In this document: in pieces, positions 1 through 64,000 of the stretch
Numbering within the stretch: position 1 is the stretch's first letter
Layout: the number at the start of each line of letters is the position of its first letter
NCBI GenBank assembly: GCA_038229495.1
Contig: JBBROJ010000006.1
Location: forward strand, 7,038 to 71,037
Source: Chthonomonadales bacterium
GTDB taxonomy: Bacteria > Armatimonadota > Chthonomonadetes > Chthonomonadales > CAJBBX01
Reading direction: 5' to 3'
DNA: 64,000 bases
Notes under the pieces: model-generated
What the model saw: only the letters and a program-made list of their open reading frames with translations
Told to the model about the DNA's origin: nothing
Databases searched by the model: none
Position numbers and translations under genes: made by a program

Positions 1-167
1 TATAGACGAAGACCGAACTCCTCGCGAAAGAGGCGGTAGTCGCTTTCCAACTGCTCGGCGTGGCCTGTCATTTCGAGCTGATGGAAGTTCAGGGCCTGCG
101 ACCAATCGGGCGTGCCGCCGCGAATATGCCCCGCGTCAAACGCTCCCGCCAGCTGCCAAGTGCGCAT
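1..167 (-). CDS. glycoside-hydrolase-like protein, N-terminal fragment running off the window edge
   Basis: ATG at 167-165 (minus strand) lies 7 nt after GAGGAG. The frame is open to position 1 and reads MRTWQLAGAFDAGHIRGGTPDWSQALNFHQLEMTGHAEQLESDYRLFREEFGL. This N-terminal pattern resembles the neighbouring 426-aa GH1-like protein (..LTGHDKHLKRDYESLMELGI..). Confidence 0.4.
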   Translation of the reverse strand, partial: MRTWQLAGAFDAGHIRGGTPDWSQALNFHQLEMTGHAEQLESDYRLFREEFGLRL

Positions 168-358
168 GCATAAACTCCTCTAGTGAGCGCACGGGATAAA
201 TCCCTGAGCTTGGTGGCCGTCGGTCGAGTACCTGCCTGCGCAGGTAAGGGATGGATCGTGCTGTGCATCGATTTTGGTGTCCGCACAGGTGCAGACTCGG
301 CCGAAGGCCACACAGGCGCGGCATTCATTCCGACGGAACGTCCGCATGCGCCCTCTCT

Positions 359-1639
359 CTATGCCGCCGTTGAAGGCACGCCCGCGTGGTCGCGCGCCCA
401 CTTCTGCGCGGCCTCGCGGACCTCTGTCAACTGGACCCGGCCGAGTCCGCCGCCCATCCCGTCCGGCTCGATGCGATCCGGATTGTCGAGAATCTTCTGC
501 CAGCGGCGCAGCTCCGCGATATAGGGGTCGGAGGGCGAGCGGGAAAACTCATCGTCGTCCGCGACGTCGAACATGCCGATCTGCGCCCACTCGCCGCTCT
601 GCCAGTCCGGCATGTCCACGGCGGGAAAAAGACAGATGCCCTGAAGATCCACGCAGTCGTTGAGAGCGATCAGGCTCTCCTCCACGACCATGAGGAGCCA
701 CTCGGCGCGGTTGTCCTTATAGCCGCTGGTCTCCCCAATGATGACGGGCCGATGGTAGCGCTCCCACGCAACTTTCAGCATCTCGCTCAAGGGCTTGCGA
801 CGGGGGTCACGCGGCCCGAGCACCGCGCGGCTGCCGTCGGGATTCATCTGCGCCTGCGAAAAATTGTACACGTTTACGCCGACGATGTCGAGAATCTCCG
901 GCGAGCCGCCCAGCTCCGGGGACAGCCTGCCGTACAGCGTGTCCCACGCCTCGAACGCCTTCTCATACGTGTCATGCCACGCCTGCTCTGCTAAATCCGG
1001 TCTGTCCTGCGGCGGCACCTCGTATATGAGCGGGTCTACGTGCACCATGCGGGCTTCGGGGTCCACCTCGCGCAGCGCCTTCGCGCCTTCTATCGCCATC
1101 CGGCAGAGCGCCCGCTTGAACTCCGCGAAACGGCCCTTCGCGAACGGGTACATCCATCCCATGTCGGTTGCGGCGCCGGAGAAGAACGAAATCTCGTTCA
1201 TGGGGGTAAAGTAGCGAATCTTGTGCCGCTGCGCCTTGACGAACTCCGCCGCGGCCCGGCAGTAGTCCGTGAATCGCTTCAGGCAGTCCTCGGAAAAGGG
1301 GTCGCAGCCGTCAGGGAATCCGTAATGGCACAGGTCCCAAATGGCAGTAATCTCGCACGCGTTTGCGGCGTCGATGAACGGCTGCGTGGAGCTCCAATCG
1401 TATTTGCCGCCTCCCTTGTCGACCAGGGGCCACCGAATGCCCTCGCGCACAACTCCGATTCCAAGCTCCATGAGCGATTCGTAGTCGCGCTTCAGGTGCT
1501 TGTCGTGCCCGGTCAGCGCGACGTAGTCCTTCCGCAGCCCATCCCTCCACACGAAGGTGGAGCACTCGAATCCCGCCATGAAGAAGGTTGGGAAAATTCC
1601 CTCGCCCTGTTCCGGCCGGCGAGCCTGCGGATTAGTCAT
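359..1639 (-). CDS. GH1-like (beta-glucosidase-like) TIM-barrel glycoside hydrolase family protein
   Basis: 426-aa ORF with ATG at 1639 and an AAGGGGTGAG SD. N-terminus is FFMAGFECS, followed by ..REGIRW.., and a TPMNEISF acid/base-like NE motif. Call made from memory of the family. Confidence 0.65.
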   Translation of the reverse strand: MTNPQARRPEQGEGIFPTFFMAGFECSTFVWRDGLRKDYVALTGHDKHLKRDYESLMELGIGVVREGIRWPLVDKGGGKYDWSSTQPFIDAANACEITAIWDLCHYGFPDGCDPFSEDCLKRFTDYCRAAAEFVKAQRHKIRYFTPMNEISFFSGAATDMGWMYPFAKGRFAEFKRALCRMAIEGAKALREVDPEARMVHVDPLIYEVPPQDRPDLAEQAWHDTYEKAFEAWDTLYGRLSPELGGSPEILDIVGVNVYNFSQAQMNPDGSRAVLGPRDPRRKPLSEMLKVAWERYHRPVIIGETSGYKDNRAEWLLMVVEESLIALNDCVDLQGICLFPAVDMPDWQSGEWAQIGMFDVADDDEFSRSPSDPYIAELRRWQKILDNPDRIEPDGMGGGLGRVQLTEVREAAQKWARDHAGVPSTAA

Positions 1640-1840
1640 GACTCACCCCTTTCGCGGGGACGGAGCAGATGGATACAGGCCTGACTGCATTAAGAACGAT
1701 GAGTCTATCCACAGAGTTCCTGAAATCGCTTATGCGCTTGAGGTGGACCGGGTGAATCGATGTGAAATTGCGCCGGCACGGTTGAGAAGAGTTGAAAATC
1801 AGCGGTCGCCGAGAATACATCGGCGGGTCATAACTTCCAG

Positions 1841-4800
1841 TCATGTCTCGGCCTCACCTGCCTCGTCTTCGCCGGGTTCCGCCGTTCCATCGGCTGATTC
1901 CATCTCCGCATCATCCGTGACGGGGGCGCTGCCGAGCACACGCTGCCGGTCCGCCGGGTCGGTGATGCCATAAAGGTCAAGCACACGGTTATCGATGGCC
2001 ATGTCGGCGGCAGCTATTGCGTCCAATGTCGCGCTAATCTCGGCAATGATGCGAGCCTCTTCCGTGAAGAGCGCGGCGAGCGACTGAGGGTTGGCAGGGA
2101 GAATCGCCTGACCGCAAATCTCGTCCCAGGACCTGCCTTTCCATTGCGGACGCGTCAAATAGCCCAGCAGATACCGGCGAATAGCGGCATCGGCGACTTC
2201 CAGCCAGAGTTGATTGGCACGAAGTACGACCGTGGAGGGCCGGTTGTTTGGCGTGAAGACGCGGGAAATCTGCGCCGACGCATCGCACTGTTCGGGCAGG
2301 CGCAACAGTCCGGCGGCGTGGGCGTCGAACAGAGTAAGGACGGGATAGTTGCGATCGCGCTGCCGCATGTCTGCCAGCAGAACATCATAAGGAACCTGGA
2401 TGTCCGGCGTGCCATCGCGCCGGGTGCGAATCACGTACTCCTGCTCACGCAGCGTGTTGAGCGCGGCATGGGGCGACATCAGCTCGTCCACAAGTGCAAC
2501 GAGTTCTGCCTGAGTTGCCACATCCGCCGGGTAGATAGGCAATTGACGAAAGTAGTCCGGATTGATATTGACGTTGTCATAACGCCGAGCATACCAGTAG
2601 TTAAGCAGCGATGAGTTGAAGAGAGCTAAGAGATATTTTAAGTCATATGCCGAAACGTTGGTGATGACGTTGCTATAGTTATGTCGATTGTAGAATCGGG
2701 TTTCGTCGTATGTAGCTACCAATCGGCGTTTGAGAGCGCGGTTTCGCATATATTGAACCAGTAGCTTTGGCGATTCAAAATATTTAGGTTCGCGTGGACA
2801 CCAGAGCCAATTACCGTATTTCACATGGCGATTCTCCCGCCCCGGCCGCAATCCGTAGCGCTCGACGTAACTGCTTCCGTCAAGAAGAGGCTTCCATTCG
2901 GCTCCATCAGAAGGCACTTCGCGTCTAGGCTTAATGTATAGATTTGCTCGTCCATCCGCTCTCGTCTTATAGGGAATAATGCCTTGCGTACTTTGTGTTA
3001 CATCACCAAACAACTGAATCCGGCTTGCCGGGCCAGCGCCGATCTTAACACGGCACGCCTCTTCAATCTGTTGCAATAGCGGCGTCCAACGGATATTCAT
3101 TTCGTGGCGTGGATCGTCAATCCACCCAGATTGCGATTGGGTTAATTGTTCCTTCCACTCCCGAGCGGTCAGCTTGTCCAACATGTCCCGCACAGCCATG
3201 CTAAACACCTGCGTCTGCTGGCTCCTCCGTTGCTCCATGTCTGCTTCCGCAGCCAGGAACAGAAGGGTGCAATCCACGTTGGCATCATTCCAGATGCCCT
3301 GTGGCAAATCCACTATCTGCTCAATTCGCCCAGAGGTCAGCAAATGTTCGCGCAGATTCGCGGTGTTGGCGCCCATTAGGTAGGTGTTTGGGGTTATGAA
3401 GCCGAGCCTACCCTTTTCGCCCAGCAAGCCGATGCCGAGGCGAAAGAAGAACACATATGTGTCCGGCTGCCCGTAGAAAACATCGCCCATCCATTCGCGG
3501 AGCGAAGCCTTATAGCTGTCCGTCAGCTTAGCGCCGTAGGGAGGATTGGCGACCACCCAGGCAAAGCCCGTGGCGTACTCGTCGTGCCGCCCCTTAATGC
3601 GATCCACGACGTCCAACTCCTCCGCCATCAGGGTGTTTGCCCGCGCAAAGTAGAGAACGCCGCTGGCCGGAGCAAGAGCGTCCACGTTGTAGACGTGGAA
3701 TCGCTGGAGGCGCGGCGGGTTCTTGCCGTCGAGGGCCACTTTCACCAGGTCAAGCACCTGAATGAGAAGGTTTACTTCCGCAAGGTAGCAGGCGAAGGGG
3801 TTCAGGTCGAACCCGAAGAGATTGTCGCGGATTCTGTCTATCAACTGCCGGGGATTCGCTCCAACCGTCACCTTATAGGCGGCAACCAGCCGCCGCGCCG
3901 CCTCGACCAGGAACGAGCCGCTGCCGCAGGCCGGGTCTATCAGCCGCTTGTCGGGTCCTATGATCGCGGGGCCGCTTACATATCCTGTCTCATCGAGGAT
4001 GTAGCGAACGATTTCCGACGGCGTGTAGTATTGCCCCTTCTGCTTCTTCTCAGGCCGTCCAACATAGGTGTTGTAGATGGCCCCGATCAGGTCGGAATCG
4101 ACGTCGGCGAAGTTGAATCTGCTCAACTGCGCGAGCACGCGAACGAAACGCACACGGTTGAGGCTATACCAGTTGAACAGCTCGCGCCCGGTGAAGAAGT
4201 GGGAGTAGATGTTCTGCGCGTTCTGGAACGCCATGTCCAACAGAGTGTCGTATGGGTTGCCTGTCGCAAAGAGGAAGTAGCGTTCGATATCCTCCTGCCA
4301 GCGCTTCAGCCCGCCATCCGAGAGGAAGCGGTGTGGAAGGATGCCTTTGTCCTCGCAGACACGGATAAGCAGCAGGCGGATAAAGACGACGTAGGCCGCT
4401 TGCAGCGCGAATTCGTCGCGCCGCCCGCTCTCTTCCAGCCCGCCAAGCATCGTCTCCTGCACGACCGCCGTCCATATGGCGTAGTTTTCGCGAATCTCGA
4501 TGCTTTCGCGGTAATCGTGGCGCAGGAATGCCTTTCGCTTGTGCCACTCGAAGGCGATGTCTCCATATGCCTTCAGCGCCTCGCCTAGCGCGCCGAGGCC
4601 ATTATCGAATTTCGTCCAAGCTTTTGCGGCCTTCTTATCGTTCGGAAACTTTCGCTCACGTGCGGCATTAATCGTCGCCAGCGTTTTAGCCAATAGCTCC
4701 TTTGTGTTCAGGAAGGCGAGTGGATCGCGCTGAAGGTCGTCCAGGTTGAGGTTTATCGATGCGATCTCTTGAGCATCCAGGCCCACCAGCGGCGCAAAGA

Positions 4801-5668
4801 TCGTGAGCTGCCGGCTGACGTTAACACGCAGCTTTTCAAGCCGTTCAAAGGCAATTTCGTTTTCGTCCTCTCGCAGGCGGCCGCTCCGGTGTTCATACTC
4901 GGCGTTTCTCTGAAGATGCTGTTCCAATTTGCCGCGCGCATCGGCTTGCAGGTCTTGCAGCAGGGTCTTCACCGCGCCGACCAGAAGCTCCTGATTGACC
5001 GCGTTCGCTCCAACTGGCAGAGCCTGCCGCTCCCATTGGTCCAGATCGGTGGCGATCTCTTGTTCGATGCGCTGCAAATCGGCAAACGTCTCTTTGCGGA
5101 ACTGCTCCCAGAGCAGAAGAAGGGCCTGTTTAACCGTGGGCGAGAGGCCCTCCGCCCCGCCTTCCGTCCATTCGCGAAGAGCGCTCGGAACATCAAGATC
5201 AATGGTCAGCTCGGGTTGCGCAGGATTATCGATGCGCCAGACTGTCAGCCTTCTGCCGTTCGCGAGCCAGCCGGATCGCAGTCCAAGCGACCGGAGATAG
5301 CCACACAATTGGGAGAGGTGGCTTTCCGGATCCGTCACATCGACCGTTAGATCAAGGCCGGTACTTTTGTCTTCTACCACGAAGCAGATGCCATAATCCG
5401 CGTCTTCGGGCGCGAAGTCAGGACGACCGTTCTTGTTGTTCTGATTGTAGACCTGTTCCCCCGGGGCGAATCCCAGCAGGTTTAGCAGAGGGCTTACGAT
5501 GGCGTTGTCTACAATCGCGGCTTCATCTCCAGCACGCCGGGGTGCGGGCCGCTCAAGATAGCGCAACAGATCGCTGCCCTTGAACTGCTTCGTTGTAAAG
5601 AGATTGAAGAAGCCAACCAGGAAATCATCGAACGTCTGCATGTGGAAGCAATCCGTGAAAGGCGACAT
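1841..5668 (-). CDS. single-chain Type IIG restriction endonuclease / N6-adenine DNA methyltransferase (Eco57I/MmeI-like architecture)
   Basis: 1275-aa ORF. The N-terminus has a PD-(D/E)xK-like GRPDF...CFVVEDKS. SAM motif I (DPACGSGSFLVEA) lies upstream of catalytic motif IV (VVANPPYGAK), the gamma-class order. A TaqI-like C-terminal specificity region is present (YLLALFNSSLLNYWY). Confidence 0.85.
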   Translation of the reverse strand: MSPFTDCFHMQTFDDFLVGFFNLFTTKQFKGSDLLRYLERPAPRRAGDEAAIVDNAIVSPLLNLLGFAPGEQVYNQNNKNGRPDFAPEDADYGICFVVEDKSTGLDLTVDVTDPESHLSQLCGYLRSLGLRSGWLANGRRLTVWRIDNPAQPELTIDLDVPSALREWTEGGAEGLSPTVKQALLLLWEQFRKETFADLQRIEQEIATDLDQWERQALPVGANAVNQELLVGAVKTLLQDLQADARGKLEQHLQRNAEYEHRSGRLREDENEIAFERLEKLRVNVSRQLTIFAPLVGLDAQEIASINLNLDDLQRDPLAFLNTKELLAKTLATINAARERKFPNDKKAAKAWTKFDNGLGALGEALKAYGDIAFEWHKRKAFLRHDYRESIEIRENYAIWTAVVQETMLGGLEESGRRDEFALQAAYVVFIRLLLIRVCEDKGILPHRFLSDGGLKRWQEDIERYFLFATGNPYDTLLDMAFQNAQNIYSHFFTGRELFNWYSLNRVRFVRVLAQLSRFNFADVDSDLIGAIYNTYVGRPEKKQKGQYYTPSEIVRYILDETGYVSGPAIIGPDKRLIDPACGSGSFLVEAARRLVAAYKVTVGANPRQLIDRIRDNLFGFDLNPFACYLAEVNLLIQVLDLVKVALDGKNPPRLQRFHVYNVDALAPASGVLYFARANTLMAEELDVVDRIKGRHDEYATGFAWVVANPPYGAKLTDSYKASLREWMGDVFYGQPDTYVFFFRLGIGLLGEKGRLGFITPNTYLMGANTANLREHLLTSGRIEQIVDLPQGIWNDANVDCTLLFLAAEADMEQRRSQQTQVFSMAVRDMLDKLTAREWKEQLTQSQSGWIDDPRHEMNIRWTPLLQQIEEACRVKIGAGPASRIQLFGDVTQSTQGIIPYKTRADGRANLYIKPRREVPSDGAEWKPLLDGSSYVERYGLRPGRENRHVKYGNWLWCPREPKYFESPKLLVQYMRNRALKRRLVATYDETRFYNRHNYSNVITNVSAYDLKYLLALFNSSLLNYWYARRYDNVNINPDYFRQLPIYPADVATQAELVALVDELMSPHAALNTLREQEYVIRTRRDGTPDIQVPYDVLLADMRQRDRNYPVLTLFDAHAAGLLRLPEQCDASAQISRVFTPNNRPSTVVLRANQLWLEVADAAIRRYLLGYLTRPQWKGRSWDEICGQAILPANPQSLAALFTEEARIIAEISATLDAIAAADMAIDNRVLDLYGITDPADRQRVLGSAPVTDDAEMESADGTAEPGEDEAGEAET

Positions 5669-5917
5669 ATCATCCGGTGGCGAAGCCGGGCGGCGATGAG
5701 GACAAATGCGATGACAAACTGAAGCGCGTTGGTATTGTACTTGTCGGCCGGTCAGTTCGTCAATGTGCGGCTGCCGGATCCTGCCAACAGATTCGTGAAT
5801 CTGCAGACGGGACAGGTGACGGAAATATAGGAGATCGGGGCGGTGCGGCCGGAGTTAAGGGCAGCCGCTAGCAACCATAATAGTGCGGGCGCTCGATGCC
5901 CGTTCGAACGGAGCGCG

Positions 5918-6997
5918 TTACCGAGACGGCACGCCGCGGAGCGAATTCACTAAGATGCTCGCGACCTCCAACTCGACGGCGTCCAGTTGATCCAATAGGC
6001 GTATGCGGCTCAGGTCGAAGCTGCGGCGCGGCTCGCTCCCCTCCGTGCCGCGGCTTCGACCTGAGCCGTTGTGGAGGCACCAGCCCGCGGCCCCGCCTCG
6101 ACTTGCGCCGCCCGCATCGGCCAGGTAATCAGCCACGCCAGGGTTCCAATCCACATTTCCACGCCGGAACGGATCCTGGTAGTGGACGGGCACCTCGCTT
6201 CCGATCTCCTTCATCCACCGCAGCAGCTCGCGCGTTTTTTCCTCGGTCTGCCGGGGGCTTCCTTCATTCCGTGTCCGGTGAGGACAGACGAAATCCAAGT
6301 GCGCCCGCGTGAGATACGCCTCCATCTCCTCGCGCGAAATCTCGCTGCCGTGCGACGCGGTGAGCAGACGGCGCGGGTCGATGTTTCGCGCCACTTGTGC
6401 CAGGCGCGCCACAACATTAATTAAAACGTAGCGGCCATCGCGGATATTGCGCTCGTTGGCGATGTCGAGATACCAGTTCCGGTATGCTCGCAGCTCCGTG
6501 ACGAGTATCCTTACCGCCTGCGCGTGAGCCTCTTCAGTGTGCAGGCCGCCCATAACTTCCGGCCCGCTGCGCGTGAGCGTTTCGTCGACGATCAATTTGC
6601 GCTTCTCGCACTCGGCGATGAGGCGAACCAGCCGATCGATGTATGGCTTGCGAGGCCAGCCCTCGGTATCTACCTCGGAAACATTGCCGCCAAACGCGCT
6701 CCACTTCGCCCATACCCGAATCCAGTTGAAACCGGAAGCACGAATGCGGTCGAGATCCGCGGCCACGGTTTCAGGCGGCGCGCCCAAACCGCCGTAGTAG
6801 CTGATTCCCAATAAGAACGCGGGCTGCCCGTCCAGCGTAAAGCGTGAGCCTTGAATGCCCAATATGGTCGCATGCGCCGGACGGGCCGCCGCCGGAGCAC
6901 AGCCGCCTACCCATAGAGTGATGATGGCTGACATGAAGTAGCAGTATATGCCGGGCATGGCCGGCCGGTGAAATATTCCCATTCGTTCCTTCTCCAT
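5918..6997 (-). CDS. exported GH5-like (cellulase-family) glycoside hydrolase
   Basis: 359-aa ORF. Signal/lipobox-like ..IITLWVGGC, GFNWIRVW, and a DIANERN (NE acid/base) motif. The start codon is uncertain. Confidence 0.6.
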   Translation of the reverse strand: MEKERMGIFHRPAMPGIYCYFMSAIITLWVGGCAPAAARPAHATILGIQGSRFTLDGQPAFLLGISYYGGLGAPPETVAADLDRIRASGFNWIRVWAKWSAFGGNVSEVDTEGWPRKPYIDRLVRLIAECEKRKLIVDETLTRSGPEVMGGLHTEEAHAQAVRILVTELRAYRNWYLDIANERNIRDGRYVLINVVARLAQVARNIDPRRLLTASHGSEISREEMEAYLTRAHLDFVCPHRTRNEGSPRQTEEKTRELLRWMKEIGSEVPVHYQDPFRRGNVDWNPGVADYLADAGGASRGGAAGWCLHNGSGRSRGTEGSEPRRSFDLSRIRLLDQLDAVELEVASILVNSLRGVPSR

Positions 6998-7144
6998 TCC
7001 ACGCGATCATTTTGTCCGCTAATTCCTCTCCCGCGCGTACCTGCGCTGCTAAATCGGCAGGAGATCGATCCCTTCACGCACAATCTACCGCTAACCAGAT
7101 AGCATTCTGATTGAAGCATTTAGATTGAAGCAGGCGGTGAGCAA

Positions 7145-8290
7145 ATGGACATCGTTCGATTCGGCATCATAGGCGTGGGCGGCATGGGCTTCGGTCATTG
7201 CGCCAGCATGAACCAGATAGAGGAGGCGCATCTGGCCGCCGTCTGCGATACCAACTACGCTGCCCTCAAAGAGGCCAAATCCAGGTATCGTGTACCCGGA
7301 TACGACAACTACGAGGCTCTGCTGGACAGCGGTCTCGTTGACGCCGTCATCATCGCCACGCCCCACTATTTTCATCCGCCCATCGCCGAGGCCGCTTTCC
7401 GCCGCAAGCTGCACGTTCTCTCCGAGAAGCCGATTGGCGTCACCGTTTCCGCCGCCGATGCCATGATTCGCGCGGCGAAAGAATCCGGTTGCGTGTTCGG
7501 CGTGATGTACCAGATGCGCTCATTGGAGCGCGTGCGGACGGCGCTTCGGCTCGTGCGCGAGGGCCGGCTTGGCGAGATCTACCGCACCTCGCTGGTCATG
7601 GGCTGGTATCGCAGCCAGGCATACTACGATTCGGGCGGCTGGCGCGCTACCTGGTCCGGCGAGGGTGGAGGCGTTCTCATAAACCAGGCACCCCATTTTC
7701 TCGACCTGTACACGCTTCTCTCTGGCCTCCCTGTGCGACTGACGGGCTGCACCCGCACGCGCCTGCACGACATTGAGGTCGAGGACGAGGCGTTCGCGAC
7801 ACTCGAATATTCCAACGGAGCCCACGGTTACCTGTACGCCAGCACCATTGAAGCGCCCGGCCACGAGATGCTGGAGCTTTGCGGCGACAAAGGCAAGCTC
7901 GTCATGCACGGCTCCAACCTGCGGTTCTTCGAAATTAAGACGCCCATCCGCGAGCATGTCCGCGAATCTACCGAGATGTGGGGCGGCCCCGAAACCGTCG
8001 AAATGGATCTGAATATTCCCATGACAGGCGGCCAGCACACGGACATCACCCGCAACTTCTGCCGCCACATTCTGTGTGGTGACCCGCTGCTTGCGCCGGG
8101 CGCGGAGGGAATCGACGCGGTCGAGCTTATCAACGGAATCATCCTATCCAGCCATACGGGCGAACCGGTCAGCCTGCCGGTAGACCGCACCGCCTACGAT
8201 CAGCTTATCGCCAAACTTCAGCGCGACTCGAAAAAGAAGCAGCATGTTTTGGAGCAGCGCGTCACGGACACGCACTACGCGGGCCGGTAA
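7145..8290 (+). CDS. Gfo/Idh/MocA family NAD(P)-dependent oxidoreductase
   Basis: 381-aa ORF. Rossmann N-terminus VRFGIIGVGGMG, and EKP motif (LSEKPIG). Confidence 0.85.
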   Translation: MDIVRFGIIGVGGMGFGHCASMNQIEEAHLAAVCDTNYAALKEAKSRYRVPGYDNYEALLDSGLVDAVIIATPHYFHPPIAEAAFRRKLHVLSEKPIGVTVSAADAMIRAAKESGCVFGVMYQMRSLERVRTALRLVREGRLGEIYRTSLVMGWYRSQAYYDSGGWRATWSGEGGGVLINQAPHFLDLYTLLSGLPVRLTGCTRTRLHDIEVEDEAFATLEYSNGAHGYLYASTIEAPGHEMLELCGDKGKLVMHGSNLRFFEIKTPIREHVRESTEMWGGPETVEMDLNIPMTGGQHTDITRNFCRHILCGDPLLAPGAEGIDAVELINGIILSSHTGEPVSLPVDRTAYDQLIAKLQRDSKKKQHVLEQRVTDTHYAGR

Positions 8291-8342
8291 CGATTTGCCC
8301 CCTCCTTTGCCGATCCGACGCCGCTTTGGTTCATAGTATAAC

Positions 8343-8375
8343 GATATGGATGAGATATGGATGAGATATGGATGA
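8343..8375 (+). repeat. tandem 11-bp repeat GATATGGATGA x3 overlapping the hemB start codon
   Basis: Three perfect head-to-tail copies at 8343-8353, 8354-8364 and 8365-8375. Each copy carries two ATGs. Confidence 0.9.
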
Positions 8376-9384
8376 TTCGTTGACACATACCAAGACAGAT
8401 TTCAGCGTAGATGCCCCGTTGCATCGCCTGCGCAGGCTGCGCGGCTCGGCCAACATGAGGCGTATGGTCCGCGAGACCCGCGTGACGGCGGACGATCTGC
8501 TCTACCCGCTGTTCGTCACGCACGCGAAGACCGCAACAATCCCTTCCATGCCGGGCATCAACCGGTTCTCCATAGACGACCTCTGCCGCGAAGTTGAAAG
8601 CGTCGCGAAGCTCGGCATACCTGCGATCATGCTGTTCGGCATTCCAGAAGAGAAGGACGAGCAGGGTTCCGGAGCCTATGCGGACGATGGAATCGTGCCG
8701 CGCGCTTTTCGCGCCCTCAAGCGGGCGGTGGGCGATTCCGTCCTGTTGGTCGCGGACGTCTGCCTCTGCGAATACACCTCGCACGGCCACTGCGGCCTGA
8801 TAGAGAACGGCGAGGTCGCCAACGACCCGACACTTGAGTTGCTTGCCCGCGCCTCCGTCACCTATGCGAGCGCGGGGGCCGACATCATTGCTCCCTCGGA
8901 CATGATGGATGGACGCATCGCGGCCATCCGGCTGGCGCTCGACGAAAACGGATTCACCGATCGGCCCATCATGGCATACGCGGCGAAATACTCCAGCGGA
9001 TTCTATGGACCGTTCCGCGAGGCGGCGGGCAGCGCCCCCCAGTTTGGGGACCGGCGCACCTACCAGATGGACCCGGCCAACCGGCGCGAGGCGATTCGCG
9101 AGGTGCTGCTGGACGTGGACGAGGGCGCGGACATCATCATGGTCAAACCCGCGCTCCCCTACCTTGATATTATTCGCGAGGTACGCGACGCCATCGATCT
9201 ACCTGTCGCCGCCTACAACGTAAGCGGCGAATATTCGATGGTCAAGGCGGCCGCCCAAAACGGCTGGATTGAAGAGGACCGGGTAATTGCCGAGACACTG
9301 GTGGGCATAAAGCGCGCGGGAGCGGACATCATCCTTACGTATCATGCAAAAGAGTTTCTGGAACGCGGGCTGGACAAACTGTAG
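8368..9384 (+). CDS. hemB: porphobilinogen synthase (delta-aminolevulinate dehydratase)
   Basis: 338-aa ORF. Motifs: [14 protein letters not shown], Zn-type Cys cluster [14 protein letters not shown], and active-site region [10 protein letters not shown]. Confidence 0.92.
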
Positions 9385-9488
9385 GCGCTCGGGCTGCGGC
9401 TGGATAGAAACATTTGAATCGCGTCGGGTATTCTGTCAGAAATCAAACAACTACCGCCGCGTCCGCCCGCGCACTGGAGAGTTTAAGC

Positions 9489-10604
9489 ATGATCGTCGGC
9501 GTTCCCAGGGAACTTAAGAACAACGAATACCGTGTCGCCCTCGTGCCCGCGGGCGCGGAAGTGTTGGTCGAGGATGGGCACACCGTTCTTATAGAAGCGG
9601 GCGCGGGCCTGGGAACCGGCATCGAGGACGCAGAGTACATCGAAGCGGGTGCCGAGATCGTGCCGGACGCGCGGACGCTGTTTTCCCGTTCCGACCTTAT
9701 CGTCAAAGTGAAGGAGCCGCTCGCCGGCGAGTACGAACTGCTACATCCCGGCCAGATTGTCTTTACCTACTTCCACTTCGCGGCCAGCGAAGAGCTGACT
9801 CGAGCCATGGTTGCCAGCCGCGCCGTTTGCGTAGCATACGAAACGATACAGCTTCCCGACGGCACGCTCCCGCTCCTTACGCCCATGAGCGAGGTTGCGG
9901 GGCGCATGGCGATACAGGAGGGCGCGAAATACCTGGAGCGCCCGATGGAGGGCCGAGGCATCCTGCTTGCCGGCGTGCCGGGGGTCCCTCCCGCAAATGT
10001 CGTCATTCTCGGCGGGGGAATCGTGGGCGCGAATGCGGCCAAGATAGCGGCGGGATTCGGAGCAAACGTCTATATACTCGACATCAATATGGAGCGTCTG
10101 CGCTACCTGGATGACGTGATGCCGCCCAACGTAACGACCATCTTCTCGAACCGGCTTAACATCCGCAACCTGCTGCCGCAGGCCGACCTGGTAATCGGGG
10201 GCGTGCTGCGACGCGGCGCGAAGGCCCCGGTGCTGGTGAGCCGAGAGATGCTGAAGTCCATGAAGCGCGGCGCGGTGGTGGTTGACGTGGCGGTGGACCA
10301 GGGCGGCTGCTTCGAAACCACGCACCCTACGACCCACAGCGAGCCCACCTACATCGTGGAGGGCGTCGTGCACTACTGCGTTGCGAACATGCCCGGCGCG
10401 GTCGCGGGAACTTCGACCTACGCGCTGACCAACGAGACCTTGCCCTACCTGCGCCGCCTGGCCAACAAGGGATGGAAGCAGGCGTGCCGTGAGAGCGCGG
10501 CGCTTAAAATGGGCCTAAATGTGGTAGACGGGAAGGTCTGCTTCCCCGATGTTGCCGAGCAGTTTGCACTTCCTTATACTCCCGTCGACGAAATCGTCGC
10601 CTGA
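9489..10604 (+). CDS. ald: alanine dehydrogenase
   Basis: Start re-picked at ATG 9489 (MIVGVPRELKNNEYRVAL, the canonical Ald N-terminus). NAD fold VVILGGGIVG. About 371 aa. Confidence 0.9.
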   Translation: MIVGVPRELKNNEYRVALVPAGAEVLVEDGHTVLIEAGAGLGTGIEDAEYIEAGAEIVPDARTLFSRSDLIVKVKEPLAGEYELLHPGQIVFTYFHFAASEELTRAMVASRAVCVAYETIQLPDGTLPLLTPMSEVAGRMAIQEGAKYLERPMEGRGILLAGVPGVPPANVVILGGGIVGANAAKIAAGFGANVYILDINMERLRYLDDVMPPNVTTIFSNRLNIRNLLPQADLVIGGVLRRGAKAPVLVSREMLKSMKRGAVVVDVAVDQGGCFETTHPTTHSEPTYIVEGVVHYCVANMPGAVAGTSTYALTNETLPYLRRLANKGWKQACRESAALKMGLNVVDGKVCFPDVAEQFALPYTPVDEIVA

Positions 10605-10626
10605 TCCCAGGACCCAATCCCAGAAT

Positions 10627-11688
10627 ATGCCTGAATCCCCTGCCGAGAATACGCCGCAAGGAAATGCTCTTAACGGCGCCGCCGCACCTCGACGGTCCGC
10701 ACGGGAGTTTTTGGATAGCTATCGCGGCATTTTTGCGTTCGTGCTGGTCTTTATGCTTGGCTGCTTCTTCACGCCCCGCGCGTTCGATACGGGCCTGCCC
10801 ATATTCCTCTCGTGGCATACCCAGCTCGACATCCTCTTTGAATATTGCGAATACGGGCTGCTGGCAACCGGCATGACGCTCGTAATCCTGAGCGGTGGAA
10901 TCGACCTATCGGTCGGCTCCGTCGTCGGTCTGTCCGCCACGCTCTTCGCGCTGCTGACGGTTGGGTTCGGCTGGCCTATCGGGCTGGCGCTGGGGGCCAT
11001 CGTGCTGGCGGGGCTGGCCGTTGGGTCCATCAACGGCATAATGGTCTCGCGATTTCGCATGCAGCCGTTCGTGGCTACCCTGGCGATGATGACGGCGGCG
11101 CGCGGGCTCGCAAAGATGATTTCGGGCGGCATTAAGGTGCAGCCCGCCGCGCAGCCCTGGTACAAGGTTACCGGCAGCTCGCCTCCGTTCTTCTCCTGGA
11201 TGACCAAGGCGCTGCCCGGAATCGGGATACAGCCAGCCACGTTCCTGTTCCTGATATGTATTCTGATTATGACGATTATCGTGCGGCGCGCCGCGTACGG
11301 CAGGAAGCTTTACGCCATTGGTGGGAACGAAGAGGCGGCCCGACTCTCGGGAATTGGGGTGGACTGGGTCAAGCTGAAAACGTATGCCCTCTGCTCAATG
11401 TTTGCCGCGCTGGCGGGGGTGGTGAACGCGTGCCGCCAGGACCTGGGCGACCCCGAGGCGGGTGCGGGGTTCGAGCTGGACGCAATAGCTGCGGTCGTTA
11501 TCGGGGGCACGAGCCTCGCGGGCGGGCGCGGGGGCATGGGCTTTACGTTTCTCGGCGTTTTGATAGTCGCGTATATAAACAAGATTCTCAGTCTGCGTGC
11601 CGTGCCTATCGCTCCGCGAATGATCATTCAGGGCGTGATAATTGCTCTGGCCGTACTGATTCAAAGACAGAAAAGGGAGAAATCATGA
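10627..11688 (+). CDS. sugar ABC transporter permease (RbsC/AraH-like)
   Basis: Polytopic membrane protein with TLVILSGGIDLSVGS and IAAVVIGGTSLAGGRG motifs. Start re-picked at ATG 10627. The stop overlaps the next gene's start (ATGA at 11685-11688). Confidence 0.85.
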   Translation: MPESPAENTPQGNALNGAAAPRRSAREFLDSYRGIFAFVLVFMLGCFFTPRAFDTGLPIFLSWHTQLDILFEYCEYGLLATGMTLVILSGGIDLSVGSVVGLSATLFALLTVGFGWPIGLALGAIVLAGLAVGSINGIMVSRFRMQPFVATLAMMTAARGLAKMISGGIKVQPAAQPWYKVTGSSPPFFSWMTKALPGIGIQPATFLFLICILIMTIIVRRAAYGRKLYAIGGNEEAARLSGIGVDWVKLKTYALCSMFAALAGVVNACRQDLGDPEAGAGFELDAIAAVVIGGTSLAGGRGGMGFTFLGVLIVAYINKILSLRAVPIAPRMIIQGVIIALAVLIQRQKREKS

Positions 11689-12716
11689 ACATGAAAAGGA
11701 TTGCGCTATTGGATTTTCGTCAATTTCATCAATTGCACATTTTGGGGCTAAGCGCCGCCGTCGTGCTCTTCTGCGGCGGCTGCCCAAGTTCGAACGAAAG
11801 TACGACAGGCGGAGGGCAAACCGGAGCGACGCCCGGCGGAACCAAGCTAGCGTCAAGCGGTCAGAAGTTCGTAATCGGCATGTCACAATGCAACCTGGGC
11901 GAGCCGTGGCGCGTGCAGATGAATGCCGATGTCCGGGAAGAGGCGGCGAAACACCCCGAGATTCAACTCATCGAGCGCGACGCTCAGAACAAGAGCGAAA
12001 CTCAGCAGGCTCAGATGCGCGAGTTCATCCAGCAGCATGTGAACCTGATTATCATCAGCCCGAAGGAATCGCGGCCGCTCACCAAGCCGGTGGAAGAGGC
12101 GGTGGACGCGGGTATCCCGGTCATTGTGCTGGACCGAAAGGTGGAGGGCGACAAGTTCACTTGCTTCATCGGCGGCGACAACACTAAGATCGGCAAGTCC
12201 GCCGGCGAGTACGTCAAGAAGATTCTGAACGGCCAGGGCGAAATCGTCGAGTTGAAAGGCCTGATGACCTCCACTCCCGCCCAGGAGAGGCATAATGGAT
12301 TCATGGAGGGCATCAAGGGTTCGAACATCAAGATTGTGGCGGACCCGGACTGCCAGTGGCTGGAGCCGAACGCGAATCGCGAAATGAAATCCGCGCTCTC
12401 CACCCATCCTAAGATCGACGCGGTCTACGGCCATAACGACCCGAGCGCGCACGGGGCCTACATGGCGGCGTCGCAGGAGGGCAAGGGCCGCGAGAAACAG
12501 ATCAAGTTCATCGGCATCGATGCATTGCCCACTGAGGGCGTGAAGTATGTCAAGGACGGCGTTCTGACCGCGACCTTCCAGTACCCGACTGGCGGCAAAG
12601 AGGCCATCGAGACGGCGCTCAAGGTGCTAAACAAGCAGCCGTTCGAGAAGACCGTAACCCTGGGCACGCGAATCTTCACGAAGGACAACGCGGACAAGGG
12701 CGGCGACGCGCTGTAG
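11685..12716 (+). CDS. sugar ABC transporter periplasmic binding lipoprotein (RbsB-like)
   Basis: ATG 11685 follows GGGAGA. Lipobox VLFCGGC. Periplasmic-binding fold motifs are present (FVIGMSQCNLGEPWRV, IIISP, VIVLDR). The long N-terminal extension in the ORF track overlaps the permease gene and is discarded. Confidence 0.85.
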   Translation: MNMKRIALLDFRQFHQLHILGLSAAVVLFCGGCPSSNESTTGGGQTGATPGGTKLASSGQKFVIGMSQCNLGEPWRVQMNADVREEAAKHPEIQLIERDAQNKSETQQAQMREFIQQHVNLIIISPKESRPLTKPVEEAVDAGIPVIVLDRKVEGDKFTCFIGGDNTKIGKSAGEYVKKILNGQGEIVELKGLMTSTPAQERHNGFMEGIKGSNIKIVADPDCQWLEPNANREMKSALSTHPKIDAVYGHNDPSAHGAYMAASQEGKGREKQIKFIGIDALPTEGVKYVKDGVLTATFQYPTGGKEAIETALKVLNKQPFEKTVTLGTRIFTKDNADKGGDAL

Positions 12717-12717
12717 C

Positions 12718-12760
12718 GGGTCGTTGGGTCGTTGGGTCGTTGGGTCGTTGGGTCGTTGGG
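12718..12760 (+). repeat. tandem 8-bp repeat GGGTCGTT x5.4, starting 2 nt after the binding-protein stop codon
   Basis: Perfect copies read directly from the sequence. Confidence 0.9.
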
Positions 12761-12830
12761 AAAGGCAGTCGACGGGTCAATTTGTAAATTGGTCAACGGG
12801 ACGTTATTATTGCTCGCGTGACAGAAAGCC

Positions 12831-12859
12831 GGCCCCCGCTCTGAATGAGAGCGGGGGCC
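12831..12859. terminator. GC-rich hairpin between convergent genes (candidate bidirectional terminator)
   Basis: GGCCCCCGCTC / 7-nt loop / GAGCGGGGGCC, followed by GTTTCC. Confidence 0.55.
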
Positions 12860-12901
12860 GTTTCCTATGTAGCTGATGCGACCGTGTCATGCCGCACGCC
12901 C

Positions 12902-13780
12902 TCAGGCCGCCGAGGCACGACCCTTTCGGCGCCATGCGAGGCCCATTGCCATTGCAGTCATCGAGCCGGCAAATGCTATTGCGGAGGGCTCGGGAACGGC
13001 TGCCGTAATGAATGAACCGCTCGTGCGCAGGTCGTATCCAATTTGCGCGCCAAACTGCGCGCCGGGACTATCCACCAACAATCGGTTGGAAAAGATCAGC
13101 TCATACGCATAGTTATGGCTTGGCATAAGCGTATTTGCAGGCAGAACCAGGCCGGTAGTTGTCGCGGGCTTAAAACCTGCGTCGAACACGACCGTGCCTG
13201 TGGTAAAGTCGAACAGGGTTAAGAAGAGCAAGGATTCGCTCAGCCCCGAACCAGTCACGTAGGGACTGAATAGGAAGGAGAACGGATTGCCGGCGTTCAT
13301 TCCCTGAAGGTCCGTGAAATTCGTTCAATCGAGAAATGGCAGTGACTGAGGATAGTGGTCGGCAGAATAATCGAAGGAGGTCGAGTCGGGTCCGGCAGGT
13401 CCGTCAGCGTTGTAGAGGTATGTGCCCATTGGATAGGCGAGGTCCATGGCGGCCTGATCTGCGAAGAATGGCGAGCTAAGATCGAACGTAGTCGGGGAGC
13501 TCAAGGGCATCGCGGCGGGTGAGCCGGGACCAGGATAGGTAACCGTGGCGGTAGTAAAGTCTCCGGGATTGATCGAGAACAGAGTGGTGGTAAAGAAGAA
13601 GCCGGTAAGCGAGAGCGAGTTACCGTTGTTGGTCTGCGTATAAGCGCCTGATCTAAACATGTTTATGAATGATATCTGGGCTTTTACGCCGGAGCTGAAG
13701 GAGAGGGCAAGAACTGCCAGCCCTGCGGCGACCAGACGAAAGCTCATTCCTCTTTGCGCACTCCCAAGCTGCATACTCAT
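12902..13780 (-). pseudogene. PEP-CTERM-anchored exported protein interrupted by one in-frame TGA (13327-13325)
   Basis: ORFs 13325..13870 and 12902..13300 are in the same frame, separated only by TGA plus 8 sense codons (..LPFLD*TNFTDLQGMNAG..). The upstream part has an SD plus signal peptide (MSFRLVAAGLAVLALSFSSGVKA). The downstream part ends in VPEPSAIAFAGSMTAMAMGLAWRRKGR, a PEP-CTERM sorting signal. Confidence 0.7.
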
Positions 13781-14011
13781 CATTGACCTCCATTTTAGAT
13801 AGGGCGGACTGTGGGCTTGAGGGTTCCGCGCTTTGTGTTGCTCTATCCTGCGTCGTACTGCGTACCGCAATAGAAAGTCCGCCGGTAAATCGTACAGGAG
13901 GCCCCAATAATCATTAGTGCATGAATCGTGCCAAATGATTATGCTTGCCGAAAATAAAAGTAAAATGCTCTGGTGGATTAAATACTTTCACTCAAAATAC
14001 CCACCCCTCGG

Positions 14012-14107
14012 CCCCCTCCCGAAGCGGGAGGGGGAGTTGTGGCGGGGGGTTACCGCCCAGCCCCCAAATCCTGGGGAGCACCTCAATCCCCGGATTCGGC
14101 GCTGAGG
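14012..14107 (+). repeat. multi-hairpin intergenic element beginning with a C5/G5-clamped hairpin
   Basis: CCCCCTCCCG-AAG-CGGGAGGGGG at 14012-14034, followed by small hairpins GGCGG..CCGCC, CCCCA..TGGGG and AATCC..GGATT. A related clamp hairpin lies at 52304-52326. Confidence 0.6.
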
Positions 14108-14339
14108 TCATCCGCAATTTGGACTCGTTGCCAGTCGGTAGTCGCGATATAATGGCCAAGAACTTCCCGGCCCTTCCTATTGCCGTATTTCTTTGCTGTG
14201 CGGTTCTACCACTGGCAACTTGGGAGAGGCGTTACAATCACCGGGATGGTGACGTTTCTGGGCGGTTGAAAATGCGCGCGCTAAGCATCGCTTCTTCGAA
14301 CGTTTCCCGCCTCGAACGCTGCGACGAATCGGGAATTCA

Positions 14340-14531
14340 CTAAGAGATCACCTTGCGTTTGAACATCACGGTGGCAGGGAAGAATGTCTGGTTACAAACT
14401 TCCCAGCCCTCCTTACCGAGATTGTTCAGCATTTCCACCGTAAACGTGCCGTATTCCTCATCGTTTTGGTCTCGCAGATTGTTGGACAACCCATGTGCGA
14501 TCAGCAGCTTGTATTCCAATTGTTCTTGCAT
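14340..14531 (-). CDS. DUF4177-like small protein
   Basis: 63 aa. YKLL...MLNNLGKEGWEV..FKRK pattern typical of DUF4177 (from memory). Confidence 0.6.
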   Translation of the reverse strand: MQEQLEYKLLIAHGLSNNLRDQNDEEYGTFTVEMLNNLGKEGWEVCNQTFFPATVMFKRKVIS

Positions 14532-14702
14532 GGCAATCCCCCTTGAAAAAAGTCAGACCGGGAAAGAAGCAAATGCTCGCGGCTTTGAGGCCGAACGACC
14601 AAGCTCACCCGACGCCGCTGGTCCGAAATGTAGCGAGGCACGAGCGAAGCGCATGGCGGTAGGCGCTCAGGTGAGCTTGGTCTGTCGTTTGTTAAGGATT
14701 TA

Positions 14703-15167
14703 TCACTCTCCTGCGTCGAGGAGAATTTTGTCGTACAAGCTCGGTGCAATCCGAAAGTCTTGCTCCAATAGAGCATCAAGACTGGGACGGATAGCACTGA
14801 GAAATTTTCGTTGTTTAGCCGCCAGTAGGATACCTAATGTTCCAATAATTGGCAGGCCCAATGCCGGAGCCAAACGCCGCGCGGGACGGTGATCCAAAAT
14901 GAGCAGCCGTGCCTGAATCTCAATAGCCAAACGTGTCGCTTCGCTCTCACCGACTCCGAGCGAAGCGCTTAAAATGCGAGGGCCAACAGCTTGGGATAAA
15001 GCCTGCTCGACAATCATGGCAGGTATGGCGACGGATACGGATACTTCTCTCACAACGGCGGGCGGAACTTCTACTGAATTGAAAAGCTGCTCCAGCAAGC
15101 GAAGTTGACTGATTTGCTCCAATGCAATAAGAGGGCTGGCATTCGAGACGACAGTTTCAGATGTCAT
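14703..15167 (-). CDS. DUF3368/PIN-like toxin-type nuclease
   Basis: 154 aa. VVSNASPLIALEQISQLRLLEQLF N-terminus typical of DUF3368. The start overlaps the upstream antitoxin stop (ATGA at 15167-15164). Confidence 0.7.
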   Translation of the reverse strand: MTSETVVSNASPLIALEQISQLRLLEQLFNSVEVPPAVVREVSVSVAIPAMIVEQALSQAVGPRILSASLGVGESEATRLAIEIQARLLILDHRPARRLAPALGLPIIGTLGILLAAKQRKFLSAIRPSLDALLEQDFRIAPSLYDKILLDAGE

Positions 15168-15426
15168 ATTGCTTGCGCTTGAAGTCGTTCATTTTGCCAT
15201 TGATCCTTTGTCATGTCGAGGAAGGCGATGCCTAACCGAGAAGCGTGGCGAACGAATTCCCAGCGGGACATATTGAGTAGTTCAGCCACTTTTTTCCGCT
15301 GGAAATGGCGCCGCGCCGGTAATGCTCTAAAATAATGAACTCGCGTGCAGCATGATGAATAGGCTGATTGGTCGCTTGGAGCAATGCCGCTAAATCGTCT
15401 TCCAAGTCTAAGCTGACGGTGTTCAC
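15164..15426 (-). pseudogene. UPF0175-family antitoxin, reading frame broken at an A6 run (or -1 frameshift site)
   Basis: Frame A reads MNTVSLDLEDDLAALLQATNQPIHHAAREFIILEHYRRGAISSGKK. Frame B continues VAELLNMSRWEFVRHASRLGIAFLD.., the UPF0175 signature. The junction is GGA AAA AAG TGG (15297-15286). Confidence 0.7.
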
Positions 15427-15596
15427 GGTTCCTCCTCTGTCTTAATTCTATCGAAGACGACTGTGCATAACCACGCACTTACACCAAACCGCGTCCAAGC
15501 GACACAACGATTAGGCTCATCGGCGCGTAAGGCAAGCTCTTCGGCAAACCGGAACCGGGTGCATTGTCTTCAGGTGCAACGCTTGGTTGGTTCGCG

Positions 15597-16091
15597 CTAG
15601 CTGGTGGATGGCGTTTTGTCGCGGTTGGCGATAAGGCTGCGCAAGACATCATTGACGACTAGATCGGTTGGAAATGCTTCCGCGACATCGGAAGCGAGCA
15701 AGGCCAAGTTCATTTTCCGACGAAGGCGTCCCGCGTGTTTGCCACGAACCCCGTTCTTCAGAAGCCCCTTATAGTCTGGAAGCAGATCATCGTCCTGCCC
15801 CGTGGGTGTTTGGTCGTTAGTTTTCATCTTCGTGGTGTTTGCGTTCCCCCGCGTCACCAATCGGGCGCTCACAATGTGAATCTTCCCCGCACGGTCGGCA
15901 TGAGACACGAGCAAAATCCGATTGAGCCGGGAGAGCTCTATAGAGATGAAGCGCTCCTCCCCGGCGGAATGAACTGGGTCAACGTACGTGACGGCGAGCG
16001 GATCATCCAACGACGAGACGGCTTCCTCGATCGTAACTCAACGCTTGTTCCAGTTCGACGCTGCCTTTTCGTCATCCCACTCGATTTCCAT
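15597..16091 (-). pseudogene. BrnT-like (DUF497) toxin with an in-frame TGA, continuing in frame into a BrnA-like antitoxin
   Basis: ATG 16091: MEIEWDDEKAASNWNKR*VTIEEAVSSLDDPLAV..GKIHIVSARLV. The TGA is at 16040-16038. The same frame then reads MKTNDQ..LLPDYKGLLKNGVRGKHAGR..LLASDVAEAFPTDLVVNDVLRSLI (internal ATG at 15827), the pattern of BrnT-associated antitoxins. Confidence 0.65.
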
Positions 16092-16189
16092 AACGGCATT
16101 ATAACCGAAAATGGCAAGCACAAAGCAAGGACGACCCAACGACAAAGTTCACCGGCGCGAAGAAGACGAAACGCAGTGCAGGAAAGCCT

Positions 16190-16543
16190 TCAACCGCCGT
16201 TCTCCGCGATTCGCGCCTTTACGAGCTTTTGCACAAGGGCGGCCGGCAAGGGATTGTCCGGTTGAAAACGGATAGCGCTTTTGCTGGTATCGTAGCCCTT
16301 GAGCTCGTCCTTGTAAGCCTCCATCGTGGAGCCGCTCATGAGGTAAAATGCGCAATGCTTCGAGGTCGCGCCGAAGCCCACGAGCAATCCATTCTGACGG
16401 AAAGCAGGTATCTGGTAGCTGATGCATTCGTCAGCCGCAGGCGCTGCTTCCTTGATGGTCTTTCTGAGCTCCTGCAGCGCGGCTCGCTTCTCGTCGCTCA
16501 AGGCCGCGAGGTATTCGTCGATTGTCGTGGGTTTGGTCGGCAA
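16190..16543 (-). CDS. DUF1801 (YdhG-like) domain protein
   Basis: 117 aa. TIDEYLAALSDEKRAALQELRKTIKEAAP ... CAFYLMSG pattern. Confidence 0.7.
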   Translation of the reverse strand: MPTKPTTIDEYLAALSDEKRAALQELRKTIKEAAPAADECISYQIPAFRQNGLLVGFGATSKHCAFYLMSGSTMEAYKDELKGYDTSKSAIRFQPDNPLPAALVQKLVKARIAENGG

Positions 16544-16638
16544 GGCTTTTGCTCCTGGGTTTGCAGTGAGAATAGATCACGGCCAGGGTTGACTGGCTGT
16601 CAGCGGCAGCCACACGGGGCCGCCCTTACGGCAACCTG

Positions 16639-17019
16639 TTACGGCAGGATGGCGACGGCTTCGATTTCGACGGCCACGTCGAGGGGAAGGCGGGCTACCT
16701 GTACACAGGAGCGGGCCGGGAGCGTATCGCCCCAATACTCCTTGTAGACCGTGTTGAGTCGCGAGAAATTGTCCATGTCGCTCAGAAAGACGGTAACCTT
16801 GACGGCGTGCTCCAGGCCCGATCCCGCTGCCTTCAGGATGGTCTCGACGTTCTTGATGCACTGGCGCACATGCACCTCGAACTCCCCGGCTACTATCTTT
16901 TTCGTTTCCGGGTCCATCGGCACCTGGCCGGACACGTAGACGAAATCCCCCGCGATGATTCCGGGCGAGTAGGGCGACCCAGTAACCGGCGACCCCGCCC
17001 AAACGGCCCTCTTTTCCAT
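16639..17019 (-). CDS. ridA: RidA/YjgF family reactive-intermediate deaminase
   Basis: Start re-picked at ATG 17019, 8 nt after AGGGAG. Motifs: SPYSPGIIAGDFVYVSGQ, ARSCVQVARLP..VEIEAVA. Confidence 0.85.
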   Translation of the reverse strand: MEKRAVWAGSPVTGSPYSPGIIAGDFVYVSGQVPMDPETKKIVAGEFEVHVRQCIKNVETILKAAGSGLEHAVKVTVFLSDMDNFSRLNTVYKEYWGDTLPARSCVQVARLPLDVAVEIEAVAILP

Positions 17020-17280
17020 CTGCGATCTCCCTTTTATGGTCAAAATTGGGCTATTGACATTATGCGTCCCATCTGTGTACCATTCGCACGATTGTACGCG
17101 ACGGAGAGGAGCGGAGTCAACCTCGCTTTAGATCAATTCGCGGCCGATTCGCCGCTTCCTCCCGGCAGGAATGCCGGACGGACGCGGAGAAACGAGATTG
17201 ACATCGAGTGGGAGTGTTCACTCTCTGCGCTTACTCTTCGATTTCACAAACCAAACCTCAACGCCCGAAAGGATATTTCA

Positions 17281-18441
17281 ATGGCTGAAAACCGCAAGCT
17301 GCGCGTCGGCATGGTCGGCGGAGGCGGGCCCGGCAACTTCTTCGGGTCGCCCCACCGCACCGCCATTCTGATGGACAACAGCGCCGAGCTTACCGCGGGC
17401 GCGCTCCGCTCCACCGCGCAGGGCTCGCTCGATGAGGCGAAACGTCTCTTCTTCATGCGCGGCTACCCGGACTACCAGACGATGATGCGAGACGAGGCCG
17501 CACTGCCGGCAGGCGAGCGAATCGACTATGTGACGGTTGTAACTCCCAACGATTCGCACTACGCGGTCGCCAAAGCGGCGCTGGAGGCCGGCTTCCCCGT
17601 GCTGTGCGAAAAGCCGCTCACGCTGACATTGGAGGAGTCGCTGGACCTTGTTCGCCTCACTAAGCAGAAGGGCCTTCCATTCATCGTCGCCTATACCTAT
17701 ACCGGATTCCAGATGGTCATGCAGGCGCGAGAGATGGTGCGGCAGGGAGACATTGGGGAGATCAGAAAGGTCGAGGCGTGGTATCCGCAGGGCTGGCTCG
17801 CAGATCGCACCGAGGATCAAGGCGTGCAACAGGCCCAGTGGCGCGTGGACCCCAAGAAGTCGGGCGCGTCGGGTTGCGGCGGCGACATCGGGACTCATGC
17901 GTACGAGTTCGTCCGATTCGTGGCGGGGCTGACCGCGGCACAGGTATCGGGGCGCCTCAAGACTTTTGTACCGAATCGCGCCCTGGACGACGATTTCTCG
18001 GTCCTCGCGCGTCTCAATAATGGCGGCGTCGCGACCATTACCGCCTCGCAGGTCACCGTCGGCGCGCTGAACGACAACGGATTCAGGGTGATCGGGACCA
18101 AGGGCACGATTCAGTGGACCATCACGGATCATTTGTCGCTCTATGTCTATCTCTCCGGCAAGCCGGTGGAGGTCTATCGCCTCGGCGACGGCACGCAATC
18201 CGCGGCCATGGCGCCTTACCTGCGGCTGCCCGGCGGCCATCCGGAGGGATTCCACGAGGCGCTCGGCAACCTCCACAAGACCATCCAGCTTCAGATTCGC
18301 GCAAAGAACGGCGAGGAGACCGCGACGCCCGTCCATCACCCTGACGTAGTGGACGGCGCGGCTGGCATGGCGGTCATCGAAGCGGCGGTCGCCAGCTCCG
18401 CCAACGACGGCGCGTGGACGGACGTCGTGCAAGTGGAGTAA
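17281..18441 (+). CDS. Gfo/Idh/MocA family oxidoreductase (second copy, diverged)
   Basis: ATG 17281: MAENRKLRVGMVGGGGPGNFFG, CEKPLT motif. The upstream part of ORF 16807.. lies antisense to ridA and is discarded. Confidence 0.85.
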   Translation: MAENRKLRVGMVGGGGPGNFFGSPHRTAILMDNSAELTAGALRSTAQGSLDEAKRLFFMRGYPDYQTMMRDEAALPAGERIDYVTVVTPNDSHYAVAKAALEAGFPVLCEKPLTLTLEESLDLVRLTKQKGLPFIVAYTYTGFQMVMQAREMVRQGDIGEIRKVEAWYPQGWLADRTEDQGVQQAQWRVDPKKSGASGCGGDIGTHAYEFVRFVAGLTAAQVSGRLKTFVPNRALDDDFSVLARLNNGGVATITASQVTVGALNDNGFRVIGTKGTIQWTITDHLSLYVYLSGKPVEVYRLGDGTQSAAMAPYLRLPGGHPEGFHEALGNLHKTIQLQIRAKNGEETATPVHHPDVVDGAAGMAVIEAAVASSANDGAWTDVVQVE

Positions 18442-18451
18442 GGGCAGTGAT

Positions 18452-18545
18452 GAGCAATGAGCAATGAGCAATGAGAACGTCAAGAACTCGGCGCAACGCG
18501 GAGGTTGCTCCCAACGCGAAGCTCATTGCTCATTGCTCATTGCTT
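18452..18545. repeat. inverted repeat whose arms are heptamer tandem repeats (GAGCAAT x3), filling the gap between convergent genes
   Basis: Left arm 18452-18475 is gagcaatgagcaatgagcaatgag. Right arm 18522-18544 is its exact reverse complement (23 bp). The spacer is 46 nt. The stops of the flanking genes are at 18439-18441 and 18545-18547. Confidence 0.9.
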
Positions 18546-19108
18546 CACAACGTTTTCCACTCGCCGCTTTCGTCCTGGAACTCGATCTTCGTGACGGGGT
18601 TGATGGCCCGGCCGGTCGCAAACCCCGTCAGGCGTACCTTCGCAACCACGTCGTGCATCTGTTTCTGCGCCCTGCCCGCCCCGTTCGCGGCGTACATTCC
18701 GAATCGCTGCATGCCTTTGGCGCTCCACTGCCAGCCCGGGTGCTTCGCGAGCGAGCCTGCCGGAACAGTCCCTTTCGCGCCGCCCTTGCCAAGATTGTCC
18801 GCGTCGGTCGGGCTGAGCACGTGGTCGATGGAGTCCACCACTACGACCCGCAGGCCGCCGTCAGCGGTTCGGTTGCCACTCACTGCATACCCTTCAACGG
18901 AGACAGCGGTCCTGGGGGCGCGTACGCCCTTGACGAATTCATCGACGGTGACGAACTGGTTCTCCTGCTTCGGGTTGGCAACGATCGGGGTGGTGGCTGC
19001 TTTTACGGGCTTCTTTTTTTGTGGCTGCGCAAAAGAAGAAACGACCAGGGGAGACGAAACGATACTCGCGGTTAGCAGCGCTGCAAGGGCAAATAGGGTG
19101 CGATTCAT
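18545..19108 (-). CDS. secreted protein of unknown function
   Basis: Start re-picked at ATG 19108 after CAGGAGG. Signal peptide MNRTLFALAALLTASIVSSPLVVSSFA, followed by a Lys-rich linker. Confidence 0.6.
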   Translation of the reverse strand: MNRTLFALAALLTASIVSSPLVVSSFAQPQKKKPVKAATTPIVANPKQENQFVTVDEFVKGVRAPRTAVSVEGYAVSGNRTADGGLRVVVVDSIDHVLSPTDADNLGKGGAKGTVPAGSLAKHPGWQWSAKGMQRFGMYAANGAGRAQKQMHDVVAKVRLTGFATGRAINPVTKIEFQDESGEWKTL

Positions 19109-19304
19109 GCGGGGAGTGGCCTCCTGAAAAACAAATGGTATGTGTAGTGGGGATGGGCCGCCAACAGCGGCCTGTTCTATTATACAGGGACTTGCTGCCC
19201 ATCTGATGGTTCCACCCATTGGATTTGCGGCATCCAAGTGGAACTGTGCAGCCAACGGTTCGTAATCAACTTTGCGAATTCTAAAATCGTATGAGGAGAT
19301 TGCT

Positions 19305-19605
19305 ATGGTTACTGTAGGACTAGCAGTTAAGCTCGAAGCGAAGCCGGGGAAAGGAGTCGGAGGTCGAGGAGTTTCTGCGTGGCGCGTTGGCGCTTGTCAA
19401 TGCGGAACCGGACACGAAAGCGTGGTTTGCAATCCGCTTCGGACCGACGACTTTCGGCATCCTAGACGTGTTTCCAAATGAAGCCGGTAGAGAGGCCCAT
19501 CTGAACGGCAAGGTCGCCGCAGCGCTGATGGCAAAGGCCGGGGAGCTTTTCGCGCAGTCACCAGCTATCGAAAAGATCGACATCCTGGCAGCGAAGCTGA
19601 CGTAA
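19305..19605 (+). pseudogene. ABM (antibiotic-biosynthesis-monooxygenase-like) small protein with a 1-nt frame break
   Basis: ATG 19305 follows GAGGAG and reads MVTVGLAVKLEAKPGK. The +1 frame then continues ESEVEEFLRGALALVNAEPDTKAWFAIRFG..AHLNGKVAAAL... The junction is in CCGGGGAAAGGAG (19344-19356). Confidence 0.6.
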
Positions 19606-19611
19606 CGAGCG

Positions 19612-20883
19612 CTATCCGTCTCGTTGACCGGGACGCAGCAACATCTCGGAATCGGATTCGCGCGCTCCTGCCACGGGTCGCAGGAGCTTGTTCTCGTCGG
19701 CCATCGTCCCATCCGCCGCGCGAAGCAGTGTTCTGCCCGGGCGCTCCTGCTTGGCGCGCAGCCGCAGCACCGGCAAACATACCTCCGCTGCCTCTTTAAC
19801 GCGCTTCTCTCCGGTCGTCTTCGCCTCTCTTTTCGCCAACCGCTCCACAAAAGGAAACGCGCTACTGTCGCCCACCTGTTTGAACGCCTGAAGAATGGCA
19901 ACACGGAATGCAATTTGCTTCTCTGTGGCCGGCCGCAAAAAGCTGCGAGCATCTTTATACAGCGGGTTTTCGAGGGGCAGGCTGAGACAGTAGCACAGCC
20001 TGGCGCGGTGTTGTTCATCCAGAAGAGCTGAATCGCTAGCCTTAAGACGAGGCAGAAGATCGATGAGAGCCTTCTCGGATATCTCGGTAGTCTGCTTATC
20101 GTCCGTCTTCCAAACGTCGATTAGTGGGCCTATTGAACGCACGTCGAACTCCCCGGCCAGAGACGAGGCCATTTTCCGCCTCCGCTCGCGCAAGCCCCGT
20201 CTTGACGGCAGTAGATGAAGTAGTGGCAGGCCGATTCCATAGACTGCTATCAGCACAGAGAAGATCGTGCCCTTGGACTGATCAGTCACGAAAAGAAGGG
20301 TTATTAGCCCAATGAGAAGACCAACTATTGGAATGGCGACGGCGAGGCGGCGTGCAGATCGAGAGTGCCTGCGCGCCTCCTCGCTGAGCATTGCGCGTGT
20401 CGCTTCCATGATTGGGTCTTCCAGGTCCGATTCGCGTCCAACGACTATCTCGCGAGAAAGAAGTATATCGATGGTCTGCTGAATCGCTTGCGACTCCAGA
20501 GATTGGTCCATGGCGTTCACTACGAATGGAGGGTGAAGCGGTTTCACGGCCTGTTCGGGTTCAATCGCGGCGGCGGGAATCAAAGAAGAGAAGGGTGTCC
20601 TCCAGTTATCTCGTCTTATAGGGCCATTCGTGCCCGTTCTAGAATCCCGGAATAAGCGCTCAATCCAGCTCGGAGGTTGTATATGCCAAAACACATTTGA
20701 TCTTGTGGGTGCAATAAACGGCCTGGTCATCCGGTCCATCAGCGCCGAGCAAGCGAACAGCCTCTCCCGATGCTTTCTGAAGAAGCGGATCACGCTAAAG
20801 TCACTATCCTGCAAACACCCCGCAAATTCGATACAACTCGTCGGTATGAGGCGAATCCTCGTTAGTCCTTTGGGAGCAAGCAA
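19612..20883 (-). CDS. hypothetical membrane protein (two TM helices, HEAT-like C-terminal region)
   Basis: 423-aa ORF. TM segments LAVAIPIVGLLIGLITLLFV and IFSVLIAVYGIGLPLLHLL. The true start is uncertain (internal Met candidates exist). Confidence 0.45.
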   Translation of the reverse strand: MLAPKGLTRIRLIPTSCIEFAGCLQDSDFSVIRFFRKHRERLFACSALMDRMTRPFIAPTRSNVFWHIQPPSWIERLFRDSRTGTNGPIRRDNWRTPFSSLIPAAAIEPEQAVKPLHPPFVVNAMDQSLESQAIQQTIDILLSREIVVGRESDLEDPIMEATRAMLSEEARRHSRSARRLAVAIPIVGLLIGLITLLFVTDQSKGTIFSVLIAVYGIGLPLLHLLPSRRGLRERRRKMASSLAGEFDVRSIGPLIDVWKTDDKQTTEISEKALIDLLPRLKASDSALLDEQHRARLCYCLSLPLENPLYKDARSFLRPATEKQIAFRVAILQAFKQVGDSSAFPFVERLAKREAKTTGEKRVKEAAEVCLPVLRLRAKQERPGRTLLRAADGTMADENKLLRPVAGARESDSEMLLRPGQRDG

Positions 20884-21119
20884 GAGATTGCGCGGCTGAC
20901 CATTGGAGGTAACCGTACGATAGCGGGATAGTTATTGATTCTTGTCGCATATTGGAGCGCCATCCGGAGCCGATGAGCGCCAGGCAGTTGACATCGACCA
21001 TTCCCGGGGCCTGTCGAAATGACAGCGCGATCGTCACTCAGTGCGGTGACGGCCTCGCTTACCAATAGTCCCGTCTTTTTGGGGTCTATGGGGTTTGTGT
21101 GATTTAATACAAACTGCAA

Positions 21120-21152
21120 CAGAAGGGGAAGGCCATTGGCCTTCCCCTTCTG
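21120..21152 (-). terminator. intrinsic-terminator-like hairpin downstream of the sigma factor gene
   Basis: Perfect 15-bp stem CAGAAGGGGAAGGCC / ATT / GGCCTTCCCCTTCTG, 19 nt after the stop at 21171. A T-rich tract (TTGCAGTTTGTATT) follows on the minus strand. Confidence 0.7.
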
Positions 21153-21170
21153 TTGTTACGGATCGTTATA

Positions 21171-22256
21171 TTAATGCCGAATCAGCTCGGACGGACCCAG
21201 GTGGCGCAGCTTCTTTAGCGCGCGTAACTCTATCTGTCGGACCCTCTCGCGCGTAACGTGCAGGCGGGTCCCAACCTCTTCCAGAGTGCGCGCATAGCCG
21301 TCGTCAAGGCCGAAACGCATCTTCAGGACGTCTCGCTCCCGCGTGGTGAGCTTATTTAGGACTTCGTCGATCTGCTCGCGGCGAATCAGGTTCAGCGTCG
21401 CCTCCGAGGGAGAAGGGGCGGTGCTGGACTGAATGAAGTCGGACAACTGGCTGTTGTCCTTCTCTCCTACGGGCGTTTCAAGCGATAATGGCTCCAGCGC
21501 GATTCGCGTAATCTCGTTGACCCGCTCTACCGGTACTTCCAGCTCGCGGGCGATCTCTTCGACCGTTGGTTCCCGGTGCAGCTGCTGGCGAAGGCGGCTC
21601 GATGCCTTGACATACTTATGGATAATCTCGGCCACGTAGACCGGGATCCTAATTGTGCGGCCCTGATTAATTATGGCGCGAGCGATTGCACGGCGAATCC
21701 ACCAGGTTGCATAAGTGCTGAAGCGGTAACCCTTGTTGGGGTCGAACTTCTCTACCGCGCGAATGAGTCCGATGTTGCCTTCTTGAATAAGGTCGGGAAG
21801 CGGAATGCCACGGACGCTGTATTTTTTGGCGATGCTGACGACAAGGCGGAGATTCGCCTCCGTCAACTTGTCTTTGGCGCGCTTGTCGCCGCGCTGAACG
21901 GCACGGGCGAGTCGTATTTCCTCGTCGGCGGTTAAAAGTTGAGCTACGCGCGCGCGGCTCATCCACAGATGAAGGTCTTCGTCACGGTTAGAACGCCGCT
22001 CGGCCGCGTACTCTTCGGCCGCTTCCTCTCTCTCGATCGCTTGCATAATTGGAGCGGCAACCACATCTTCTTCCAGGACGCCACCCTGATGGGCGACACT
22101 GCTTTCGTAAATATTCAGCAGGTCGTCGTTCGGCTCGTCCACAAAAGACTCTTCGACCTCTTCCTCCACCAAATCGGCGGCGCTTTCCTCTTCATTCGAT
22201 TCGACCTCGCGTGAAGAGGGCAGTGGCCTCTCCAGGACGGCGCTGTTGCTACTCAT
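21171..22256 (-). CDS. rpoD: RNA polymerase sigma-70 family factor (RpoD/SigA-like)
   Basis: 361 aa. Acidic N-terminus, region 2 [40 protein letters not shown], and region 4 [23 protein letters not shown]. Confidence 0.9.
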
Positions 22257-22706
22257 TTAGTACCCCTCCTTGTGTCGGGTGACCCGTAGTGATCGTTTTG
22301 TAGCTTCGTGTCGCTATTCACACCTTGGTCTATCTGCTCGATCGTTACGTTCCGGTTTCACAGTTTGTGGGGCGTTTCTGCGTCGGCTCCCAATAGCAAA
22401 GCAGTCGCGTCGGGGCGCTGTGAAAGAGAATAATTTATAAAGCGGCGAAAAGATTGGCCGCCCTGAACGTTGTGTCTAGTAATTTAATTGCATATTACGA
22501 GTTCCATAGTTTATGACTTTTTTCACAAACCCCCTCGAACGGCCCAATAATGTGCTTATTCTCCACTATTATAGGGAAGCCGGGGTCGATTGTCAAGCAC
22601 TAATTTGTCTCCAATTGCCTCTGAAACGCTGTTTCCGCCCAACTAGCGACGGTTTGTGCACGAAGTTGCGATGTAGGTGTGCACTATTTCACAGTCTACT
22701 TGCCCG

Positions 22707-22800
22707 CTGCCTACCTGCTGCCTACCTGCTGCCTACCTACCTTAGTCCTAAACCTAGTCCTAAACCTAGTCCTAAACTTAGTCCTAAACTTGGTCCTGCC
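22707..22800. repeat. two adjacent tandem-repeat arrays abutting the desulfurase stop codon
   Basis: CTGCCTACCTG x3 at 22707-22739 (11-bp unit), then [C/T]TAGTCCTAAAC x4 plus a degenerate fifth copy at 22742-22800 (12-bp unit). The stop TAA is at 22803-22801. Confidence 0.9.
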
Positions 22801-23952
22801 TTAGCGTGCGAGCGAGCGGAGATTACAGACGATCTCCCGCAGTTTCTCTATGGTGTACTCCACCGCTTCAGCAGTAGTCGAAGCTCCCAGCGTCAAGCGG
22901 AGCGCCCCTCTTGCTCGCTGAACCGGAACTCGCATTGCGAGGAGCACGTGAGAAGGCTCCACGGAACCGGTGGTGCAGGCCGAGCCCGCCGATGCGTATA
23001 TACCCGCCTGATCCAACGCAAGGAGTAGCGATTCGCCCTCCAGCCCATCGAAACAGAAATGGACGTTGTTGGAGAGCCTTGCTTCTCCGGGCCCCATCAA
23101 TATCGCGTCCGGAATACCGCTTTCGATGCCCTCTATCAAGCGGTCGCGGAGAACTGTCAATCTCTCATTCTCCGCCGCCCCAAAGAGTCCTGCAAGTTTT
23201 ATCGCGCTATGAAAACCTACGATTGCCGGTACGTTGAGAGTTCCGGCCCGCCGTCCTTTTTCCTGCTCGCCCCCTTCCAGCAAGCTCGCAATTCGTGTGC
23301 CGCGCCGAACATACAGCGCGCCGACACCCTTGGGTCCATAGAGCTTGTGCGCGGAAAGAGACATGAGAGAGGCACCCATTCGGTCAACGTCAATCTCAAG
23401 CTTTCCCAGCGCCTGCACGGCGTCCGTATGAAACGGCGCTTCGCGCTCGCGGCAGATCGTTCCTATCTCTTCTATGGGCTCAATGGCGCCGACCTCGTTG
23501 TTGGCGTACATTACAGAGACCAGGCATGTTTCCCTACGGATACGCTTTGCAATCCAGCCTGGTTCCACAATACCACGTGAATCTACCGGGATGAATTCGA
23601 CGTCGAAGCCAGCGCGCTGCAATGACTTGCACGGATCGAGTACCGCATGATGCTCGATGGCGGTGGTCAGCAGATGCCTCCGGCTATCCGGAGCCGCGCT
23701 TGCAATGCCCTTGATCGCCCAGTTGCCGGCCTCCGTTCCGCCCGATGTAAAGAATATCTCGTCAGGGTCCGCGCCGACGGCGTCTGCGATATATTCGCGC
23801 GCGTTGTCTACCGCGTCCCTGGCCTCCGCGCCTGCCGAGTAGATGGTTGCCGGGTTACCATAGACCTCGCCAAAGTACGGCAGCATATCCTGAAGTACCT
23901 CAGGCGCTACCGGTGTCGTGGCCGCATGATCGAGATATATTGGCAGTTCCAT
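22801..23952 (-). CDS. cysteine desulfurase (NifS/IscS class, PLP-dependent)
   Basis: 383 aa. Motifs: IYLDHAATTP, the PLP-lysine motif SLSAHKLYGPKG, and the active-site loop SAGSACTTGS. Confidence 0.9.
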   Translation of the reverse strand: MELPIYLDHAATTPVAPEVLQDMLPYFGEVYGNPATIYSAGAEARDAVDNAREYIADAVGADPDEIFFTSGGTEAGNWAIKGIASAAPDSRRHLLTTAIEHHAVLDPCKSLQRAGFDVEFIPVDSRGIVEPGWIAKRIRRETCLVSVMYANNEVGAIEPIEEIGTICREREAPFHTDAVQALGKLEIDVDRMGASLMSLSAHKLYGPKGVGALYVRRGTRIASLLEGGEQEKGRRAGTLNVPAIVGFHSAIKLAGLFGAAENERLTVLRDRLIEGIESGIPDAILMGPGEARLSNNVHFCFDGLEGESLLLALDQAGIYASAGSACTTGSVEPSHVLLAMRVPVQRARGALRLTLGASTTAEAVEYTIEKLREIVCNLRSLAR

Positions 23953-24113
23953 TATGGGAGGCGCGATTCATTGGGGAAGTCGCGACGACGCGCGATCGAG
24001 ACTAGTGTTCGAGACTCTATACGACTCGGAAGGGGGCAATGCCTGCGGAGAGTCCCGGCTCGCTTGAAACTTGCAAGTTCTCGGCCGGATCAGGACGCGC
24101 AGAGGATTAGCGA

Positions 24114-25094
24114 TCAGGGGTTGGGGGCGGGCAGCGAAGGGCCTGGGGGCAGCTGGGTTTCTCCGCCGCCGCGTGGAACATTGGCAGGCGTGCCGGTCGA
24201 GCCTGGCTGGTTTGGCGCGGAGTTAGATGAAGAAGGAGAAGAAACGGGTGTCTGCAAATCCGGCTTTGGCGGGATGAGCGCCGCCGTCTCCTTGTACGCC
24301 TGCTCGGCTTCTATAAAGCGCGGCGATATCTTTACGGCCCGCTGAAAGGCGACGGCGGCGTCTTCGTAACGACCCTTCTTGAAATAGGCTTTGCCGAGGT
24401 GGTACAGAACCTCCGGCTGACGTGGAATGGCATATGCCGCTCGGACAAGATCGGTGACAGCCTCGTCCACGCGGCCCTGTTGATACTTTACCCAGCCCAC
24501 GCTGTCCAGATAGGTCGCGGTCTCTTCCTCCGAGCGGCCCTCCGTAGTGGATCGATTCACGGCCCGCTGCGTAAGGTCCAGAGCCTCCGGAAGTTTTTCC
24601 AGCACCGGGATGTCCGCGTACACGTAGCCGAGCAGGTTCATGGCCGAAGGGTCTTCAGGGTCGAGATCGTACCCCTCCCTGGCGAGCTTGATAGCCTTGT
24701 CCTTCTGCCCGAGGCCGATATATGCCGAAGTGACAGCCCCGTACGCCGCCCATCGCGCCGGATGATCGGCTTTTGGGGTCTGCTTCAAGGCGATCTCGCC
24801 ATAACGCGTGGCAAGGTCCCAATCACGCAGTTCCGCGCACACGGCAGTAATCTGCACGGCGGTCCGGGCGTCGCCATCCGCTGCTTTGATCGCCGCGTCG
24901 AGCTGTTGAATCGCCTGGGTCCGGTCGCCGCGCTGGAGAAGCGCGACGGCTCGAATCGTCTCCTGCGAACCGGCGGGAGGGCGCAAGGGCAGCATCTGGT
25001 TGCAGCCGCCAAGCAGTATCAGGCCGCCAATCGCCAGGCTCCGAATAGCGGCTAGACGCGCCGTCGCCGCGGGAATCTTACTCCTTCGTTTCAT
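24114..25094 (-). CDS. TPR-repeat lipoprotein
   Basis: Lipobox LILLGGC. Several TPR-like units (AIKLAREGYDLDPEDPSAMNLLGYVY, YHLGKAYFKKGRYEDA). Pro/Ser-rich tail. Confidence 0.7.
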   Translation of the reverse strand: MKRRSKIPAATARLAAIRSLAIGGLILLGGCNQMLPLRPPAGSQETIRAVALLQRGDRTQAIQQLDAAIKAADGDARTAVQITAVCAELRDWDLATRYGEIALKQTPKADHPARWAAYGAVTSAYIGLGQKDKAIKLAREGYDLDPEDPSAMNLLGYVYADIPVLEKLPEALDLTQRAVNRSTTEGRSEEETATYLDSVGWVKYQQGRVDEAVTDLVRAAYAIPRQPEVLYHLGKAYFKKGRYEDAAVAFQRAVKISPRFIEAEQAYKETAALIPPKPDLQTPVSSPSSSNSAPNQPGSTGTPANVPRGGGETQLPPGPSLPAPNP

Positions 25095-25147
25095 GCTGTG
25101 TCCTAAGACTCTCCCCGATGGTCATGGGCTGGAACGTCTCGCGGCTT

Positions 25148-25963
25148 TTACCCAAGATACTGAATCAGATCGTGGAGCTCTGTGCCGCTCGTGACTTCAA
25201 GAAAAATATCTTCCAGCGAGCGGGCTTCACCGGAGCCGCCCGATGCGTTCGCACGCAGCTCCTCCATCGTGCCGGTCGCTGCAATCTTCCCTCGATTTAT
25301 TATGGCGAACCGGTCGCACATCCGCTCGGCAATCTCCAGAATGTGCGTGGAAACGAACACCGTCGTGCCCTCATCGCAGAGTTTTCGGAGCACGTCTTTC
25401 ATCAGCCGGGCGCTCTTCGGGTCAAGGCCGACGGTCGGCTCATCCAGGAAAATGACCTTGGGCTGATGTATCAGCGCGCCCGCGAGCGCAATCTTCTGGC
25501 GCATGCCGCGGGAGTAGCCTTGAATCAGGGCGTCTCCCTTCTCCTCCAGCTCGAACAGGTGGAGGAGGTCATCGATCTTGCGTCCTCGATTGGTGGCATC
25601 GACAGAATAGAGGTCGGCCATGAATCGAATGAATTCGCGGCCGGTAAGCTTCTCATACAAAAAGGGGTTGTCGGGGATGTAGCCGAAGAGCGCCTTCGCT
25701 TTCAGGGGATCGGTCTGTATATCGTAGCCGCCGATGATCGCGGTGCCCGCGCTGGGACGCAGCAGGCCGGTCATCATCTTAATCGAGGTGGTTTTGCCCG
25801 CGCCATTCGGCCCCAGGAAACCGAAAAGCTCGCCCGCTCCCACGGTTAGATCCAGATGGTCTACTGCCCGGAGGCCCCCGAACGTCTTCTCCAGTCCCTG
25901 GCAGACAATCATCGGCGCGCGCTGAACGGGGACTGTTGGCGGGATTATGTTTTCGGTCATCAA
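25148..25963 (-). CDS. ABC transporter ATP-binding protein (ABC-2/DrrA-like)
   Basis: Walker A GPNGAGKTT, signature-like YSRGMRQK, Walker B VIFLDEPTVGLD. No adjacent permease gene. Confidence 0.85.
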   Translation of the reverse strand: MMTENIIPPTVPVQRAPMIVCQGLEKTFGGLRAVDHLDLTVGAGELFGFLGPNGAGKTTSIKMMTGLLRPSAGTAIIGGYDIQTDPLKAKALFGYIPDNPFLYEKLTGREFIRFMADLYSVDATNRGRKIDDLLHLFELEEKGDALIQGYSRGMRQKIALAGALIHQPKVIFLDEPTVGLDPKSARLMKDVLRKLCDEGTTVFVSTHILEIAERMCDRFAIINRGKIAATGTMEELRANASGGSGEARSLEDIFLEVTSGTELHDLIQYLG

Positions 25964-26075
25964 GCTATCGGAATTCCTTGCAAAGCTGAAGTGCCGGAGT
26001 CACTTAACTCTGACCGTGCGTAAGGATGCCAGCATTATTTACGCGCGAGGGCCGACAGCCCCTCGTAACAGTCAG

Positions 26076-27002
26076 TCACTTCACGACAATTGTGCGCAGG
26101 GATGCCAGCAGATCTCGACCATTCTCTTCGACCCAGATGGCGACATAGTATAATCCGGGGCTATTTTGATAGGCCGGCGGCGCGGTCACGCTGAATCGGC
26201 CGCCCGGAGTCGCCTGAACCCTGCGCAGCGATTTGTACGGTGCGGGCCAGTACGTCACGTGGGCGGACGGTATCGTGTAGGAGCGGGTTTCCGCAAGCTG
26301 CTCCCGCGTCATCGCGGCAGGCAGTGGGGCTCTGCCAATTCCGATGGACCGAAATCGCGCGCTTCCGAGCTTCTTGCCGGAAATAGTGATTTCATCGTTG
26401 AGGCCGCATGATATTGGAATCGGATCCGCCTCAATGTATTTATCTACGAACTCCTGCGCGTTGCCCAGGGTCCGAACGTTTCGGTCTCCCGCGCGGGCAA
26501 GACCGATTCCCACGTGCGTATGTTCCGGGGCCAGGATATTGCGGCGGTGGCCGTCGTGAGGGGGAGTCTCGTTAAGATAGGACGCTTCGATCTCCTCGAT
26601 CTCCCGGCGCGTAAACGCGGCATTATTAAGCAAGGGCAGGGGAGCATTCGCGTCGGCGGCCTCGCCGCGATAGCGCGTGGTGCTGAGATAAACGTTCTCC
26701 CTGTCGTAAGACGTGCCGCCCGCATCCGTATAGCGCTGGTCCGGCGGCTTCCCCGCCAGATTGTAGTGCGAAAGGTAGCGCTGCGCGGCCATCTCATCCG
26801 CATGCTTCTGTCCCGCACTAGAAGCAATTAGGTCAAGAGCCACTGGCAGAAGGTCCTTCGTGGCGCGGTCCCGGTTGATCAACTGAAGCATATAAGCTCG
26901 CGCCTCTTCCAGCGGCAATCGGTCCGCCTGCCGCGACAACGGATCGATGCCCAATGATATCGAGGCTGCCAATAGAACAAGGGATAAAATGCGGTTACGC
27001 AT
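26076..27002 (-). CDS. secreted CAP/SCP (YkwD-like) domain protein with C-terminal beta-rich extension
   Basis: Start re-picked at ATG 27002 (MRNRILSLVLLAASISLG signal peptide). CAP motifs SSAGQKHADEMAAQRYLSH and GHRRNILAPEHTHVGIG. Confidence 0.7.
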   Translation of the reverse strand: MRNRILSLVLLAASISLGIDPLSRQADRLPLEEARAYMLQLINRDRATKDLLPVALDLIASSAGQKHADEMAAQRYLSHYNLAGKPPDQRYTDAGGTSYDRENVYLSTTRYRGEAADANAPLPLLNNAAFTRREIEEIEASYLNETPPHDGHRRNILAPEHTHVGIGLARAGDRNVRTLGNAQEFVDKYIEADPIPISCGLNDEITISGKKLGSARFRSIGIGRAPLPAAMTREQLAETRSYTIPSAHVTYWPAPYKSLRRVQATPGGRFSVTAPPAYQNSPGLYYVAIWVEENGRDLLASLRTIVVK

Positions 27003-27022
27003 AGCACGCCTCAACTGGATTA

Positions 27023-27132
27023 ACGTGTAAAACGCATGTCGCGCCACGCATATAAGACAAGTACCATGCCACCCGTGTAAAACAGGAGTCTGGGGAGCCT
27101 CCGGCTAAACGTCCTCCGGACGGAAATCCCGT
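27023..27132 (-). repeat. intergenic repeat module copy A (degenerate 25-bp triplet plus twin hairpin)
   Basis: Aligns with 29259-29371. The core 27088-27132 matches 29326-29371 at about 39 of 45 positions with one indel (manual alignment). Confidence 0.8.
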
Positions 27133-27145
27133 ACTTATTGGGTTG

Positions 27146-28009
27146 TTACCGCGGTCCAAAGCGTGCCTCTACAACACGCTCGATGCCGGCCAGATCGCGA
27201 TGTATATTGACCTCGGCGAACCCCGCCTGATGGAACAAAGACGCCAGTCGGAGGGCCTGGCCATCGGCCACCTCTATACCGATGATTCCACGCGGCTTCA
27301 GAACGCGCTTAGCTTGGGTCAGCAGACGGCGGTGAAAGTCGAAGCCATCCTCCCCCCCGTCTAGGGCCATGCGCGGCTCATAGTCGCGTACCTCGGGCTG
27401 AAGCCCCGGAAGCTCGGCTGTTGGAATGTAGGGCGGATTGGAAACCACCAGATCGACGGAACCGCCGGCTATCGGGTCGAGCATGTCCCCGCGGACATAA
27501 GTCACCCGGTCGGCAACGCCATTGCGGACGGCGTTTTTTCTCGCGATCGCGAGCGCCACTTCGGATAGGTCGACGCCAACTCCGCGGGCATGTGGCAGGT
27601 GAACAGCCGCGCTTATCCCGATACACCCGCTGCCGCTTCCGGCATCGACAATGAGGGGACCGGGGCGGCCGCTGAGATGCCGAATCGCAAGCTCTACCAG
27701 AAGCTCCGTCTCCGGGCGTGGGATGAGCACGGCGGGAGTGACCTCAAACGTCAGTCCGTAAAATTCCTGCATACCCCCAAGATAGGCCAGCGGTACGCGT
27801 CGCTCGCGCTCCGACACCAACCGCTCAAGCTCGCGTGCCTGCTGCTGATTCGGTTGAATGTCGTCGCCCCGGAGAATCACCACCCTTGGAAGGCCAATTG
27901 CAAGCCCGAGAAGAAGCTGGGCTTCGAGTTGCGGCGCTTGTACTCCTGCGGCGACGAGCCGCTGGATGACCTGCCTATATAGAACCTGGGCTGGGTGGAC
28001 TCGTGACAT
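27146..28009 (-). CDS. prmC: release-factor glutamine N5-methyltransferase
   Basis: 287 aa. SAM motif DAGSGSGCIG and catalytic VSNPPYIP. Located immediately downstream of prfA. Confidence 0.9.
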   Translation of the reverse strand: MSRVHPAQVLYRQVIQRLVAAGVQAPQLEAQLLLGLAIGLPRVVILRGDDIQPNQQQARELERLVSERERRVPLAYLGGMQEFYGLTFEVTPAVLIPRPETELLVELAIRHLSGRPGPLIVDAGSGSGCIGISAAVHLPHARGVGVDLSEVALAIARKNAVRNGVADRVTYVRGDMLDPIAGGSVDLVVSNPPYIPTAELPGLQPEVRDYEPRMALDGGEDGFDFHRRLLTQAKRVLKPRGIIGIEVADGQALRLASLFHQAGFAEVNIHRDLAGIERVVEARFGPR

Positions 28010-28106
28010 ATGCTCTTGAGATCCACGGGTTGGAACCCAGGGATCGCGACTGTTGGTGCAAATTCGGCCTACGCCGACTCCCCACGCAGTTATACATATA
28101 CAAGCC

Positions 28107-29198
28107 CTAAATTGAGACCGACGCTTCGCTCTCGGCCCGCAGCTTGTCCGCCTGGTCCGCCGCTACAAGCCGGTCGATAAAGGGCTGGATCTCGCCGTCC
28201 AGCACTGCGGGGACGTTCCAAACCGTGAAGTTGATTCGGTGGTCCGTCACGCGGCCATCTGGGAAGTTGTAGGTGCGAATCTTTTCGCTTCGGTCGCCGG
28301 TTCCCACCTGGGAGCGCCGCGCTTCGGTACGATTGCTGTTGGATATGTTTAGCTCGCGCTCGTAGAGCTTGGCTCGAAGCTGGCGGTATGCCTTTTCCTT
28401 GTTCTGAAACTGGCTCCGCTCATCCTGGCACTGGACCACGATTCCGGTCGGCTTGTGGATCATGCGAATGGCGGTTGCGACCTTTTGTACGTTCTGGCCG
28501 CCCGCGCTGGAGGAGTGAGAAATCTGAATTTCCACGTCGCCCGGATTGATTTCCACTTCCACCTCCTCGGCCTCCGGCAGCACCGCCACAGTCGCCGTGG
28601 ACGTATGTATGCGCCCGCTTGATTCGGTGGCGGGCACCCGCTGCACGCGGTGGACGCCGCTCTCGAACTTGAGCTGGCTGAAGGCCCCGCTTCCCAGAAT
28701 GGAGATGACGACGTCGGTAAAGCCGCCGATTCCGGTGTCCTGAAAGTTCATGATCTCGACCTTCCAGCCGCGCCGCTCCGCGTATCGGGAGTACATGCGG
28801 AACAGCTCGCCCGCAAAAAGAGCCGCCTCCTCACCGCCCGCCGCCGGGCGAATCTCGACAATGACGTTCTTGGTGTCGTTGGGATTATTCGGGAGAAGCA
28901 GGAGCTTGAGCTGCTGTTCCAGATCATCTCGCAGCGGACGAAGTTTCTGCAATTCCCCTTCCGCGAGATCCCTCATTTCGGAGTCGTTCAGAAGCTCTTC
29001 GGATTCTTCGATCTGTTGCAGCGCTCGCCGGTATTCGCGGTAGATAGTGACGAGCGGCTCAAGATCGCTCCAGGCCTTGTTCACTTGATGATACTGCTTT
29101 ATGTCGGATGTAATGTTGGGGTCGAGCATCTGCGCGCCCAACTGCTCAAAGCGCGCTTCGAGCGCATCCAGTTTGTTTTGCGCCTGTTCCAGTGACAC
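28107..29198 (-). CDS. prfA: peptide chain release factor 1
   Basis: PAT tripeptide (RVPATESSGRIHTS) and GGQ motif (SSSAGGQNVQKV). Start re-picked at GTG 29198, 9 nt after GGAGG, because the ORF-track extension runs into the repeat module. Confidence 0.92.
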   Translation of the reverse strand: MSLEQAQNKLDALEARFEQLGAQMLDPNITSDIKQYHQVNKAWSDLEPLVTIYREYRRALQQIEESEELLNDSEMRDLAEGELQKLRPLRDDLEQQLKLLLLPNNPNDTKNVIVEIRPAAGGEEAALFAGELFRMYSRYAERRGWKVEIMNFQDTGIGGFTDVVISILGSGAFSQLKFESGVHRVQRVPATESSGRIHTSTATVAVLPEAEEVEVEINPGDVEIQISHSSSAGGQNVQKVATAIRMIHKPTGIVVQCQDERSQFQNKEKAYRQLRAKLYERELNISNSNRTEARRSQVGTGDRSEKIRTYNFPDGRVTDHRINFTVWNVPAVLDGEIQPFIDRLVAADQADKLRAESEASVSI

Positions 29199-29258
29199 CG
29201 GAACATACCTCCGTCGGTCGAACTTGAGAAATATTGTTTGACAGCCGTCGCATCGTCC

Positions 29259-29371
29259 ACGCGTGTAAAACGCGTATCGCACCACGCGTGTAATACACGT
29301 ATCGCACCACGCGTGTAAAACACGTGTCTGGGGGGCCTTCGGCCAAACGTCCTTCGGACGGAGACGCCCGT
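29259..29371 (-). repeat. intergenic repeat module copy B (25-bp x3 plus twin hairpin)
   Basis: Units at 29259-29283, 29284-29308 and 29309-29333, each starting at a CACGCGTG palindrome. These are followed by the hairpins GGCC-TTC-GGCC and CGTCC-TTC-GGACG. The module ends 3 nt from the DUF1385 stop. Confidence 0.9.
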
Positions 29372-29373
29372 TG

Positions 29374-30501
29374 CTACGCGATGGCCGCGGCGGGCTCTTC
29401 CATGCGCGCAGACGATTCCAGCGCCGGAACGGGCGTAAGATCGTGCGCCTTCTCGCGGTCCAGTACGGCTTGCAGCGACGCGATGGCGACCTCGACGTGC
29501 TCCAAATCGGGCTCGCGAGTCGTTAGCCGCTGAGACCAGAGGCCGGGCGCGAGGAGAGTGCGCGTAATAATTGAATAACGGAAGCGACCCGCCAGCTTTA
29601 TGATCTCGTACGAGATACCGGCTACCACGGGAATCAGCGCAATATGCAGGGCCAGCCGCGTAAAATAGAAAGCCGGCCGGGGCAGAATCGAGTGCACCAG
29701 GATGGACGCCAAAAGCACCACGATGATAAAGCTGGTGCCGCATCGAGGATGGATCCGTGAAGCGCGCATGCAGTTTTCGGGCGTCAGGGGCTCCCCGGAT
29801 TCCAGGGTGTTGATGGCCTTGTGTTCCGCTCCATGAAACTGGAACACGCGGCGAATTGCCTCCAGCCGCGAGATCATGGCGATGTAGCCCAGGAAGATTG
29901 TCATTCGGATTACGCCGTCAATAAGATTGAGCTGTACTTGCTGCCCGCGAGTAAGGAAAGCGCCGTGCAGCCCCGTGAATCGCTGAACTAACTGGGTGAG
30001 TAGAGTGGGCAGGGCGACGAAGAGCGTGATTCCGAAGCATATGGAGAAGAGCATCGTGCCGCCGACGACATAGTCATTAATCCGGCTGGGCGCAGGAATC
30101 CGGCTGGATGCGGGGATTCGGCTGGGCACGGGAGCCACGGACTCACCGGATGCCGATTCCGCCGCCGCAATTGCCGTCCCATTTCCAGATTCGGCACTTA
30201 TATTTTCCTGTACCGTTCCGAGAGCCTGCGCCTGTACGTCGGCCGCGAACTTCAGCGCCTTCATGCCGAGCGCCATGGCATCGATGAGCGCCAAGGTCCC
30301 GCGCAGCAGGGGGCGGTTCATCCAGAGAAACTTGCCGACGATTGATCTGTCGACCGGCTCCTCCTGCACGACGATGCCGCCATCCGGCTTCCGGCAGGCA
30401 ACGGCGAAGTATCGCGGGCTGCGCATCATTACGCCCTCGATTACCGCCTGTCCGCCATATTGCAGGAACTTCTCGTTCGATTTCTTATCGGAACTGCTCA
30501 C
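29374..30501 (-). CDS. DUF1385 family membrane protein
   Basis: 375 aa, GTG start. YGGQAVIEGVMMR N-terminus, HGAEHKAIN motif, several TM helices. Sits in the conserved position between rpmE and prfA. Confidence 0.8.
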   Translation of the reverse strand: MSSSDKKSNEKFLQYGGQAVIEGVMMRSPRYFAVACRKPDGGIVVQEEPVDRSIVGKFLWMNRPLLRGTLALIDAMALGMKALKFAADVQAQALGTVQENISAESGNGTAIAAAESASGESVAPVPSRIPASSRIPAPSRINDYVVGGTMLFSICFGITLFVALPTLLTQLVQRFTGLHGAFLTRGQQVQLNLIDGVIRMTIFLGYIAMISRLEAIRRVFQFHGAEHKAINTLESGEPLTPENCMRASRIHPRCGTSFIIVVLLASILVHSILPRPAFYFTRLALHIALIPVVAGISYEIIKLAGRFRYSIITRTLLAPGLWSQRLTTREPDLEHVEVAIASLQAVLDREKAHDLTPVPALESSARMEEPAAAIA

Positions 30502-30513
30502 ATGCGTCCCCTA

Positions 30514-30545
30514 GTCAAGTATCAAGTTGTCAAGTGTCAAGTCTT
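30514..30545. repeat. tandem 7-8-bp repeat (CAAGT core x4) just upstream of the DUF1385 start
   Basis: CAAGT at 30516, 30523, 30531 and 30538. On the coding strand this reads as four tandem CTTGAYA (-35-like) units. Confidence 0.8.
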
Positions 30546-30604
30546 ACAAACTCATCCGCAAATGCGACAAAAATGCGATGTGCGTTTTGCATATTACGAA
30601 TATG

Positions 30605-30637
30605 AAAAGACCGGACGCGCTTCTGGCGCATCCGGTC
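30605..30637 (-). terminator. rho-independent terminator of rpmE
   Basis: The minus strand reads GACCGGATGCGCCAGAAGCGCGTCCGGTC followed by TTTTCATATT. Confidence 0.75.
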
Positions 30638-30705
30638 CCAGCCGTAAATGAGCGTCGTCTGCGCCATCCGTACTTTCGATGCCGCTCCGCCCGCTCGCTG
30701 CCGTG

Positions 30706-30909
30706 CTACTGCTTCATTTTGTACTTTTGCAGGAATTTCTGGACTCGGCCTTCCGTGTCTACAATCTTCTGCTTGCCGGTAAAGAACGGGTGGCAGGCCG
30801 AACAGATTTCGACGCGCAGCTGGGGCTTGGTCGAGCGCGTTTCAAACGCGTTTCCGCATGCGCAGTGGACCGACGCCTGCACATAAATCGGGTGGATTCC
30901 CTCTTTCAT
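30706..30909 (-). CDS. rpmE: 50S ribosomal protein L31 (Zn-ribbon form)
   Basis: MKEGIHPIY... with the HCAC and CSAC Cys pairs. ATG 30909 lies 8 nt after GAGGTG. Confidence 0.92.
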
Positions 30910-30991
30910 TCGCACATCACCTCATCTCGTAAACTGGCGCGCACCGGCGCTGTCGTGCAAGTCTCTTTTCACTCATACGATGCAACCATGT

Positions 30992-31000
30992 ATTATAGCA
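30992..31000 (-). promoter_or_regulatory. candidate extended -10 element (TGCTATAAT) for rpmE
   Basis: The minus strand reads TGCTATAAT about 85 nt upstream of the rpmE ATG. No good -35 element was seen. Confidence 0.3.
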
Positions 31001-31156
31001 CAACCGTTTACAAGTAGTCCGAGAGATTCGAGCAGTAGAACCGGCCGGGAATGTCGAGCGTGAAAGATGCGGCTGTCAACGGGAATTAAATGGGAACCAA
31101 ATGCACCGATAATAGGATATAACAGAATGTAGCGAGCTGATACCGGATATATCTTT

Positions 31157-31606
31157 ATGTTCCATATGAACCGACCGCGCAGTTACAACTATATAAGCTC
31201 AACGTGTCTGTGGCTGTTCGTGGCTGCGTGCATTGTCGTAAATCGTGCTCCCGCGCAAGCGGACTGCCATGGAATGCGCCAGCCGCTGACCGCCGCAGGC
31301 TCGCATTCGTGCTGCGTTGTCAAGGCGGAATGCGCCTGCGAATCACCGGTGGCGCATACTAGCCTCCTCACCAAAGTTGTTCGTGCCGGTTCCGCTGGCT
31401 GCCCCTGCCTGAAGGCTCCGGTTCAGGAGCAGATTCCCGTTGCAGACCAGTCACGCACGGTTGTCGTCGCGGGGCCGGTCTCGCAGGCTGTGCGCCTTCA
31501 CGCAGTGGACGCGCCGCTCGCGCGCCTCGCCCCGTACTCCTGTTCGCTGCCTCGCGGTTCGCCGCCTGCTCTTGCCTCCCCTCGCGCACCACCTTTCCAG
31601 GGCTGA
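31157..31606 (+). CDS. exported Cys-rich protein of unknown function (first gene of the copper island)
   Basis: Signal peptide ..CLWLFVAACIVVNRAPAQA, then CHG, CC, CAC and CPC motifs. Confidence 0.5.
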   Translation: MFHMNRPRSYNYISSTCLWLFVAACIVVNRAPAQADCHGMRQPLTAAGSHSCCVVKAECACESPVAHTSLLTKVVRAGSAGCPCLKAPVQEQIPVADQSRTVVVAGPVSQAVRLHAVDAPLARLAPYSCSLPRGSPPALASPRAPPFQG

Positions 31607-31685
31607 TTCCGTCTCCGGCACATAACGCCGGGTAAATGGGGCCTGCCGCCCCACCGAATCAACTCGCTACAGGAAAGGTTTTCTC

Positions 31686-32318
31686 ATGTTCTCCCAATTT
31701 TCCCAATCTGTGCGCGTCTTCGGACGCGGATTTGCGGCCGCTGCCGCCTTCGTCGTCGTCGCCCCTGCCGCCGTTCGCGCGGAAGAAGCAGGTTCGTTCA
31801 CCTGCCCGGTCCTTGGATCGAAGATCGAGTCGGTAACCAAGGACACGCTCTCCGCGGACTATAGGGGCGTCCGGTACTACTTCTGCTGCGCCTCCTGCAA
31901 GCCGCAGTTCGAGAAAGACCCGGCCAAGTTCCTCAAGTCCACCACGAACAAGGACAAGGTGATCGGCGCGTCCCTCTTCGACCCTATCTCCACGAAGCGT
32001 CTCGACCCCGATAAGGCCGCCGCGCACAGTGACTACAACGGCGTGCGGTACTTCTTTTCCACTGCCGACGAGAAGAGATCCTTCGACAAGGAGCCGAAGA
32101 AGTTGGCTTTGACCCCGGAGAAGGACGTGTTGTTCTGCCCGGTCAGTAACGAAACGGTCGACTCCTATGCGGAGGCGTCCGACTACAGTGACGTGAAGGG
32201 AACGCGCTACTACTTCTGCTGCGCGGGCTGTAAACCCAAGTTCGATCAGAACCCGGATAAGTATCTGGAGGGACTGGACGCCCGCATCAAGGCCGCAAAG
32301 AAGAAGAGCGACAAGTAG
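31686..32318 (+). CDS. exported protein with three YHS/TRASH-type metal-binding repeats
   Basis: Signal peptide. Repeats: GVRYYFCCASCKPQFEKDPAKFL; GVRYFFSTADEKRSFDKEPKK (Cys-less); GTRYYFCCAGCKPKFDQNPDKYL. Confidence 0.8.
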   Translation: MFSQFSQSVRVFGRGFAAAAAFVVVAPAAVRAEEAGSFTCPVLGSKIESVTKDTLSADYRGVRYYFCCASCKPQFEKDPAKFLKSTTNKDKVIGASLFDPISTKRLDPDKAAAHSDYNGVRYFFSTADEKRSFDKEPKKLALTPEKDVLFCPVSNETVDSYAEASDYSDVKGTRYYFCCAGCKPKFDQNPDKYLEGLDARIKAAKKKSDK

Positions 32319-32354
32319 CCTCGCGGCCGCGCACCTGAAAGAAGGGAATTCACC

Positions 32355-32948
32355 ATGAAGACGACGACATCCATAAACGGCTTGCGACACACGCCCGCGC
32401 TGCTTGGACTTACGATTGTCGCGCTCGCCAGCATCCCAAACCTTCCGGCCCGGGCACATATCGGCCATTGGCTGCCGGTATCCAATAACAACCCGCGAAC
32501 GGTGGCGGCCAACGACCTCAAAACAGCCGAGCAGACAGCGACTCACGGTACGATATCCGGCGACAAGAAGACGCTCACCTTTACTGAAAAGGCAATCACC
32601 TTCGTTGTGGAGACCGGGCCGGATGACGACATGCTGTCATATCGGATCGCCGGACTGCGCAATCCGACCGTCGTCCTCCCACGCGGCGCGGTCGTAACCG
32701 TGCTGTTCGTGAACCGTGACGGCGATATGACGCACGACTTGCGCTTTACCGCGGCCCATGCGCCGTTCCCGATGGAGCCGAACCGAAAGGACTCCGTTGG
32801 CAGCGCAACGCTCGTCCATGCCGACAAGTCGGTCCAGCACGCCGAGCAGTTCACAATGCGCGCGGAAAAGGCGGGCGACTATGCCTACCTCTGTACGGTA
32901 AAAGGCCATGCCAAAGGGGGCATGTTCGGGGTCCTGCAAGTCAAGTAA
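32355..32948 (+). CDS. type-1 (blue) copper protein, cupredoxin fold
   Basis: Signal peptide. Type-1 ligand pattern H (DMTHDL) ... YLCTVKGHAKGGMFG (C-x4-H-x4-M). Confidence 0.75.
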   Translation: MKTTTSINGLRHTPALLGLTIVALASIPNLPARAHIGHWLPVSNNNPRTVAANDLKTAEQTATHGTISGDKKTLTFTEKAITFVVETGPDDDMLSYRIAGLRNPTVVLPRGAVVTVLFVNRDGDMTHDLRFTAAHAPFPMEPNRKDSVGSATLVHADKSVQHAEQFTMRAEKAGDYAYLCTVKGHAKGGMFGVLQVK

Positions 32949-33035
32949 CCGCGCGCATCTGGAGCAAGACAGACCGCTTCGCTGCCGTTCGGCCTTAATG
33001 TGTCGGACGGTAGCGGATGGAGCATTAAATATACC

Positions 33036-34280
33036 ATGAAGAACGAGAACGAAAAGGTAGACCGCAGACAGTTTCTCTCGATGGCCGGGCTGACGGGCGC
33101 CGGCCTGATTGCCGGCGGCCAGGCAGCCGAAGCTCAGCACGAGAATACTCACCCAATTCAAAAGCCCGATTCCTGGCCCTCTCAGTTTGTATTGGCAGAG
33201 ACGGCGCCCAGGTATGCGCCGCGCGACATGCCAAAGCCGGGCGATAAGATCCACGAATTCGATATCGAAGTCACCGTGGAAAAGATCGAGATTCTGCCGC
33301 TGGAGGAGCACCACTTCTATACATTCAACAAGTCGCTCCCTGGGCCGTTGATCCGCGTCAAAGAAGGCGATTGGGTCAAGGTGAATCTCATCAATAAGAC
33401 ACATGACTTCCATACCATCCACTGGCACGGAATCTACGTGCCGTGCGAAATGGACGGCGTACCGCTGGGAACGCAGTATCCGGTCGGCTTTAACCAGACG
33501 TTTACCTATCTCTGGCGGGCCCAGCCTGCGGGCACGCACTTCTACCACTGCCACAACATGACGAACATGCACATTCAGGCGGGACTTTACGGCGCGCTCA
33601 TTATCGATCCGGAGGACGAGGACCCGATCCAAAAAGCGTTCCCGTATGAACGCGAGTATACGCTGATCCTCAGCGAAGTGGACACCGATTTTCTCCGCGA
33701 ACAGATCAACGAGATGCTGGAGATGGGAGTCAGAATGGACCGGATGAATGCGTCCGCCAAGCTCATGCAGAAGATGGATGGCCGCATGATGGGATGGTTC
33801 GCCAATAAGGAGGCGTTCCTCAAGGCGGTAAAGGACGGCTGGATTCCCCCCTACCACCGCAGCCGAACGGGACCGACCCGGCGTATCGAGCCGAACTTCT
33901 TCCTCATCAACGGACGGCCCTATCCGATGACCGAGCACATGCACATCAAACGAGGAGAAAACATCCGCGTGCGGATGATTAACGCCGGCCTCATGCCGCA
34001 CTTCATGCACCTGCACGGACATGACTTCTGGCACGTGGCGCACGACGGCTCGCCTCTGGCTTCACCGGTCCGGGCCAATACGATTCCGGTCTATCCCGGC
34101 TCGACGACGGACATCGTGGTCCAGGGCACGAACCCCGGCCACTGGCACTTCCACGACCACAGCGACCTGAGCATCATGAACAACGGAAAGTCGCCGGGCG
34201 GCATGATGACGATGCTGATGTACGAGGACGCGGAAGAGGCGGGCTTCAAATTCAAGGAGATTATCGCCCTCGACTCCTGA
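33036..34280 (+). CDS. Tat-exported multicopper oxidase (small, two-domain-like) with Met-rich insert
   Basis: Twin-arginine signal VDRRQFLSMAGLTGAGLIAGG. HxH motifs: HTIHWHG, FYHCHNMTNMH, HFMHLHGH, HWHFHDH. Met-rich segment MLEMGVRMDRMNASAKLMQKMDGRMMGW. Confidence 0.85.
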   Translation: MKNENEKVDRRQFLSMAGLTGAGLIAGGQAAEAQHENTHPIQKPDSWPSQFVLAETAPRYAPRDMPKPGDKIHEFDIEVTVEKIEILPLEEHHFYTFNKSLPGPLIRVKEGDWVKVNLINKTHDFHTIHWHGIYVPCEMDGVPLGTQYPVGFNQTFTYLWRAQPAGTHFYHCHNMTNMHIQAGLYGALIIDPEDEDPIQKAFPYEREYTLILSEVDTDFLREQINEMLEMGVRMDRMNASAKLMQKMDGRMMGWFANKEAFLKAVKDGWIPPYHRSRTGPTRRIEPNFFLINGRPYPMTEHMHIKRGENIRVRMINAGLMPHFMHLHGHDFWHVAHDGSPLASPVRANTIPVYPGSTTDIVVQGTNPGHWHFHDHSDLSIMNNGKSPGGMMTMLMYEDAEEAGFKFKEIIALDS

Positions 34281-34374
34281 CCGGCATCGAGACGCCATCG
34301 GGCGCTCGTCGTCAGGCGCTTGATGAGGCTTGATGAAGTCGGCAGCCTTGTCTGCTATCGGGCATTCTTTACGC

Positions 34375-35634
34375 ATGAAGAGGAGACATGTTGTGAATCT
34401 GACGGAAAATCCCGGCCGCATATTGAAAACGGCGCTGGCGCTGGCCATATCGACCCTACCGACGTTCGCGCATGGACAGGCGCAGCGCACGCCCGTTCCT
34501 GAGAAGCCCAGTGTCGCTCCGCAGATCGAGGTAGACGGAACCGGCATTGCCACGCTGGAAGGACAATCGCCTCGTATCACGCTGTCGAGCGGCAATCGCT
34601 CAAGCGCCAGCCGGATCAATGTTTCCGATTCGGCCATCCTGCTGGGCGCTTCGGAGAGGCTCTTTCGCAAGGGCGGAATCGGCAGCTTCGTAATAGGCAC
34701 GACTTCCACTGAAACGGACGCGACCCCGAGCGGCACCGGTATGTTCCTGCACCAGATGTTCGTGAACTACCAGACCCGTTCATCGGAGGCGACGCTCGGC
34801 AGGACCGACGTTGCCACGCGCCTTATCGACTTCCCCACGATTCGGGGCGACGACCTCAACGAATTCGTCAACATGCTAAACCCCTTCTCTAACGGGGACA
34901 ACGTGGAAGAGCATCGGTATAGCGACCAGGCTTCTTTTACGCTCACCCGCAACCTGCGTCACTTCCTGAACTTCCACGCGCAGCATCTTGTGACCAGCAC
35001 AGCCCGGACAATCGGTCAGGGCGGCCTCAATTCTTTCGGCGTGAGCTACCAGTATCAGACGATCCCCGCACTGGAGGTGCTGACCAAGATACCGCTCTGG
35101 GGCGTGGGCTTTGAGCGACAGGATATTGGCCAGGGATTTGGCGGCGCAGCCAATCTTGTCTATGGAGGCGTAGTTTACAATATCCAGCCTGACCCGGTAG
35201 ATCGCATCGACCTGCGCGTCCAGGACATTTACAGCTTCGGCAACGACACGTCCGCCTTCGCCTCGGTTGCGGATACGTTCCGGGCAGCCAACAATACGGT
35301 CGCCGCTTCGCTGCGGTGGCTTCATAGTCCGTTCGGCACCCCCGGTCATCAGGTAGCCCTGACTATCGGCTACAAGAACTACAACAAGGTATCGAACGCC
35401 AACACGCTGGGATTGGCTCTAACCGGCGTAAAGCGACTCGGCGACGGTTTCGACCTGGTGGCTCAGTATTCCTATCATCACCGGCAGCCGGCGTACGCCG
35501 CGACGTTCAGCAACGTTCGCAACGAGCACTCGGTGCAGGTGGGGTTTGTCTTCAACTTCACCAACACCTTCAACCAACACCTGGGACCCCGCCGGTCGCT
35601 GCTCAACTTGCAGCACCAGTACGTTCCCGACTAA
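34375..35634 (+). CDS. putative outer-membrane beta-barrel protein
   Basis: Signal peptide ..ALALAISTLPTFAHG. Alternating-hydrophobicity strands and an aromatic-rich C-terminal strand (VQVGFVFNF). An alternative start is GTG 34393, 6 nt after AGGAGA. Confidence 0.5.
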   Translation: MKRRHVVNLTENPGRILKTALALAISTLPTFAHGQAQRTPVPEKPSVAPQIEVDGTGIATLEGQSPRITLSSGNRSSASRINVSDSAILLGASERLFRKGGIGSFVIGTTSTETDATPSGTGMFLHQMFVNYQTRSSEATLGRTDVATRLIDFPTIRGDDLNEFVNMLNPFSNGDNVEEHRYSDQASFTLTRNLRHFLNFHAQHLVTSTARTIGQGGLNSFGVSYQYQTIPALEVLTKIPLWGVGFERQDIGQGFGGAANLVYGGVVYNIQPDPVDRIDLRVQDIYSFGNDTSAFASVADTFRAANNTVAASLRWLHSPFGTPGHQVALTIGYKNYNKVSNANTLGLALTGVKRLGDGFDLVAQYSYHHRQPAYAATFSNVRNEHSVQVGFVFNFTNTFNQHLGPRRSLLNLQHQYVPD

Positions 35635-35711
35635 TGAATCGGTCCGATGGAGCCGGCAGGCTATTGCCAGCTCCTGGACCATGACAAATATCGCAGAAGA
35701 GGCACACGAAT

Positions 35712-37025
35712 ATGAACGCCGTAAAACACAACATAACAGCACGTCGGGCAGGCTTCCTAACGTTCGCCGCGGCAACAGCAGCGATCGCGCTGTTCCTCGA
35801 AGCGCCAAGCGCATGGGCACAGGACCACTCTGAGCACGGGAGAGGCAGTGATAACAGGGGTGGCTCCGACAAGGAGTCGATGCGAAATGTTTCCCGCCTC
35901 AAGGAGAAGCGCATGCTGACAGTGACTGGCCAGGAAGACTGGGACAGCATGCTGAGCTTCGGGCCCGACTCCTCCATGGCAGAGATGATGATCCAGATGA
36001 TGGTTGGAGGCTCCGGCATGGAGCACATGAAGATGGCGGCCATGAAATCCGGCATGCGCATGGGCAGCATCACAGACCGTGTGCCTATGCTCGGTGCGGC
36101 GAGTGACAAAGGCGCAATCGCTGGCAAAAGCAGCGGCTTCCCGGTGACGGTAACCGTCACACCGAATCCACCGGTCGTCGGCGACAACAAGCTGGATATT
36201 GTCGTAACTGACGCGTCTGGAAAGCCGGTCACGGGCCTGAAGCTCTCATCGGCAGTCGGCATGACCAGCATGGACATGGGCACCGAGCGGCCAAAAGCGA
36301 CCGAAGGCCCGGACGGACGCTACTCGCTCCCCGTCAAATTCCGCATGAAGGGCCCGTGGCGCGTGACTCTCACGAGCGACACGCCAAAGGGGATGAAGAG
36401 CAGCGACGCTGTCAATGTTCCGCTGGATTTTAATGTCGGCAGCAAGGACAAATGGTCCATCCCTGCGGCACGTGCGAAATCCACTGCCGCTGCATCTAAA
36501 GAGCACGCAGCAAAGGAGGCATCTACAAACCAAGCGCCGCATACGTCTGACGCAAAGGAAGGCACGGGGGCGCCATTAGTCAAATTGCCAGAGCAAGCGC
36601 CAGCTCCTCAAAAGGCAATAGCTGCTGCGCCGGAGCTGGCACAGCCTGCGCGCGTTCCATCCACTTCCGCATCGGCCGTGTTAGAGACGGCGACAACGCC
36701 TGCTCCAACGGCCTCATCTGACACCGGAGTCAAGATTGTTCTCGACACCAAGCCAGATGCGGTCAAGGTCGGAAAGAACATCCTCTCGTTTACTATTCTG
36801 GATCCGAGCGGGAAGGCTCTTTCCGGTGCAAAAGTAACGTCTTCGGTCGCTATGACCAGCATGGACATGGGCACGACGCATCCGACGGCGAAAGAGGGTA
36901 AGGGAGGTCATTACACAGCGCCCGTTGAGTTCAGCATGAAAGGCCCCTGGCGAGTTGTCGTCACTGTCCAGGGGAAGGGCCAAAAACCGGCGACGCGCTC
37001 CTTCGACTTCGACGTGAAGAAGTAG
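35712..37025 (+). CDS. exported protein with Met-rich region and two YtkA/FixH-like domains
   Basis: Signal peptide. Met-rich region MAEMMIQMMVGGSGMEHMKMAAMKSGMRMG. Two repeats of ..V(V/K)VG.N.L...(V/I)(T/L)D.SGK...G.K..SSV.MTSMDMGT....A.EG..G.Y..PV.F.MKGPWRV... Confidence 0.7.
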   Translation: MNAVKHNITARRAGFLTFAAATAAIALFLEAPSAWAQDHSEHGRGSDNRGGSDKESMRNVSRLKEKRMLTVTGQEDWDSMLSFGPDSSMAEMMIQMMVGGSGMEHMKMAAMKSGMRMGSITDRVPMLGAASDKGAIAGKSSGFPVTVTVTPNPPVVGDNKLDIVVTDASGKPVTGLKLSSAVGMTSMDMGTERPKATEGPDGRYSLPVKFRMKGPWRVTLTSDTPKGMKSSDAVNVPLDFNVGSKDKWSIPAARAKSTAAASKEHAAKEASTNQAPHTSDAKEGTGAPLVKLPEQAPAPQKAIAAAPELAQPARVPSTSASAVLETATTPAPTASSDTGVKIVLDTKPDAVKVGKNILSFTILDPSGKALSGAKVTSSVAMTSMDMGTTHPTAKEGKGGHYTAPVEFSMKGPWRVVVTVQGKGQKPATRSFDFDVKK

Positions 37026-37159
37026 GCGCCTGGACGTACGACGAAGGCGAATTGGGTTGATACCTATCTGAAACGCACGGGCACACGGCCGCAGGAGGCT
37101 CCCGCCCGCCCGCCGCAAGAGCCGATGGGCTGATCTTAACAACAATGGAGATACGAATT

Positions 37160-37282
37160 ATGCCTGAAAAACCACATCGTTACGAACAGGAAGACCCGCG
37201 CCACGACCATCCTCAGGGACGTGAAGGGCACGGGCACACGCACGGCTTCGTAGACCCCTCCATTGCGCCGACGCCTGCTTGA
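37160..37282 (+). CDS. His-rich 40-aa micro-protein (possible remnant of a cation-transporter N-terminus)
   Basis: ATG 37160 lies 9 nt after GGAGA. Sequence: MPEKPHRYEQEDPRHDHPQGREGHGHTHGFVDPSIAPTPA. The stop TGA is at 37280-37282, inside the SD of the next gene. Confidence 0.4.
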   Translation: MPEKPHRYEQEDPRHDHPQGREGHGHTHGFVDPSIAPTPA

Positions 37283-37293
37283 AGGAGCACGAT

Positions 37294-38481
37294 ATGAAGA
37301 TGCTGGCAGAGTGCATCCGCCTCGACAAGGACTGCGCGTCCATATGCTGGGAGGCGGCGGGTTACATGAGTCGCGGTTCGCGGCTCACAGCCCAAGTCTG
37401 CCGTCTCTGCGCCGACATCTGCGACGCCTGTGCTCAAGAGTGCGAGAAGCACCAGCCCATGGAGCACTGTCGGCAATGTGCGGAAGCCTGTCGACTTTCC
37501 GCCGAGGCGTGTCGCCGCATGACAGGCGCTGCGGGCTGCGGCCTGACAGAGCCGTGGAAGTCTCGGCGGCGGGCCAGAAACTCCTGGCCCGCCGCTACAA
37601 TCTCGAAGACCGTCATGGCAGTTCGGATAGTATTATTGATCCTGGTTATGGGCGTTGTGGCGCCTGTCTGCGCCACCGCGCTTCCGAAATTTCACAAGGT
37701 CTTCCTGCAGACCTACCAGCCAAAGCCAGGGTCGCCCCTGGGCGAAGCAAAGTGCCTGACGTGTCACGCGTCACCTGGCCCGCCGAAACGTAACTCCTAC
37801 GGCAAACTGGTGGAGGAAACGATACATGGGGCAGGATCGCACGACGAGGTAACTGCTGCCCTGCTCCATAAGATCGAAAGTGTGGACTCGGACGGAGACG
37901 GGTGGACAAACGGACAGGAAATTGCGGAAGGAACACTTCCTGGAGACCCGATAAGCCATCCCCTCGCAACACCTTCATCAAGCACGGCACTTCCGAGCCC
38001 CCAAGTTCCAGACGCACAGCCTGCGGTTTCCAAGCAGTCTTCATCCGGTCTTCAGCGCATGCTGATGCCCAAACATTCGTTCCATCCCATTATCGTTCAT
38101 TTCGCGTTGGCTCTTTTCATATTTGGCGCTACGCTGGAAATCCTTGGTTTACTGAAGCGTCGCCCGAATCTCTCTGAGGCGGGCTTTATGAATATGACAA
38201 TTGGCAGCATGGCCGGCGTTGCCGCGGCCGCCACCGGTCTCGTCGCGGCATACAGGAATGGATTCCCTTGGAAAGGCACTTTGCTCATACACCTCATCCT
38301 GGGCTTAACAGCGGCGCTGGGAATGGCGACGACCGCTTGCTTGGGATACCGGGCGTCTCGCTTCCGGCGAGAACGTTACTCGCGCGTTTACCTAGCGCTG
38401 GTCGTTATTTCCTTGCTGCTCGTGATTGCAGCGGGATTTTTCGGCGGCGAGTTCGTATACACTGAGTTGATGGGAATGTAA
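37294..38481 (+). CDS. fusion protein: Cys-rich four-helix-bundle (DUF326-like) domain, TM anchor, CXXCH haem-c motif, DUF2231-like 4-TM domain
   Basis: ATG 37294 follows GAAGGAG. Cys-rich region CIRLDKDCASIC..VCRLCADICDACAQECEKH..EHCRQCAEACRLSAEACRRM. Then KSRRRARN, a TM helix, and AKCLTCH. Then DSDGDGWTNGQE. Then HSFHPIIVHFALALFIFG, a DUF2231-type start. There is no stop between the parts. An internal ATG lies at 37615. Confidence 0.65.
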   Translation: MKMLAECIRLDKDCASICWEAAGYMSRGSRLTAQVCRLCADICDACAQECEKHQPMEHCRQCAEACRLSAEACRRMTGAAGCGLTEPWKSRRRARNSWPAATISKTVMAVRIVLLILVMGVVAPVCATALPKFHKVFLQTYQPKPGSPLGEAKCLTCHASPGPPKRNSYGKLVEETIHGAGSHDEVTAALLHKIESVDSDGDGWTNGQEIAEGTLPGDPISHPLATPSSSTALPSPQVPDAQPAVSKQSSSGLQRMLMPKHSFHPIIVHFALALFIFGATLEILGLLKRRPNLSEAGFMNMTIGSMAGVAAAATGLVAAYRNGFPWKGTLLIHLILGLTAALGMATTACLGYRASRFRRERYSRVYLALVVISLLLVIAAGFFGGEFVYTELMGM

Positions 38482-38617
38482 GATAACGCTCCGCCGGACA
38501 GACAAGCAGTGACTCACGTGCGCAGGCCGTGTCGACTCATTTAGGCTGCGGTTTCACTCATGCAGACGGGAGCCGCCAGATACCTTGGATAATCGCCAGG
38601 ACGCGAAAGGAAAAGCC

Positions 38618-40039
38618 ATGAAGCGTACCCTACTCGCCACAACTCTGACAGGGGCTCTGCTGTTCGGTCCACGACCGCTCGTCGCTCAGGAGCATCAGCA
38701 TGATCCGGCCAAAGAACCGGCCAAGAAGCGCGGCGCGCAGGAAGAACAGGCGCCCATACCGATGCAGCACGACATGTCCAAAATGCAGCCCTCCGAGAAG
38801 GGCAAGGCCATGCCGCATGACATGAAGCAAATGTCCGGTCACAATATGAGCCACATGCAAGGGATGGACATGATGTCGTCCTTCGCGGGCATCCCCATGA
38901 CCCGCGACGCATCCGGCACTTCCTGGCAGCCGGACAGCACTCCCATGCACGCAAAGCACGAGATGAGCGGTCTCTGGAGAGTAATGCAGCACTACAGCGG
39001 TTTCCTGAGTTATGACAACCAGGGCGGGCCGCGCGGAAGCGATCAAGTACACGGAATCGGCTGGTACATGCTGATGGTCTCCCGTCCGCTGGGCCGGGGA
39101 GAGCTAACGCTGCGCACCATGCTGAGCCCGGAGCCGCTGACCGTGGGAAAACACGGCTATCCGCTGCTCTTCCAGAGTGGCGAGGCGGTGAACGGCAAGC
39201 CGCTGGTGGATGTTCAGCATCCGCACGATCTTTTCATGGAGCTGGCGGCGCGCTACCGCTACAAGCTGGACGACAGGACCGCTGTTTCCCTCTATGTCGC
39301 TCCGTCCGGCGAGCCAGCCATTGGCCCCACTGCATTCCCCCATCGGACGTCGGCGCTGGACAATCCCCTGGCGCCGATCTCGCACCACTGGCAGGACGGG
39401 ACCCATATCACGTTCGGCGTACTGACAGCGGGAATATCTCGCGACAAGTGGCAGCTGGAAGGCTCTTACTTTAACGGTAGGGAGCCGGACGAGAACCGGT
39501 GGGACATAGATTCAATCCGCCTTAACTCCTTTGCCGGGCGGTTGAGCTATAATCCCGGTTCCAATTGGAACCTGCAAAGTTCGTATGCCTATGTCAAGAG
39601 CCCGGAGTCGCTGCGGCCGGACGAGGATGTGCGGCGGACAACGTTGTCCGCAAGCTACAATCGTCCGCTTTCAGAAGGCGGCAACTGGGCAAGCACGTTC
39701 GTCTGGGGACGAAACAGCTCTCACGGATCGAACACCGACTCGCTGTTGCTGGAGACGGACTACAACATCGCGAATCGAAACACGCTGTTCGGGCGGTTGG
39801 AGCACGTTGTGAAGGCAGGCGAGGAGCTGGCGCTTATGCCCACGAATCGCAAGTTTGGTATCACGGAGCTGACTTTGGGCGGCGTCCATGAGTTGACCCA
39901 GGGCCGCGCATACCAGGCGGGAATCGGCGCGGCGGTAACGTTCAATTGGAAGCCGGGCGATCTCGATTCGCTCTACGGCAAGGACCCGATGGGGGTCTGG
40001 GTCTTCCTACGTATTCGGCCCGCGCCTATGGCGCATTGA
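38618..40039 (+). CDS. uncharacterised Met/His-rich outer-membrane barrel protein (paralog 1)
   Basis: Signal peptide. HQHD..MQHDMSKMQ..MPHDMKQMSGHNMSHMQGMDMM. Conserved motifs SGTSWQPDSTPM, HPHD, PISHHWQDGTHI and GRLSYNP. C-terminus FLRIRPAPMAH. Confidence 0.65.
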   Translation: MKRTLLATTLTGALLFGPRPLVAQEHQHDPAKEPAKKRGAQEEQAPIPMQHDMSKMQPSEKGKAMPHDMKQMSGHNMSHMQGMDMMSSFAGIPMTRDASGTSWQPDSTPMHAKHEMSGLWRVMQHYSGFLSYDNQGGPRGSDQVHGIGWYMLMVSRPLGRGELTLRTMLSPEPLTVGKHGYPLLFQSGEAVNGKPLVDVQHPHDLFMELAARYRYKLDDRTAVSLYVAPSGEPAIGPTAFPHRTSALDNPLAPISHHWQDGTHITFGVLTAGISRDKWQLEGSYFNGREPDENRWDIDSIRLNSFAGRLSYNPGSNWNLQSSYAYVKSPESLRPDEDVRRTTLSASYNRPLSEGGNWASTFVWGRNSSHGSNTDSLLLETDYNIANRNTLFGRLEHVVKAGEELALMPTNRKFGITELTLGGVHELTQGRAYQAGIGAAVTFNWKPGDLDSLYGKDPMGVWVFLRIRPAPMAH

Positions 40040-40090
40040 GGACCACCGTCGACGGCGGAACGGCAATAGATCTGTTGCGTATATATTTTT

Positions 40091-40145
40091 CGCCCGTGAG
40101 GACGGTTGGCCGAAGGCCCTTCCGCGAGTGAATTTATTCACTCGC
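40091..40145 (+). terminator. three consecutive hairpins after paralog 1 (twin-hairpin module copy C plus a 10-bp palindrome)
   Basis: CCGT-GAGG-ACGG, GGCC-GAA-GGCC, then GCGAGTGAAT-TT-ATTCACTCGC (40124-40145). Confidence 0.5.
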
Positions 40146-40385
40146 ACGCAGGCGTAACGGGGATTTTGCGAGCGGTCCTACATTAATTTTCGGCGCTACG
40201 TTATGTGGCGCCGTGTTCGTTTCACCCGTTGCCCTACGGCCGTCGAGAGCATTGACAACGTTCTATCAGGTAAGAGGTTTACACTCCAGGCAAACGCTGC
40301 TAGAAGGTATACTGCGGTAAGGATGACGCAAAGCTTCTCATCATATTTCCCAGCCCTATTGCGCATCCAAGACAGAGGAGTTTCC

Positions 40386-42086
40386 ATGAAAGCTAACTAT
40401 ATTTCCGTATTGGTAATTACTGGCGCCGTGCTGGCCACCGGCCTGTTAGCGCAGACAGTCACCGGGAATTCCTATACGGCGGCGCTTAAGACCGATCCTA
40501 AGACCATCCAACCAGGCAAGTCCACGACCCTCGATATCTATATCATGGATTCGACCTCGAAGACTCCCAGCGAAAACCTCACCATCACCGCGTCCTTTAA
40601 TATGCCAGCCATGACGGGCATGACATTGGACCAGCCCAAAGTGACCCTAAGTGACAAGCCCGGCCACTTTAACGTGCAGCTCACGTTCCCCCATGCCGGA
40701 AGCTATAAACTTGCCCTCACGGTCAACCCGACAACCGGGAAGAGCGCCACCCTGTCCTTCAATATCACACCCGGCAGCGCCGGAGGCGCAGCCGTGAAAG
40801 ACATGTCAGGAATGTCAGGAATGTCAGGAATGCAGGGGATGCAGATGAAAGCAAGCCTCGGGAACTGGTTGGCAAGCCGGGAAGGTTCAGGGACGTCGTG
40901 GCAGCCGGACTCTTCGCCGATGTTCATGAAGACGCTTGGCTCGCTGGGAAGATTTGACTTAAGCGCAATGGGAACGATCCAGGGAGGTTACGTAGACGAT
41001 GGCGGTACGCGTGGCGATAGAGGCTTTTTCACCAACTCGATGTTAATGCTCATGGGCCGCCGCGAACTGGGTGGCGGAACCCTCGGCCTACATTTTATGA
41101 CTTCGCTCGATCCCATTATCAACGGCAGACACGGCGTTCCGAATCTCTTTCAAAACGGATTTACAGTCCACGGCGTTGACATCGGCGACCGGAAAGACCC
41201 GCATAATGTCTTTGCGGAAATCGCGGCCAACTACAGCCATCCGCTTTCCAAAGCTTGGACCGGCTTCATTTACGGCGGCCCCGTCGGCGAACCGGCGCTG
41301 GGGAATGTCATGTACTTGCACCGCACGAGCGGCCTAGAGATCCCCGAAGCGCCTATCAGCCACGATTGGTTTGACGGCACCCACATCAGCTTGGGAGTCG
41401 CGACTCTGGGACTTGTTTATCAAGATAAGTGGAAGCTTGAAGGTTCCGTTTTCAATAGTCACGAGCCTTCCAACCTTTACGGCATTGGCAAAGTCGAACT
41501 TAACTCGGCATCCGGTCGACTCAGCTACAATCCGTCCCACGACTGGTCGTTTAGCACTTCCTACGGATATTTGGACTCCGACGTCAATGAACACCGCCTC
41601 ACTTTTGGCGGGGCCTACAGCCACCCGCTCCCCCACGGCGACAATCTTTCCGCGACCGCCTATTTCGGCCAAAATATCGTTCAAGGGTCCGCAAAGTCCA
41701 ACGCATGGCTTGCGGAGGCGACATATTACCACGCTAAGGATGCATTTTTCGCCCGCTTTGAACGAGTTGATAAGGACGAGCTCGTCAATGTGCCGCCCGG
41801 AAACTACACGATCAACAAGCTGCTCTTTGGTGACGTGCACAACTTCTATAGCAAAGCCCAGATCGACTATGGTCTGGGAGCCTACTTCGGCGTCTACAGC
41901 TTCCCGAGTTCCCTAAACGCTCTCTACGGTAAGAACCCGCTCACCTTCGGCGTGTTCCTACGCATCCGCCCGGCTGCTATGCAACACAGCGGAGGATACG
42001 GAGGAGGCATGGCCGACGAACACATGAAGTCCCACGAGATGAAGAACGACAGGATGAACTCTGGCTCCGGCATGGACATGCCATGA
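40386..42086 (+). CDS. YtkA-like domain fused to Met/His-rich outer-membrane barrel (paralog 2)
   Basis: ATG 40386 follows GAGGAG. Signal peptide. N-terminal Ig-like YtkA-type domain (..PGKSTTLDIYIMD..MPAMTGMTLDQP..GHFNVQLTF). MSGMSGMSGMQGMQM. SGTSWQPDSSPM and the same downstream motifs as paralog 1. Tail MADEHMKSHEMKNDRMNSGSGMDMP. Confidence 0.7.
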   Translation: MKANYISVLVITGAVLATGLLAQTVTGNSYTAALKTDPKTIQPGKSTTLDIYIMDSTSKTPSENLTITASFNMPAMTGMTLDQPKVTLSDKPGHFNVQLTFPHAGSYKLALTVNPTTGKSATLSFNITPGSAGGAAVKDMSGMSGMSGMQGMQMKASLGNWLASREGSGTSWQPDSSPMFMKTLGSLGRFDLSAMGTIQGGYVDDGGTRGDRGFFTNSMLMLMGRRELGGGTLGLHFMTSLDPIINGRHGVPNLFQNGFTVHGVDIGDRKDPHNVFAEIAANYSHPLSKAWTGFIYGGPVGEPALGNVMYLHRTSGLEIPEAPISHDWFDGTHISLGVATLGLVYQDKWKLEGSVFNSHEPSNLYGIGKVELNSASGRLSYNPSHDWSFSTSYGYLDSDVNEHRLTFGGAYSHPLPHGDNLSATAYFGQNIVQGSAKSNAWLAEATYYHAKDAFFARFERVDKDELVNVPPGNYTINKLLFGDVHNFYSKAQIDYGLGAYFGVYSFPSSLNALYGKNPLTFGVFLRIRPAAMQHSGGYGGGMADEHMKSHEMKNDRMNSGSGMDMP

Positions 42087-42270
42087 CATTTAAGCGCCTA
42101 CTCTCCCAATTAATTGTTATTGCCTCGCTTGCCACGACCTGCCTTGTAAGTGGTGCGCCATTCGTAACGAGCGCGCATAGGGCGGGAAATACCATCGAAG
42201 GGCGTACCGTGCTCATCCATGCGCGTTGCACCGTGTTCGTTTCCCCCTTTGCGCCGTTTCCTTGAAAGTT

Positions 42271-42296
42271 ATGTCGCGATGTCGCGATGTCGAGCG
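42271..42296. repeat. tandem 8-bp repeat ATGTCGCG x3 abutting the esterase stop codon
   Basis: atgtcgcg atgtcgcg atgtcgag cg, followed by tca (the stop of the minus-strand gene at 42297-42299). Confidence 0.85.
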
Positions 42297-44321
42297 TCAA
42301 TGCGCATTGGCGGTGACGCCGGGCCATTGGTCGGTGCGGAAGGGAAGCGCGGGCAGGCCCGCCCCGTTGTAGAGATTGGCGACCGGATTATTGGCCCACG
42401 CATAGCGCACGGCTGCGGGATCGGTTACCAGCGGTGACCACACCACGACCGAGTTACCCTCCACGAGGGCATCGGCCCAGACGAATTTATGGTCCCTGCC
42501 CGCGATGGCGAAGCCGCTGAGCTTGCCGACTTTCACGGTCAGGCCGCCGGCGTGGTGGTCGAATGCAATCCGTATCCGGTTGCCCTCCCGCTTCATCCCT
42601 TTGTAGGCCGGGCCGGAATACTCGAGCTTCTTGCCATAGGCGATGGCGAGCGCATTGAGCGCCAGCCGTCTGCCCACCTCCTGCTTGTTCTTTGGGTGGA
42701 TGTCTGCCGCGTCACCAATGTCGATGGCCGTCGCGATGCCGGAATTGCCCACGCTGTGTGCCGCCATCATCTGGGCTTCGCGGAGCTCCGGCCACGCGTC
42801 GCTCTTAGGCTCGGAATCGGTCTGCATGAAGTTCGCGAGCTGCACGATGAAGAATGGGAAGTCGCCCACGCCGAAGCGGCTGCGCCAGTCCCGAATCATG
42901 ATCGGAAGCAGCGCGCGGTACTGATAGGCGCGGCCCGCGTTCGATTCGCCCTGATACCAGATTGCTCCCTTGATTCCGTAGGGTATCACCGGTGCGATCA
43001 TTCCATTGTAGAGCACGGTAGAGATATTGGGGTTGTTGTCGGGATTCATTGGGGCGGGAGTCGTCCTGGAGAGCGGTACGCTTGCCTTGTAGAGCCATTC
43101 GCCGGTCAGCGGAAGCGTGCGTCCCGCGACGTCCAAGTGAAGCTGATTGGGCGCGCCGTTCAGTCCGCCGGCTCCCCCGGTGTCCAGCACGCGCACGGCT
43201 ATGATGTTGCGGCCTGCCTTCAGCGCTCCCGCCGGAATCTTATATGAGCGGAGAGTAGTATAGACGCCCGTTTCGCCGACCTTAACGCCGTTCACCCAGG
43301 TCGTATCGCGGTCGTCAATGGGGCCGAGATTCAGCACCGCCTCTTGCCCCGCCGCGTCCGCGGGAACCTCCACCTCCCGGCGAAACCACACGATGCCGTC
43401 GAAATCCGGCAGGCCCGCGCTCTCCCACTCCACGGGGAGGCTCATTGTCTTCCAGCCGGTTGTCGAGAAGTCTACGGCGGCCCATCCGATTTCGCCGGCA
43501 GAGCCGGGATCGTTCTTCGCCCACCACGCCGCCATGGCTTTATCCATGTCGAAGGAGCCTTTAGAGGCATCGCGCATCATGACGACCTGCGCCACGGCCT
43601 GCTTGAAGTCCGGCATCGCCTGGAGGGCCTCGGAGCTTGTCCACGCTTCGGCAATCGTGCCTCCCCAGGAGGTATGAATCAGGCCGATAGGAACCTTCAG
43701 CTCTTTGTGAAGCTCTCGTCCGAAGAAGTAGGCGACGGCGCTGAACCCGCCCCAGCCGCCGGATGAGACGGTCGTAGGGGTGCAGAGGTCCCATTGGCCG
43801 ATAACTGTGTTTCGTGGTTCCAGGGCAATGGTCTTCTGAACGGTGAACAGCCGAATCTGGGGATATTCAGCGCTCGCAATCTCCTCCTTGGCGTTATTCA
43901 CCTGGCCGATCCCCATCTCCATGTTCGACTGCCCGGAGCATATCCAGACGTCGCCTACAAGGACATTTTTCAGCGAAATATTCTGTGGGCCGGCAACGGA
44001 GAGCGTGTATGGGCCTCCTGCTGTAAATGGGCCCAGCCTGGCAATCCATCTGCCGGTTGCGTCCGCCGTCGTCGAGGCGGTCCTGCCCTCCATGCTTACG
44101 GTAACCTTCTGGCCGGGCGTGGTCCATCCCCAAACCGGCGCGAGGATTCCCCGCTGCAGCACCATGTTGTCGGTGAACATCGGGCTGAGGAAAGGTCTGG
44201 CCGCCTGGGCGGACGCGGACTCGAGAGGTGCCAGAGTTAGAACAGCTATCGAAAGTGCAGCGAGAATGACAACGGAATGTAAACCCGCGATAGATTTGAT
44301 TGAACGTAACGGACTCGTCAT
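42297..44321 (-). CDS. exported sialate-O-acetylesterase-like SGNH hydrolase
   Basis: Start re-picked at ATG 44321, 7 nt after GGAGG. Signal peptide. GDVWICSGQSNME catalytic-Ser motif. Second half WYQGESNA. Confidence 0.75.
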   Translation of the reverse strand: MTSPLRSIKSIAGLHSVVILAALSIAVLTLAPLESASAQAARPFLSPMFTDNMVLQRGILAPVWGWTTPGQKVTVSMEGRTASTTADATGRWIARLGPFTAGGPYTLSVAGPQNISLKNVLVGDVWICSGQSNMEMGIGQVNNAKEEIASAEYPQIRLFTVQKTIALEPRNTVIGQWDLCTPTTVSSGGWGGFSAVAYFFGRELHKELKVPIGLIHTSWGGTIAEAWTSSEALQAMPDFKQAVAQVVMMRDASKGSFDMDKAMAAWWAKNDPGSAGEIGWAAVDFSTTGWKTMSLPVEWESAGLPDFDGIVWFRREVEVPADAAGQEAVLNLGPIDDRDTTWVNGVKVGETGVYTTLRSYKIPAGALKAGRNIIAVRVLDTGGAGGLNGAPNQLHLDVAGRTLPLTGEWLYKASVPLSRTTPAPMNPDNNPNISTVLYNGMIAPVIPYGIKGAIWYQGESNAGRAYQYRALLPIMIRDWRSRFGVGDFPFFIVQLANFMQTDSEPKSDAWPELREAQMMAAHSVGNSGIATAIDIGDAADIHPKNKQEVGRRLALNALAIAYGKKLEYSGPAYKGMKREGNRIRIAFDHHAGGLTVKVGKLSGFAIAGRDHKFVWADALVEGNSVVVWSPLVTDPAAVRYAWANNPVANLYNGAGLPALPFRTDQWPGVTANAH

Positions 44322-44483
44322 AGAGAACCTCCGATATGCGCCATTGGCTCGGCAATAAGTAGAATGCCTGGTTGAGTTCTGATTCGCCCTGGGCCATCGC
44401 ATTCCCTTCTCAGTGTGGCGCTGTGCATATCCGGCACCCGTTGGTCGTGAATTCGTTCAGTCTCAATGAGAATTGCGTTCGAT

Positions 44484-44619
44484 GCCACGGGCAAAATCCC
44501 CGTGGCTAGACGGCTTCGCCGGAAACCCTGCTGAAGCAGGCTAAAGCGGGCAGCCAGAGCACGCTTTAGCGTGGTTTCCTGTGGTCATTTTTGGTAGCCA
44601 CGGGGATTTTGCCCGTGGC
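44484..44619. repeat. 136-bp MITE-like / structured element with perfect 25-bp terminal inverted repeats
   Basis: 44484-44508 (gccacgggcaaaatccccgtggcta) is the exact reverse complement of 44595-44619. The core 44521-44579 folds as GGAAACC[CTGC-TGAA-GCAG][GCTAAAGCG-13nt-CGCTTTAGC]gtGGTTTCC. Confidence 0.8.
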
Positions 44620-44764
44620 GGAGCCTCTGCGGGGCGATTCACTCTCACAGAGGTTGAACTGTCACTTGGGCGTGGAAGGGAAGGAGATTGCCAGGCTGTG
44701 GGCGAAAACTCTGGTGCCTTATCTGTCCTCGCCGCGCCCCAACCCTGCCCTCTGGAGATTTTCG

Positions 44765-45793
44765 ATGCCGATCACGCGAATTCCATTTCTTCTGACCGCC
44801 TATAGCCTGCCTCATGTCATGGGCTACCTTCCCACGAAGGCAGGGAACATCCATCCGTCGCCGTTGACGCCGGCCGGACTGCTCGATGCCGCAACGAAGA
44901 TGGGCCTATCGGGAATCGAGGTTCCCCTGGACCGATTGGTACCGTCCTTCGATGGGAAGATCGTGGAAGTGCAGGGGAGCGCCGGGGATTTGGGCGAGGA
45001 AATTTTGGCGCGCGGAATGCGAATCGTCGCTGACTATGGCGTGATTGTGGACCACCCTGCCGACCATCTGCGCGATTACCTGAGACTGTCCGCGAAGACG
45101 GGGGCCAAAGTGGTCCGCGCGACGCTCAGTAACATCCTCTGCGGAGACCGCCGTACGCTGGAGTGCGGTTGGCAGCCGCGGCTGGAAGCGGTCTCCGCGC
45201 GCCTGCGTGAAGCGCTGCCTCTGGCGGAAGATCTGGGCCTGTGCATTGCCATGGAGAATCATCAGGATGCCACGACCGATGACATGCTGAGGCTTCACGA
45301 AATGTCAGGTTCCAGCCCGGCCTACGGCATAACCCTGGACGCCGGGAATCCGCTTGCCGTGGGGGAGGAGCCGGTGGAGGCCGCTCGCCGCATGGCTCTG
45401 TTGATTCGACATATCCATTTGAAGGACTATACGATTCACTTCGCCCCCGAGGGCTATCGGCTCGTCCGCTGCGCGGCGGGTGGCGGCGTAATCGATTTCC
45501 CCGCTATCCTCGCCCACGTTCGGTCCAACGGTCACGACGTAGTCCCCGGAATCGAGGTCGCCGCGCAGTCCACGCGCACGATCCCGCTGCTGGAGCCGGG
45601 ATGGTGGGAGTGCCATCCGAATCGGGATGCCGCCAGCCTGCTCGGCGCTCTCAGGATTTTGTGGACAAGCGGCCGGCCTGCCGAAGAACCGTACTCCAGC
45701 GCATGGGAGCGCGGCGAGGACTCCGCGACTGTTGCAGACGAGGAGTGGGCCGTCGTCCGCCGCAGCGTGGAGTATTTCCGCGGTTTGGCGTGA
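44765..45793 (+). CDS. xylose-isomerase-like TIM-barrel sugar phosphate isomerase/epimerase family protein
   Basis: Start re-picked at ATG 44765. The ORF-track extension is translation of the TIR element. Motifs: AMENH, HIHLKD. Confidence 0.7.
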   Translation: MPITRIPFLLTAYSLPHVMGYLPTKAGNIHPSPLTPAGLLDAATKMGLSGIEVPLDRLVPSFDGKIVEVQGSAGDLGEEILARGMRIVADYGVIVDHPADHLRDYLRLSAKTGAKVVRATLSNILCGDRRTLECGWQPRLEAVSARLREALPLAEDLGLCIAMENHQDATTDDMLRLHEMSGSSPAYGITLDAGNPLAVGEEPVEAARRMALLIRHIHLKDYTIHFAPEGYRLVRCAAGGGVIDFPAILAHVRSNGHDVVPGIEVAAQSTRTIPLLEPGWWECHPNRDAASLLGALRILWTSGRPAEEPYSSAWERGEDSATVADEEWAVVRRSVEYFRGLA

Positions 45794-45866
45794 AGATGCC
45801 GGGCTCATTCGACGAAGGCCTTTGCGCGGGAATCATGAATAACGGATGGATGTCGGGAGGATAGGA

Positions 45867-46883
45867 ATGATTGTCAAGCCGAAAAGCGGCGCGAGTTATG
45901 TGGTTGGGGTGGACCTGGGCGGCACGAACGTGCGCGCCGCTATAGTGGATAAACACGAGAAGATCATCGGACAGGCCCGGAATCCGTCCGACGCGAAGTT
46001 GGGCGCGGCGAGGGTTGTCGCGCAGACGGCTTTGACTGTGCGTCAGGCGATTTCGGACGCGGGACTGAAGCCCGAGGAGATGGGGGCGGTCGGACTCGCG
46101 GTCCCCGGGCATATCGACAGCAGGAAGGGAATCATCCGCTGGTCTCCCAATTTTGGCGAAGATATTGATGGGCGCTTTCAGATGTTCCTGGACGTGCCCT
46201 TTTGCGAGCCGGTATCCGAGGCGCTGGGGCTGGCCGCCTATGCGGGGAACGACGCGAACGTCGCCGCGCTGGGAGAGTTTCGATATGGAGCCGGCCGGCA
46301 CGTTCACGACATTGTAATGTTTACGCTGGGCACCGGAATTGGCAGCGGCGTGATCGTGGACGGCAGGCTGGTGATCGGCTCTACCGGCGGCGCGGCGGAG
46401 GTGGGCCACCATGTAATCGTCGCGGGCGGCGAGCGGTGCGGGTGCGGCACGTTCGGCTGTCTGGAGGCGTACTGCGGCCAGCATGGCATCATCGAGCGCG
46501 CCCTGCGGGCGGTAGACACTGGGCGCGAAACGCTGCTCCGCGAGAAGATCGGCGATGATAAAACAGCGCTTACACCGAAGCAGATCGACGAGGCCGCGAA
46601 GGCAGGGGACGCAGTCGCGCTTGGCGTTTTCGAGGAGACCGGCTACTACCTGGGTATCGGACTGAGCAACGCCGTCAACATATTCAACCCCGCGCTGATT
46701 GTCATAGGAGGCGGAATCCGCAAGGCATCGGGCCTTCTGCCGGCGGCCGAGCGTTCGATGCGCATGCACTCCATCCATTCGATGGCGCACACGTGCCGGA
46801 TTGTGGAGGCCGAGCTTGGAGAGGACGCGGGCGTGATGGGGGCGGCGGAGCTTGCATGGCGCAAGGTGGCGGGCGAAGAGTAG
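45867..46883 (+). CDS. ROK family sugar kinase (glucokinase-like)
   Basis: VGVDLGGTNVRAA. Zn motif GGERCGCGTFGCLEAY. ATG 45867 lies 6 nt after GGGAGG. Confidence 0.85.
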   Translation: MIVKPKSGASYVVGVDLGGTNVRAAIVDKHEKIIGQARNPSDAKLGAARVVAQTALTVRQAISDAGLKPEEMGAVGLAVPGHIDSRKGIIRWSPNFGEDIDGRFQMFLDVPFCEPVSEALGLAAYAGNDANVAALGEFRYGAGRHVHDIVMFTLGTGIGSGVIVDGRLVIGSTGGAAEVGHHVIVAGGERCGCGTFGCLEAYCGQHGIIERALRAVDTGRETLLREKIGDDKTALTPKQIDEAAKAGDAVALGVFEETGYYLGIGLSNAVNIFNPALIVIGGGIRKASGLLPAAERSMRMHSIHSMAHTCRIVEAELGEDAGVMGAAELAWRKVAGEE

Positions 46884-46996
46884 GAGGGAGCAGGAAGGAA
46901 TGAGGGGTAGGAAGGAATAGGCCGCCTGGATGCGTTCCCACGACTTGCGCGCGGCGGGTAGAATGGAGGACAACCAACCCGAACAGGAATGTGAAT

Positions 46997-48376
46997 ATGC
47001 CTCAGACCGGCCAAGCCCAATCCCCGCTCGCCTGCAAGTTTGGCGGGACGTCCCTTGCGGGCGCCGCGCAGATAAAGCGGGTCGCATCCATCGTTCGCGC
47101 CGACCCGCGGCGAAGAGTTATCGTGGTATCCGCGCCCGGCAAGCGGAGCGCGTCGGACAAGAAGGTGACGGACCTTCTCTACCTCTGCCACCATACTCTG
47201 CGAGAGGGCTTGAGCGCGGCATCCATCTTCGCGCTCATCCGGGAGCGGTATGTGGAGATGGCGCAAGACCTGGGCATCGAGGGCATGCCCGGCTGGCTCG
47301 ACGAAGTGGAAGCCGGGATGGTGGCGGGCGCGAAAAGGGAAGATTCCGCCGACTGGCTGGCCTCGCGAGGAGAGTATCTTCAGGCACGGCTGGTCGCCTG
47401 CTATCTTGGGGCGCGCTTCGTGGACGCCGCGGACCTCATTCGATTTACGGAGGATGGGTGGCTCGACCCGTCCAGCTACGAGACTATTGCGCGGACGCTC
47501 GGCCCGACGATAGCGTCGAATAGATTGTCGGAGACAGCGCCGGAGAGTCTTGTCGTAGTGCCTGGATTCTACGGGCGCGACGCTAATGGCAGGATAAAGA
47601 CGTTTTCGCGCGGCGGCTCGGACGTGACGGGTGCGATTGTGGCGCGTGCTGTCGGCGCCGCCGCTTACGAAAACTGGACGGACGTGGACGGCCTCATGAT
47701 GGCGGACCCGCGCCTCATACCGAACGCGCGCCCAATCCGCGAGGTGACCTATCGTGAGCTTCGCGAGCTATCGTACATGGGCGCTTCGGTGCTTCATGAA
47801 GAAGCGGTCTTTCCGGTTCGAGAAGCGGGCATTCCAATTCACATACGCAACACGAACGCCCCGGAGCTGCCGGGTACGTGGATTCGCTCCACGCGCCCAA
47901 ACGCGGAGCTTCCCGTGGTCGGGATCGCCGGGCGCAAGGGGTTTTCCACGATTCAGATCGAAAAGTCCCTGATGAACCAGGAGCGCGGCTTCGGCAGGCG
48001 GGCGCTGCAAATCCTTGAGAGCCACGGCATATCCTTCGAGCATACGCCCACGAGCATCGATTCGATGTCCGTTATTATGCATGAGGAGGAGCTGCGGGAG
48101 CGGCGAGTGGCCGTCGTGGACGAGATTCAGCGCGTCCTACAGCCCGACCGGTTGGAAATTCTTGACGGCATGGCGCTGATTGCGACCGTGGGGCAGGGAA
48201 TGAGCCACACGATTGGCATTGCGGCCCGTCTTTTCGGCGCGCTTGGGAATGCGGGTATCAATATCCGCATGATCGACCAGGGCGCGTCGGAAATCAACAT
48301 TATCACGGGCGTGATGAACGAGGATTACGAAGCGGCGATTCGAGCCATCTACGATACCTTTGTACCGGCGGACTGA
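46997..48376 (+). CDS. lysC: aspartate kinase
   Basis: CKFGGTSLAG, VVVSAPG, FSRGGSDVTGA, and C-terminal ACT-like repeats. Confidence 0.88.
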   Translation: MPQTGQAQSPLACKFGGTSLAGAAQIKRVASIVRADPRRRVIVVSAPGKRSASDKKVTDLLYLCHHTLREGLSAASIFALIRERYVEMAQDLGIEGMPGWLDEVEAGMVAGAKREDSADWLASRGEYLQARLVACYLGARFVDAADLIRFTEDGWLDPSSYETIARTLGPTIASNRLSETAPESLVVVPGFYGRDANGRIKTFSRGGSDVTGAIVARAVGAAAYENWTDVDGLMMADPRLIPNARPIREVTYRELRELSYMGASVLHEEAVFPVREAGIPIHIRNTNAPELPGTWIRSTRPNAELPVVGIAGRKGFSTIQIEKSLMNQERGFGRRALQILESHGISFEHTPTSIDSMSVIMHEEELRERRVAVVDEIQRVLQPDRLEILDGMALIATVGQGMSHTIGIAARLFGALGNAGINIRMIDQGASEINIITGVMNEDYEAAIRAIYDTFVPAD

Positions 48377-48618
48377 ACGGAGCGGCGGATAGCACGGATA
48401 TATACGATGTATAAGTGGAGATCAAGACGGTGAGCCGCCGCGAATTGCGCCTCTGCCAGTTTTGGCAATAATGCAGGATAAACCGCGCGGAGCAGTGAAT
48501 GTGGTTTCGTAACATTACGTACTCTTCAGATTCCGGCTTGCGTCCGGTCATGCGAATTGCTCAAGCTGAAGGCCGCCGCAGCCGCGATCGCTGTTCTCTT
48601 TCCTCAGGAGGATTGCCC

Positions 48619-49632
48619 ATGTCCGTTCAGTCACCTCGAAGCCCGCGTATCTCCGTCGGCGAAGCGGCCGCTGTCTGCGCCATAGTCGGCGTTCTCGGCG
48701 CATCGCTCTTTCCGGTATTTGCCCACGCGCGTGAAGCCTCTCTATCTGCCACCGACATGACCGCGTTCAAGGCGCTTAACCTCGCCGGCTCGCTATACTC
48801 CGAAGACTACGACGAAGATGACGTCTCCGACAAGGCCGTGCACGCCCGCCGCGAGACGAATCGGCCGGGAGGTAATGCGGGCGGCCGAAATCGCGGCGCC
48901 GGAATCGTCTATCACGGCGGCCCCCTGATCCTCGGAACCACGAATGTATACTACATCTGGTATGGTAACTGGTCCGGGAACACCGCTACTACGATCCTCA
49001 CCGATCTCGCAAACAGCATCGGCGGAACACCCTACTTCAATATCAATACAACGTATTACAATGGTAGCAATGTCAAGGTTTCCAATTCAGTTCACTACGC
49101 TGGTTCGACAACGGATAATTACTCGCAGGGCACATCACTCTCTGATTCTGCCGTTCAGGCGGTCGTATCTTCTGCCATCACGACCGGAGCTTTGCCCAAG
49201 GACACCAACGGAGTCTATTTTGTGCTCACTTCGTCGGATGTAACGGCGTCCTCCGGTTTCTGCACGCAGTACTGCGGCTGGCACACCCACGGAACTATCC
49301 TCGGGAGCGACATAAAGTACTCGTTTGTCGGTAATCCGGATCGCTGTCCGTCGTCATGTGAGGCTCAGTCGACGGGTCCCAACGGAAATGCGGGGGCGGA
49401 CGGCATGGCTTCTATCATAGCGCACGAGCTCGAAGAGACGGTTACGGATCCCGATCTGAACGCGTGGTATGACAGCCGCGGCAACGAGAACGCCGACAAG
49501 TGCGCATGGACGTTCGGCTCAACTTATGCAGCCAACGGATCGACAGCCAACATGAAACTAGGATCTCGGGACTACCTTATTCAGCAGAACTGGGTGAACG
49601 CTTCTGGCGGATTTTGCGCAAAGAGCTACTGA
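48619..49632 (+). CDS. secreted EXORDIUM / phosphate-induced protein 1 (PHI-1)-like protein
   Basis: ATG 48619 lies 7 nt after AGGAGG. TM/signal segment. YHGGPLILG..VYYIWYGNW, VYFVLTSSDV..SGFC..YCGWH, VGNPDRCPSSC, NGNAGADGMASIIAHEL. Confidence 0.6.
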   Translation: MSVQSPRSPRISVGEAAAVCAIVGVLGASLFPVFAHAREASLSATDMTAFKALNLAGSLYSEDYDEDDVSDKAVHARRETNRPGGNAGGRNRGAGIVYHGGPLILGTTNVYYIWYGNWSGNTATTILTDLANSIGGTPYFNINTTYYNGSNVKVSNSVHYAGSTTDNYSQGTSLSDSAVQAVVSSAITTGALPKDTNGVYFVLTSSDVTASSGFCTQYCGWHTHGTILGSDIKYSFVGNPDRCPSSCEAQSTGPNGNAGADGMASIIAHELEETVTDPDLNAWYDSRGNENADKCAWTFGSTYAANGSTANMKLGSRDYLIQQNWVNASGGFCAKSY

Positions 49633-49659
49633 TCGCCTGTTTCAAAAATCTCGTTTATG

Positions 49660-49693
49660 CAGCGGCCCGTCCGGCATGCGGGACGGGCCGCTG
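49660..49693. terminator. 13-bp-stem hairpin between convergent genes
   Basis: CAGCGGCCCGTCC / GGCATGCG / GGACGGGCCGCTG. Confidence 0.6.
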
Positions 49694-49786
49694 TGCAAAT
49701 AGCGTTGGCAGATGCGATCGAGGGAAGGAAGAGAGATAAAGGGCGGCTGTGGAGGCAACACGGATTATCATCGTGCAGATATTCTC

Positions 49787-52192
49787 TCACAGGGGAATTT
49801 CAGTCCGTTCCCGTTGGCTCTTGCGCGCTCGCTCGACCCCGTCGACGGCTATGACATAGCCTTCCGCAACATTCCACGACACGTCGATTACATGGCCTCG
49901 ATAGTGGATTCCGGTCATAATGAAGCGGTCGATCTCGAACGGCAGGGGGTCGAGGATCAGCGTTTGGGAGCCGTTTGGCTGGATGCCTATCAAGTATTTG
50001 ACCAGCAGGTCGATGACCCAGGAGTGCTGATAATCATCGATCCCCCGGTACATGGACGGCGCGCCCGTGTAAGGGTTGTAGTGCTCGAAGCAGTTGGGGC
50101 GCTCCGCGTCGCCATCGAAGAACATCATCTTGACGAAGCGATGAATCAGCTCCGCCGCCTTTGGCTTCAATGAGTTGTCCAGGGTTAGCGCGGCGCGCGC
50201 CAGCGCCTCCGCGACGTGCGAGTTGGTCATGGGCCAGACGCGTCCGTTCCATGGGCACGACATCCGCCGGCCTTTCCATTCGCCCTCTGCGCTGAAATAC
50301 GGGTCGTCCACGCTCGAAGCCGGAACCGGGTAATCGGTCCAAAACTCCTTGGGATTCAGTAGGTGTTCGCTAATGGCGGCCAGATGCTCCCGACCCGCGA
50401 TATCGCACAGGAACGGATAGAATCCTACCGCCGCCTTGAAGGTTGAGCGGCTTCCCGTGCGAGGGTCCACATCGAGAAAGAATCGCCACTCCGGGTCCCA
50501 CATACGCTCCCGGACGGCGGCGCGGGTAGCATCGGCTTTGCGCGTCCAGACCGCTGACTCATCCTCTTTCCCCAGGAGCACGGCCATCTCCGCAAGCGCG
50601 CGCTGGAGCTGGTAGATATAACCCGTCGCGTCCACCCCCTTGAGCTGGATGGACCGCCAATCGTCCGCCGAATCGTCGACGAACAGGTAGCGGGACATGT
50701 ACTCCTGGCCCGTCTCCCCCTGGTCCTGAATGTCGTAGAGGTGCCAGTCCTCCCGATCCCGGTCCCGTTCGAAATACTCAGCATACCGCGAGAGGTCGGG
50801 GTAGACGCGCTCGACGAACTCCCTGTCGCCGGTCATGTGGTAGAGCTGAAGAGCGTTCGCGCCCCAGTTAGCGTGATAGAAACCGCGCGTCTCCCGCCAG
50901 AGGTAGAGATGGCCCGGAAGATAGCCCCCTTGCTCCTGCGCCGCGAACATCCCCTCGATACAGCCCATGGCGAGCGCGCGGTCGTGCTGCCAGGCGGTCT
51001 CCAGCATGTGGCATTGCGCGGAATAGGAGATATGGCTCCGAAAGCCGCCGATGCCCTCGAAGACACAGGGGTAAGGGAATCGGACTCCCTCTTCACCTGG
51101 TATCTGATGACCGCCAATATCTACCGTAAGCAGTCGGAGACCATACCACCGGTACCAGTAGTATTTCTGAAGCCACGGGTCGCTGCATTCGAAGTAGGGG
51201 ACGCCCGCGAAGTACCTCTGCCATGCGGCTCGGCTGGCGGCGGCTGCATCTTCCTGAAGGTCATTTTGCAGATGAAGGAGCGCCACCCCGCGATCCAGCG
51301 CGAGATTCGCGCCGAACTGAATCGCGCGGCTCTCGCCCGCCGGAACCTCCAGCGTGTAGTGCAGGCAGAGATGAAGGTGACCCTCAATTAAGGGACGAGG
51401 GATAAGGGATGACGGATTAGCTGCGGCTTCTTCCGTCGTATCCCCGTTGGGCCGGAATTCGTCTGCCAGCAAACCATTTCGAAACTTCTCGGGGACGACG
51501 GAAAGCTGCCAAAGTGGCGCGGTGTCGGAGCGCTGGGTGAGGTTCACGGAATAGGAGTCGGGCGCGCGGTCGGCTCCGAGCGCGACGTACAGAGAATGGC
51601 GGACGCTTTCTGCATGCCCTGCCTTCCTTAACTTGCCAGGCGATGATGCGGCGGAGCGCTCTCCCCAGCCTGCGTTCTCCGCGGGGCGATCGGCATATGG
51701 CGTTTCGCCGTAGTCGACCGAGTGCGCGAAGGTCAGATAATCTCCCGCTCTGGCGGTCTCCTCGGCGCTGGTAGACATTACTCCGGGCGGGAAGCTCGAC
51801 CTCTCCTGCAAGCTCCAGAGGATGAAGTTGAGATTACGCGCGCGCTTGCTGTCGTTAAAGAGGGTGACGCGGGATGTCAGCGTATCGTTTGCGGAGACAA
51901 TCTTGTCCTCGCGGATTCGCAGGCCGTCCGGCGATACGTGGGTTTGAGTAAGGGCGTCGGGCGTCCAGCGGCGCCGATCTCGCCGCATCTCCAACGGCCG
52001 GCCCTTCTCGTCGAGAATGAGGACCGTGAAGAGACGCTCCAATCGAACGTCCACAAAGTATGACTCATCCCAAAAGCCCAGCGAATCGAGGAATCGCGGG
52101 AAAGCGGGCGCAAACATTGCGCCGCGCCCTCCGCCCAGATACCACTTATCACTCCGCTCCAGATATTCGAGGGGGTCCAGACGTGTTGCCAT
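49787..52192 (-). CDS. large (alpha/alpha)6-barrel-type glycoside hydrolase-like protein (GH63/MGH1-like class)
   Basis: Start re-picked at ATG 52192 (MATRLDPLEYL). About 801 aa. Family call from general resemblance only (..YHANWGANALQLY.., ..FYPF.., ..CPWNGRVWPMTN..). Confidence 0.5.
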   Translation of the reverse strand: MATRLDPLEYLERSDKWYLGGGRGAMFAPAFPRFLDSLGFWDESYFVDVRLERLFTVLILDEKGRPLEMRRDRRRWTPDALTQTHVSPDGLRIREDKIVSANDTLTSRVTLFNDSKRARNLNFILWSLQERSSFPPGVMSTSAEETARAGDYLTFAHSVDYGETPYADRPAENAGWGERSAASSPGKLRKAGHAESVRHSLYVALGADRAPDSYSVNLTQRSDTAPLWQLSVVPEKFRNGLLADEFRPNGDTTEEAAANPSSLIPRPLIEGHLHLCLHYTLEVPAGESRAIQFGANLALDRGVALLHLQNDLQEDAAAASRAAWQRYFAGVPYFECSDPWLQKYYWYRWYGLRLLTVDIGGHQIPGEEGVRFPYPCVFEGIGGFRSHISYSAQCHMLETAWQHDRALAMGCIEGMFAAQEQGGYLPGHLYLWRETRGFYHANWGANALQLYHMTGDREFVERVYPDLSRYAEYFERDRDREDWHLYDIQDQGETGQEYMSRYLFVDDSADDWRSIQLKGVDATGYIYQLQRALAEMAVLLGKEDESAVWTRKADATRAAVRERMWDPEWRFFLDVDPRTGSRSTFKAAVGFYPFLCDIAGREHLAAISEHLLNPKEFWTDYPVPASSVDDPYFSAEGEWKGRRMSCPWNGRVWPMTNSHVAEALARAALTLDNSLKPKAAELIHRFVKMMFFDGDAERPNCFEHYNPYTGAPSMYRGIDDYQHSWVIDLLVKYLIGIQPNGSQTLILDPLPFEIDRFIMTGIHYRGHVIDVSWNVAEGYVIAVDGVERARKSQRERTEIPL

Positions 52193-52303
52193 GGCGAACA
52201 GGGTTCCTTCATGCTCTATTGAACCCTGATTCGGCGAGCCCGCAGGTATCACCTTCACGGCATTGGGTGGTGGGGCGAAGCACTCAACTGTGCCAATGCA
52301 AAG

Positions 52304-52326
52304 CCCCCTCCTTATTAAGGAGGGGG
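52304..52326. repeat. C5/G5-clamped hairpin (second member)
   Basis: CCCCCTCCTT-ATT-AAGGAGGGGG, lying 24 nt downstream of the small minus-strand gene ending at 52350. Confidence 0.7.
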
Positions 52327-52349
52327 TTGGGGGAAGTTCCCACAGAATC

Positions 52350-52637
52350 TCAGCGCGAGGCGGTTTTCTTGCCCCACATCTTTGTGCCGCGCGTCGGCTG
52401 GACACCGGCGGGAAGGGCAGTCGAGCCGGCCGGGTTCCCTTTGCGAAGCTGCTGAACTATTCCCTGCACGTCTCCCCGCTTCGGGCTTATGCGGCCGACC
52501 TGCGTTATGGACAATGCGAGGATTCCCATCGCTCCGGCGGCAAATGCGATAGTGACCGGCGCTTTGAACCCCCTGGAGCCTTTGGTGGCCGCCTTTAGCC
52601 GGGCGGGCGGTGCGTTCCTTACGAATTTGATTGCCAT
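52350..52637 (-). CDS. small single-TM protein coupled to the pseudopilin gene
   Basis: ATG 52637-52635 overlaps the upstream TAA by 1 nt (TAATG). 95 aa. TM segment PVTIAFAAGAMGILALSITQV. Confidence 0.45.
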   Translation of the reverse strand: MAIKFVRNAPPARLKAATKGSRGFKAPVTIAFAAGAMGILALSITQVGRISPKRGDVQGIVQQLRKGNPAGSTALPAGVQPTRGTKMWGKKTASR

Positions 52638-53488
52638 TAGTTTAGATCCCATATGTAGGCGTCGCGATCGGTAATTGCGCCGCCCCAGGCATCCTGCACG
52701 TCGCATCCGGCCGCAAGCTGGTTGATATGCAGAGATTTCACATGCCCATCGACAAACGCGACAGTCACTCTCTCTCCGTGCCATGGCCAGACGGCGCCAA
52801 ATACGTTGGCAGCGAGCGGTTGGCTGAGCGTCCATCCGCCGTACCAAAAGAACCAGGGATAGCCTCCCTGGGACGGAAAGCTGTCCGACCCATCCGCATA
52901 GGCCCGGCAAGGCGGATCGATAAAGAGGTTACCGCCTCCATACGGCGCGCCGGAAGCAGTTCGATTCCAGACCGCGTCCACGCCCAGAATCGTCTCCGAG
53001 GGCTTTGCAATACTCGCGTTGGCTGTCGGAAGCGCCATGGCCGGTATGGCATCGGTTGATGTCATTGGACAGAGGTACTGATAGTTGAATCCAAAATCGT
53101 TCTTGACGGCGAGATTGAATTCCCTTTGCGAATCTGTATCCGGAGGGGGGACTTCAACGGTGAGGCGGTCGTTGGCATCGGCTACGTCCGACGGGCACTC
53201 CAGAATTTGGTAGCTCTTCAGATACGGCTGTATCAGATTTCCTAGAACTCGGTTTGGAGGCGAAGTCAGCTCGAACGACGTCGCGGTGAGCGGCATAAGC
53301 TCGTCATAGTCCTGCAGGTACATTGTGATGGCCGACGAGTGCTGCCGGAAGTTGCTTGCGCATGTCGTGGCCCGCGCCTGAGCCCTCACCTGAGCAAAAA
53401 CAGGGAAAAGGATCGCCGAAAGAATAGCGATAATAGCTATCACGACAAGTAGTTCTATTAACGTAAAGCCTCGTGCGTTTTTCCTCAT
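52637..53488 (-). CDS. DUF1559 / prepilin-type N-terminal cleavage-methylation domain protein (pseudopilin-like)
   Basis: [27 protein letters not shown]-terminus. C-terminal [11 protein letters not shown] (H-x9-DG-type) motif. Confidence 0.85.
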
Positions 53489-53764
53489 GATCGTTTCTAC
53501 CTCTTGGTATCCAGCAGTTTCGGCATGGCCGCCGGCGATATCGTACTGGCGTTCATCTTATCGCAGGCAGAGCAATTTATACACAGCAGCGGAGTCATCG
53601 CTACACATCTCCTTTCCACATCTGCCAGGTAATCATACGATCCAAAATTCTAACAGCAACTCCGCGTGCGATTTGCTTGCGAGATTCTCCGCACTTGATT
53701 CACCGCAGGAATTGCGCGCCGGTCCACCGAATCTACCTCGCACTCACAACCGGAGGAATTCACC

Positions 53765-55060
53765 TTGCCTAAGATAGCCATGATCGGAGCGGGCAGCACC
53801 GTATTTGCGAAGAACCTGCTAGGCGACATTTTGAGCTTTCCCGAGCTGGCCGGCAGCCACGTCGCGCTAATGGACATCGACGAAGAGCGGCTGCGTGTCT
53901 CGGAAGTGGTGGCGCGCAAGGTAGGCCAGGCTGTCGGCGCGCGCCCCCGCATCACCGCGCACACGGACCGGCGACACGCGCTTGATGGGGCCGATTACGT
54001 TATCAATATGATTCAGGTGGGAGGCTACGCGCCGGGAACGGTCCTCGATTTCGAGATTCCGAAGAAATACGGGCTGCGCCAGACCATTGCCGATACGCTG
54101 GGAATCGGCGGAATCATGCGCGCGCTACGGACCATTCCGGTCGTGCTTGATATGTGCAGGGATATGGAAGAACTTTGCCCTGGCGTCCAGTTCCTGAACT
54201 ATACCAACCCCATGGCAATGCTATGCTGGATCGTGAACAGTGCGACGAAGATTCGAACCGTCGGCCTCTGCCACAGCGTGCAGGGGACCGCCGGGCAGCT
54301 CGCCAGGGACATCGGCGTGTCTCTGGAAGAGATCAATTACTTCTGCGCCGGCATCAATCACATGGCCTTCTTCCTGCGGTTTGAAAGGGACGGAAAGGAC
54401 CTCTATCCGCTGATTCGCAGAGTGATCGAGGAGAATCGCATACCCGACGGGAATCGCGTCCGCTACGAGATGCTGGCCCGGCTTGGCTACTTCGTGACCG
54501 AATCGAGCGAGCACTTCGCGGAATACTGTCCCTACTTTATCAAGTCCGCCCACCCCGAGCTGATCGAGCGATTCAACGTGCCGCTCGACGAATATATCCG
54601 GCGATGCGTGAGCCAGATTGAGGGTTGGAAGTCGATGCGAGAAACCTTCGAGGGCGAAGAGCCGGTAGAGATAAAGCGGAGCCACGAGTATGGGTCCCTG
54701 ATTATCCACTCGATGGAGACCGGAGTTCCGCGAGTAATCTATGGCAACGTGCGGAACAACGATCTCATCACGAATCTGCCGAAGGACTGCTGCGTCGAGG
54801 TGCCCTGCCTCGTAGACAGGAACGGTATCCAGCCTACCCCGGCGGGCGATCTGCCGAAACAGCTCGCGGCTATTATGATGACGAATGTGAACGTGCAATC
54901 GCTGACGGTTGAAGCGGCTCTTACCGGAAAGCGCGAGCACGTCTACCAGGCGGCCATGATGGACCCGCATACGTCGAGCGAGCTGACGCTGGATCAGATA
55001 TGGTCCATGGTGGATGAGCTCATTGCGGCGCACGGTGATTACATCCCGCCGCTGACATAA
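53765..55060 (+). CDS. GH4 family NAD/Mn-dependent alpha-glucosidase/alpha-galactosidase
   Basis: TTG start 8 nt after GGAGGA. PKIAMIGAGSTVFAKNLLGDIL, GLCHSVQGT, CAGINHMAFF. Confidence 0.85.
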   Translation: MPKIAMIGAGSTVFAKNLLGDILSFPELAGSHVALMDIDEERLRVSEVVARKVGQAVGARPRITAHTDRRHALDGADYVINMIQVGGYAPGTVLDFEIPKKYGLRQTIADTLGIGGIMRALRTIPVVLDMCRDMEELCPGVQFLNYTNPMAMLCWIVNSATKIRTVGLCHSVQGTAGQLARDIGVSLEEINYFCAGINHMAFFLRFERDGKDLYPLIRRVIEENRIPDGNRVRYEMLARLGYFVTESSEHFAEYCPYFIKSAHPELIERFNVPLDEYIRRCVSQIEGWKSMRETFEGEEPVEIKRSHEYGSLIIHSMETGVPRVIYGNVRNNDLITNLPKDCCVEVPCLVDRNGIQPTPAGDLPKQLAAIMMTNVNVQSLTVEAALTGKREHVYQAAMMDPHTSSELTLDQIWSMVDELIAAHGDYIPPLT

Positions 55061-55130
55061 CCCGCAGGCATCTCTTCCTGAATGAGCAGCAAGGCCGCTG
55101 GAGCGAAATCTCCAGCGGCCTTGTGCGCGC
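55057..55130 (+). repeat. 74-bp direct repeat, left copy (contains the GH4 stop codon and a 13-bp-stem hairpin at 55091-55122)
   Basis: 69 of 74 positions identical to 58278-58351 (manual alignment). Confidence 0.9.
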
Positions 55131-55231
55131 TGGGAGCGCTAAAAATATAGTTTGACACGCATTGCAGTACGTGCTAATATCCACATGTAATAGCATCCGT
55201 GCCCAGCGTCCTTTTTACAAGGAAGTGGCCG

Positions 55232-55930
55232 ATGATGAGAGTCTTTGCGTATCTCACGTTTTTATTGTCCCTCGTCGTGGCCTTTTACACGTCTTCTCAG
55301 CCTTTACAAGCGGCGCAAGCGGCAGCCGCTCCTCAAGACTCCCGGAAATATCAGATCACTGTATGGGTCGTTCGGCCCGGTTTGAAGCGGAATCCAACAC
55401 CATCGGAGTTGACGCATCACCCTGAGCAATGGACGGTCGTTCAGGGATTCGCGTCAGAGTCCAAGCCGTTCAAAGACGACGACGCCCTCCTAGCATATCT
55501 ACGAAACGCTAACCCACTCTTCACCTTCTCCAGGTTTGAACATAGAGTAACCACAATGGTCGCGGGCGACGAGAAATGGAACGTCCCGCTTACAGCAACG
55601 CGCCTCACGTTGAGGGTCGCCCGCGAGGACCGCGCGAAGCTTCTACGTACCGCCACGGCTGCTCTCAGCGCCGAGCGGCAGGAGCGATATCTGCAGTTTG
55701 CTGCCAAACGCCTAATCGTAAAGGAGGACGCGCTTGTCATATTAGAGGACGGCCACGGTAAAGGACAAAGCACGTTTACTGGTATTAGAGCGATCAGCGA
55801 TGGCAGCACGTTTACTGTGAATCCGGATATGCAATACGCCACATCATACGATAAACTCGGCTCCCACCCGGCTGCCGTGCGTCATACACCCACTGACGTT
55901 CTGCTCGTTCGCGTTCAGCAATTACGCTGA
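55232..55930 (+). CDS. secreted hypothetical protein (cassette gene 1)
   Basis: ATG 55232 follows AGGAAG. Signal peptide MMRVFAYLTFLLSLVVAFYTSSQPLQA. Confidence 0.5.
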   Translation: MMRVFAYLTFLLSLVVAFYTSSQPLQAAQAAAAPQDSRKYQITVWVVRPGLKRNPTPSELTHHPEQWTVVQGFASESKPFKDDDALLAYLRNANPLFTFSRFEHRVTTMVAGDEKWNVPLTATRLTLRVAREDRAKLLRTATAALSAERQERYLQFAAKRLIVKEDALVILEDGHGKGQSTFTGIRAISDGSTFTVNPDMQYATSYDKLGSHPAAVRHTPTDVLLVRVQQLR

Positions 55931-55945
55931 GAAAGGATTTGTTCC

Positions 55946-56428
55946 ATGTTTGCATTACGTGCTCGTGCCGCAATCGCCGCAATCGCTTTTACAGCTTGCG
56001 CGACAGTGATTATTGCCAGGGTTGCGATCGCAACAGCGACTTACAACTCATCTAATGCGACTATAACGTCCCCAACGGCGGGGGCATCTTACACCGTGGG
56101 CTCCTATGTCCCTGTCTCAAGCGATCACACCATCAGTTTTTCGCGCACAGTGGACAGCCCTGATAACGGGGATAGAGTCGGTGTCATTTTGAAGAATGGA
56201 ACTACGCAGAGCGGCGTCACGTCCGTGGTCGCAGGGAGCGGCACAAGCCATTCGTGGGGAGGGGGCGAGGCCGGATCATGGTCTTACACGCTGAACAATC
56301 TCACGGGAGTGACGAACAGTCTCGCGGTCGGATCGGCGGCCATTTGGGCAAAAACCAACTACACGATCAACAACGCTACAGAGCATCTGGGCACATACAG
56401 GGATTTGACGATCACAATCACCAATTAG
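55946..56428 (+). CDS. secreted/anchored hypothetical protein, Ig-like Ser/Thr/Asn-rich (cassette gene 2)
   Basis: N-terminal hydrophobic segment AAIAAIAFTACATVIIA. 160 aa. Confidence 0.45.
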   Translation: MFALRARAAIAAIAFTACATVIIARVAIATATYNSSNATITSPTAGASYTVGSYVPVSSDHTISFSRTVDSPDNGDRVGVILKNGTTQSGVTSVVAGSGTSHSWGGGEAGSWSYTLNNLTGVTNSLAVGSAAIWAKTNYTINNATEHLGTYRDLTITITN

Positions 56429-56548
56429 GCCAAACCAATCGCGTCAATGACATCCAACTCGGCAGGTTGAGCATCTCGCGTCCTGGACTGCTCAACCTGT
56501 CCGTTGCGGCCGGCTGAACGAATGCCTCGTATGTCAGGAGAATGTATC

Positions 56549-58186
56549 ATGCTTAGACGCGCGCGGTGCGGCATACTTTACACGCTGATGCTCGCCTGGT
56601 CCCTCGCAGGCTGTGCAGCTTTAGCCCGGGGACAATTGCCGCCAGGGGCTCGCGACAACGACAATAGACTGGCACAGCGTGTGTCTGTTCATGAACGCGC
56701 GAAGACAGTGAGGGAGCTGCTCGCCATTCTCTCCAAAACGAGCAGCGTGGCATTGCGTTCTTCCCCTGAGACGGCAGATCTGCATGTCTCTGTCTTCGTC
56801 CGCAATCTCCCTCTCGGCGCCTTGCAGGCCCGCCTGGCTGAGACACTGCACCTGGCCTGGAAACGAATCGATGCCGCGGACGGGCAGGGTCCTCCTGCTT
56901 ATGAGTTATATCGGAGCAGGGACCAGCAGGCGGCCGAGGAGCGATTGATTGCCAGGGGTGACGATGCCTTCCGGGAGGGGATTGAAGATGCGATTAAAGC
57001 CGTATCTTATTCTCCGGAAGAGTTGGAGAAACTTCAGAAAGAGAATCCAATCCTGGCGGGCCGGTTGGAAGCCCCGGATGGCCGCGCGGCCGCGGGGATG
57101 GTCGGTCAACTCTCCGCAGACCAGAGGCAGCGTCTGTACAACGGCGAACGACTACGCTTTCCCCTGTCACAGGCGTCCCCGGAATTTCGCCGGGGCGCCA
57201 AAGACCTCCTTCAGGCGCATGAGGCTCGCGCGCAAGCATTAGGGGTAGACCTGCCAAATTCCAACCCGGACGAGGTCGCCTTTCGATCCGTCGAAGAGGG
57301 GGCCGATAGAAAAATCGTCGTCGAGTTGAAAAGCTCTATGGCCAGTCACGCCAGTACGATCTACGGCACGACATCATCGAGGATTTTTGGCGATCTAAAC
57401 GCAATGCGCTCGGAAGAGGAGTACGCCGATGCGCGACGCCCGCTGGTGTTGTCCGGTACGCTGAGCGGCAAGAATCTCGATGAGCTGTTGGAGAAGATTG
57501 CGGAAACGCTCCAGGTGAATATAATCTCCGAGAGCTATGTATTTCAGAAAACGGAGGAGCAGCGTCCTCTCGCGGCCGGCAAGCGCACGCTCGAAGCGAT
57601 GTTCGATTCTATCCTCTGGGGAGACGCGATGTGGTGGAAACATGGGAGCGTCCACATGGTGCAACGCAAACTCTGGTTCCTGGATCGCCAGGCGCTGGTT
57701 CCTGAAGCCACCATGACGCGCATCAAGGAAGCTTTTAAGAATCACCCGCTCGGCCTGGAACAGTACGCTGAGTTGGGACTTCTCAACTCGAAACAGTGGA
57801 TGACGCTTCAAGGTAGAGGGGTTGGCGAATTCGATCAACTTCTTCCCTTGTATCCTCTTCTTTCGTTCTACAGCTGCTTGCCGGAGCTTCAGAAGAAATC
57901 TCTTCTCTCTGGAAGCGGCATCAGCTCAGCGCATCTAAATAAAGCTGACCGGAAGAGGCTGATGGCTTGGATTAGATCGGCAGTGGGTAACGAGGGCAGT
58001 TTCACTGACGACGATGCTAATAATCCGATTCGCGTGTATGGCAGCGTTGATTCGCAACAAACGACATTTCGCGCTGTGACCGCTGCTTCGAATGACGATG
58101 CCGCGATCCTGGCTCGTCAATCTCTACCCGTCATTCCCCGTTCGGCTGTTCGCAAAGCAGCCGAGCCGATAAGGCCAGTGCCATAG
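56549..58186 (+). CDS. hypothetical lipoprotein (cassette gene 3)
   Basis: ATG 56549 lies 8 nt after AGGAGA. Lipobox LMLAWSLAGC. Two segments resembling secretin/TonB short N-terminal (STN)-type modules (TVRELLAILSKTSSVAL.., NLDELLEKIAETLQVNII..). Confidence 0.5.
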   Translation: MLRRARCGILYTLMLAWSLAGCAALARGQLPPGARDNDNRLAQRVSVHERAKTVRELLAILSKTSSVALRSSPETADLHVSVFVRNLPLGALQARLAETLHLAWKRIDAADGQGPPAYELYRSRDQQAAEERLIARGDDAFREGIEDAIKAVSYSPEELEKLQKENPILAGRLEAPDGRAAAGMVGQLSADQRQRLYNGERLRFPLSQASPEFRRGAKDLLQAHEARAQALGVDLPNSNPDEVAFRSVEEGADRKIVVELKSSMASHASTIYGTTSSRIFGDLNAMRSEEEYADARRPLVLSGTLSGKNLDELLEKIAETLQVNIISESYVFQKTEEQRPLAAGKRTLEAMFDSILWGDAMWWKHGSVHMVQRKLWFLDRQALVPEATMTRIKEAFKNHPLGLEQYAELGLLNSKQWMTLQGRGVGEFDQLLPLYPLLSFYSCLPELQKKSLLSGSGISSAHLNKADRKRLMAWIRSAVGNEGSFTDDDANNPIRVYGSVDSQQTTFRAVTAASNDDAAILARQSLPVIPRSAVRKAAEPIRPVP

Positions 58187-58277
58187 GAAACCTGATTCAG
58201 TCACGAATCGCGGGGAGTGAGCAACCGGCTTGCCGCAGGTATCGATCCGATTAAATCTCGTAGCCTGTTCCGTCGCG

Positions 58278-58351
58278 ATAACCCGCAGGTATCTCTTCTC
58301 GAACGAGCAGCAAGGCCGCTGGAGCGAAATTTCCAGCGGCCTTGTGCGCGC
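58278..58351 (+). repeat. 74-bp direct repeat, right copy (hairpin at 58312-58343 with one G-T pair)
   Basis: See the left copy at 55057-55130. Confidence 0.9.
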
Positions 58352-58466
58352 CAGCCCCCCCGGCAAGCTACGAGTTTTTAGCCGAGGGTGTAAGAGAAGA
58401 CCTCACGGATGCGCCGGTAACCGCCACAATAAGAGAATAGTGGACCGATAATGTGGACCAGATACG

Positions 58467-59546
58467 ATGAAGAACCCGCCGTCCCTCAATGAAGTCCAGC
58501 AGGCTCTCCTCGAAATGAGACAGCCCTACGAGCGCCGTCTCCTCGAGATACAGGATCGGCGCGACCAATTTTTAGCAAACCACCGTCAGTCTACCGCTGA
58601 GGTGGACCCCGTATTCGTCATCAGATCGAACCAGTTGCGCAAACAGGTGCGAGAGTGCCAGCGCGCCGTAGACATGCTGCCTCAATCGGTCTATCGCACC
58701 GTGGTATTGTGCGATCCCGAAACGGAGCAGATGTCAATTGTGGCATTGGTGCGGCACGAGGGTGAAATACCCTCGCTGCAGGTCGGTGAATGGTCGGTGG
58801 CCTGCGTCAGCCCAACTCTCAGACTTTTGCGCAGCGCGGTGGGCGAGGTGATCACCCAGGGTCTGGTTGTTTCCGCCAATGGATCGCCGGTGATGCCGGA
58901 ACCCAAGAGACGTCGGGCGATCGACACGCTGCACGCTCCTCCCCTTAGCGCGCTGGAATTGAAACGCCGTGACCGGGAGGCCCGCCGTCAGAGATTCGAG
59001 CGTTTCATTACAGATCGCAAGAATCGTGAGAAAGAGGTACAGGAGCGACTTTTCCGCCAACGAAAGGCCAGGGAAGATCGAGAGCTCGCCATCCGGGATA
59101 ACCTGCTGCGCGAAGATGAGGAGCGCGAAGAAAAGCGGAAACGAGACCTTGCGGAGTGGGCGCAGCGTCATCGGGCGCAATTGAAGGGCGCGGAGGCGGA
59201 AGACGATCTGGCGGTAGTCAACGGCGCTGCGCCCTCTTTGGATATGGTCGAGCCTGTGCCTGACGAAGACCCTGCACCGGTGGAAGAGGAAGCGCACGTG
59301 CCCCAGGCCACGCCCGAAGATGCCCCCGAATCAAAAGCTGCAGATACGAAAGACGCGAAAGATAGGCTGGATACGAGAGATGCCGGAACCGGGCAAGTGT
59401 GGTGGATACTCACTGGATTCGCGGCCGGCTGTGTTGTGGGACTATTCGTGCTTCCGCATTGGTTCTCGCTCATCGGCTCCCTTTCCGCGGCGGTGACGAG
59501 TCTTCTGCTGAGGCTATCGCCGGGGAGAACAGCGGAGCGCGACTAA
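58467..59546 (+). CDS. hypothetical protein: GreA/GreB-C-terminal-like domain, charged coiled coil, C-terminal TM anchor
   Basis: VYRTVVLCDPETEQMSIVALV..EGEI..VSPTLRLLRSAVGEVI resembles the Gre-factor C-terminal domain pattern. RRDREARRQRFERF..EDEEREEKRKRD coiled coil. TM segment VWWILTGFAAGCVVGLFVL. Confidence 0.45.
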   Translation: MKNPPSLNEVQQALLEMRQPYERRLLEIQDRRDQFLANHRQSTAEVDPVFVIRSNQLRKQVRECQRAVDMLPQSVYRTVVLCDPETEQMSIVALVRHEGEIPSLQVGEWSVACVSPTLRLLRSAVGEVITQGLVVSANGSPVMPEPKRRRAIDTLHAPPLSALELKRRDREARRQRFERFITDRKNREKEVQERLFRQRKAREDRELAIRDNLLREDEEREEKRKRDLAEWAQRHRAQLKGAEAEDDLAVVNGAAPSLDMVEPVPDEDPAPVEEEAHVPQATPEDAPESKAADTKDAKDRLDTRDAGTGQVWWILTGFAAGCVVGLFVLPHWFSLIGSLSAAVTSLLLRLSPGRTAERD

Positions 59547-60905
59547 CAGGGCGTCGATATCGCCCAGCAAGCCATTCTCTGGTGAATCCGCCGCCACGCC
59601 GGAGCGAAACTGAACTATTTCATCTTGCGCGCCCGGGCCGAGCATTTCGGCATATGCAGCGAGTGCGGGCATGGTAAATGGATAGTCCAGATTCGCGCGG
59701 AATCGCTCTCCGTTTTTGACCACGTTCACCAGCGTTCTAAACGATCCAGGGCGGGGTTGTTGAAGCAGCGCCCAGAGCGCGGTTTCCGCAGTACGGCCAT
59801 CGCTGTCGTAGAGATTTTGGATAAGGGCGGAGACGGCGGAGGAGTTGTCCGAGCCTGCTAGCCGCCGCGCCGCAAGTTCCCGCAGGGGACGCGCGCCTGC
59901 CCGTGCCAGATAGATAACCTCGTTGAGCGCGACTCCGGCCAGCAGTTCATGCGGGTCCTCCAGGAGCGCGCCGACCACGACTGGGGGCAGCTTTAGGCCA
60001 GTATATACCGCCTCCGCCACGAGCAGGGCTGCCTCTTCGGCGATATATCTTGCTGTTTCCACGGTATTGCGAGTCTCATTCGATACCATGCTGCCGGCAC
60101 TTTGTATGCGGGCACGCGCGGGTTCCCAATGGGCAGCGGCCTCTTGTTCATAGAGTTCGGCGGCACGGCGCAGCAGGTTTGCGTAGCGCGACCTCTTTTT
60201 CCCGGCCAGTCGTGTCAGAAATGCAGCCCCGGTCCTCCGTACCTGAATCCACGTGCTAATCCGTGTGACAAACGTCGCCTGATTTCCATGTTGCCGCATT
60301 TGTTCGTCCCAGAGGTTATACGCAGCCAGCCCGCCCGCATGACGCGCTAGCGGACCTCCTTTCACGCAGCCGCCCCGCGATGATGGACGCAGCGCCGCCG
60401 CCGCCCATTCCGCAAGGCCGCGAAGCTCTCTTTGGCTCCTCGTTCCGCGACGCTCCGGCGATCTGGTTACAAGGTAAATACGGGCATTGTCAATAGAATC
60501 GGCCAACAGGGACTTCGCTATCCACAAGCCGCCTTGATCCATGCCAGGTGTTCCAAATTCAAGGGTAAGGACCTGGATCCCATCCGAGGACACTCCCCGC
60601 ACGATTCCTCCTTTGGCCCCGTCAATCCAAACGACCGGAGTTCCACGGCGGATGGCGCTTTCGATTCGGCGAACCGTCTTAGTGATGGGGCGCCGCGGGA
60701 GCAAGGGCGGAGCCGCTGCAAATCCACATGCTTTGACTGCGGCCCCGGCGGATCGGTGCAGCGCGGCGCGCATTCGGCAGTCGCACCCCTCCGCGCATAC
60801 TGAAAGTTCCGAGGGCGCGGCCGAGATGCCAGCGAAGTAGTCGAACGCGAGAGATGCCTCAACGTCGTTGAGAGCTCGCCACCAGACGGCGTGGGGAAAG
60901 AACAT
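59514..60905 (-). CDS. hypothetical protein with HEAT-like C-terminal repeats
   Basis: 463-aa ORF. LAARRLAGSDNSSAVSALIQNLYDSDGRTAETALWAL is HEAT/PBS-lyase-like. Its 3' end overlaps the convergent gene by 33 nt. Confidence 0.45.
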   Translation of the reverse strand: MFFPHAVWWRALNDVEASLAFDYFAGISAAPSELSVCAEGCDCRMRAALHRSAGAAVKACGFAAAPPLLPRRPITKTVRRIESAIRRGTPVVWIDGAKGGIVRGVSSDGIQVLTLEFGTPGMDQGGLWIAKSLLADSIDNARIYLVTRSPERRGTRSQRELRGLAEWAAAALRPSSRGGCVKGGPLARHAGGLAAYNLWDEQMRQHGNQATFVTRISTWIQVRRTGAAFLTRLAGKKRSRYANLLRRAAELYEQEAAAHWEPARARIQSAGSMVSNETRNTVETARYIAEEAALLVAEAVYTGLKLPPVVVGALLEDPHELLAGVALNEVIYLARAGARPLRELAARRLAGSDNSSAVSALIQNLYDSDGRTAETALWALLQQPRPGSFRTLVNVVKNGERFRANLDYPFTMPALAAYAEMLGPGAQDEIVQFRSGVAADSPENGLLGDIDALLVALRCSPRR

Positions 60906-60965
60906 GGAAGGTGGATTCTCCAGGCGATTAGCGGGCAGTCACTTCAATGAATTGGATGCCCGCCT

Positions 60966-61166
60966 TTGGGGTATGTCTGGATTATTCTACCCATGTCCGC
61001 CGATGTCGTCGAGGACTGCCAGCCGAACAAGGTGATCGCCGCGATCCCGTCTGTGAGCCTGCCAATCGTAAAGTCCCACTTCGCATTCATACTTGCAAAG
61101 CTGGGCGTGCGCAGCCGGATCGATGCAGTTACAACTGATGCGCGGCGCGGCTGCGAGGCGCTATAG
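60966..61166 (+). CDS. small LuxR/GerE-type HTH protein, degenerate (possibly a remnant)
   Basis: ..NKVIAAIPSVSLPIVKSHFAFILAKLGVRSRIDAV aligns with the GerE/LuxR HTH consensus (..NKEIA..L.IS..TVK.H...I..KLGV..R..AV), but several conserved residues are replaced. Confidence 0.35.
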   Translation: MGYVWIILPMSADVVEDCQPNKVIAAIPSVSLPIVKSHFAFILAKLGVRSRIDAVTTDARRGCEAL

Positions 61167-61180
61167 CCTGGCGTGGCGGA

Positions 61181-62782
61181 TCACTTTGTGATGGCGAGCG
61201 GCAGGAGCTGGCACGAGATACTGGCGGGTCCGGCCCCTGTGCTGGCTGCCGGAACTTGCGCCTGTGGCAGCGCCGCGCGCGTCACAGACTTGCCGCCGAT
61301 TACCGTGGAACCGCGCAGTGTAATGAGTGAAGGAGCCGAAATAGCGTTCGGAGCGGCGGTCAGAGTAAGCTCAACGGTAGTCTGCCCGGCTGCAATCGCG
61401 CCGCCGCCAAAGGTGAGACCGCGCGGCATGGGGGCCGCTGAGATCGTTACAGGGCCGTCGAATCCGCCAAGCCGCTCAAGGCGTACTGTGAGTTTGGTCG
61501 ACCCTCCAGCAGGCAATTCCAGCCGGTCCGTCTCCAACAATAGGCGGAAGTCGGGGGCAGCCCGCTGTACGGCAAGCCTGTAGTAGTGATCGGCCCCCGT
61601 CCGTCCCTGACGATCGCTCAATTCAACGACGTATATTCCCTCCGACTGCGGCGTGAATAGGATTTGCGAATCCCCACCCTGCGCAGCGGCTCGCGATGCA
61701 ATCTCCTTGCCTGCCATATCCGTGATTTGCAGCATTCCCGATACGCTCGATCCGATGCGCCTGCCGAACAGGTCAAAAAGCAGCGTATCCTTGGGTCCGG
61801 CTTGAAACGCGAACTTTAAGCGCGGATAGGTCGCGAAAGCGCCCTCCAGCGAGCAGGGAAGCGTTGGCAGCGGCATCAGGGCGTCCGTTTCCGTGAGACC
61901 GACAACCGGCAGAAAATCGATCAGCAATGGAAAGGGGAGCGCGAATCCGTTTACCGTCTTTACGGTCGTCCAGTAGAGACCGGGCGGCGTGTCTGCCGGA
62001 ATAGACACTACGGTTTTTCGTGTCGCCCCAAGGTTGACGCCGGTTAATTGTAAAGCAATGTTGCGACCGGGCTTCTCGCCATGGGGAATCACGCTGGTGA
62101 CAACCGGAATCGCTCCGAGGGCAAGCCGGTAGTCGAAATCCGGCCCTCCCTGAGATCGGGAATCACGAATCGCGACCTGGTATCGGCCATCCTTCTCGAA
62201 CTTATGCAAAATACGCGGGTCGCCACCCTGCGCCGGCTCGCCCCGCGCGAGTTGACGCCCATCCGCGTCCAGCAGCTCCAACAGCGGACTGAGCGGCGAG
62301 TGGATGCGCCCGGCGTTTACCTCGAACGCCCATGTTTCCCCGGCGCGGGCCGTGACAGCATAAACGTCATGCTCTCCCGCCGCCTTGATGACTCCGTTCA
62401 GGACAATGGGAGTCTTCTCCAGCGCCTGCGGGTGCGCCGCGTCGCCTTGTCCAGTTTCCAGTGCGTTGGGAAAGACATCGACGCATATCCACGCCGGATG
62501 AGAGACCCCGTGGGTTGTGCCTATACGCACTTCGCGGCAGCCGAGCGGCGCGTCACCCGCCACGACGAGCTTGACTTCCGCCGCGCTGCCCGAAGAATCG
62601 GGTACTACGGACTGAATCGTGACGCCCTTTCCGCTGATGAAGACCTTCCCTGCGGCCAAATTCTTGCCCGTTACCCGAATGGTCGTCACGCCGCCGCGCG
62701 GCGCTCCAGCCGGCAGAATCGTTGCAATCTCCGGCGATTGCGCAAGAGCAAGGCCAGAACAAAAAATGAACCACGAAGACAC
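61181..62782 (-). CDS. secreted multi-domain beta-sandwich (IPT/TIG- and pre-peptidase-C-like) protein
   Basis: Long ORF. Candidate start GTG 62782 (MSSWFIFCSGLALAQS). An alternative is ATG 62923, overlapping the NHL gene stop (ATGA). The choice depends on whether the 62771-62900 inverted repeat is coding. Confidence 0.55.
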   Translation of the reverse strand: MSSWFIFCSGLALAQSPEIATILPAGAPRGGVTTIRVTGKNLAAGKVFISGKGVTIQSVVPDSSGSAAEVKLVVAGDAPLGCREVRIGTTHGVSHPAWICVDVFPNALETGQGDAAHPQALEKTPIVLNGVIKAAGEHDVYAVTARAGETWAFEVNAGRIHSPLSPLLELLDADGRQLARGEPAQGGDPRILHKFEKDGRYQVAIRDSRSQGGPDFDYRLALGAIPVVTSVIPHGEKPGRNIALQLTGVNLGATRKTVVSIPADTPPGLYWTTVKTVNGFALPFPLLIDFLPVVGLTETDALMPLPTLPCSLEGAFATYPRLKFAFQAGPKDTLLFDLFGRRIGSSVSGMLQITDMAGKEIASRAAAQGGDSQILFTPQSEGIYVVELSDRQGRTGADHYYRLAVQRAAPDFRLLLETDRLELPAGGSTKLTVRLERLGGFDGPVTISAAPMPRGLTFGGGAIAAGQTTVELTLTAAPNAISAPSLITLRGSTVIGGKSVTRAALPQAQVPAASTGAGPASISCQLLPLAITK

Positions 62783-62900
62783 GAAGACACCAAGATAGAG
62801 CTTATTAGACGGGATTAGCAGGATTGACTGGATAGGATTCCTCCCATAAATCCTATCCAAATAGGATTTTGCCGTTCTTTGTGTCTTCGTGTCTTCGTGG
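62771..62900. repeat. 20-bp perfect inverted repeat built from octamer repeats, enclosing a nested hairpin
   Basis: ccacgaagacacgaagacac (62771-62790) against gtgtcttcgtgtcttcgtgg (62881-62900). The nested hairpin is GGATAGGATT-9nt-AATCCTATCC (62830-62858). Confidence 0.9.
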
Positions 62901-62919
62901 TGAAAGTGTCGTTGCAGTT

Positions 62920-63909
62920 TCATGTTGCGAACTTCTGGATGCGGCAGTTCTGGGTGTCGCATATGTAGACGTGCCCGCGTGAATCGAAGGCCATGCCGTG
63001 AGGCGTCACGAATTTGCCCGGCTCCTTGCCCTGACCGCCCATTCCGAAGATGAACTTTCCCTCCGCAGTAAATACCTGTACTTTGTGGTTTGTGGCGCTG
63101 ACCCAAACGCGCCCTTTTCTATCAACCGCGATGGCGATAGGACCGGGCAGATTCTTCGGGCGGCCTCCAAATCCGCCAGGCTCCGTCGAGTTGTCGCCCC
63201 ATGATAGCAAGTACTTGCCTTCACGTGTGAACTTCTGCACGCGCCCGTTTGCCGCCTCGGTCGTGTAAACGCATCCGTGCGAATCGATTGTCACGAACTG
63301 CGGACCTCCGGTGCGGTTGCCGGGCTTGTCCATGCCGCCGAACTGGCCGGTCGCGTTGCCGTACTCGCCCCACTTGCGGATGAACACGCCCTTCGCGCTG
63401 AACTGCTGAATCCGGTGATTCACCTCATCCGCCACGTAGATAGATCCGTCCTTGGCGACTGCGAGTCCGCCCGGCTGCTGCATCTCGCCATCCCCCGTGC
63501 CAGGCTTACCCCACTCGCGAATTGGCTCGCCCTTTGGGTTATAGACCGTGATTTTGCCGGGCATGAGATGAGCCACGTAGATATTGCCGTCGCGGTCAAT
63601 GGCGATTCCACCCGGCTGTTCAACCGTCAGCGTGAGGACCTGGAGGAGCTTGCCGCCGGAATCGAACTTCTGCACGCGATTGTTTCTAAACTCCGTGACG
63701 AACACTTCATCGCGGCTGTTGACTGCGATTCCGATGGGCACGTTGAACTCGCCCTCTTCCTTACCCCGCTTTCCCCACTCCAGAAGGAATTGGGGAGGGG
63801 CCGACTCGCCACATGCGCGCGCAAAGCCTGGACGTAAGAATGTAAGCGCGGCAACTCCGGCGAGTTGAACGAGGCCGCGCCGGGTCAACTCAACAGGATA
63901 CTCACTCAT
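62920..63909 (-). CDS. Tat-signal NHL-repeat beta-propeller protein
   Basis: LTRRGLVQLAGVAALTF twin-arginine signal. Six repeats of the pattern G.F..P.G(I/L)A(V/I)D..G.(I/V)(Y/W)V(A/T)(D/E)..N.R(I/V)Q.F. Confidence 0.8.
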   Translation of the reverse strand: MSEYPVELTRRGLVQLAGVAALTFLRPGFARACGESAPPQFLLEWGKRGKEEGEFNVPIGIAVNSRDEVFVTEFRNNRVQKFDSGGKLLQVLTLTVEQPGGIAIDRDGNIYVAHLMPGKITVYNPKGEPIREWGKPGTGDGEMQQPGGLAVAKDGSIYVADEVNHRIQQFSAKGVFIRKWGEYGNATGQFGGMDKPGNRTGGPQFVTIDSHGCVYTTEAANGRVQKFTREGKYLLSWGDNSTEPGGFGGRPKNLPGPIAIAVDRKGRVWVSATNHKVQVFTAEGKFIFGMGGQGKEPGKFVTPHGMAFDSRGHVYICDTQNCRIQKFAT

Positions 63910-64000
63910 TTTTGGCCGACTCCTTTTCCAACCGGGATCATATCGCTGAGCCGGAGCGGATTGGCGCGGTTAAACATAAGCGGCGTCTGTCCCGGCAACG
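63906..64000 (-). CDS. C-terminal fragment of an upstream gene, translationally coupled to the NHL gene
   Basis: The frame is open from the window edge and reads ..LPGQTPLMFNRANPLRLSDMIPVGKGVGQK*. The TGA overlaps the NHL ATG (ATGA at 63909-63906). Confidence 0.4.
   Translation of the reverse strand, partial: LPGQTPLMFNRANPLRLSDMIPVGKGVGQK

Follow-up and report, generated by a model that had tools for sequence, protein, structure and literature searches.

Twin-hairpin repeats in a Chthonomonadales genome: the probable head of a REP-like mobile repeat acting at the DNA level

Copies of the repeat and their gene context

The window (the whole stretch of DNA that was analysed, 64 kb) carries a structured repeat behind the stop codons of two minus-strand genes, encoding a DUF1385 protein and PrmC. 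The identities that a sequence-only reading had given to the genes around these two copies, called B and A below, were confirmed by Pfam:

29374 to 30501, minus strand: DUF1385 (YqhQ-like) gene, stop just upstream of copy B (PF07136, E = 2e-80)
28107 to 29198, minus strand: prfA (PCRF/RF-1)
27146 to 28009, minus strand: prmC, stop 21 nt (model match) to 23 nt (HP1) upstream of copy A (PrmC_N/MTS)
26076 to 27047, minus strand: CAP-domain gene, downstream of copy A (PF00188)

Comparison with locus L115 indicates that the true start of prfA is likely the GTG at 29198, with a GGAGG at 29207-29212, about 58 nt past the end of the element. The actual start of the CAP-domain gene probably lies further inside its ORF. 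The PrmC protein of the window had no exact match on record.

Each intact repeat consists of a head of two hairpins (HP1 and HP2), a tag and a third hairpin (HP3). The copies, scored with a covariance model (R1) built from family members, and their parts are as follows:

29257 to 29362, minus strand: copy B, whole (head, tag, three HP3 units); model match 57 bits, repeat D2
29348 to 29360, minus strand: copy B HP1, CGTCC-GAA-GGACG (sequence)
29334 to 29344, minus strand: copy B HP2, GGCC-GAA-GGCC (sequence)
29326 to 29333, minus strand: copy B tag, CCCCAGAC (sequence; family consensus YCCCAGAC)
29307 to 29325, minus strand: copy B HP3 unit 1, ACGTGTTTTACACGCGTGG (sequence, folding)
29282 to 29300, minus strand: copy B HP3 unit 2, ACGTGTATTACACGCGTGG (sequence)
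29257 to 29275, minus strand: copy B HP3 unit 3, ACGCGTTTTACACGCGTGG (sequence)
27024 to 27124, minus strand: copy A, whole (head, tag, three HP3 units in partial decay); model match 48.8 bits, repeat D2
27110 to 27122, minus strand: copy A HP1, CGTCC-GGA-GGACG (sequence)
27096 to 27106, minus strand: copy A HP2, AGCC-GGA-GGCT (sequence)
27088 to 27095, minus strand: copy A tag, CCCCAGAC (sequence)
27069 to 27087, minus strand: copy A HP3 unit 1, TCCTGTTTTACACGGGTGG (sequence)
40091 to 40145, plus strand: copy C, whole; model match 26 bits, E = 3e-6
40091 to 40105, plus strand: copy C HP1, CGCCC-GTGA-GGACGG (sequence)
40108 to 40118, plus strand: copy C HP2, GGCC-GAA-GGCC (sequence)
40124 to 40145, plus strand: copy C HP3, GCGAGTGAAT-TT-ATTCACTCGC (sequence)
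278 to 342, plus strand: copy D, degenerate; model match 22.9 bits, E = 3e-5
299 to 309, plus strand: copy D HP2, GGCC-GAA-GGCC, the remaining hairpins having decayed (sequence)

The letters of copies A and B are exactly those quoted in the earlier reading, and its 39 identical positions between 27088-27132 and 29326-29371 were found again, with one indel. The outer pair of HP2 is G-C in copy B and A-T in copy A, the compensatory swap that had been described, and both loops switch jointly (GAA in B, GGA in A). The similarity of about 45 nt reported between the two copies is present, but it is only part of the element; homology extends over about 101 nt (27024-27124 versus 29262-29362, 82% identity, repeat family D2). 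The full unit of copies A and B, about 100 nt long, comprises HP1, HP2, the tag and then HP3 three times: 3' of CCCCAGAC lie three 25-nt units with one third hairpin apiece, of the ACGTGT-TTT-ACACG type. When a 27-nt twin-hairpin pattern was searched for with up to 3 mismatches, only copies A and B were recovered in the 64 kb (expected 0.00, 100 shuffles).

Copy C had been put forward as a partial third copy, and its score against the family model marks it as a genuine relative. HP1, when aligned to relatives, reads CGCCC-GTGA-GGACG with one C.A mismatch, and its HP3 had been missed. A looser hairpin pair at about 298-345, left uncounted in the sequence-only reading, is a weak fourth member, copy D. 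Folding did not discriminate between DNA and RNA, because the twin hairpins were predicted in copy B and in its complement, both as DNA and as RNA (z from -2.1 to -2.7).

Structure and distribution of the family

Throughout the family, HP1 and HP2 have stems of 4-6 bp that are capped by C-GNA-G or C-GNNA-G loops; a tally showed that nearly all loops are of these two kinds, and the middle base of the GNA loop is free, with GCA, GAA, GGA and GTA all present. C-GNA-G and C-GNNA-G are the motif of exceptionally stable DNA mini-hairpins, the RNA counterparts of which are far less stable (PMC13037366, PMC3201870). The tag is short and single-stranded, and its variants CTAGAC, CAGCGAA and AAAGCC, like the YCCCAGAC consensus, all stand 5' of HP3, which has a T-rich loop and is present at least once per element.

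When 185,579 species genomes were scanned for the exact pattern, 29 loci were returned, 27 of them in Chthonomonadaceae, Chthonomonadales, Armatimonadaceae or Armatimonadota assemblies and one (L004) in an unclassified bacterial assembly; at least 13 copies were on chromosome OZ251990.1. A match in Opitutae (L027) was rejected as a chance match, since it lies inside an ORF and the model does not recover it. The architecture is confined to genomes of Chthonomonadales/Armatimonadota, each of which has several copies, and it is dispersed: four copies occur in the window, and 48 model matches were obtained in 28 loci from about 10 genomes.

Covariation had been proposed from the single swap between copies A and B. 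On more copies it proved to be heavy and family-wide, the A/B swap being one instance, and the hairpins are real, conserved structures. Among 534 sites chosen by loop and tag geometry alone, 54 had all 9 tested pairs formed, against a background that peaked at 1-2 pairs per hairpin. Changes on both sides of a pair filled 64 cells compared with 18.5 in shuffles; in a second test the values were 120 and 33.9, and all 11 of the 11 pairs showed two-sided changes. In neither test did any of 500 shuffles reach the observed value, and slid controls were low in both. HP3 was analysed sequence by sequence, because the MAFFT alignment across it is not structure-aware. A hairpin of at least 6 bp directly follows the tag in 76% of unique copies and in 21% of shuffles, and 37 distinct stem arms were counted.

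Orientation, site occupancy and an RNA-level role

The sequence-only reading had favoured an RNA-level function such as a terminator, 3' stabiliser or protein-binding motif; such an element would be under selection to regulate the upstream genes. Copies A, B and C do lie in the sense orientation, 11-53 nt 3' of stop codons (three cases), and the covariation of the hairpins is also what such an element would show. In the HP3 stems, the strand as read has 47 G.T and 20 A.C pairs, and the family is scarce between divergent genes (3 of 47 classified copies). Both agree with a role in RNA, although the G.T excess speaks for the DNA-level reading given below as well; a published report that REPs predominantly follow coding regions and may function as RNA (PMC3733652) points the same way as an RNA role. 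The rule that the module is always sense, however, fails inside the window, because copy D is antisense to the minus-strand gene at 359-1639, whose stop at 359 precedes it. Nor did the wider family keep a fixed orientation to genes: among 52 model matches, the gaps between co-directional genes held 22 sense and 12 antisense copies, and 7 of the 22 belong to a single tandem array. Counting singletons only, the ratio was roughly 7 sense to 4 antisense. Mixed orientation of this kind is the result that the sequence-only reading had itself listed as refuting its proposal. Ten copies were in convergent-gene gaps, and many copies in relatives form head-to-head doublets, an arrangement that also argues against an RNA signal.

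Syntenic relatives (rpmE-DUF1385-prfA-prmC-CAP; 76% and 65% protein identity) have no copy at either the A or the B site, so the same operon spacers exist without the element; in one of these relatives the prmC-CAP gap is 28 nt. Contig L114 carries copy B too; its DUF1385 protein shows 99% identity, and its twin-hairpin core likewise scores 57 bits. A near-identical strain is present in Logan run SRR19962015. A terminator role was not borne out. Unlike an intrinsic terminator, none of the copies has a U tract directly after a G+C-rich hairpin: HP1 is followed by UUU only, and HP2 and HP3 by C/G-rich sequence. A promoter and terminator scan called no site at any of the elements. Rfam gave no match across the window at gathering thresholds; at relaxed thresholds, 26950-29450 gave one 11-bit chance match (E = 4.2), away from the A and B elements. 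Furthermore, the loops, which are GNA or GNNA and include GGCA, follow the rule for DNA mini-hairpins and not the GNRA rule of RNA, and an RNA signal would leave unexplained the close physical tie to a transposase gene described below. We therefore consider it unlikely that the repeat is an RNA-level cis element.

E. coli REPs are known as RNA 3' stabilisers. By analogy, the hairpins of copies A, B and C may slow 3' exonucleases as a side effect, because they are transcribed along with the upstream genes. An attC site or integron cassette was rejected on inspection of the sequence, as the genes on either side serve core translation and there is no GTTRRRY core.

Association with a Y1 transposase gene and comparison with known systems

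In a relative (locus L016), a 144-aa ORF that matches Pfam Y1_Tnp (PF01797, E = 5.5e-24) is flanked by inverted twin-hairpin modules with HP3 arrays, and the same flanking was seen in five further homologues (L030-L033 and L118) fetched by protein identity alone. The flanking modules are mutual reverse complements with their 5' ends facing the gene. At 28 of 31 loci, these being the closest homologue loci having both flanks, inverted-flank similarity exceeded the maximum of 620 shuffles, and 66 of 77 model matches in homologue loci lay no more than 300 nt from the Y1 gene. Upstream of the gene, 26 matches were on the minus and 6 on the plus strand; downstream, 24 were on the plus and 10 on the minus strand. 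Identical modules that lack the gene are dispersed in the genomes of relatives carrying it. A tblastn search with the L016 protein found no Y1 gene in the window, and HP3 of the window type (TTTTACACGCGTGG) did not recur outside the window in any of the 119 fetched loci; two additional look-ups, P0006 and P0007, led to other samples.

The Y1 proteins are 136-164 aa long. Alignment A3 showed invariant H55, H57 and Y115, the motif DHVH, an invariant W95-Q96 and Y115-x3-Q119-K120-x-H122-H123, giving a tyrosine motif YIxNQKQHH. They pass the NF033573 model for IS200/IS605 family transposases (79-95 bits, cut-off 55), fail NF047646 for REP-associated tyrosine transposases (23-31 bits, cut-off 80), and their closest solved structures are IS200-type TnpA proteins (2F4F, 2FYX, 2EC2, 2XM3 and 2A6M). 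The enzyme is IS200-like, resembling TnpAY1 subclass 1.2, and is not a canonical RAYT.

The NF033573 score and the structural neighbours could also mean that the modules are the ends of ordinary autonomous IS200/IS605-type insertion sequences and their MITE-like derivatives, and in some more distant homologues the flank repeats are indeed direct rather than inverted. Against this, the left and right ends of IS200/IS605 elements share one strand, whereas the modules here are inverted. The gene of homologue P0001 is recorded on a single contig, a complete chromosome of 4.86 Mb that also has one 40%-identical paralogue and at least 13 gene-less modules. No tnpB adjoined the Y1 gene in the loci inspected, and the Y...Q..HH and WQ motifs fit subclass 1.2, which was described without IS features (PMC6006769). 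An ordinary insertion sequence, as opposed to a domesticated REPtron-type system, is accordingly improbable in our judgement. The modules might instead be sites for a host factor that happen to be repeated, such as a priming (ssi) signal or a nucleoid or gyrase site; the ssiA priming signal of RSF1010 contains CCGAAGG mini-hairpins (PMC13037366), and E. coli BIMEs are reported to bind several proteins (PMC2817692). However, the stem sequences vary between lineages and the associated Y1 protein varies along with them, orthologous positions are empty in relatives, and no tie to replication features was found: replication-strand bias was absent by local GC skew, gene-strand bias and positions (11 loci, chromosome OZ251990.1). 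A host-factor site appears very improbable.

The mixed orientation, the unoccupied orthologous spacers, the lack of a terminator and the flanking of the Y1 gene together make a DNA-level mobile repeat the primary explanation. Probably, the twin hairpin forms the conserved head of a REP-like and REPtron-like mobile repeat that is non-autonomous and acts as single-stranded DNA. Because the repeat flanks an IS200-like transposase gene on both sides in relatives, the best reading is a selfish or domesticated REP-type DNA element and not a purpose-built RNA signal for the adjoining genes. By analogy with the TnpA proteins of IS608 and ISDra2 and with E. coli TnpAREP, the target of a Y1 enzyme would be the folded hairpins of one strand while the DNA is transiently single-stranded; the enzyme would cut beside them via a 5'-phosphotyrosine intermediate and re-ligate elsewhere, and such activity would explain how copies A, B, C and D came to lie in intergenic spacers of this genome. 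Points against this reading are that the window has no Y1 gene, that the enzymes fail NF047646 and the GT[AG]G tag of canonical REPs is lacking, that no replication-strand bias was seen in the 11 loci of one chromosome, and that the three clear copies in the window are sense and close behind stop codons, as an RNA role would predict.

TnpAY1 subclass 1.2 was published without IS ends and without REPs (PMC6006769). The chances seem to us about even that the modules are its missing cognate repeats, forming an independently domesticated REPtron-type system. If so, three parts would make up the recognition unit, namely a pair of C-GNA-G DNA mini-hairpins, a tag of the CAGAC type and a third hairpin that can be arrayed, and the system would be widespread in Armatimonadota and in many soil and freshwater metagenome lineages. 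A second, IS200-like enzyme lineage with the layout of a gene between inverted repeats suggests, at the level of motifs, that this layout arose more than once. Three hairpins with a free loop middle base and covarying stems also offer a compact test substrate for hairpin reading by Y1 enzymes. For annotation, these blocks of about 100 nt should not be labelled sRNAs, terminators or prfA operators; moreover, the elements break short-read assemblies, as in contig L114, which terminates within copy B.

REP/RAYT is the best-known case of a transposase retained by its host alongside a population of short repeats, and to our knowledge it has been characterised almost solely in Proteobacteria, with class 2 enzymes. 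The present family resembles the REPtrons of E. coli, Pseudomonas and Stenotrophomonas in its short, multi-copy, hairpin-forming extragenic repeats, in the low-copy HUH/Y1 gene between inverted repeats (here in relatives), in having its own repeat variant for each gene variant, and in copies lying mainly downstream of genes, with head-to-head doublets common in relatives. Canonical REPs bear a 5' GT[AG]G tag, which is lacking here, a YCCCAGAC-type motif 5' of HP3 being present instead. The unit is tripartite with an arrayable third hairpin, whereas a REP is one palindrome of 20-40 nt; the enzyme has Y...Q..HH, in contrast to the Y...NP of RAYT (TnpAY1 class 2, NF047646); and the host phylum is Armatimonadota.

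Subclass 1.2, in which the enzyme is placed by motif comparison only (Table 1, PMC6006769), shares DH[IV]H, WQ, YIxNQKxHH and a low copy number per genome, and has a median length of about 148 aa. It was described from Cyanobacteria and Bacteroidetes, and neither REPs nor IS-type terminal hairpins were reported for it (Quentin et al. 2018, PMC6006769), whereas the genes considered here are accompanied by inverted hairpin modules, which are conserved and recur elsewhere in the genome. With IS608 and ISDra2 the system shares the fold family of its Y1 HUH enzyme and subterminal hairpins with short conserved single-stranded motifs beside them; it differs from IS200/IS605 in its inverted rather than same-strand ends and in combining a low-copy gene, with no tnpB beside it in the loci inspected, with multi-copy modules. 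HP1 begins with CGTC, and CGTC-tagged REPs are likewise small palindromes downstream of genes, but in these the CGTC tag is unpaired, the stem measures 8-9 bp and the loop 4-5 nt, a CCA tail is present, and no transposase accompanies the repeat (Di Nocera et al. 2013, PMC3733652). Here CGTC pairs as part of a 5-bp stem, the GNA loops are of 3 nt and a transposase is associated, so membership in that group is ruled out by anatomy. Finally, a C-G pair closes the GNA or GNNA loop of both HP1 and HP2, as it does in the DNA mini-hairpins d(GCGNAGC) and d(cGNNAg), a thermodynamic motif rather than a genetic element, to which the likeness is one of sequence.

Anatomy of the element in the window

The twin-hairpin finding in the window is real, and the two hairpins (HP1 and HP2) are the head of a longer module that continues with a tag, YCCCAGAC, and a third hairpin with a T-rich loop (HP3).

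Element copies and Pfam-assigned genes in the window
278-342, plus strand: copy D
27024-27124, minus strand: copy A
27146-28009, minus strand: prmC
29257-29362, minus strand: copy B
29374-30501, minus strand: DUF1385 gene
40091-40145, plus strand: copy C, with the three-hairpin layout of A and B
minus strand: prfA and the CAP-domain gene

A degenerate 27-nt pattern with up to three mismatches found the A and B sites only in the 64 kb, where 0.00 were expected. The minus-strand sequence of copy B is CGTCC-GAA-GGACG-TTT-GGCC-GAA-GGCC-CCCCAGAC, and that of copy A is CGTCC-GGA-GGACG-TTT-AGCC-GGA-GGCT-CCCCAGAC. The likeness of A and B noted in a sequence-only reading was confirmed (39 identical positions and one indel between the two stretches it compared), but its extent had been drawn too short, as A and B resemble each other over 101 nt (82% identity; 27024-27124 versus 29262-29362). 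Downstream of the CCCCAGAC tag, A and B contain three units of 25 nt, each holding an extra small hairpin of the type ACGTGT-TTT-ACACG. Copy C has GTGA as its HP1 loop and an HP3 sequence of its own, GCGAGTGAAT-TT-ATTCACTCGC.

The window also carries other repeats. Short tandem repeats occupy 22700-22802, CTGCCTAC(C) about four times and then TAGTCCTAAACC about five times, and a perfect array of about five copies of the 8-nt unit GGGTCGTT lies at 12718-12760. Immediately 3' of a stop codon, at both 55057-55130 and 58278-58351, is a 74-nt repeat (93% identity) with a 14-bp hairpin, CAAGGCCGCTGGAG-CGAAAT-CTCCAGCGGCCTTG, and no T tract; it represents either a further family of intergenic repeats or the duplication of a gene end. 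At 31872-32262, a segment of about 58 nt is repeated three times in frame inside an ORF and encodes a YYFCC..C.P.FE.DP.K-type motif.

Distribution and pairing of the family

The pattern GTCCGNAGGACNTTTNGCCGNAGGC, searched in 185,579 species with a single genome for each, gave 29 loci, 27 of them from Chthonomonadaceae, Chthonomonadales, Armatimonadaceae or Armatimonadota assemblies and one (L004) from an unclassified bacterial assembly; the complete chromosome OZ251990.1 holds at least 13 copies. The sole outlier is an Opitutae hit that falls within an ORF and that the covariance model does not detect. All lineages have YCCCAGAC after the twin hairpin and then a third hairpin; its stem differs by lineage (37 distinct stem arms), but it always lies at this position and always has a T-rich loop (TTCA, TTTA or TTC). 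A hairpin of at least 6 bp directly follows the tag in 76% of 95 unique copies versus 21% of shuffles, and HP3 is frequently found in tandem repeats. At L021 (2843-3565) the whole module is repeated seven times in tandem between two genes, with a period of about 95-100 nt and an interrupting N run. In assembly CAWFQB (L002, L003, L011, L015, L029), an 18-nt inverted repeat, AGAGCCTATCCCAATAGG ... CCTATTGGGATAGGCTCT, encloses the three hairpins in a cloverleaf-like or MITE-like outline.

As a guard against circularity, sites were picked by loop and tag geometry alone (G.A-N12-G.A then AG[AC][CG]); all nine tested pairs were formed in 54 of 534 sites, and the remainder peaked at one to two pairs per hairpin. 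When 43 unique gapless copies were aligned, 90% of cells were paired and double-sided changes occupied 64 cells, against a shuffled mean of 18.5 (0 of 500 shuffles reached 64). The outer HP1 pair, which lies outside the selection criteria, was GC in 13, CG in 9, AU in 5, UA in 3 and GU in 3. An alignment of 77 hits near transposase genes, which was fitted to the model and is therefore biased toward structure, gave 90.7% paired cells and 120 double-sided changes versus a shuffled mean of 33.9 (0 of 500 reached 120), with 11 of 11 pairs changed on both sides and low values in slid controls. The compensatory G-C to A-U change seen between A and B corresponds to pair 19-29 and holds across the family (GC 28, AU 13). 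The joint change of both loops claimed with it does not, since all combinations of GAA, GCA, GGA and GTA occur.

Transposase genes and placement of copies

At L016, a locus fetched from outside the window, two inverted module copies bracket a 144-aa ORF that is a Y1_Tnp match in Pfam (E = 5.5e-24) and contains the motifs HUH (DHVH) and YIKHQKQHH. Homologues of this protein number 207 at E <= 1e-10; the majority are on record from one contig only, and several carry the JGI name RayT. Six homologues chosen by protein identity alone (L030, two genes in L031, L032, L033 and L118) all had inverted HP1-HP2-tag-HP3 modules on both flanks, with stem sequences that varied among loci, for example CCGGTC-GCA-GACCGG tt GGCG-GAA-CGCC and CCGCCC-GTGA-GGGCGG tt GGCGAC-GCA-GTTGCC. 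A metagenome scan with Y1 protein alignment supplied 80 additional loci, and inverted-flank similarity exceeded the maximum of 620 shuffles in 28 of the 31 closest two-flank loci. Model hits lay within 300 nt of a Y1 gene in 66 of 77 cases, predominantly on the minus strand upstream (26 versus 6 plus) and on the plus strand downstream (24 versus 10 minus). Closely related Y1 proteins have a common flank type, as with one of the two L031 proteins (L031b) and that of L033 (80% identity, both GGTC-type) and with L037 and L038 (74%). The two L031 genes (3001-3441 and 5869-6318) lie on a single contig 2.4 kb from each other, and the modules that bracket them differ in type (HP1 stem GTCC/GGAC against GGTC/GACC). 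Among more distant homologues (28-43% identity), strong direct rather than inverted flank similarity was seen at L053, L064, L065, L069, L072, L074, L079, L085, L097, L102 and L106, which suggests a different end arrangement in these lineages. No cognate Y1 gene of the host genome was seen within the 64-kb window.

The sequence-only reading proposed an RNA-level function from covariation together with placement always sense to transcription. With crude but sanity-checked gene calls, 22 of 52 model hits were sense between co-directional genes (seven from one tandem array) and 12 antisense, a ratio at odds with the placement claim; 10 lay between convergent and three between divergent genes, and five, with one neighbour past the locus end, were unclassified. 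In the window itself, copy D (278-342), the fourth, lies behind a gene and is antisense to it. Head-to-head doublets were numerous among the relatives' copies: L005 2343-2464, L009 190-311 and 5687-5774, L010 4234-4333, L006 1673-1770, L013 6333-6530, L022 5486-5642, L002 2557-2654 and L017 5852-5950. In five of these nine, HP2 of the partner copy differs and reads GGCG-GAA-CGCC; this type also lies upstream of the Y1 genes of L033 and L118.

At the orthologous sites, copy B is also present in a Logan contig with a 99%-identical DUF1385 protein; its twin-hairpin core scores the same 57 bits there, and the contig terminates inside the copy. Syntenic contigs at 76% (two) and 65% (one) protein identity have no element at either spacer. 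In one of these the prmC-CAP gap is only 28 nt; the DUF1385-prfA spacer there is occupied by unrelated repeats or by an ORF insertion. The window elements are therefore recent insertions and not operon signals under conservation. Relatives show a hot spot at the DUF1385-prfA spacer: in L115 (4164-4378) and L116 (1679-1885), short CCTGAAYACC-type repeats surround a 20-bp inverted repeat, GGGCGAATAACTCGCCAACG / CGTTGGCGAGTTATTCGCCC, and L117 (4850-5794) has an inserted 314-aa ORF without a Pfam match. CCTAAATCC-type repeats, similar to the 22700-22802 array, fill the prmC-CAP spacer of L117 (about 7840-7880).

Folded nucleic acid and known systems

Covariation cannot distinguish DNA from RNA folding, and energy folding gave twin hairpins with both parameter sets on both strands. 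HP3 stems have 47 G.T versus 20 A.C pairs, which shows that one of the two strands is the one that folds, compatible with single-stranded DNA and with RNA alike. Loops take the form C-GNA-G, in which any middle base is allowed, or C-GNNA-G, GGCA among them. DNA mini-hairpins of exceptional stability obey this rule, and their RNA counterparts are far less stable (PMC13037366, PMC3201870). The partner protein is a predicted single-stranded-DNA HUH enzyme. These loops, this partner and the occurrence of copies in both orientations relative to transcription lead us to lean toward single-stranded DNA, in the strand as read.

In the literature searched, no paper connected Chthonomonas with repeats of this type. 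Canonical REP/RAYT systems require a GT[AG]G tag, which is absent here, and the present Y1 clade falls below the cut-off of their enzyme model NF047646 (23-31 bits versus 80); in anatomy the element also departs from the CGTC-tagged REPs. The clade passes the IS200/IS605 model NF033573 (79-95 bits, cut-off 55), and the nearest solved structures are IS200-type transposases, with E. coli TnpAREP not among the matches. With TnpAY1 subclass 1.2 it shares, at the level of motif and length only, DHVH, WQ, YIxNQKQHH and about 148 aa; that subclass, described from Cyanobacteria and Bacteroidetes, is reported to be low in copy number and to lack both IS-type hairpins and REPs (PMC6006769). A REPtron combines a low-copy Y1 gene with inverted repeats on its flanks that also occur dispersed (PMC6006769, PMC2817692, PMC3733652), and the present family matches this organisation. 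The family is best explained not as a new class of RNA element but as a putative REP-like mobile or domesticated repeat with the twin hairpin as its head.

Follow-up and report, generated by a model that had tools for sequence, protein, structure and literature searches.

The closest described relatives of the locus analyzed here, in terms of gene order, are the PcoA-PcoB(-PcoC)/CopA-CopB-CopC systems (E. coli pco, Pseudomonas cop, and Caulobacter pcoAB), in which a secreted multicopper oxidase (MCO) is followed by an outer-membrane barrel and accompanied by a periplasmic copper-binding protein. PcoB carries a disordered His/Met-rich N-terminal domain before its barrel (PMC12509749, PMC9210255), as do two barrels of the present locus, g9 and g10. 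Among single proteins, the cupredoxin CopI has been linked to copper tolerance in the periplasm (PMC13308877).

This locus lies in a 64-kb stretch of DNA (the window) from an uncultured bacterium known as a MAG, which is Chthonomonadaceae-like (Armatimonadota) to judge by the source names of the nearest homologs. It consists of an uninterrupted + strand run of ten ORFs (g1 to g10) at 31157 to 42086, which a sequence-only reading had described as eleven genes on one strand. Intergenic gaps are short (36 to 136 bp), as that reading stated, with the single exception of 346 bp before the last gene, g10. The GC fraction is 0.55 to 0.60, compared to 0.54 to 0.64 outside, and the base composition is not island-like. 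Within the window, copper-family seed proteins match 31 to 42 kb alone (tblastn), and Pfam and NCBIfam identified three YHS domains, a rusticyanin-like cupredoxin, a Tat-type two-domain MCO, two YtkA domains, and a YtkA-barrel fusion. Pfam scans of all larger ORFs and tblastn with seed proteins found no P1B ATPase, Cus, CopC/D, PcoB (Pfam CopB), CsoR, MerR/CueR, or CopZ in the 64 kb.

Based on domain identities, synteny, neighbor associations, fusions, and predicted folds, we consider these to be, probably, modular envelope copper-homeostasis genes, most likely for detoxification. Rather than one conserved unit of eleven genes, the cluster is a lineage-specific juxtaposition of separable modules, each found apart elsewhere: Module A comprises g1, g4, g5, and g6, with g2 and g3 as accessories, and Module B comprises g9 and g10. 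The core of MCO, g5, and YtkA genes recurs in related loci.

The MCO-g5-YtkA core and its accessory genes

The first core gene, g4 (33000 to 34280, +; probable start at 33036), encodes a Tat-type two-domain MCO of 426 aa (Cu-oxidase_3, E 6e-34; Cu-oxidase_2, E 6e-25) with the twin-arginine motif RRQFL. In the PDB, it is closest to two other two-domain MCOs, 3G5W (E 2e-54) and 2ZWN (8e-54); relative to 3G5W, it carries an insert of 71 aa (residues 228 to 298) with 8 Met. The product of g5 (34330 to 35634, +; probable start at 34375) is a predicted outer-membrane barrel of an Armatimonadota-restricted family, in which none of 203 homologs has a Pfam domain. Its AF2 model (pLDDT 79) is porin-like with ∼16 strands, and Foldseek places it nearest to general porins (E 1e-14). 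The third gene, g6 (35712 to 37025, +), encodes an exported protein with a Met-rich N-terminal region (residues 37 to 135, M+H fraction of 0.18) and two YtkA/FixH-like Ig domains (PF13115, E 6.6e-25, 2 stretches).

This core was found in 7/7 related loci (L004, L086, L087, L088, L090, L091, and L092). In the related loci examined, the g5-type barrel is always 3′ of a two-domain MCO and 5′ of a YtkA gene, with a g6 counterpart at the orthologous position in all seven triads. The core is adjoined by csoR in L088, L090, and L091 and by copZ-copA in L088 and L091. Because relatives carry these genes beside the same core, the absence of a pump and a regulator, which the sequence-only reading reported correctly for the window, is a property of the 64 kb and not of the system. 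Regulation may come from a CsoR encoded elsewhere; a search of the cluster (31157 to 42086) found nothing resembling a CsoR box.

The accessory genes lie 5′ of the core, as does g1 (31157 to 31606, +), which encodes a small exported Cys-rich leader protein of 149 aa with 8 Cys in its mature part and a C-terminal SPRAPPFQG. It has no family match in Pfam or NCBIfam, and its homologs, which also have a signal peptide and SPRAPPF at the C terminus, share the motifs xC[HDQ], CC, and CxC. Such genes occur in six Armatimonadota loci overall, 5′ of the MCO triad (L004, L086, L087, and L088) or of YtkA/barrel genes (L007 and L008), and a Verrucomicrobia version ending in AHAPP is directly 5′ of a g9-family barrel in 13 loci. 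The exported product of g2 (31686 to 32318, +) has three YHS/TRASH metal-binding domains (PF04945, E 2.5e-25, 3 stretches); a homolog in L007 shares 65% identity, and single-YHS genes adjoin the triad in L086 and L091. The g3 gene (32355 to 32948, +) encodes a rusticyanin-like type-1 cupredoxin (TIGR03095, E 2e-20, under its cutoff) that matches rusticyanin structures (E 1.5e-12) with the C-x4-H-x4-M ligand site kept. Its homolog in L086 is 49% identical, and the same type of domain is also N-terminal in g9-family barrels (e.g., P0285, 48% identity). For g2, g3, g4, and g6, as well as for the predicted barrels, the domain assignments of the sequence-only reading were thus borne out.

The g7-g8 region

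The His-rich micro-ORF g7 (37145 to 37282, +; 45 aa), previously listed as a gene, is probably not one: it has no family match (Pfam and NCBIfam) and no homology support, and its 3′ end extends, in a different frame, past 37261, where homology to Csp begins. The g8 ORF that follows contains DUF326/Csp, one CXXCH motif, and DUF2231, all of which had been recognized and taken for a fusion. In tblastn searches, residues 22 to 109 of standalone Csp align to 37261 to 37527 with 57 to 62% identity, and PF03860 (E 3e-8) and TIGR04401 (E 5e-9) match this part (g8N, 37261 to 37563, +) over the C-terminal half only. The first ∼21 Csp residues, which hold the helix-1 Cys motif, were not found in any frame at g8N, and an in-frame stop lies upstream. 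The g8N part, a putative four-helix-bundle remnant, has no stop codon of its own. As it is a cytosolic-type, Csp3-like domain without a signal peptide, the description of the cluster as entirely extracytoplasmic, with a signal on every product, fails as worded.

The remainder of the ORF, g8b (37615 to 38481, +), encodes a membrane protein with a monoheme cytochrome c (CXXCH), a TSP3-like DxDxDG stretch, and a His-rich, 4-TM DUF2231 domain (E 3.9e-18). Its six nearest homologs (265 to 292 aa) are without Csp and have a signal peptide that begins at the site of ATG 37615; g8b is probably a separate gene starting at this codon. L086 has DUF2231 and cytochrome c as two separate, neighboring genes 3′ of the triad, and distant cytochrome c-DUF2231 homologs occur in non-copper gene contexts. 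No second case of Csp joined to cytochrome c-DUF2231 was found among 5.8 billion proteins or in a metagenome scan. A designed Cys-bundle::CXXCH::DUF2231 fusion is improbable: it would be unique to this sequence, with a 5′-truncated, stop-less Csp part and homologs that lack Csp. Most likely, g8 consists of a decayed Csp3-type gene that runs on without a stop into an independent gene for cytochrome c-DUF2231, and decay most likely accounts for g7 as well as for the g8N remnant. The g8b gene could be either a passenger or a redox accessory.

The g9/g10 barrel family

The g9 gene (38585 to 40039, +; probable start at 38618) encodes a barrel of what we call the SGTxWxP/DRQHPHD family, as judged from homologs and an AF2 model (pLDDT 72; porin-like, ∼16 strands). 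A disordered N-terminal region enriched in Met and His precedes the barrel (residues 24 to 108, M+H fraction of 0.21). In g10 (40386 to 42086, +; the ORF opens at 40203, though 40386 is probably the true start), a YtkA domain (E 1.3e-10) and a Met-rich linker are followed by a g9-family barrel and a Met/His-rich C-terminal tail. The two are paralogs (39% identity over the barrel), as previously read, and the YtkA-barrel fusion is also present in L004 and L007. By hhalign, g5 is unrelated to the g9 family; Cys and CXXCH are absent from g5, g9, and g10.

The g9-g10 gap contains possible regulatory or terminator elements (40124 to 40213, +), namely, a perfect palindrome, GCGAGTGAATTTATTCACTCGC, occurring once in the window, and a GC-rich hairpin (40191 to 40213; 10 pairs, 7 of them G-C) with a T-rich tail 3′. 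Genes of the cluster may be cotranscribed, but a 346-bp gap with these elements argues against one transcript for the whole.

The family is very large and unnamed, and it occurs beside copper pumps in many phyla. It has at least 8,000 homologs, all annotated as hypothetical; its representative clusters at 50% identity number 4,807, all unnamed, and members were located at no fewer than 588 genome loci from eight or more phyla. Invariant His/Asp/Glu motifs (GYPLLFQSGE, DRQHPHD, FPHR, SHHW, and THI) sit in two long inter-strand loops of the medium-confidence g9 model, and these loops include low-confidence segments. The sample of barrel loci was drawn by similarity and is unevenly spread over the phylogeny, with Verrucomicrobiota heavily represented. 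Among these loci, a P1B ATPase lies ≤3 kb from the barrel in 15/85 loci (at least 5 phyla), and all such ATPases are copper-type (CPC plus MxxSS, or CPH), with HEGxT in none. A recognizable copper gene is nearby in 46/85 loci overall and in 24/44 of those spanning ≥15 kb; in two large-contig loci, the neighbors are unrelated. Standalone Csp is directly 3′ of the barrel in L003, L010, L022, L083, and Pontibacter pPaks1, and two plasmid-borne copper loci include a family member. In 270 sampled sequences, the barrel is fused to a Cys-rich domain in 38, to YtkA in 14, to a g3-like cupredoxin in 5, to cytochrome c in 4, and to YHS in 2. The family may supply an outer-membrane step that has been missing from copper export.

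Function and comparison with described systems

Most likely, Cu(I) is captured and oxidized in the periplasm and then passed across the outer membrane, a route that the sequence-only reading had suggested and that domains, synteny, fusions, and copper-type ATPase, Csp, and CsoR neighbors support well. The MCO would convert periplasmic Cu(I) to Cu(II), with its Met-rich insert presumably acting like the Met-rich region of CueO, while the products of g6 (Met-rich, with YtkA domains), g2 (with three YHS domains), and g1 (the Cys-rich leader) would bind Cu(I) and hand it over. The g5 barrel would allow outer-membrane passage in Module A. In g9 and g10, the periplasmic Met/His-rich tail or YtkA domain would capture copper, and the motif loops may act as L2/L3-like constriction loops lining a copper-selective path. 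Because g9-family barrels adjoin CopA-type pumps in other phyla, export in two steps is suggested, in which an ATPase would first bring copper into the periplasm, from where the barrel would release it outside.

Copper acquisition and cuproenzyme maturation is an unlikely alternative. Here, the barrels would import scarce copper, YtkA, YHS, and Cys-rich chaperones would pass it to the MCO and respiratory oxidases, and nearby P1B ATPases would be of the slow, cuproprotein-loading type. The YtkA/FixH-type domains indeed match FixH and give a weak match to the cbb3 oxidase assembly factor CcoH; Bacillus subtilis YtkA/CtaK has a role in CuA assembly, and the window lacks an efflux pump. In L088 and L091, however, the triad adjoins csoR-copZ-copA, which is a canonical copper-stress export unit. 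RopAe porin is implicated in inward copper transit (PMC6011978), and isolated E. coli PcoB acted as an importer, facilitating copper uptake (PMC9210255), which weighs against the export direction. Against import stand plasmid-borne g9-family barrels inside metal-resistance loci with MerR and P-type ATPases, the adjacent Csp storage proteins, and the Met-rich MCO insert, a probable hallmark of cuprous oxidases.

It is improbable that the cluster is no functional unit, i.e., that independent, partly decayed copper-related genes are merely collinear and g9 and g10 are general porins with incidental Met/His tails. The separate occurrence of the modules in relatives, the disrupted Csp gene, the terminator-like and operator-like elements in the largest gap, and the many barrel loci without copper neighbors would fit this view; yet 8/10 consecutive same-strand ORFs have copper-type domains or partners, compared to none in the remaining 53 kb, the barrels are fused to the same domains that the cluster encodes as separate genes, and their His-rich loop motifs are extremely conserved (50 to 60% identity between phyla), unlike in general porins. 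Fe(II)/Mn(II) oxidation or extracellular electron transfer, with cupredoxin, MCO, cytochrome c membrane protein, and porins as a path between outer and inner membranes and fused barrels as Cyc2-type porin-cytochrome analogs, is very improbable: g3 is most similar to rusticyanin, g8b combines CXXCH with a His-rich 4-TM domain, some family barrels have N-terminal cytochrome c or cupredoxin domains, and MCO-porin pairs reportedly occur in part of the metal-oxidation literature, but g5, g9, and g10 contain neither Cys nor CXXCH, redox-domain fusions number 9/270 versus 52/270 with YtkA or Cys-rich domains, g3 falls under the rusticyanin equivalog cutoff, the ligands (YHS, YtkA, and Met-rich motifs) are Cu(I)-type, and neighbors in other genomes are copper-specific ATPases, Csp, CsoR, and CopZ.

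For the preferred role in copper detoxification, individual proteins have partial counterparts. The two-domain MCOs of Nitrosomonas europaea (3G5W) and a metagenome (mgLAC, 2ZWN) share with g4 the domain order and the HCH copper-ligand motif in the N-terminal domain; g4 differs in its Met-rich interdomain insert and in belonging to a conserved triad whose other members are a barrel and a YtkA protein, and it may be a cuprous oxidase. General 16-strand porins (OmpF, Omp32, and BpsOmp38) are the top fold matches of g5 (E 1e-14) and g9 (E 4e-11), with TM scores of 0.43 to 0.68 and no detectable sequence relationship; what sets g9 and g10 apart from them is the invariant His-rich motifs in the loops and the metal-binding appendages on the periplasmic side. 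Residues 1 to 83 of g8 are 55 to 62% identical to standalone Csp3 proteins (PF03860/DUF326) adjoining g9-family barrels in other phyla, from which g8 differs by lacking the first helix and its own stop and by continuing into a membrane protein, an arrangement unique in the databases searched. Rusticyanin aligns with g3 over its full length, type-1 ligands included, whereas the g3 score is 73.5 bits against an equivalog cutoff of 146.7. Compared by description with CopI-type cupredoxins, g3 is without an obvious internal His/Met-rich region.

With respect to pco and cop, the two-domain g4 scores 151 bits against the TIGR01480 cutoff of 479 bits. The g5, g9, and g10 barrels have no Pfam CopB match, and the g5 and g9 models have ∼16 strands versus 12 in PcoB (PMC9210255). 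YtkA domains stand in place of CopC and CopD. No gene of the cluster qualifies as a member of pco, cop, cus, or cue, as the sequence-only reading held, but the order of oxidase, barrel, and copper-binding protein parallels pcoABC/copABC functionally. The cluster is most likely a functional counterpart of PcoA/B/C made from nonhomologous parts.

Layout and Products of the Gene Cluster

Ten consecutive + strand ORFs (g1 to g10) occupy positions 31157-42086, separated at their most probable starts by 79, 36, 87, 94, 77, 119, -4, 136, and 346 bp; the sequence-only reading had counted eleven genes. Both flanks consist of ordinary genes: rpmE, DUF1385, prfA, prmC, and a CAP-domain protein on the - strand upstream, and a SASA esterase, a TIM-barrel protein, a ROK kinase, and an aspartate kinase downstream, with a DUF1559/N_methyl protein also near the cluster. 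That protein and the source names of the closest homologues (Chthonomonadaceae or Chthonomonadales) make an Armatimonadota MAG the most probable origin of the DNA. GC content inside the region (0.55 to 0.60) is the same as in the remainder of the window. We therefore describe a cluster rather than a compositional island, and composition lends no support to the reading of the region as a horizontally transferred island. Scans of the window for tRNAs and Rfam families returned no element.

The 346-bp gap upstream of g10 holds a perfect 22-bp palindrome (GCGAGTGAATTTATTCACTCGC, 40124-40145), which occurs once in the window, where chance alone would give 0.18 matches, and may serve as an operator. 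Of all terminator-like hairpins in the region, the strongest (40191-40213; 10 pairs, 7 of them G-C, with a T-rich tail) also lies between g9 and g10. Together, the palindrome and the hairpin suggest that g10 is a transcription unit of its own and that the cluster comprises two units. The overall count from the promoter and terminator scan did not exceed the shuffled expectation, and a CsoR-box search (ATACCC-N5-GGGTAT, ≤3 mismatches) gave 12 matches versus 14.6 expected, with none in the intergenic regions of the cluster.

Elsewhere in the window, a 1,275-aa protein (1841-5668, - strand) with N6_Mtase, Eco57I, MmeI_Mtase, and TaqI_C domains has the appearance of a type IIG/IIL restriction-modification enzyme. 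A 377-aa protein (48499-49632, + strand) carries a Phi_1 domain (phosphate-induced protein 1/EXORDIUM-like; E = 8e-33), a family known mainly from plants. Six long ORFs of 359 to 560 aa (56504-58186, 58467-59546, 59514-60905, 19612-20883, 359-1639, and 5918-6997) gave no Pfam hit, and some of them may be spurious products of GC-rich DNA.

Profile searches bear out most of the labels assigned from sequence inspection. YHS (PF04945) matches g2 in three stretches with 88.6 bits (gathering score, 30.3), placing it among YHS/TRASH proteins. Along its whole length, the g3 cupredoxin can be aligned with rusticyanin structures (E = 1.5e-12), both the C-x4-H-x4-M site and the His-Cys-His-Met type 1 ligands being conserved, while it scores 73.5 bits against the rusticyanin equivalog TIGR03095 (cutoff, 146.7); judged by these profiles, g3 is a predicted rusticyanin-like cupredoxin and not a rusticyanin equivalog. 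The 426-aa g4 product is a two-domain multicopper oxidase (MCO) composed of Cu-oxidase_3 and Cu-oxidase_2, with an RRQFL twin-arginine motif. Its closest solved relatives are two-domain oxidases (PDB entries 3G5W, E = 2e-54, and 2ZWN, E = 8e-54), with which its HWHG, HCH, and HLHGH motifs, the His motifs of the interdomain trinuclear site, align; against them, g4 has an insert of 71 residues, eight of which are Met. A Met-rich N-terminal region precedes two YtkA domains in g6, and the YtkA model PF13115 (cutoff, 25.9) scores 88 bits there (two copies) and 42 bits in g10, so that both belong to the YtkA-like/FixH group. In g10, an (M-S-G)n linker joins a YtkA domain to a barrel that is followed by a Met/His-rich tail; translation probably begins with the MKANY... 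signal peptide at 40386. Neither g1 nor its homologues gave a Pfam hit. The candidate assignment of g1 as a bufferin-type copper-binding RiPP precursor was rejected, as the family domain is absent and no DUF692 (MNIO) gene occurs in the cluster or the listed related loci.

The Csp-DUF2231 Reading Frame

The sequence-only reading had described g8 as a membrane fusion of a Cys-rich bundle, CXXCH, and DUF2231, an interpretation that homologue comparison does not sustain. Among 5.8 billion proteins, Csp and DUF2231 occur together solely in the window's own protein (P0121), and neither this search nor a metagenome scan yielded a second such fusion. The six nearest homologues of the cytochrome c-DUF2231 part (g8b) are 265 to 292 aa long, lack Csp, and begin with an N-terminal signal peptide (M...ALPKF) whose start coincides exactly with an internal ATG at 37615. 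Standalone Csp proteins, in turn, align from 37261 (HCADACLKE...), upstream of the formal start of the ORF and inside the 3' end of the micro-ORF g7 in a different frame. This homology begins at residue 22 of standalone Csp. No frame encodes the ∼21 residues before it, which include the helix-1 Cys motif, and just 5' of it there is an in-frame stop codon; 31 stop-free codons separate the end of the homology from the next gene. An intact Csp restored by a simple frameshift through g7 was considered and rejected, since no frame upstream of 37261 has the helix-1 Cys motif. As it stands, g8 falls outside the Csp3/DUF326 definition (a complete four-helix bundle, Cys motifs on all helices, and an independent cytosolic protein).

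Most economically, these alignments are read as a Csp3-type gene that would have been truncated at its 5' end and lost its stop, with readthrough into the cytochrome c-DUF2231 gene as a distinct neighbor; g7, in this view, is no gene. An assembly error may lie behind the truncation and the missing stop; an independent Logan contig (L089), 100% identical to the window, starts at 37574, downstream of the disrupted site. Csp3-type proteins have no signal peptide, so the remnant, if translated, would be cytoplasmic, and the description of the system as entirely extracytoplasmic goes too far in this respect. The place of the cytochrome c-DUF2231 gene in the cluster is uncertain: it is supported by one related locus (L086), which has DUF2231 and cytochrome c as adjacent separate genes, whereas distant homologues of g8b lie amid glycoside hydrolases and unrelated genes. 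Our literature search on DUF2231 found no functional paper, and single-sequence PDB searches with g8b and g6 gave insignificant matches only.

Two Barrel Families and Their Copper-Linked Contexts

Neither g5 nor g9 belongs to a Pfam family. AlphaFold models built from homologue alignments (pLDDT of 79 for g5 and 72 for g9) show barrels of ∼16 strands whose best PDB fold matches are general porins rather than PcoB, and PDB sequence searches with both barrel alignment profiles (A1 and A2) found no solved-structure relative of either family. The idea of three related barrels was discarded: in a profile-profile comparison, the families of g5 and g9 proved unrelated (hhalign probability, 0.6%).

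The g5 family, with ∼200 members, is apparently confined to Armatimonadota. In all seven other contexts examined (L004, L086, L087, L088, L090, L091, and L092), a two-domain MCO precedes g5 (two genes upstream in L091) and a YtkA gene follows it, often with tight spacing (overlapping by 4 nt in L090 and 16 bp apart in L092). A g1-like gene lies upstream of this MCO-g5-YtkA triad in four of these loci (L004, 1778-2242; L086, 5257-5772; L087, 7117-7566; L088, 6787-7245) and upstream of YtkA/barrel genes in two more (L007, 9254-9682; L008, 3791-4243). Together with the window's own g1 (31157-31606), these proteins share a signal peptide, xC[HDQ], CC, and CxC motifs, and an invariant C-terminal SPRAPPF(QG). 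Several of the genes are not called in the source annotations, and the Verrucomicrobia counterparts end in LAHAPP. L086 reproduces most of the left and central part of the window, with a g3 homologue (49% identity), DUF2231, cytochrome c, a YHS protein, and DUF4396. Just upstream of its cluster-opening g1-like gene, at ∼5090-5170, is a putative tRNA-like sequence (GGGGGTGTAGCTCAGTTGGTTAGAGCG...), which may hint that the L086 cluster is mobile.

Regulatory and pump genes adjoin the triad in relatives: csoR in L088, L090 (divergently oriented), and L091, and copZ-copA in L088 and L091. Within the 64-kb window itself, Pfam scans of all larger ORFs and tblastn with CsoR, CopZ, MerR, and P1B-ATPase seeds found no copper pump or regulator. 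The absence reported by the sequence-only reading thus stands for the window but not for the system, and the missing pump and regulator are a matter of genome arrangement. Individual loci carry additional genes. In L007, from a Chthonomonadaceae relative, the YtkA-barrel gene is directly followed by a 361-aa Metal_resist protein (11401-12486; PF13801, Spy/CpxP/ZraP-like), a further periplasmic metal-stress partner, one that the window lacks. In L090, the most divergent triad locus, a Haem_bd protein (9885-10409) follows the YtkA gene, and farther along (11346-13268) the locus encodes an ArsR-type regulator as well as a cytochrome c-FTR1 permease fusion with a cation-efflux protein; by this gene content, haem and cytochrome partners recur near the triad.

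The g9/g10 family is large and widespread. A word-indexed search gave at least 8,000 matches, every source-given name being "hypothetical"; an exhaustive profile search gave 4,807 representative clusters (50% identity clustering) at E ≤ 1e-3 and 1,287 at E ≤ 1e-30; and a genome scan gave at least 588 loci. Members occur in at least 8 phyla in all, among them Armatimonadota, Verrucomicrobiota, Gemmatimonadota, Acidobacteriota, Bacteroidota, and Omnitrophota, as well as in Vampirovibrionales, Alpha-, Beta-, and Gammaproteobacteria, and cultured Mucilaginibacter, Novosphingobium, and Flavobacterium, with 50 to 60% identity between phyla. Invariant motifs are SGTxWxP, GYPLLFQSGE, DRQHPHD, SGEPALGP..F.HR, APISHHW.D.THI, and GREPD. 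In the g9 model, the first of these lies ahead of strand 1, and the His-rich motifs fall in two long interstrand segments (residues ∼181-216 and ∼243-275), which by porin topology would correspond to L2 and L3 in this medium-confidence model; in porins, these loops normally fold into the lumen. Over the 60 residues that lead up to the first motif, the median Met+His content is 0.17, versus 0.083 for whole proteins. We found no literature describing the family.

To define the genomic context of the g9/g10 barrels, ORFs were called in 85 barrel-carrying loci, a phylogenetically clumped sample, and compared with seed proteins. A P1B ATPase lies ≤3 kb from the barrel in 15 of the 85 loci, across at least five phyla, and all 16 ATPases in barrel loci are of the copper type (13 with CPC and MxxSS, 3 with CPH, and none with HEGxT). 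By estimate rather than computed control, well under 1% of random 6- to 8-kb intervals would hold such a pump in a genome with one to three of them. Standalone Csp genes lie directly 3' of the barrel in L003 and L010 (Opitutaceae), L022 (Parafilimonas), and L083 (Mucilaginibacter), and Csp adjoins the barrel on Pontibacter plasmid pPaks1, where the RefSeq order is copper P-type ATPase, hypothetical protein, barrel (hypothetical), and four-helix-bundle copper-binding protein. On a Sphingobium baderi plasmid, the barrel stands amid MerR, glutaredoxin, DUF305, and a heavy-metal ATPase. As counter-evidence, about half of the 85 loci have no recognizable copper gene nearby, and two examples on large contigs have unrelated neighbors.

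Domain fusions provide a second link. Among 270 sampled g9-family members, extra domains on the periplasmic N or C terminus comprise a duplicated Cys-rich domain without a Pfam family (38/270), YtkA (14/270), a cupredoxin 48% identical to g3 (5/270), cytochrome c (4/270), and YHS (2/270). By the Rosetta-stone argument, the free-standing YHS, g3 cupredoxin, YtkA, and cytochrome c proteins of the window would work with the barrel, as they are fused to it elsewhere. The duplicated Cys-rich domain (∼90 aa; GRYxCC...C..C...C.C...GKGVCGEC..GW) precedes the barrel and is carried by, among others, the nearest g9 relatives (P0002-P0005, P0253, and P0380); it has no counterpart in the window, and the proposal that g1 is homologous to it was dropped when no similarity was detected.

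A Candidate Copper Route and Its Relation to Known Systems

Domains, synteny, copper-type neighbors, and fusions all support the copper interpretation. The sequence-only reading was in this sense largely right, but its picture of a fully extracytoplasmic system of eleven genes, including a new kind of fusion protein and lacking both pump and regulator, was overstated. From the observed identities, synteny, and fusions and the predicted folds, we infer both substrate and direction entirely, as follows. The Met-rich, YtkA, YHS, and Cys-rich proteins would bind periplasmic Cu(I), which the Met-rich two-domain MCO would then oxidize, and copper would cross the outer membrane via g5 in a PcoA/PcoB-like pairing. 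In parallel, copper caught by the Met/His tails or the YtkA domain of g9/g10 would be led through a pore lined with His.

Copper import or cuproenzyme maturation is the main alternative. Proteins related to YtkA and FixH take part in the assembly of oxidases. PcoB alone imports copper (PMC9210255), and a part in copper transit has been ascribed to the RopAe porin (PMC6011978). The csoR-copZ-copA context and the plasmid resistance contexts argue against this alternative. The rusticyanin-like g3, along with the rare barrel fusions to cytochrome or cupredoxin, suggests Fe/Mn oxidation or electron transfer, a role against which stand the copper-specific neighbors and the barrels themselves: g5, g9, and g10 are free of cysteine and so, unlike Cyc2-type fused porin-cytochromes, have no N-terminal CXXCH, and just 4 of the 270 g9-family members carry a cytochrome c domain. 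Chance collinearity of copper genes is unlikely, given the barrel fusions and the seed-protein comparison across the window, in which copper-type domains were confined to these 11 kb.

A bolder and rather improbable reading is that the g9/g10 barrels are outer-membrane cuproproteins or channels of a new class, whose invariant His/Asp/Glu loop motifs would build an in-barrel copper site. Periplasmic modules that dock to or are fused with the barrel (YtkA, rusticyanin-like cupredoxin, cytochrome c, YHS, and Cys-rich domains) would exchange copper, and perhaps electrons, with this site. If true, this would provide a dedicated, possibly redox-coupled outer-membrane exit for CopA-pumped periplasmic copper in bacteria without Cus. 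The route by which such copper leaves the cell is unclear in many diderms lacking CusCBA or PcoB. Two unnamed barrel families in copper loci now come into consideration, and g9/g10 are a concrete candidate for the outer-membrane step by virtue of family size, presence in at least 8 phyla and on plasmids, highly conserved His-rich motifs, and repeated copper-binding and redox fusions. Naming both families would improve metal-resistance annotation in soil and freshwater metagenomes.

The gene set matches none of the described cop, pco, cus, or cue systems, as the sequence-only reading had proposed. For the Cus system (the CusCBA RND pump and CusF), the scanned window ORFs gave no ACR_tran, HlyD, OEP, or CusF hit. 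For the Cue system, tblastn with P1B-ATPase and MerR seeds gave zero matches to CopA or CueR in the window, and g4 scores 81.5 bits against the CueO equivalog NF008205 (cutoff, 525). CopC and CopD Pfam hits (PcoC/CopC and PcoD/CopD) are absent from the cluster ORFs and the rest of the window. Compared with PcoA/CopA, a three-domain MCO (TIGR01480), g4 reaches 151 bits against a cutoff of 479 and has two cupredoxin domains only. Likewise, g5, g9, and g10 have no PcoB/CopB (PF05275) hit at E ≤ 0.01, and PcoB has 12 strands (PMC9210255) versus ∼16 in the g5 and g9 models. The Met/His-rich region ahead of the g9/g10 barrel nevertheless resembles the disordered His/Met-rich N-terminal domain of PcoB, which is required for function and stabilizes PcoA (PMC12509749). 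Within the cluster, the two-domain MCO, the porin-like barrel, and the YtkA protein form a PcoABC-like module of wholly nonhomologous parts.

Follow-up and report, generated by a model that had tools for sequence, protein, structure and literature searches.

Does the region surrounding an unusually long reading frame in the window (the whole stretch of 64,000 nucleotides analysed here) encode a purpose-built metal protein of three modules, or have its parts come together by accident? The frame is uninterrupted from ATG 37294, which has AAGGAG ahead of it, to 38481, and encodes 395 residues. Pfam recognises both DUF326 (33.7 bits; gathering cut-off 20.4) and DUF2231 (66.3 bits; gathering cut-off 26.4; E=3.8e-18) in this product, and the public record accordingly holds a single 395-aa CDS with PF03860 and PF09990. 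A His-rich micro-ORF lies immediately upstream. In the preliminary description of the locus the long frame was read as a protein that would physically couple the buffering of Cu(I) in the cytoplasm with a redox site in the periplasm.

The boundaries of homology along the region (Table 1) point instead to a rearrangement between a cation diffusion facilitator (CDF) gene and a Csp3 copper-storage gene that left a stub of the first and removed helix 1 of the second, together with loss of the Csp3 stop codon and read-through into the next gene. Orthologues of that next gene indicate that it is intact and belongs to a large stand-alone family of exported proteins. We therefore consider it likely that the locus is a gene-decay scar within a copper-resistance island rather than a designed three-module protein. 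The apparent fusion is most likely a by-product of three neighbours: the CDF stub, a beheaded Csp3 gene without its stop codon and an intact, ordinary gene.

Table 1. Features of the locus, in coordinates of the window.
Feature	Position	Strand	Basis or detail
CDF (cation diffusion facilitator) gene stub	37160..37282	+	tblastn to CDF N-termini; own start and GGAG
Rearrangement junction	37258..37267	+	Ends of two tblastn alignments, three-frame translation, homologue alignment
5'-truncated Csp3/DUF326 copper-storage remnant	37261..37536	+	Codons 22-112 of 112-113-aa homologues
TCC (Ser) at near-invariant Cys of last helix	37498..37500	+	CRLSAEACRRM replaces CxxCxxxCxxM
TGC (Cys) in place of ancestral stop codon	37537..37539	+	Ends of homologues; TGA in L021
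Spacer that once separated two genes, read as 25 codons (GLTEPWKSRRRARNSWPAATISKTV)	37540..37614	+	End of homologue coverage; AF2 disorder
Intact gene, 288-aa precursor	37615..38481	+	Stand-alone orthologues, profile search, Pfam DUF2231
Sec signal peptide	37615-37680	+	Cleavage ATA|LP
Small CxxCH domain, CLTCH	37753-37767	+	Motif
DxDxDG Ca-type loop	37885-37920	+	DSDGDGW from 37885; with LPGDP motif
Pro/Ser-rich linker, between DxDxDG loop/LPGDP and DUF2231	part of 37615..38481	+
4-TM DUF2231 domain	38074-38466	+	Pfam; His clustered on periplasmic side

The CDF stub and its junction with Csp3

The micro-ORF encodes 40 residues ending ...GHGHTHGFVDPSIAPTPA*, or 45 if ATG 37145 upstream is the start, and the Shine-Dalgarno sequence originally ascribed to it is present as GGAG upstream of the 37160 start. 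It contains six His rather than the eight first counted. The suggestion that its tail resembles the N-termini of CDF transporters holds up well: of 13 tblastn matches of the 40-aa peptide to plasmids, nine (best E=1e-3) fall inside annotated CDF genes, carried on plasmids of Bradyrhizobium, Rhizobium and Agrobacterium. The two matches inspected are N-terminal, spanning codons 13-44 (L019) and 32-47 (L020), and in one example alignment GHGHTHGVVDPSIASSERGIWAIKWSF is paired with GHGHTHGFVDPSIAPTPA*. The shared element is HGHTHG-x-VDPSIA, from the cytoplasmic N-terminus of CzcD-like CDF proteins with a His-rich tail. The stub comprises around 36 codons of such a tail, then four out-of-context codons and TGA; these last codons (PTPA*) are Csp3 sequence in the wrong frame. 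When compared with CDF transporters it lacks all six TM helices and the cytoplasmic C-terminal domain. Full-length CDF queries found one match in the 64-kb window, at 37169-37273, and no transporter body (six-TM Cation_efflux domain and C-terminal domain) anywhere in it; nor does the rest of the window hold a second copy or remainder of either the CDF or the Csp3 gene.

The two ends of homology meet within a few nucleotides. CDF homology, in frame 1 (...D P S I A), stops at 37267, while Csp3 homology, in frame 2 ((L)H C A D A C L...), starts at 37258/37261, so that DUF326 homology from 37261 runs upstream of ATG 37294 and shares sequence, in a different frame, with the last part of the micro-ORF. 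The overlap of 7-10 nt, (CTC)CATTGCG, is compatible with both parents and suggests microhomology at the join. A rearrangement, most simply a deletion, would thus have placed CDF codon ~36 out of frame onto Csp3 (DUF326) codon 22, yielding both a 40-codon stub and a Csp3 gene without helix 1. One of the two origins first offered for the micro-ORF, a remnant left by a deletion, is supported by the end of CDF homology at the junction and the absence of the CDF body from the window. We sought CDF genes directly upstream of Csp3, an arrangement that would have dated the deletion, and found none at 44 informative metagenomic loci. This counts against the scenario, as does the absence from the collections searched of a close relative displaying the ancestral state.

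The other origin, a functional small His-rich peptide acting as a metallochaperone or as a metal-sensing leader that regulates downstream genes, draws on the start codon and GGAG of the micro-ORF, on its six His in 40 residues and on the position of its TGA, 11 nt before the next ATG and overlapping AAGGAG, from which translational coupling could follow. Against this, the peptide resembles nothing but the N-terminal tails of complete CDF proteins, with the resemblance breaking off at the junction, the ending PTPA* is out-of-frame Csp3 sequence, and among 5.8 billion proteins none has even three 5-residue words in common with the peptide. We hold a functional peptide to be highly improbable. 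A conserved small protein is rejected, there being no candidate among those 5.8 billion proteins.

The Csp3 remnant

The Csp3 side was assessed against 164 homologues with a modal length of 112-113 aa, nine of which were aligned, and against 50 metagenomic loci. The DUF326 family profile matches solved Csp3 structures (5fig, BsCsp3) with E=5e-34, and the structures cover the whole profile. The remnant is 60-74% identical to the 112-113-aa homologues and shares with Csp3 (DUF326/Csp, PF03860; 5fig, 5arm, 6q58) the Cys spacing of helices 2-4 and the lack of a signal peptide. In Csp3 the bundle is lined by 18-19 core Cys, and the Cu(I) core requires all four helices (PMC5171941).

The remnant bears three lesions. 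The first is the loss of helix 1, in keeping with the earlier remark that only about three of the four Cys-rich helices are present: residues 1-21 are missing, a further 11 codons lie upstream of the usable ATG and a product begun at ATG 37294 contains no part of helix 1. This ATG corresponds to an internal Met in the loop between helices 1 and 2 of the homologues, the AAGGAG ahead of it is a Lys-Glu codon pair in the old Csp3 frame, and an in-frame TGA at 37222 precedes the start of Csp3 homology. The NCBIfam model TIGR04401 likewise aligns at profile positions 76-150 of 151 only, with 35 bits (cut-off 100). Helix 1 carries 6 of the 19 Cys of a full-length homologue (P0161), and the remnant retains 12 Cys in place of 18-19. 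The second lesion is a Ser at a near-invariant Cys, a column that is Cys in all nine aligned homologues and whose motif is kept at 48 of the 50 loci. The third is the missing stop codon. Eight of the nine aligned homologues terminate in ...M-x-G-x-x-x(-A)* and the ninth is shorter; across the 50 loci the stop falls 2-18 residues (mode 5) past the C..M motif. In the window five residues follow the motif and then TGC, the sequence reading gct gcg ggc TGC where L021 has gcc gcc gcc TGA. The AF2 model of the 395-aa ORF is of low confidence over its first ~30 residues, with only two confident N-terminal helices.

Several points count against decay. The remnant matches 38 of the 39 columns invariant in homologues, is free of internal stops and frameshifts, and is as similar to the homologues as they are to one another (60-74%). 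In addition, the strong AAGGAG stands at ATG 37294, while ATG 37615 is without a recognisable Shine-Dalgarno sequence; such sequences are missing at two of the eight starts checked in the island, 37615 included. Such good preservation means either that the lesions are recent or that the piece is still under selection.

Errors in a possibly metagenome-derived assembly, at the junction 37258-37267, at TGC 37537 or at both, would offer another explanation in which the true genes are intact and separate. The source is a single NCBI contig of 76.9 kb, close relatives were not found in the collections searched, and the sequence turned up in no second copy that might confirm it. We nevertheless regard such errors as very unlikely. 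The loss of the stop is a substitution and not a homopolymer indel, an assembler would need more than 7-10 nt of overlap to make such a join, GC content shows no break in the region, and three independent lesions in one 280-nt gene suit biological decay better.

Read-through and the apparent fusion

Beyond the TGC at 37537 the frame continues for 313 more codons. Replacement of the stop would have carried it across 25 former-spacer codons and into the next gene, which happens to share its frame. The spacer codons at 37540-37614 have no homology to anything, homologue coverage ending at around residue 92 of the 118-aa query, and they include the basic stretch KSRRRARN (37558-37581) that had already been recognised. 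They are predicted to be disordered, with AF2 pLDDT below 50 at residues 81-103 of the 395-aa model. Chance read-through is plausible, since 56% of all 25-codon stretches in the window are free of stops and a one-in-three frame match then gives about 0.19.

The preliminary description had asked whether the bundle and the CXXCH/DUF2231 part are fused elsewhere. No fused orthologue was found by genome scan, word-indexed search or exhaustive profile search, and no other member of either family among the matches listed is fused to the other. In the first search both parts were covered by the window's own protein alone, and among 147 representatives of the downstream family this protein is alone in having a DUF326 extension. 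Of the 11 longest members inspected, ten are long on account of Ala/Pro-rich linkers; the other, P0148, is extended at its N-terminus by unrelated sequence, probably through a mis-called start. Conversely, all 120 of the DUF326 homologues among the matches listed (120 of 164) contain PF03860 only. Genome loci match the 395-aa ORF solely over residues 105-389. Csp3 does precede a DUF2231 gene elsewhere, but the two are separated by a stop and a spacer: TGA and 114 nt in L021, TAA and 12 nt in L039. The recurrence of these pairs is an observation against decay, and makes a functional link between the two families conceivable.

Such pairs are among the points in favour of a genuine fusion. Translation from ATG 37294 would yield a cytoplasmic thiolate-rich three-helix module, an uncleaved signal-anchor and a periplasmic haem c/DUF2231 part, connecting Cu(I) and redox chemistry. 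The reading frame is unbroken, its ATG has AAGGAG 6 nt before it, the remnant keeps 12 Cys and matches 38 of the 39 invariant columns, and fusion of tight neighbours such as those of L039 (12-nt spacer) and L021 would be a classic Rosetta-stone event. The evidence on the other side makes a genuine fusion unlikely in our judgement. No second case occurs in the 147 representatives of one family or the 164 homologues of the other; the bundle has lost helix 1 and with it 6 of 19 Cys, plus a further near-invariant Cys, and the Csp3 Cu(I) core needs four helices (PMC5171941); the N-terminus derives from an out-of-frame join to the CDF stub and not from a clean domain boundary; and the linker is former non-coding spacer, predicted to be disordered. 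Furthermore, the AxA|xP site is conserved, so the halves would be cut apart anyway. A design that would join Cu(I) buffering in the cytoplasm with a redox site in the periplasm is therefore not borne out, the orthologues being stand-alone and the Cys-rich part lesioned. Somewhat less likely again is that the read-through ORF from 37294 is both translated and kept by selection as a nascent Rosetta-stone fusion of Csp3 and DUF2231, with cytoplasmic Cu(I) and periplasmic redox functions in one polypeptide.

The Csp3-DUF2231 fusion is thus a singleton and most likely a decay artefact. It resembles annotation stop-loss fusions and pseudogene chimeras in that a single base differs at the ancestral stop (TGA in L021, TGC here), adjacent genes on the same strand share a frame by chance, and the result is a singleton. 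It differs from them in that the upstream partner, compared with stand-alone Csp3 proteins of ~110 aa that have their own stop, has also been truncated at its 5' end by a second event that left the stub of a third gene. The case is one of annotation hygiene: domain-architecture or Rosetta-stone mining would take the 395-aa CDS as evidence that copper storage and DUF2231 proteins are physically connected.

The exported CxxCH/DUF2231 protein

From ATG 37615 the window encodes a full-length member of an uncharacterised family with the architecture signal peptide, CxxCH, DxDxDG, DUF2231. The C-terminal part has its six closest relatives (P0002-P0007) in stand-alone proteins of 265-292 aa with 56-33% identity, P0002 being 56% identical; each begins with a signal peptide and has its Met aligned with ATG 37615. 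The profile search retrieved 147 representatives at E<=1e-30, nearly all of the full-length ones 240-310 aa long, and foreign sequence in frame ahead of the gene is seen in the window's copy alone. The preliminary description had named the CLTCH and DSDGDGW motifs, the DUF2231-type domain and the internal ATG, all of which are present, and had allowed that this ATG might begin a separate protein. This alternative is the one that the orthologues favour, all of them starting at the equivalent of 37615 with a signal peptide of their own. A hydrophobic segment does follow the basic stretch, as first described, but it is a cleavable Sec-type signal peptide (AxA|xP) that aligns with the stand-alone orthologue N-termini, and not a TM helix. 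This peptide, MAVRIVLLILVMGVVAPVCATA|LP, occupies residues 108-129 of the 395-aa ORF; in 80 family sequences Ala is found at -1 in 75 and Pro at +2 in 79.

The CXXCH motif, whose conservation had been in question, is present in all 80 sequences. Also invariant are N60, G63, P109, H157, H162, F163 and H226, and the family motifs N-x-Y/F-G, DxDxDGxxNxxE and LPGDP all occur in the window's protein. H157, H162 and H226 are thus present here; a His of TM4 (73 of 80) is replaced by Phe, as it is in P0002 (AAFFGG) and in 4 of the 80 overall. AF2 predicts four confident TM helices in the DUF2231 part. The protein has no significant fold match in the PDB and no match to any Pfam cytochrome c model, and scores 36.9 bits against NCBIfam diheme_GEGP (cut-off 300). 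Related proteins annotated as cytochrome c plus DUF2231 do exist in public data, for example P0010, and DUF2231/PF09990 is essentially unstudied in the literature. Covalent haem at CxxCH is putative, being predicted from the motif and its invariance.

The mature N-terminus of the family resembles that of cytochrome f. The PDB matches to the periplasmic part are to cytochrome f only, four sequences with marginal E-values from 0.031 (best) to 0.7, in which 26 residues following the cleavage site of cytochrome f (A|) are aligned with A|KPPFWELYRTYYKIDPDQPTGQAKCKNCH of the window. The pattern present in the family is a mature N-terminus of the form x-P-x-aromatic ~20 residues ahead of CxxCH, Pro occupying mature position 2 in 79 of 80 sequences and an aromatic residue position 4 in 67. 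CxxCH lies three residues further along than in cytochrome f, to which the remainder of the protein is unrelated. Across the 80 sequences the CxxCH domain has neither a conserved Met nor a conserved second His. The combination of a cytochrome f-like mature N-terminus with the lack of a conserved side chain as sixth ligand suggests that haem may be ligated here by the alpha-amino group of mature residue 1, a mode that would then extend beyond photosynthetic cytochrome f.

The functional product would be the mature protein that begins with Leu after ATA|LP, made either from ATG 37615 or, if 37294 is the start, through signal peptidase cleavage of a longer precursor. As the same mature protein would result from either start, loss of the Csp3 stop would be harmless. 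The protein probably resides in the inner membrane, with its haem c domain and conserved His cluster facing the periplasm, and its probable role is to give electrons to, or accept them from, copper chemistry in the periplasm. The genes around it encode a multicopper oxidase, proteins with YtkA domains and predicted barrels of the outer membrane, two of these with Met/His-rich N-terminal regions. Between 36800 and 38800 there are no promoter-like sites and one terminator-like site, below the 2.1 expected from shuffles. DUF2231 genes recur beside copper genes: L021 and L039 have Csp3, L008 has a YHS/YtkA protein together with a cupredoxin, and the window has its multicopper oxidase/YtkA island. 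This provides a testable copper-related context for an uncharacterised membrane family.

The locus and its copper-related neighbours

Pfam recognizes two domains in the 395-aa reading frame listed in the table, DUF326 (PF03860) in its first ~80 residues (33.7 bits against a cut-off of 20.4) and DUF2231 at residues 261-391 (66.3 bits against a cut-off of 26.4). NCBIfam gave only sub-threshold partial matches, one to a Csp1/Csp family model, spanning profile positions 76-150 of 151 only, and one to a GEGP-motif dihaem model at residues 151-232. In the public record of the contig (P0001, 100% identity) the product is a single protein with both Pfam domains. The preliminary description was largely correct about what the DNA contains: its motifs are all present where it placed them, with the count of His in the micro-ORF corrected from eight to six.

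Features of the locus and of the gene block around it
Feature	Coordinates	Strand	Remarks
Multicopper oxidase	33000-34280	same as locus	weak, sub-threshold Tat-signal match
434-aa protein, predicted outer-membrane barrel	34330-35634	same as locus	no family match
Protein with two YtkA/FixH-like stretches	35712-37025	same as locus	
Micro-ORF	37160-37282		40 codons; 45 codons if upstream ATG 37145 used
Long ORF	ATG 37294 to 38481		395 aa, uninterrupted
Predicted outer-membrane barrel	38585-40039	same as locus	sub-threshold Pfam BBP2 (beta-barrel porin) match; Met/His-rich N-terminal region
Predicted outer-membrane barrel	40203-42086	same as locus	N-terminal YtkA domain; Met/His-rich N-terminal region

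The block as a whole looks like a copper-resistance island, and GC content is continuous across it. The three predicted outer-membrane barrels, which have a single, sub-threshold family match between them, look like CopB/PcoB-type proteins; by eye, the C-terminal part of the last resembles the product of the gene before it. The 468-codon ORF antisense to the multicopper oxidase gene (32637-34043, minus strand) is spurious, almost certainly a shadow ORF of GC-rich sequence.

A Csp3 remnant and the micro-ORF

A search with the DUF326 part gave 164 homologues (modal length 112-113 aa), and PF03860 is the sole domain in all 120 of those listed. Among solved structures, the profile built from them finds the cytosolic copper storage proteins BsCsp3 (5fig, E=5e-34), Streptomyces Ccsp and MtCsp3. 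Csp3 proteins assemble as tetramers, each monomer a four-helix bundle that has 18-19 core Cys and binds ~19 Cu(I) (PMC5171941). Alignment with the homologues, together with tblastn, reveals three lesions in the window's copy. First, homology begins only at 37261, at family residue 22 (HCADACL...), so that residues 1-21 are missing; the bundle had been described as one helix short, and it is helix 1 that is lost. This point precedes ATG 37294 by 33 nt; here the homologous stretch and the last codons of the micro-ORF share DNA in different frames, and an in-frame TGA lies further upstream, at 37222. ATG 37294, the one start that could be used, encodes a Met inside the loop between helices 1 and 2, and from it 12 Cys are encoded, compared with 19 in the full-length homologue P0161. 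Second, the sequence CRLSAEACRRM has Ser (codon TCC, 37498-37500) where nine of nine aligned homologues have Cys; the CxxCxxxCxxM motif is kept in 48 of 50 metagenomic Csp3 loci.

Third, the stop codon is gone. Eight of the nine aligned homologues end in M-x-G-x-x-x(-A) and a stop, the ninth being shorter, and in 50 loci the stop falls 2-18 residues (mode 5) past the C..M motif. In the window five residues are followed by TGC: its codons gct gcg ggc TGC stand opposite gcc gcc gcc TGA in L021, a genome locus in which Csp3 precedes a DUF2231 gene. The 25 codons from there to ATG 37615 are predicted to be disordered (AF2), and the DUF326 homologue search found homology to nothing in them. Since 56% of all 25-codon stretches in the window are stop-free and the frame must be shared with the neighbouring gene, read-through into it after stop loss has about a one-in-five chance. 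Several other DUF326 homologues (P0008, P0162, P0192 and others) are far above the 112-aa norm, at 178-240 aa; in the 240-aa P0008 a long Arg/Ala-rich tail past ...CRRMASMAG has the look of non-coding DNA translated by read-through. In this family, lost stops or mis-called ends may be recurrent.

The tail of the micro-ORF had been likened to the N-termini of cation diffusion facilitator (CDF) transporters, and the comparison holds. Nine of 13 tblastn matches in plasmids (best E=1e-3) lie inside annotated CDF genes, and in both records inspected the match is at the very N-terminus (codons 13-44 of 441, and 32-47 of 450). There the CDF proteins read ...GHGHTHGVVDPSIASSERGIWAIKWSF..., followed by TM1, and the window, at the corresponding place, reads ...GHGHTHGFVDPSIAPTPA and a stop. 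Full-length CDF queries match the window at 37169-37273 only, and the transporter body is absent throughout the 64 kb. Judged by its sequence, the micro-ORF is the stub of a CDF gene. That it encodes a functional micro-peptide is very improbable; among 5.8 billion sequences, no protein relative has three 5-residue words in common with it.

Homology to CDF genes, in frame 1 (...D P S I A), extends to 37267, and that to Csp3, in frame 2 ((L) H C A D A C L), starts from 37258/37261, the 7-10 nt of overlap, (CTC)CATTGCG, being compatible with both parents. The alignments show codon ~36 of a CDF gene joined out of frame to codon 22 of a Csp3 gene. From comparison with distant homologues only, such a junction would be the expected product of a microhomology-mediated deletion.

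The downstream gene: decay or fusion

The six nearest relatives of the gene at ATG 37615-38481 (56-33% identity, 265-292 aa) cover only the last ~72% of the 395-aa query, and their N-terminal signal peptide aligns with MAVRIVLLILVMGVVAPVCATA/LPKF, where the slash marks cleavage. Matches at Armatimonadetes and Chthonomonadales genome loci are confined to residues 105-389. An exhaustive profile search gave 147 family representatives at E<=1e-30; the full-length ones are nearly all of 240-310 aa and begin at profile position ~10, and the 104-residue N-terminal extension belongs to the window's protein only. DUF326 occurs in none of the 11 longest members inspected, ten of which owe their length to Ala/Pro/Thr-rich linkers, while the other (P0148) has an unrelated N-terminal extension, probably from a mis-called start. 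The downstream gene is thus an intact, ordinary member of its family, and its product a new member of a cytochrome c-DUF2231 family known to databases but uncharacterised; DUF2231 itself is essentially absent from the literature. The preliminary description proposed a novel fused architecture and, alternatively, a separate protein from ATG 37615. With orthologues beginning at the equivalent of 37615, signal peptides aligned and the two parts separate elsewhere, the second proposal is favoured and the first is not supported.

Across 80 diverse members CxxCH, N60, G63, P109, H157, H162, F163 and H226 are invariant, and the DxDxDGxxNxxE loop and LPGDP nearly so. AF2 models contain four confident TM helices and, with less confidence, a small helical periplasmic domain; no significant PDB fold match was found for the protein. 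Since the signal peptide puts the N-terminal domain outside, all conserved DUF2231 His should lie near the periplasmic face. With low to moderate confidence, we infer that the protein sits in the inner membrane and exposes both its haem c domain and its DUF2231 His cluster to the periplasm. With similar confidence, it probably carries electrons to copper chemistry in that compartment, or away from it (multicopper oxidase, YtkA-type domains). The TM4 His (AGHxGG, 73/80 members) is Phe in the window (AAGFFGG, 38428-38448; Phe occupies this column in four of the 80) and in the closest stand-alone orthologue, P0002 (AAFFGG); in their subclade one conserved DUF2231 His is lost.

Compared with PDB sequences, the periplasmic part matches cytochrome f only, in four entries (best E=0.031) aligned over the mature N-terminus, LPKFHKVFLQTYQPKPGSPLGEAKCLTCH, and the haem site (37681-37767). 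Cytochrome f, in which Pro2 is conserved, has as its sixth haem ligand the alpha-amino group that signal-peptide cleavage creates on residue 1. In the 80 members the cleavage site A-x-A/x-P is conserved (A(-1) in 75, P(+2) in 79), and the mature N-terminus has Pro at 2 in 79, an aromatic residue at 4 in 67 and Tyr at 12 in 66; no further His or Met is conserved at 40% anywhere in the CxxCH domain. Although the statistics are marginal, these features suggest that the N-terminal amino group may ligate the haem, which would account for the missing side-chain ligand. Such ligation, if it holds, needs cleavage at ATA/LP, which argues that the DUF326 extension cannot be part of the mature protein.

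The locus is made up of a pseudogenised Csp3 gene, a CDF stub and a cytochrome c-DUF2231 gene, and decay is its best explanation, and a likely one. A rearrangement would have removed the Csp3 head and left the CDF stub, Cys would have changed to Ser in the remnant, and stop loss would have opened its frame into the next gene. Given the conserved cleavage site, initiation at 37294 should, once signal peptidase has cut, yield the same mature protein as initiation at 37615, so that stop loss would be selectively neutral. Some points favour the rival readings in general, among them a functional fusion, which we consider unlikely, and an assembly or sequencing artefact, which we rate somewhat below fusion: apart from its lesions the remnant is well conserved, retaining 38 of 39 invariant columns, its identity to homologues is not below that between homologues, and a strong Shine-Dalgarno-like sequence precedes ATG 37294, with none at 37615. 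However, two of eight starts checked in the island, 37615 included, lack a Shine-Dalgarno. The AAGGAG before ATG 37294 is a Lys-Glu codon pair in the old Csp3 frame.

Genomic contexts of the relatives

Csp3/DUF2231 pairs occurring elsewhere are a further point for the rivals. Among 53 metagenomic loci whose downstream sequence was long enough, one (L039, 1139-2047) has a DUF2231-only gene 12 nt past the Csp3 TAA, and at L021 (5001-6029) one lies 114 nt past the TGA; the two families are thus occasional partners in an operon, each time with separate genes. Roughly estimated, this adjacency is above chance, hinting that DUF2231 proteins are part of copper homeostasis.

Three of the ~7 contexts examined are copper- or metal-related. 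Some members of the cytochrome c-DUF2231 family lie in unrelated contexts. The orthologue in Armatimonadetes bacterium Uphvl-Ar1 (locus L008) has as flanking neighbours a 561-aa protein with YHS, TRASH and YtkA (8197-9882) and a cupredoxin-like protein (10819-11247), which gives the family a second metal context, independent of the first. P0002, at locus L005, has its own GGAGG; upstream of it lies an unrelated gene for a membrane protein, and downstream a homologue of the gene at 38585-40039 in the window. That homologue is an 87-codon ORF only (1140-1403), matching the gene's middle part; the cause may be a further gene truncation, in a related copper cluster, or poor contig quality.
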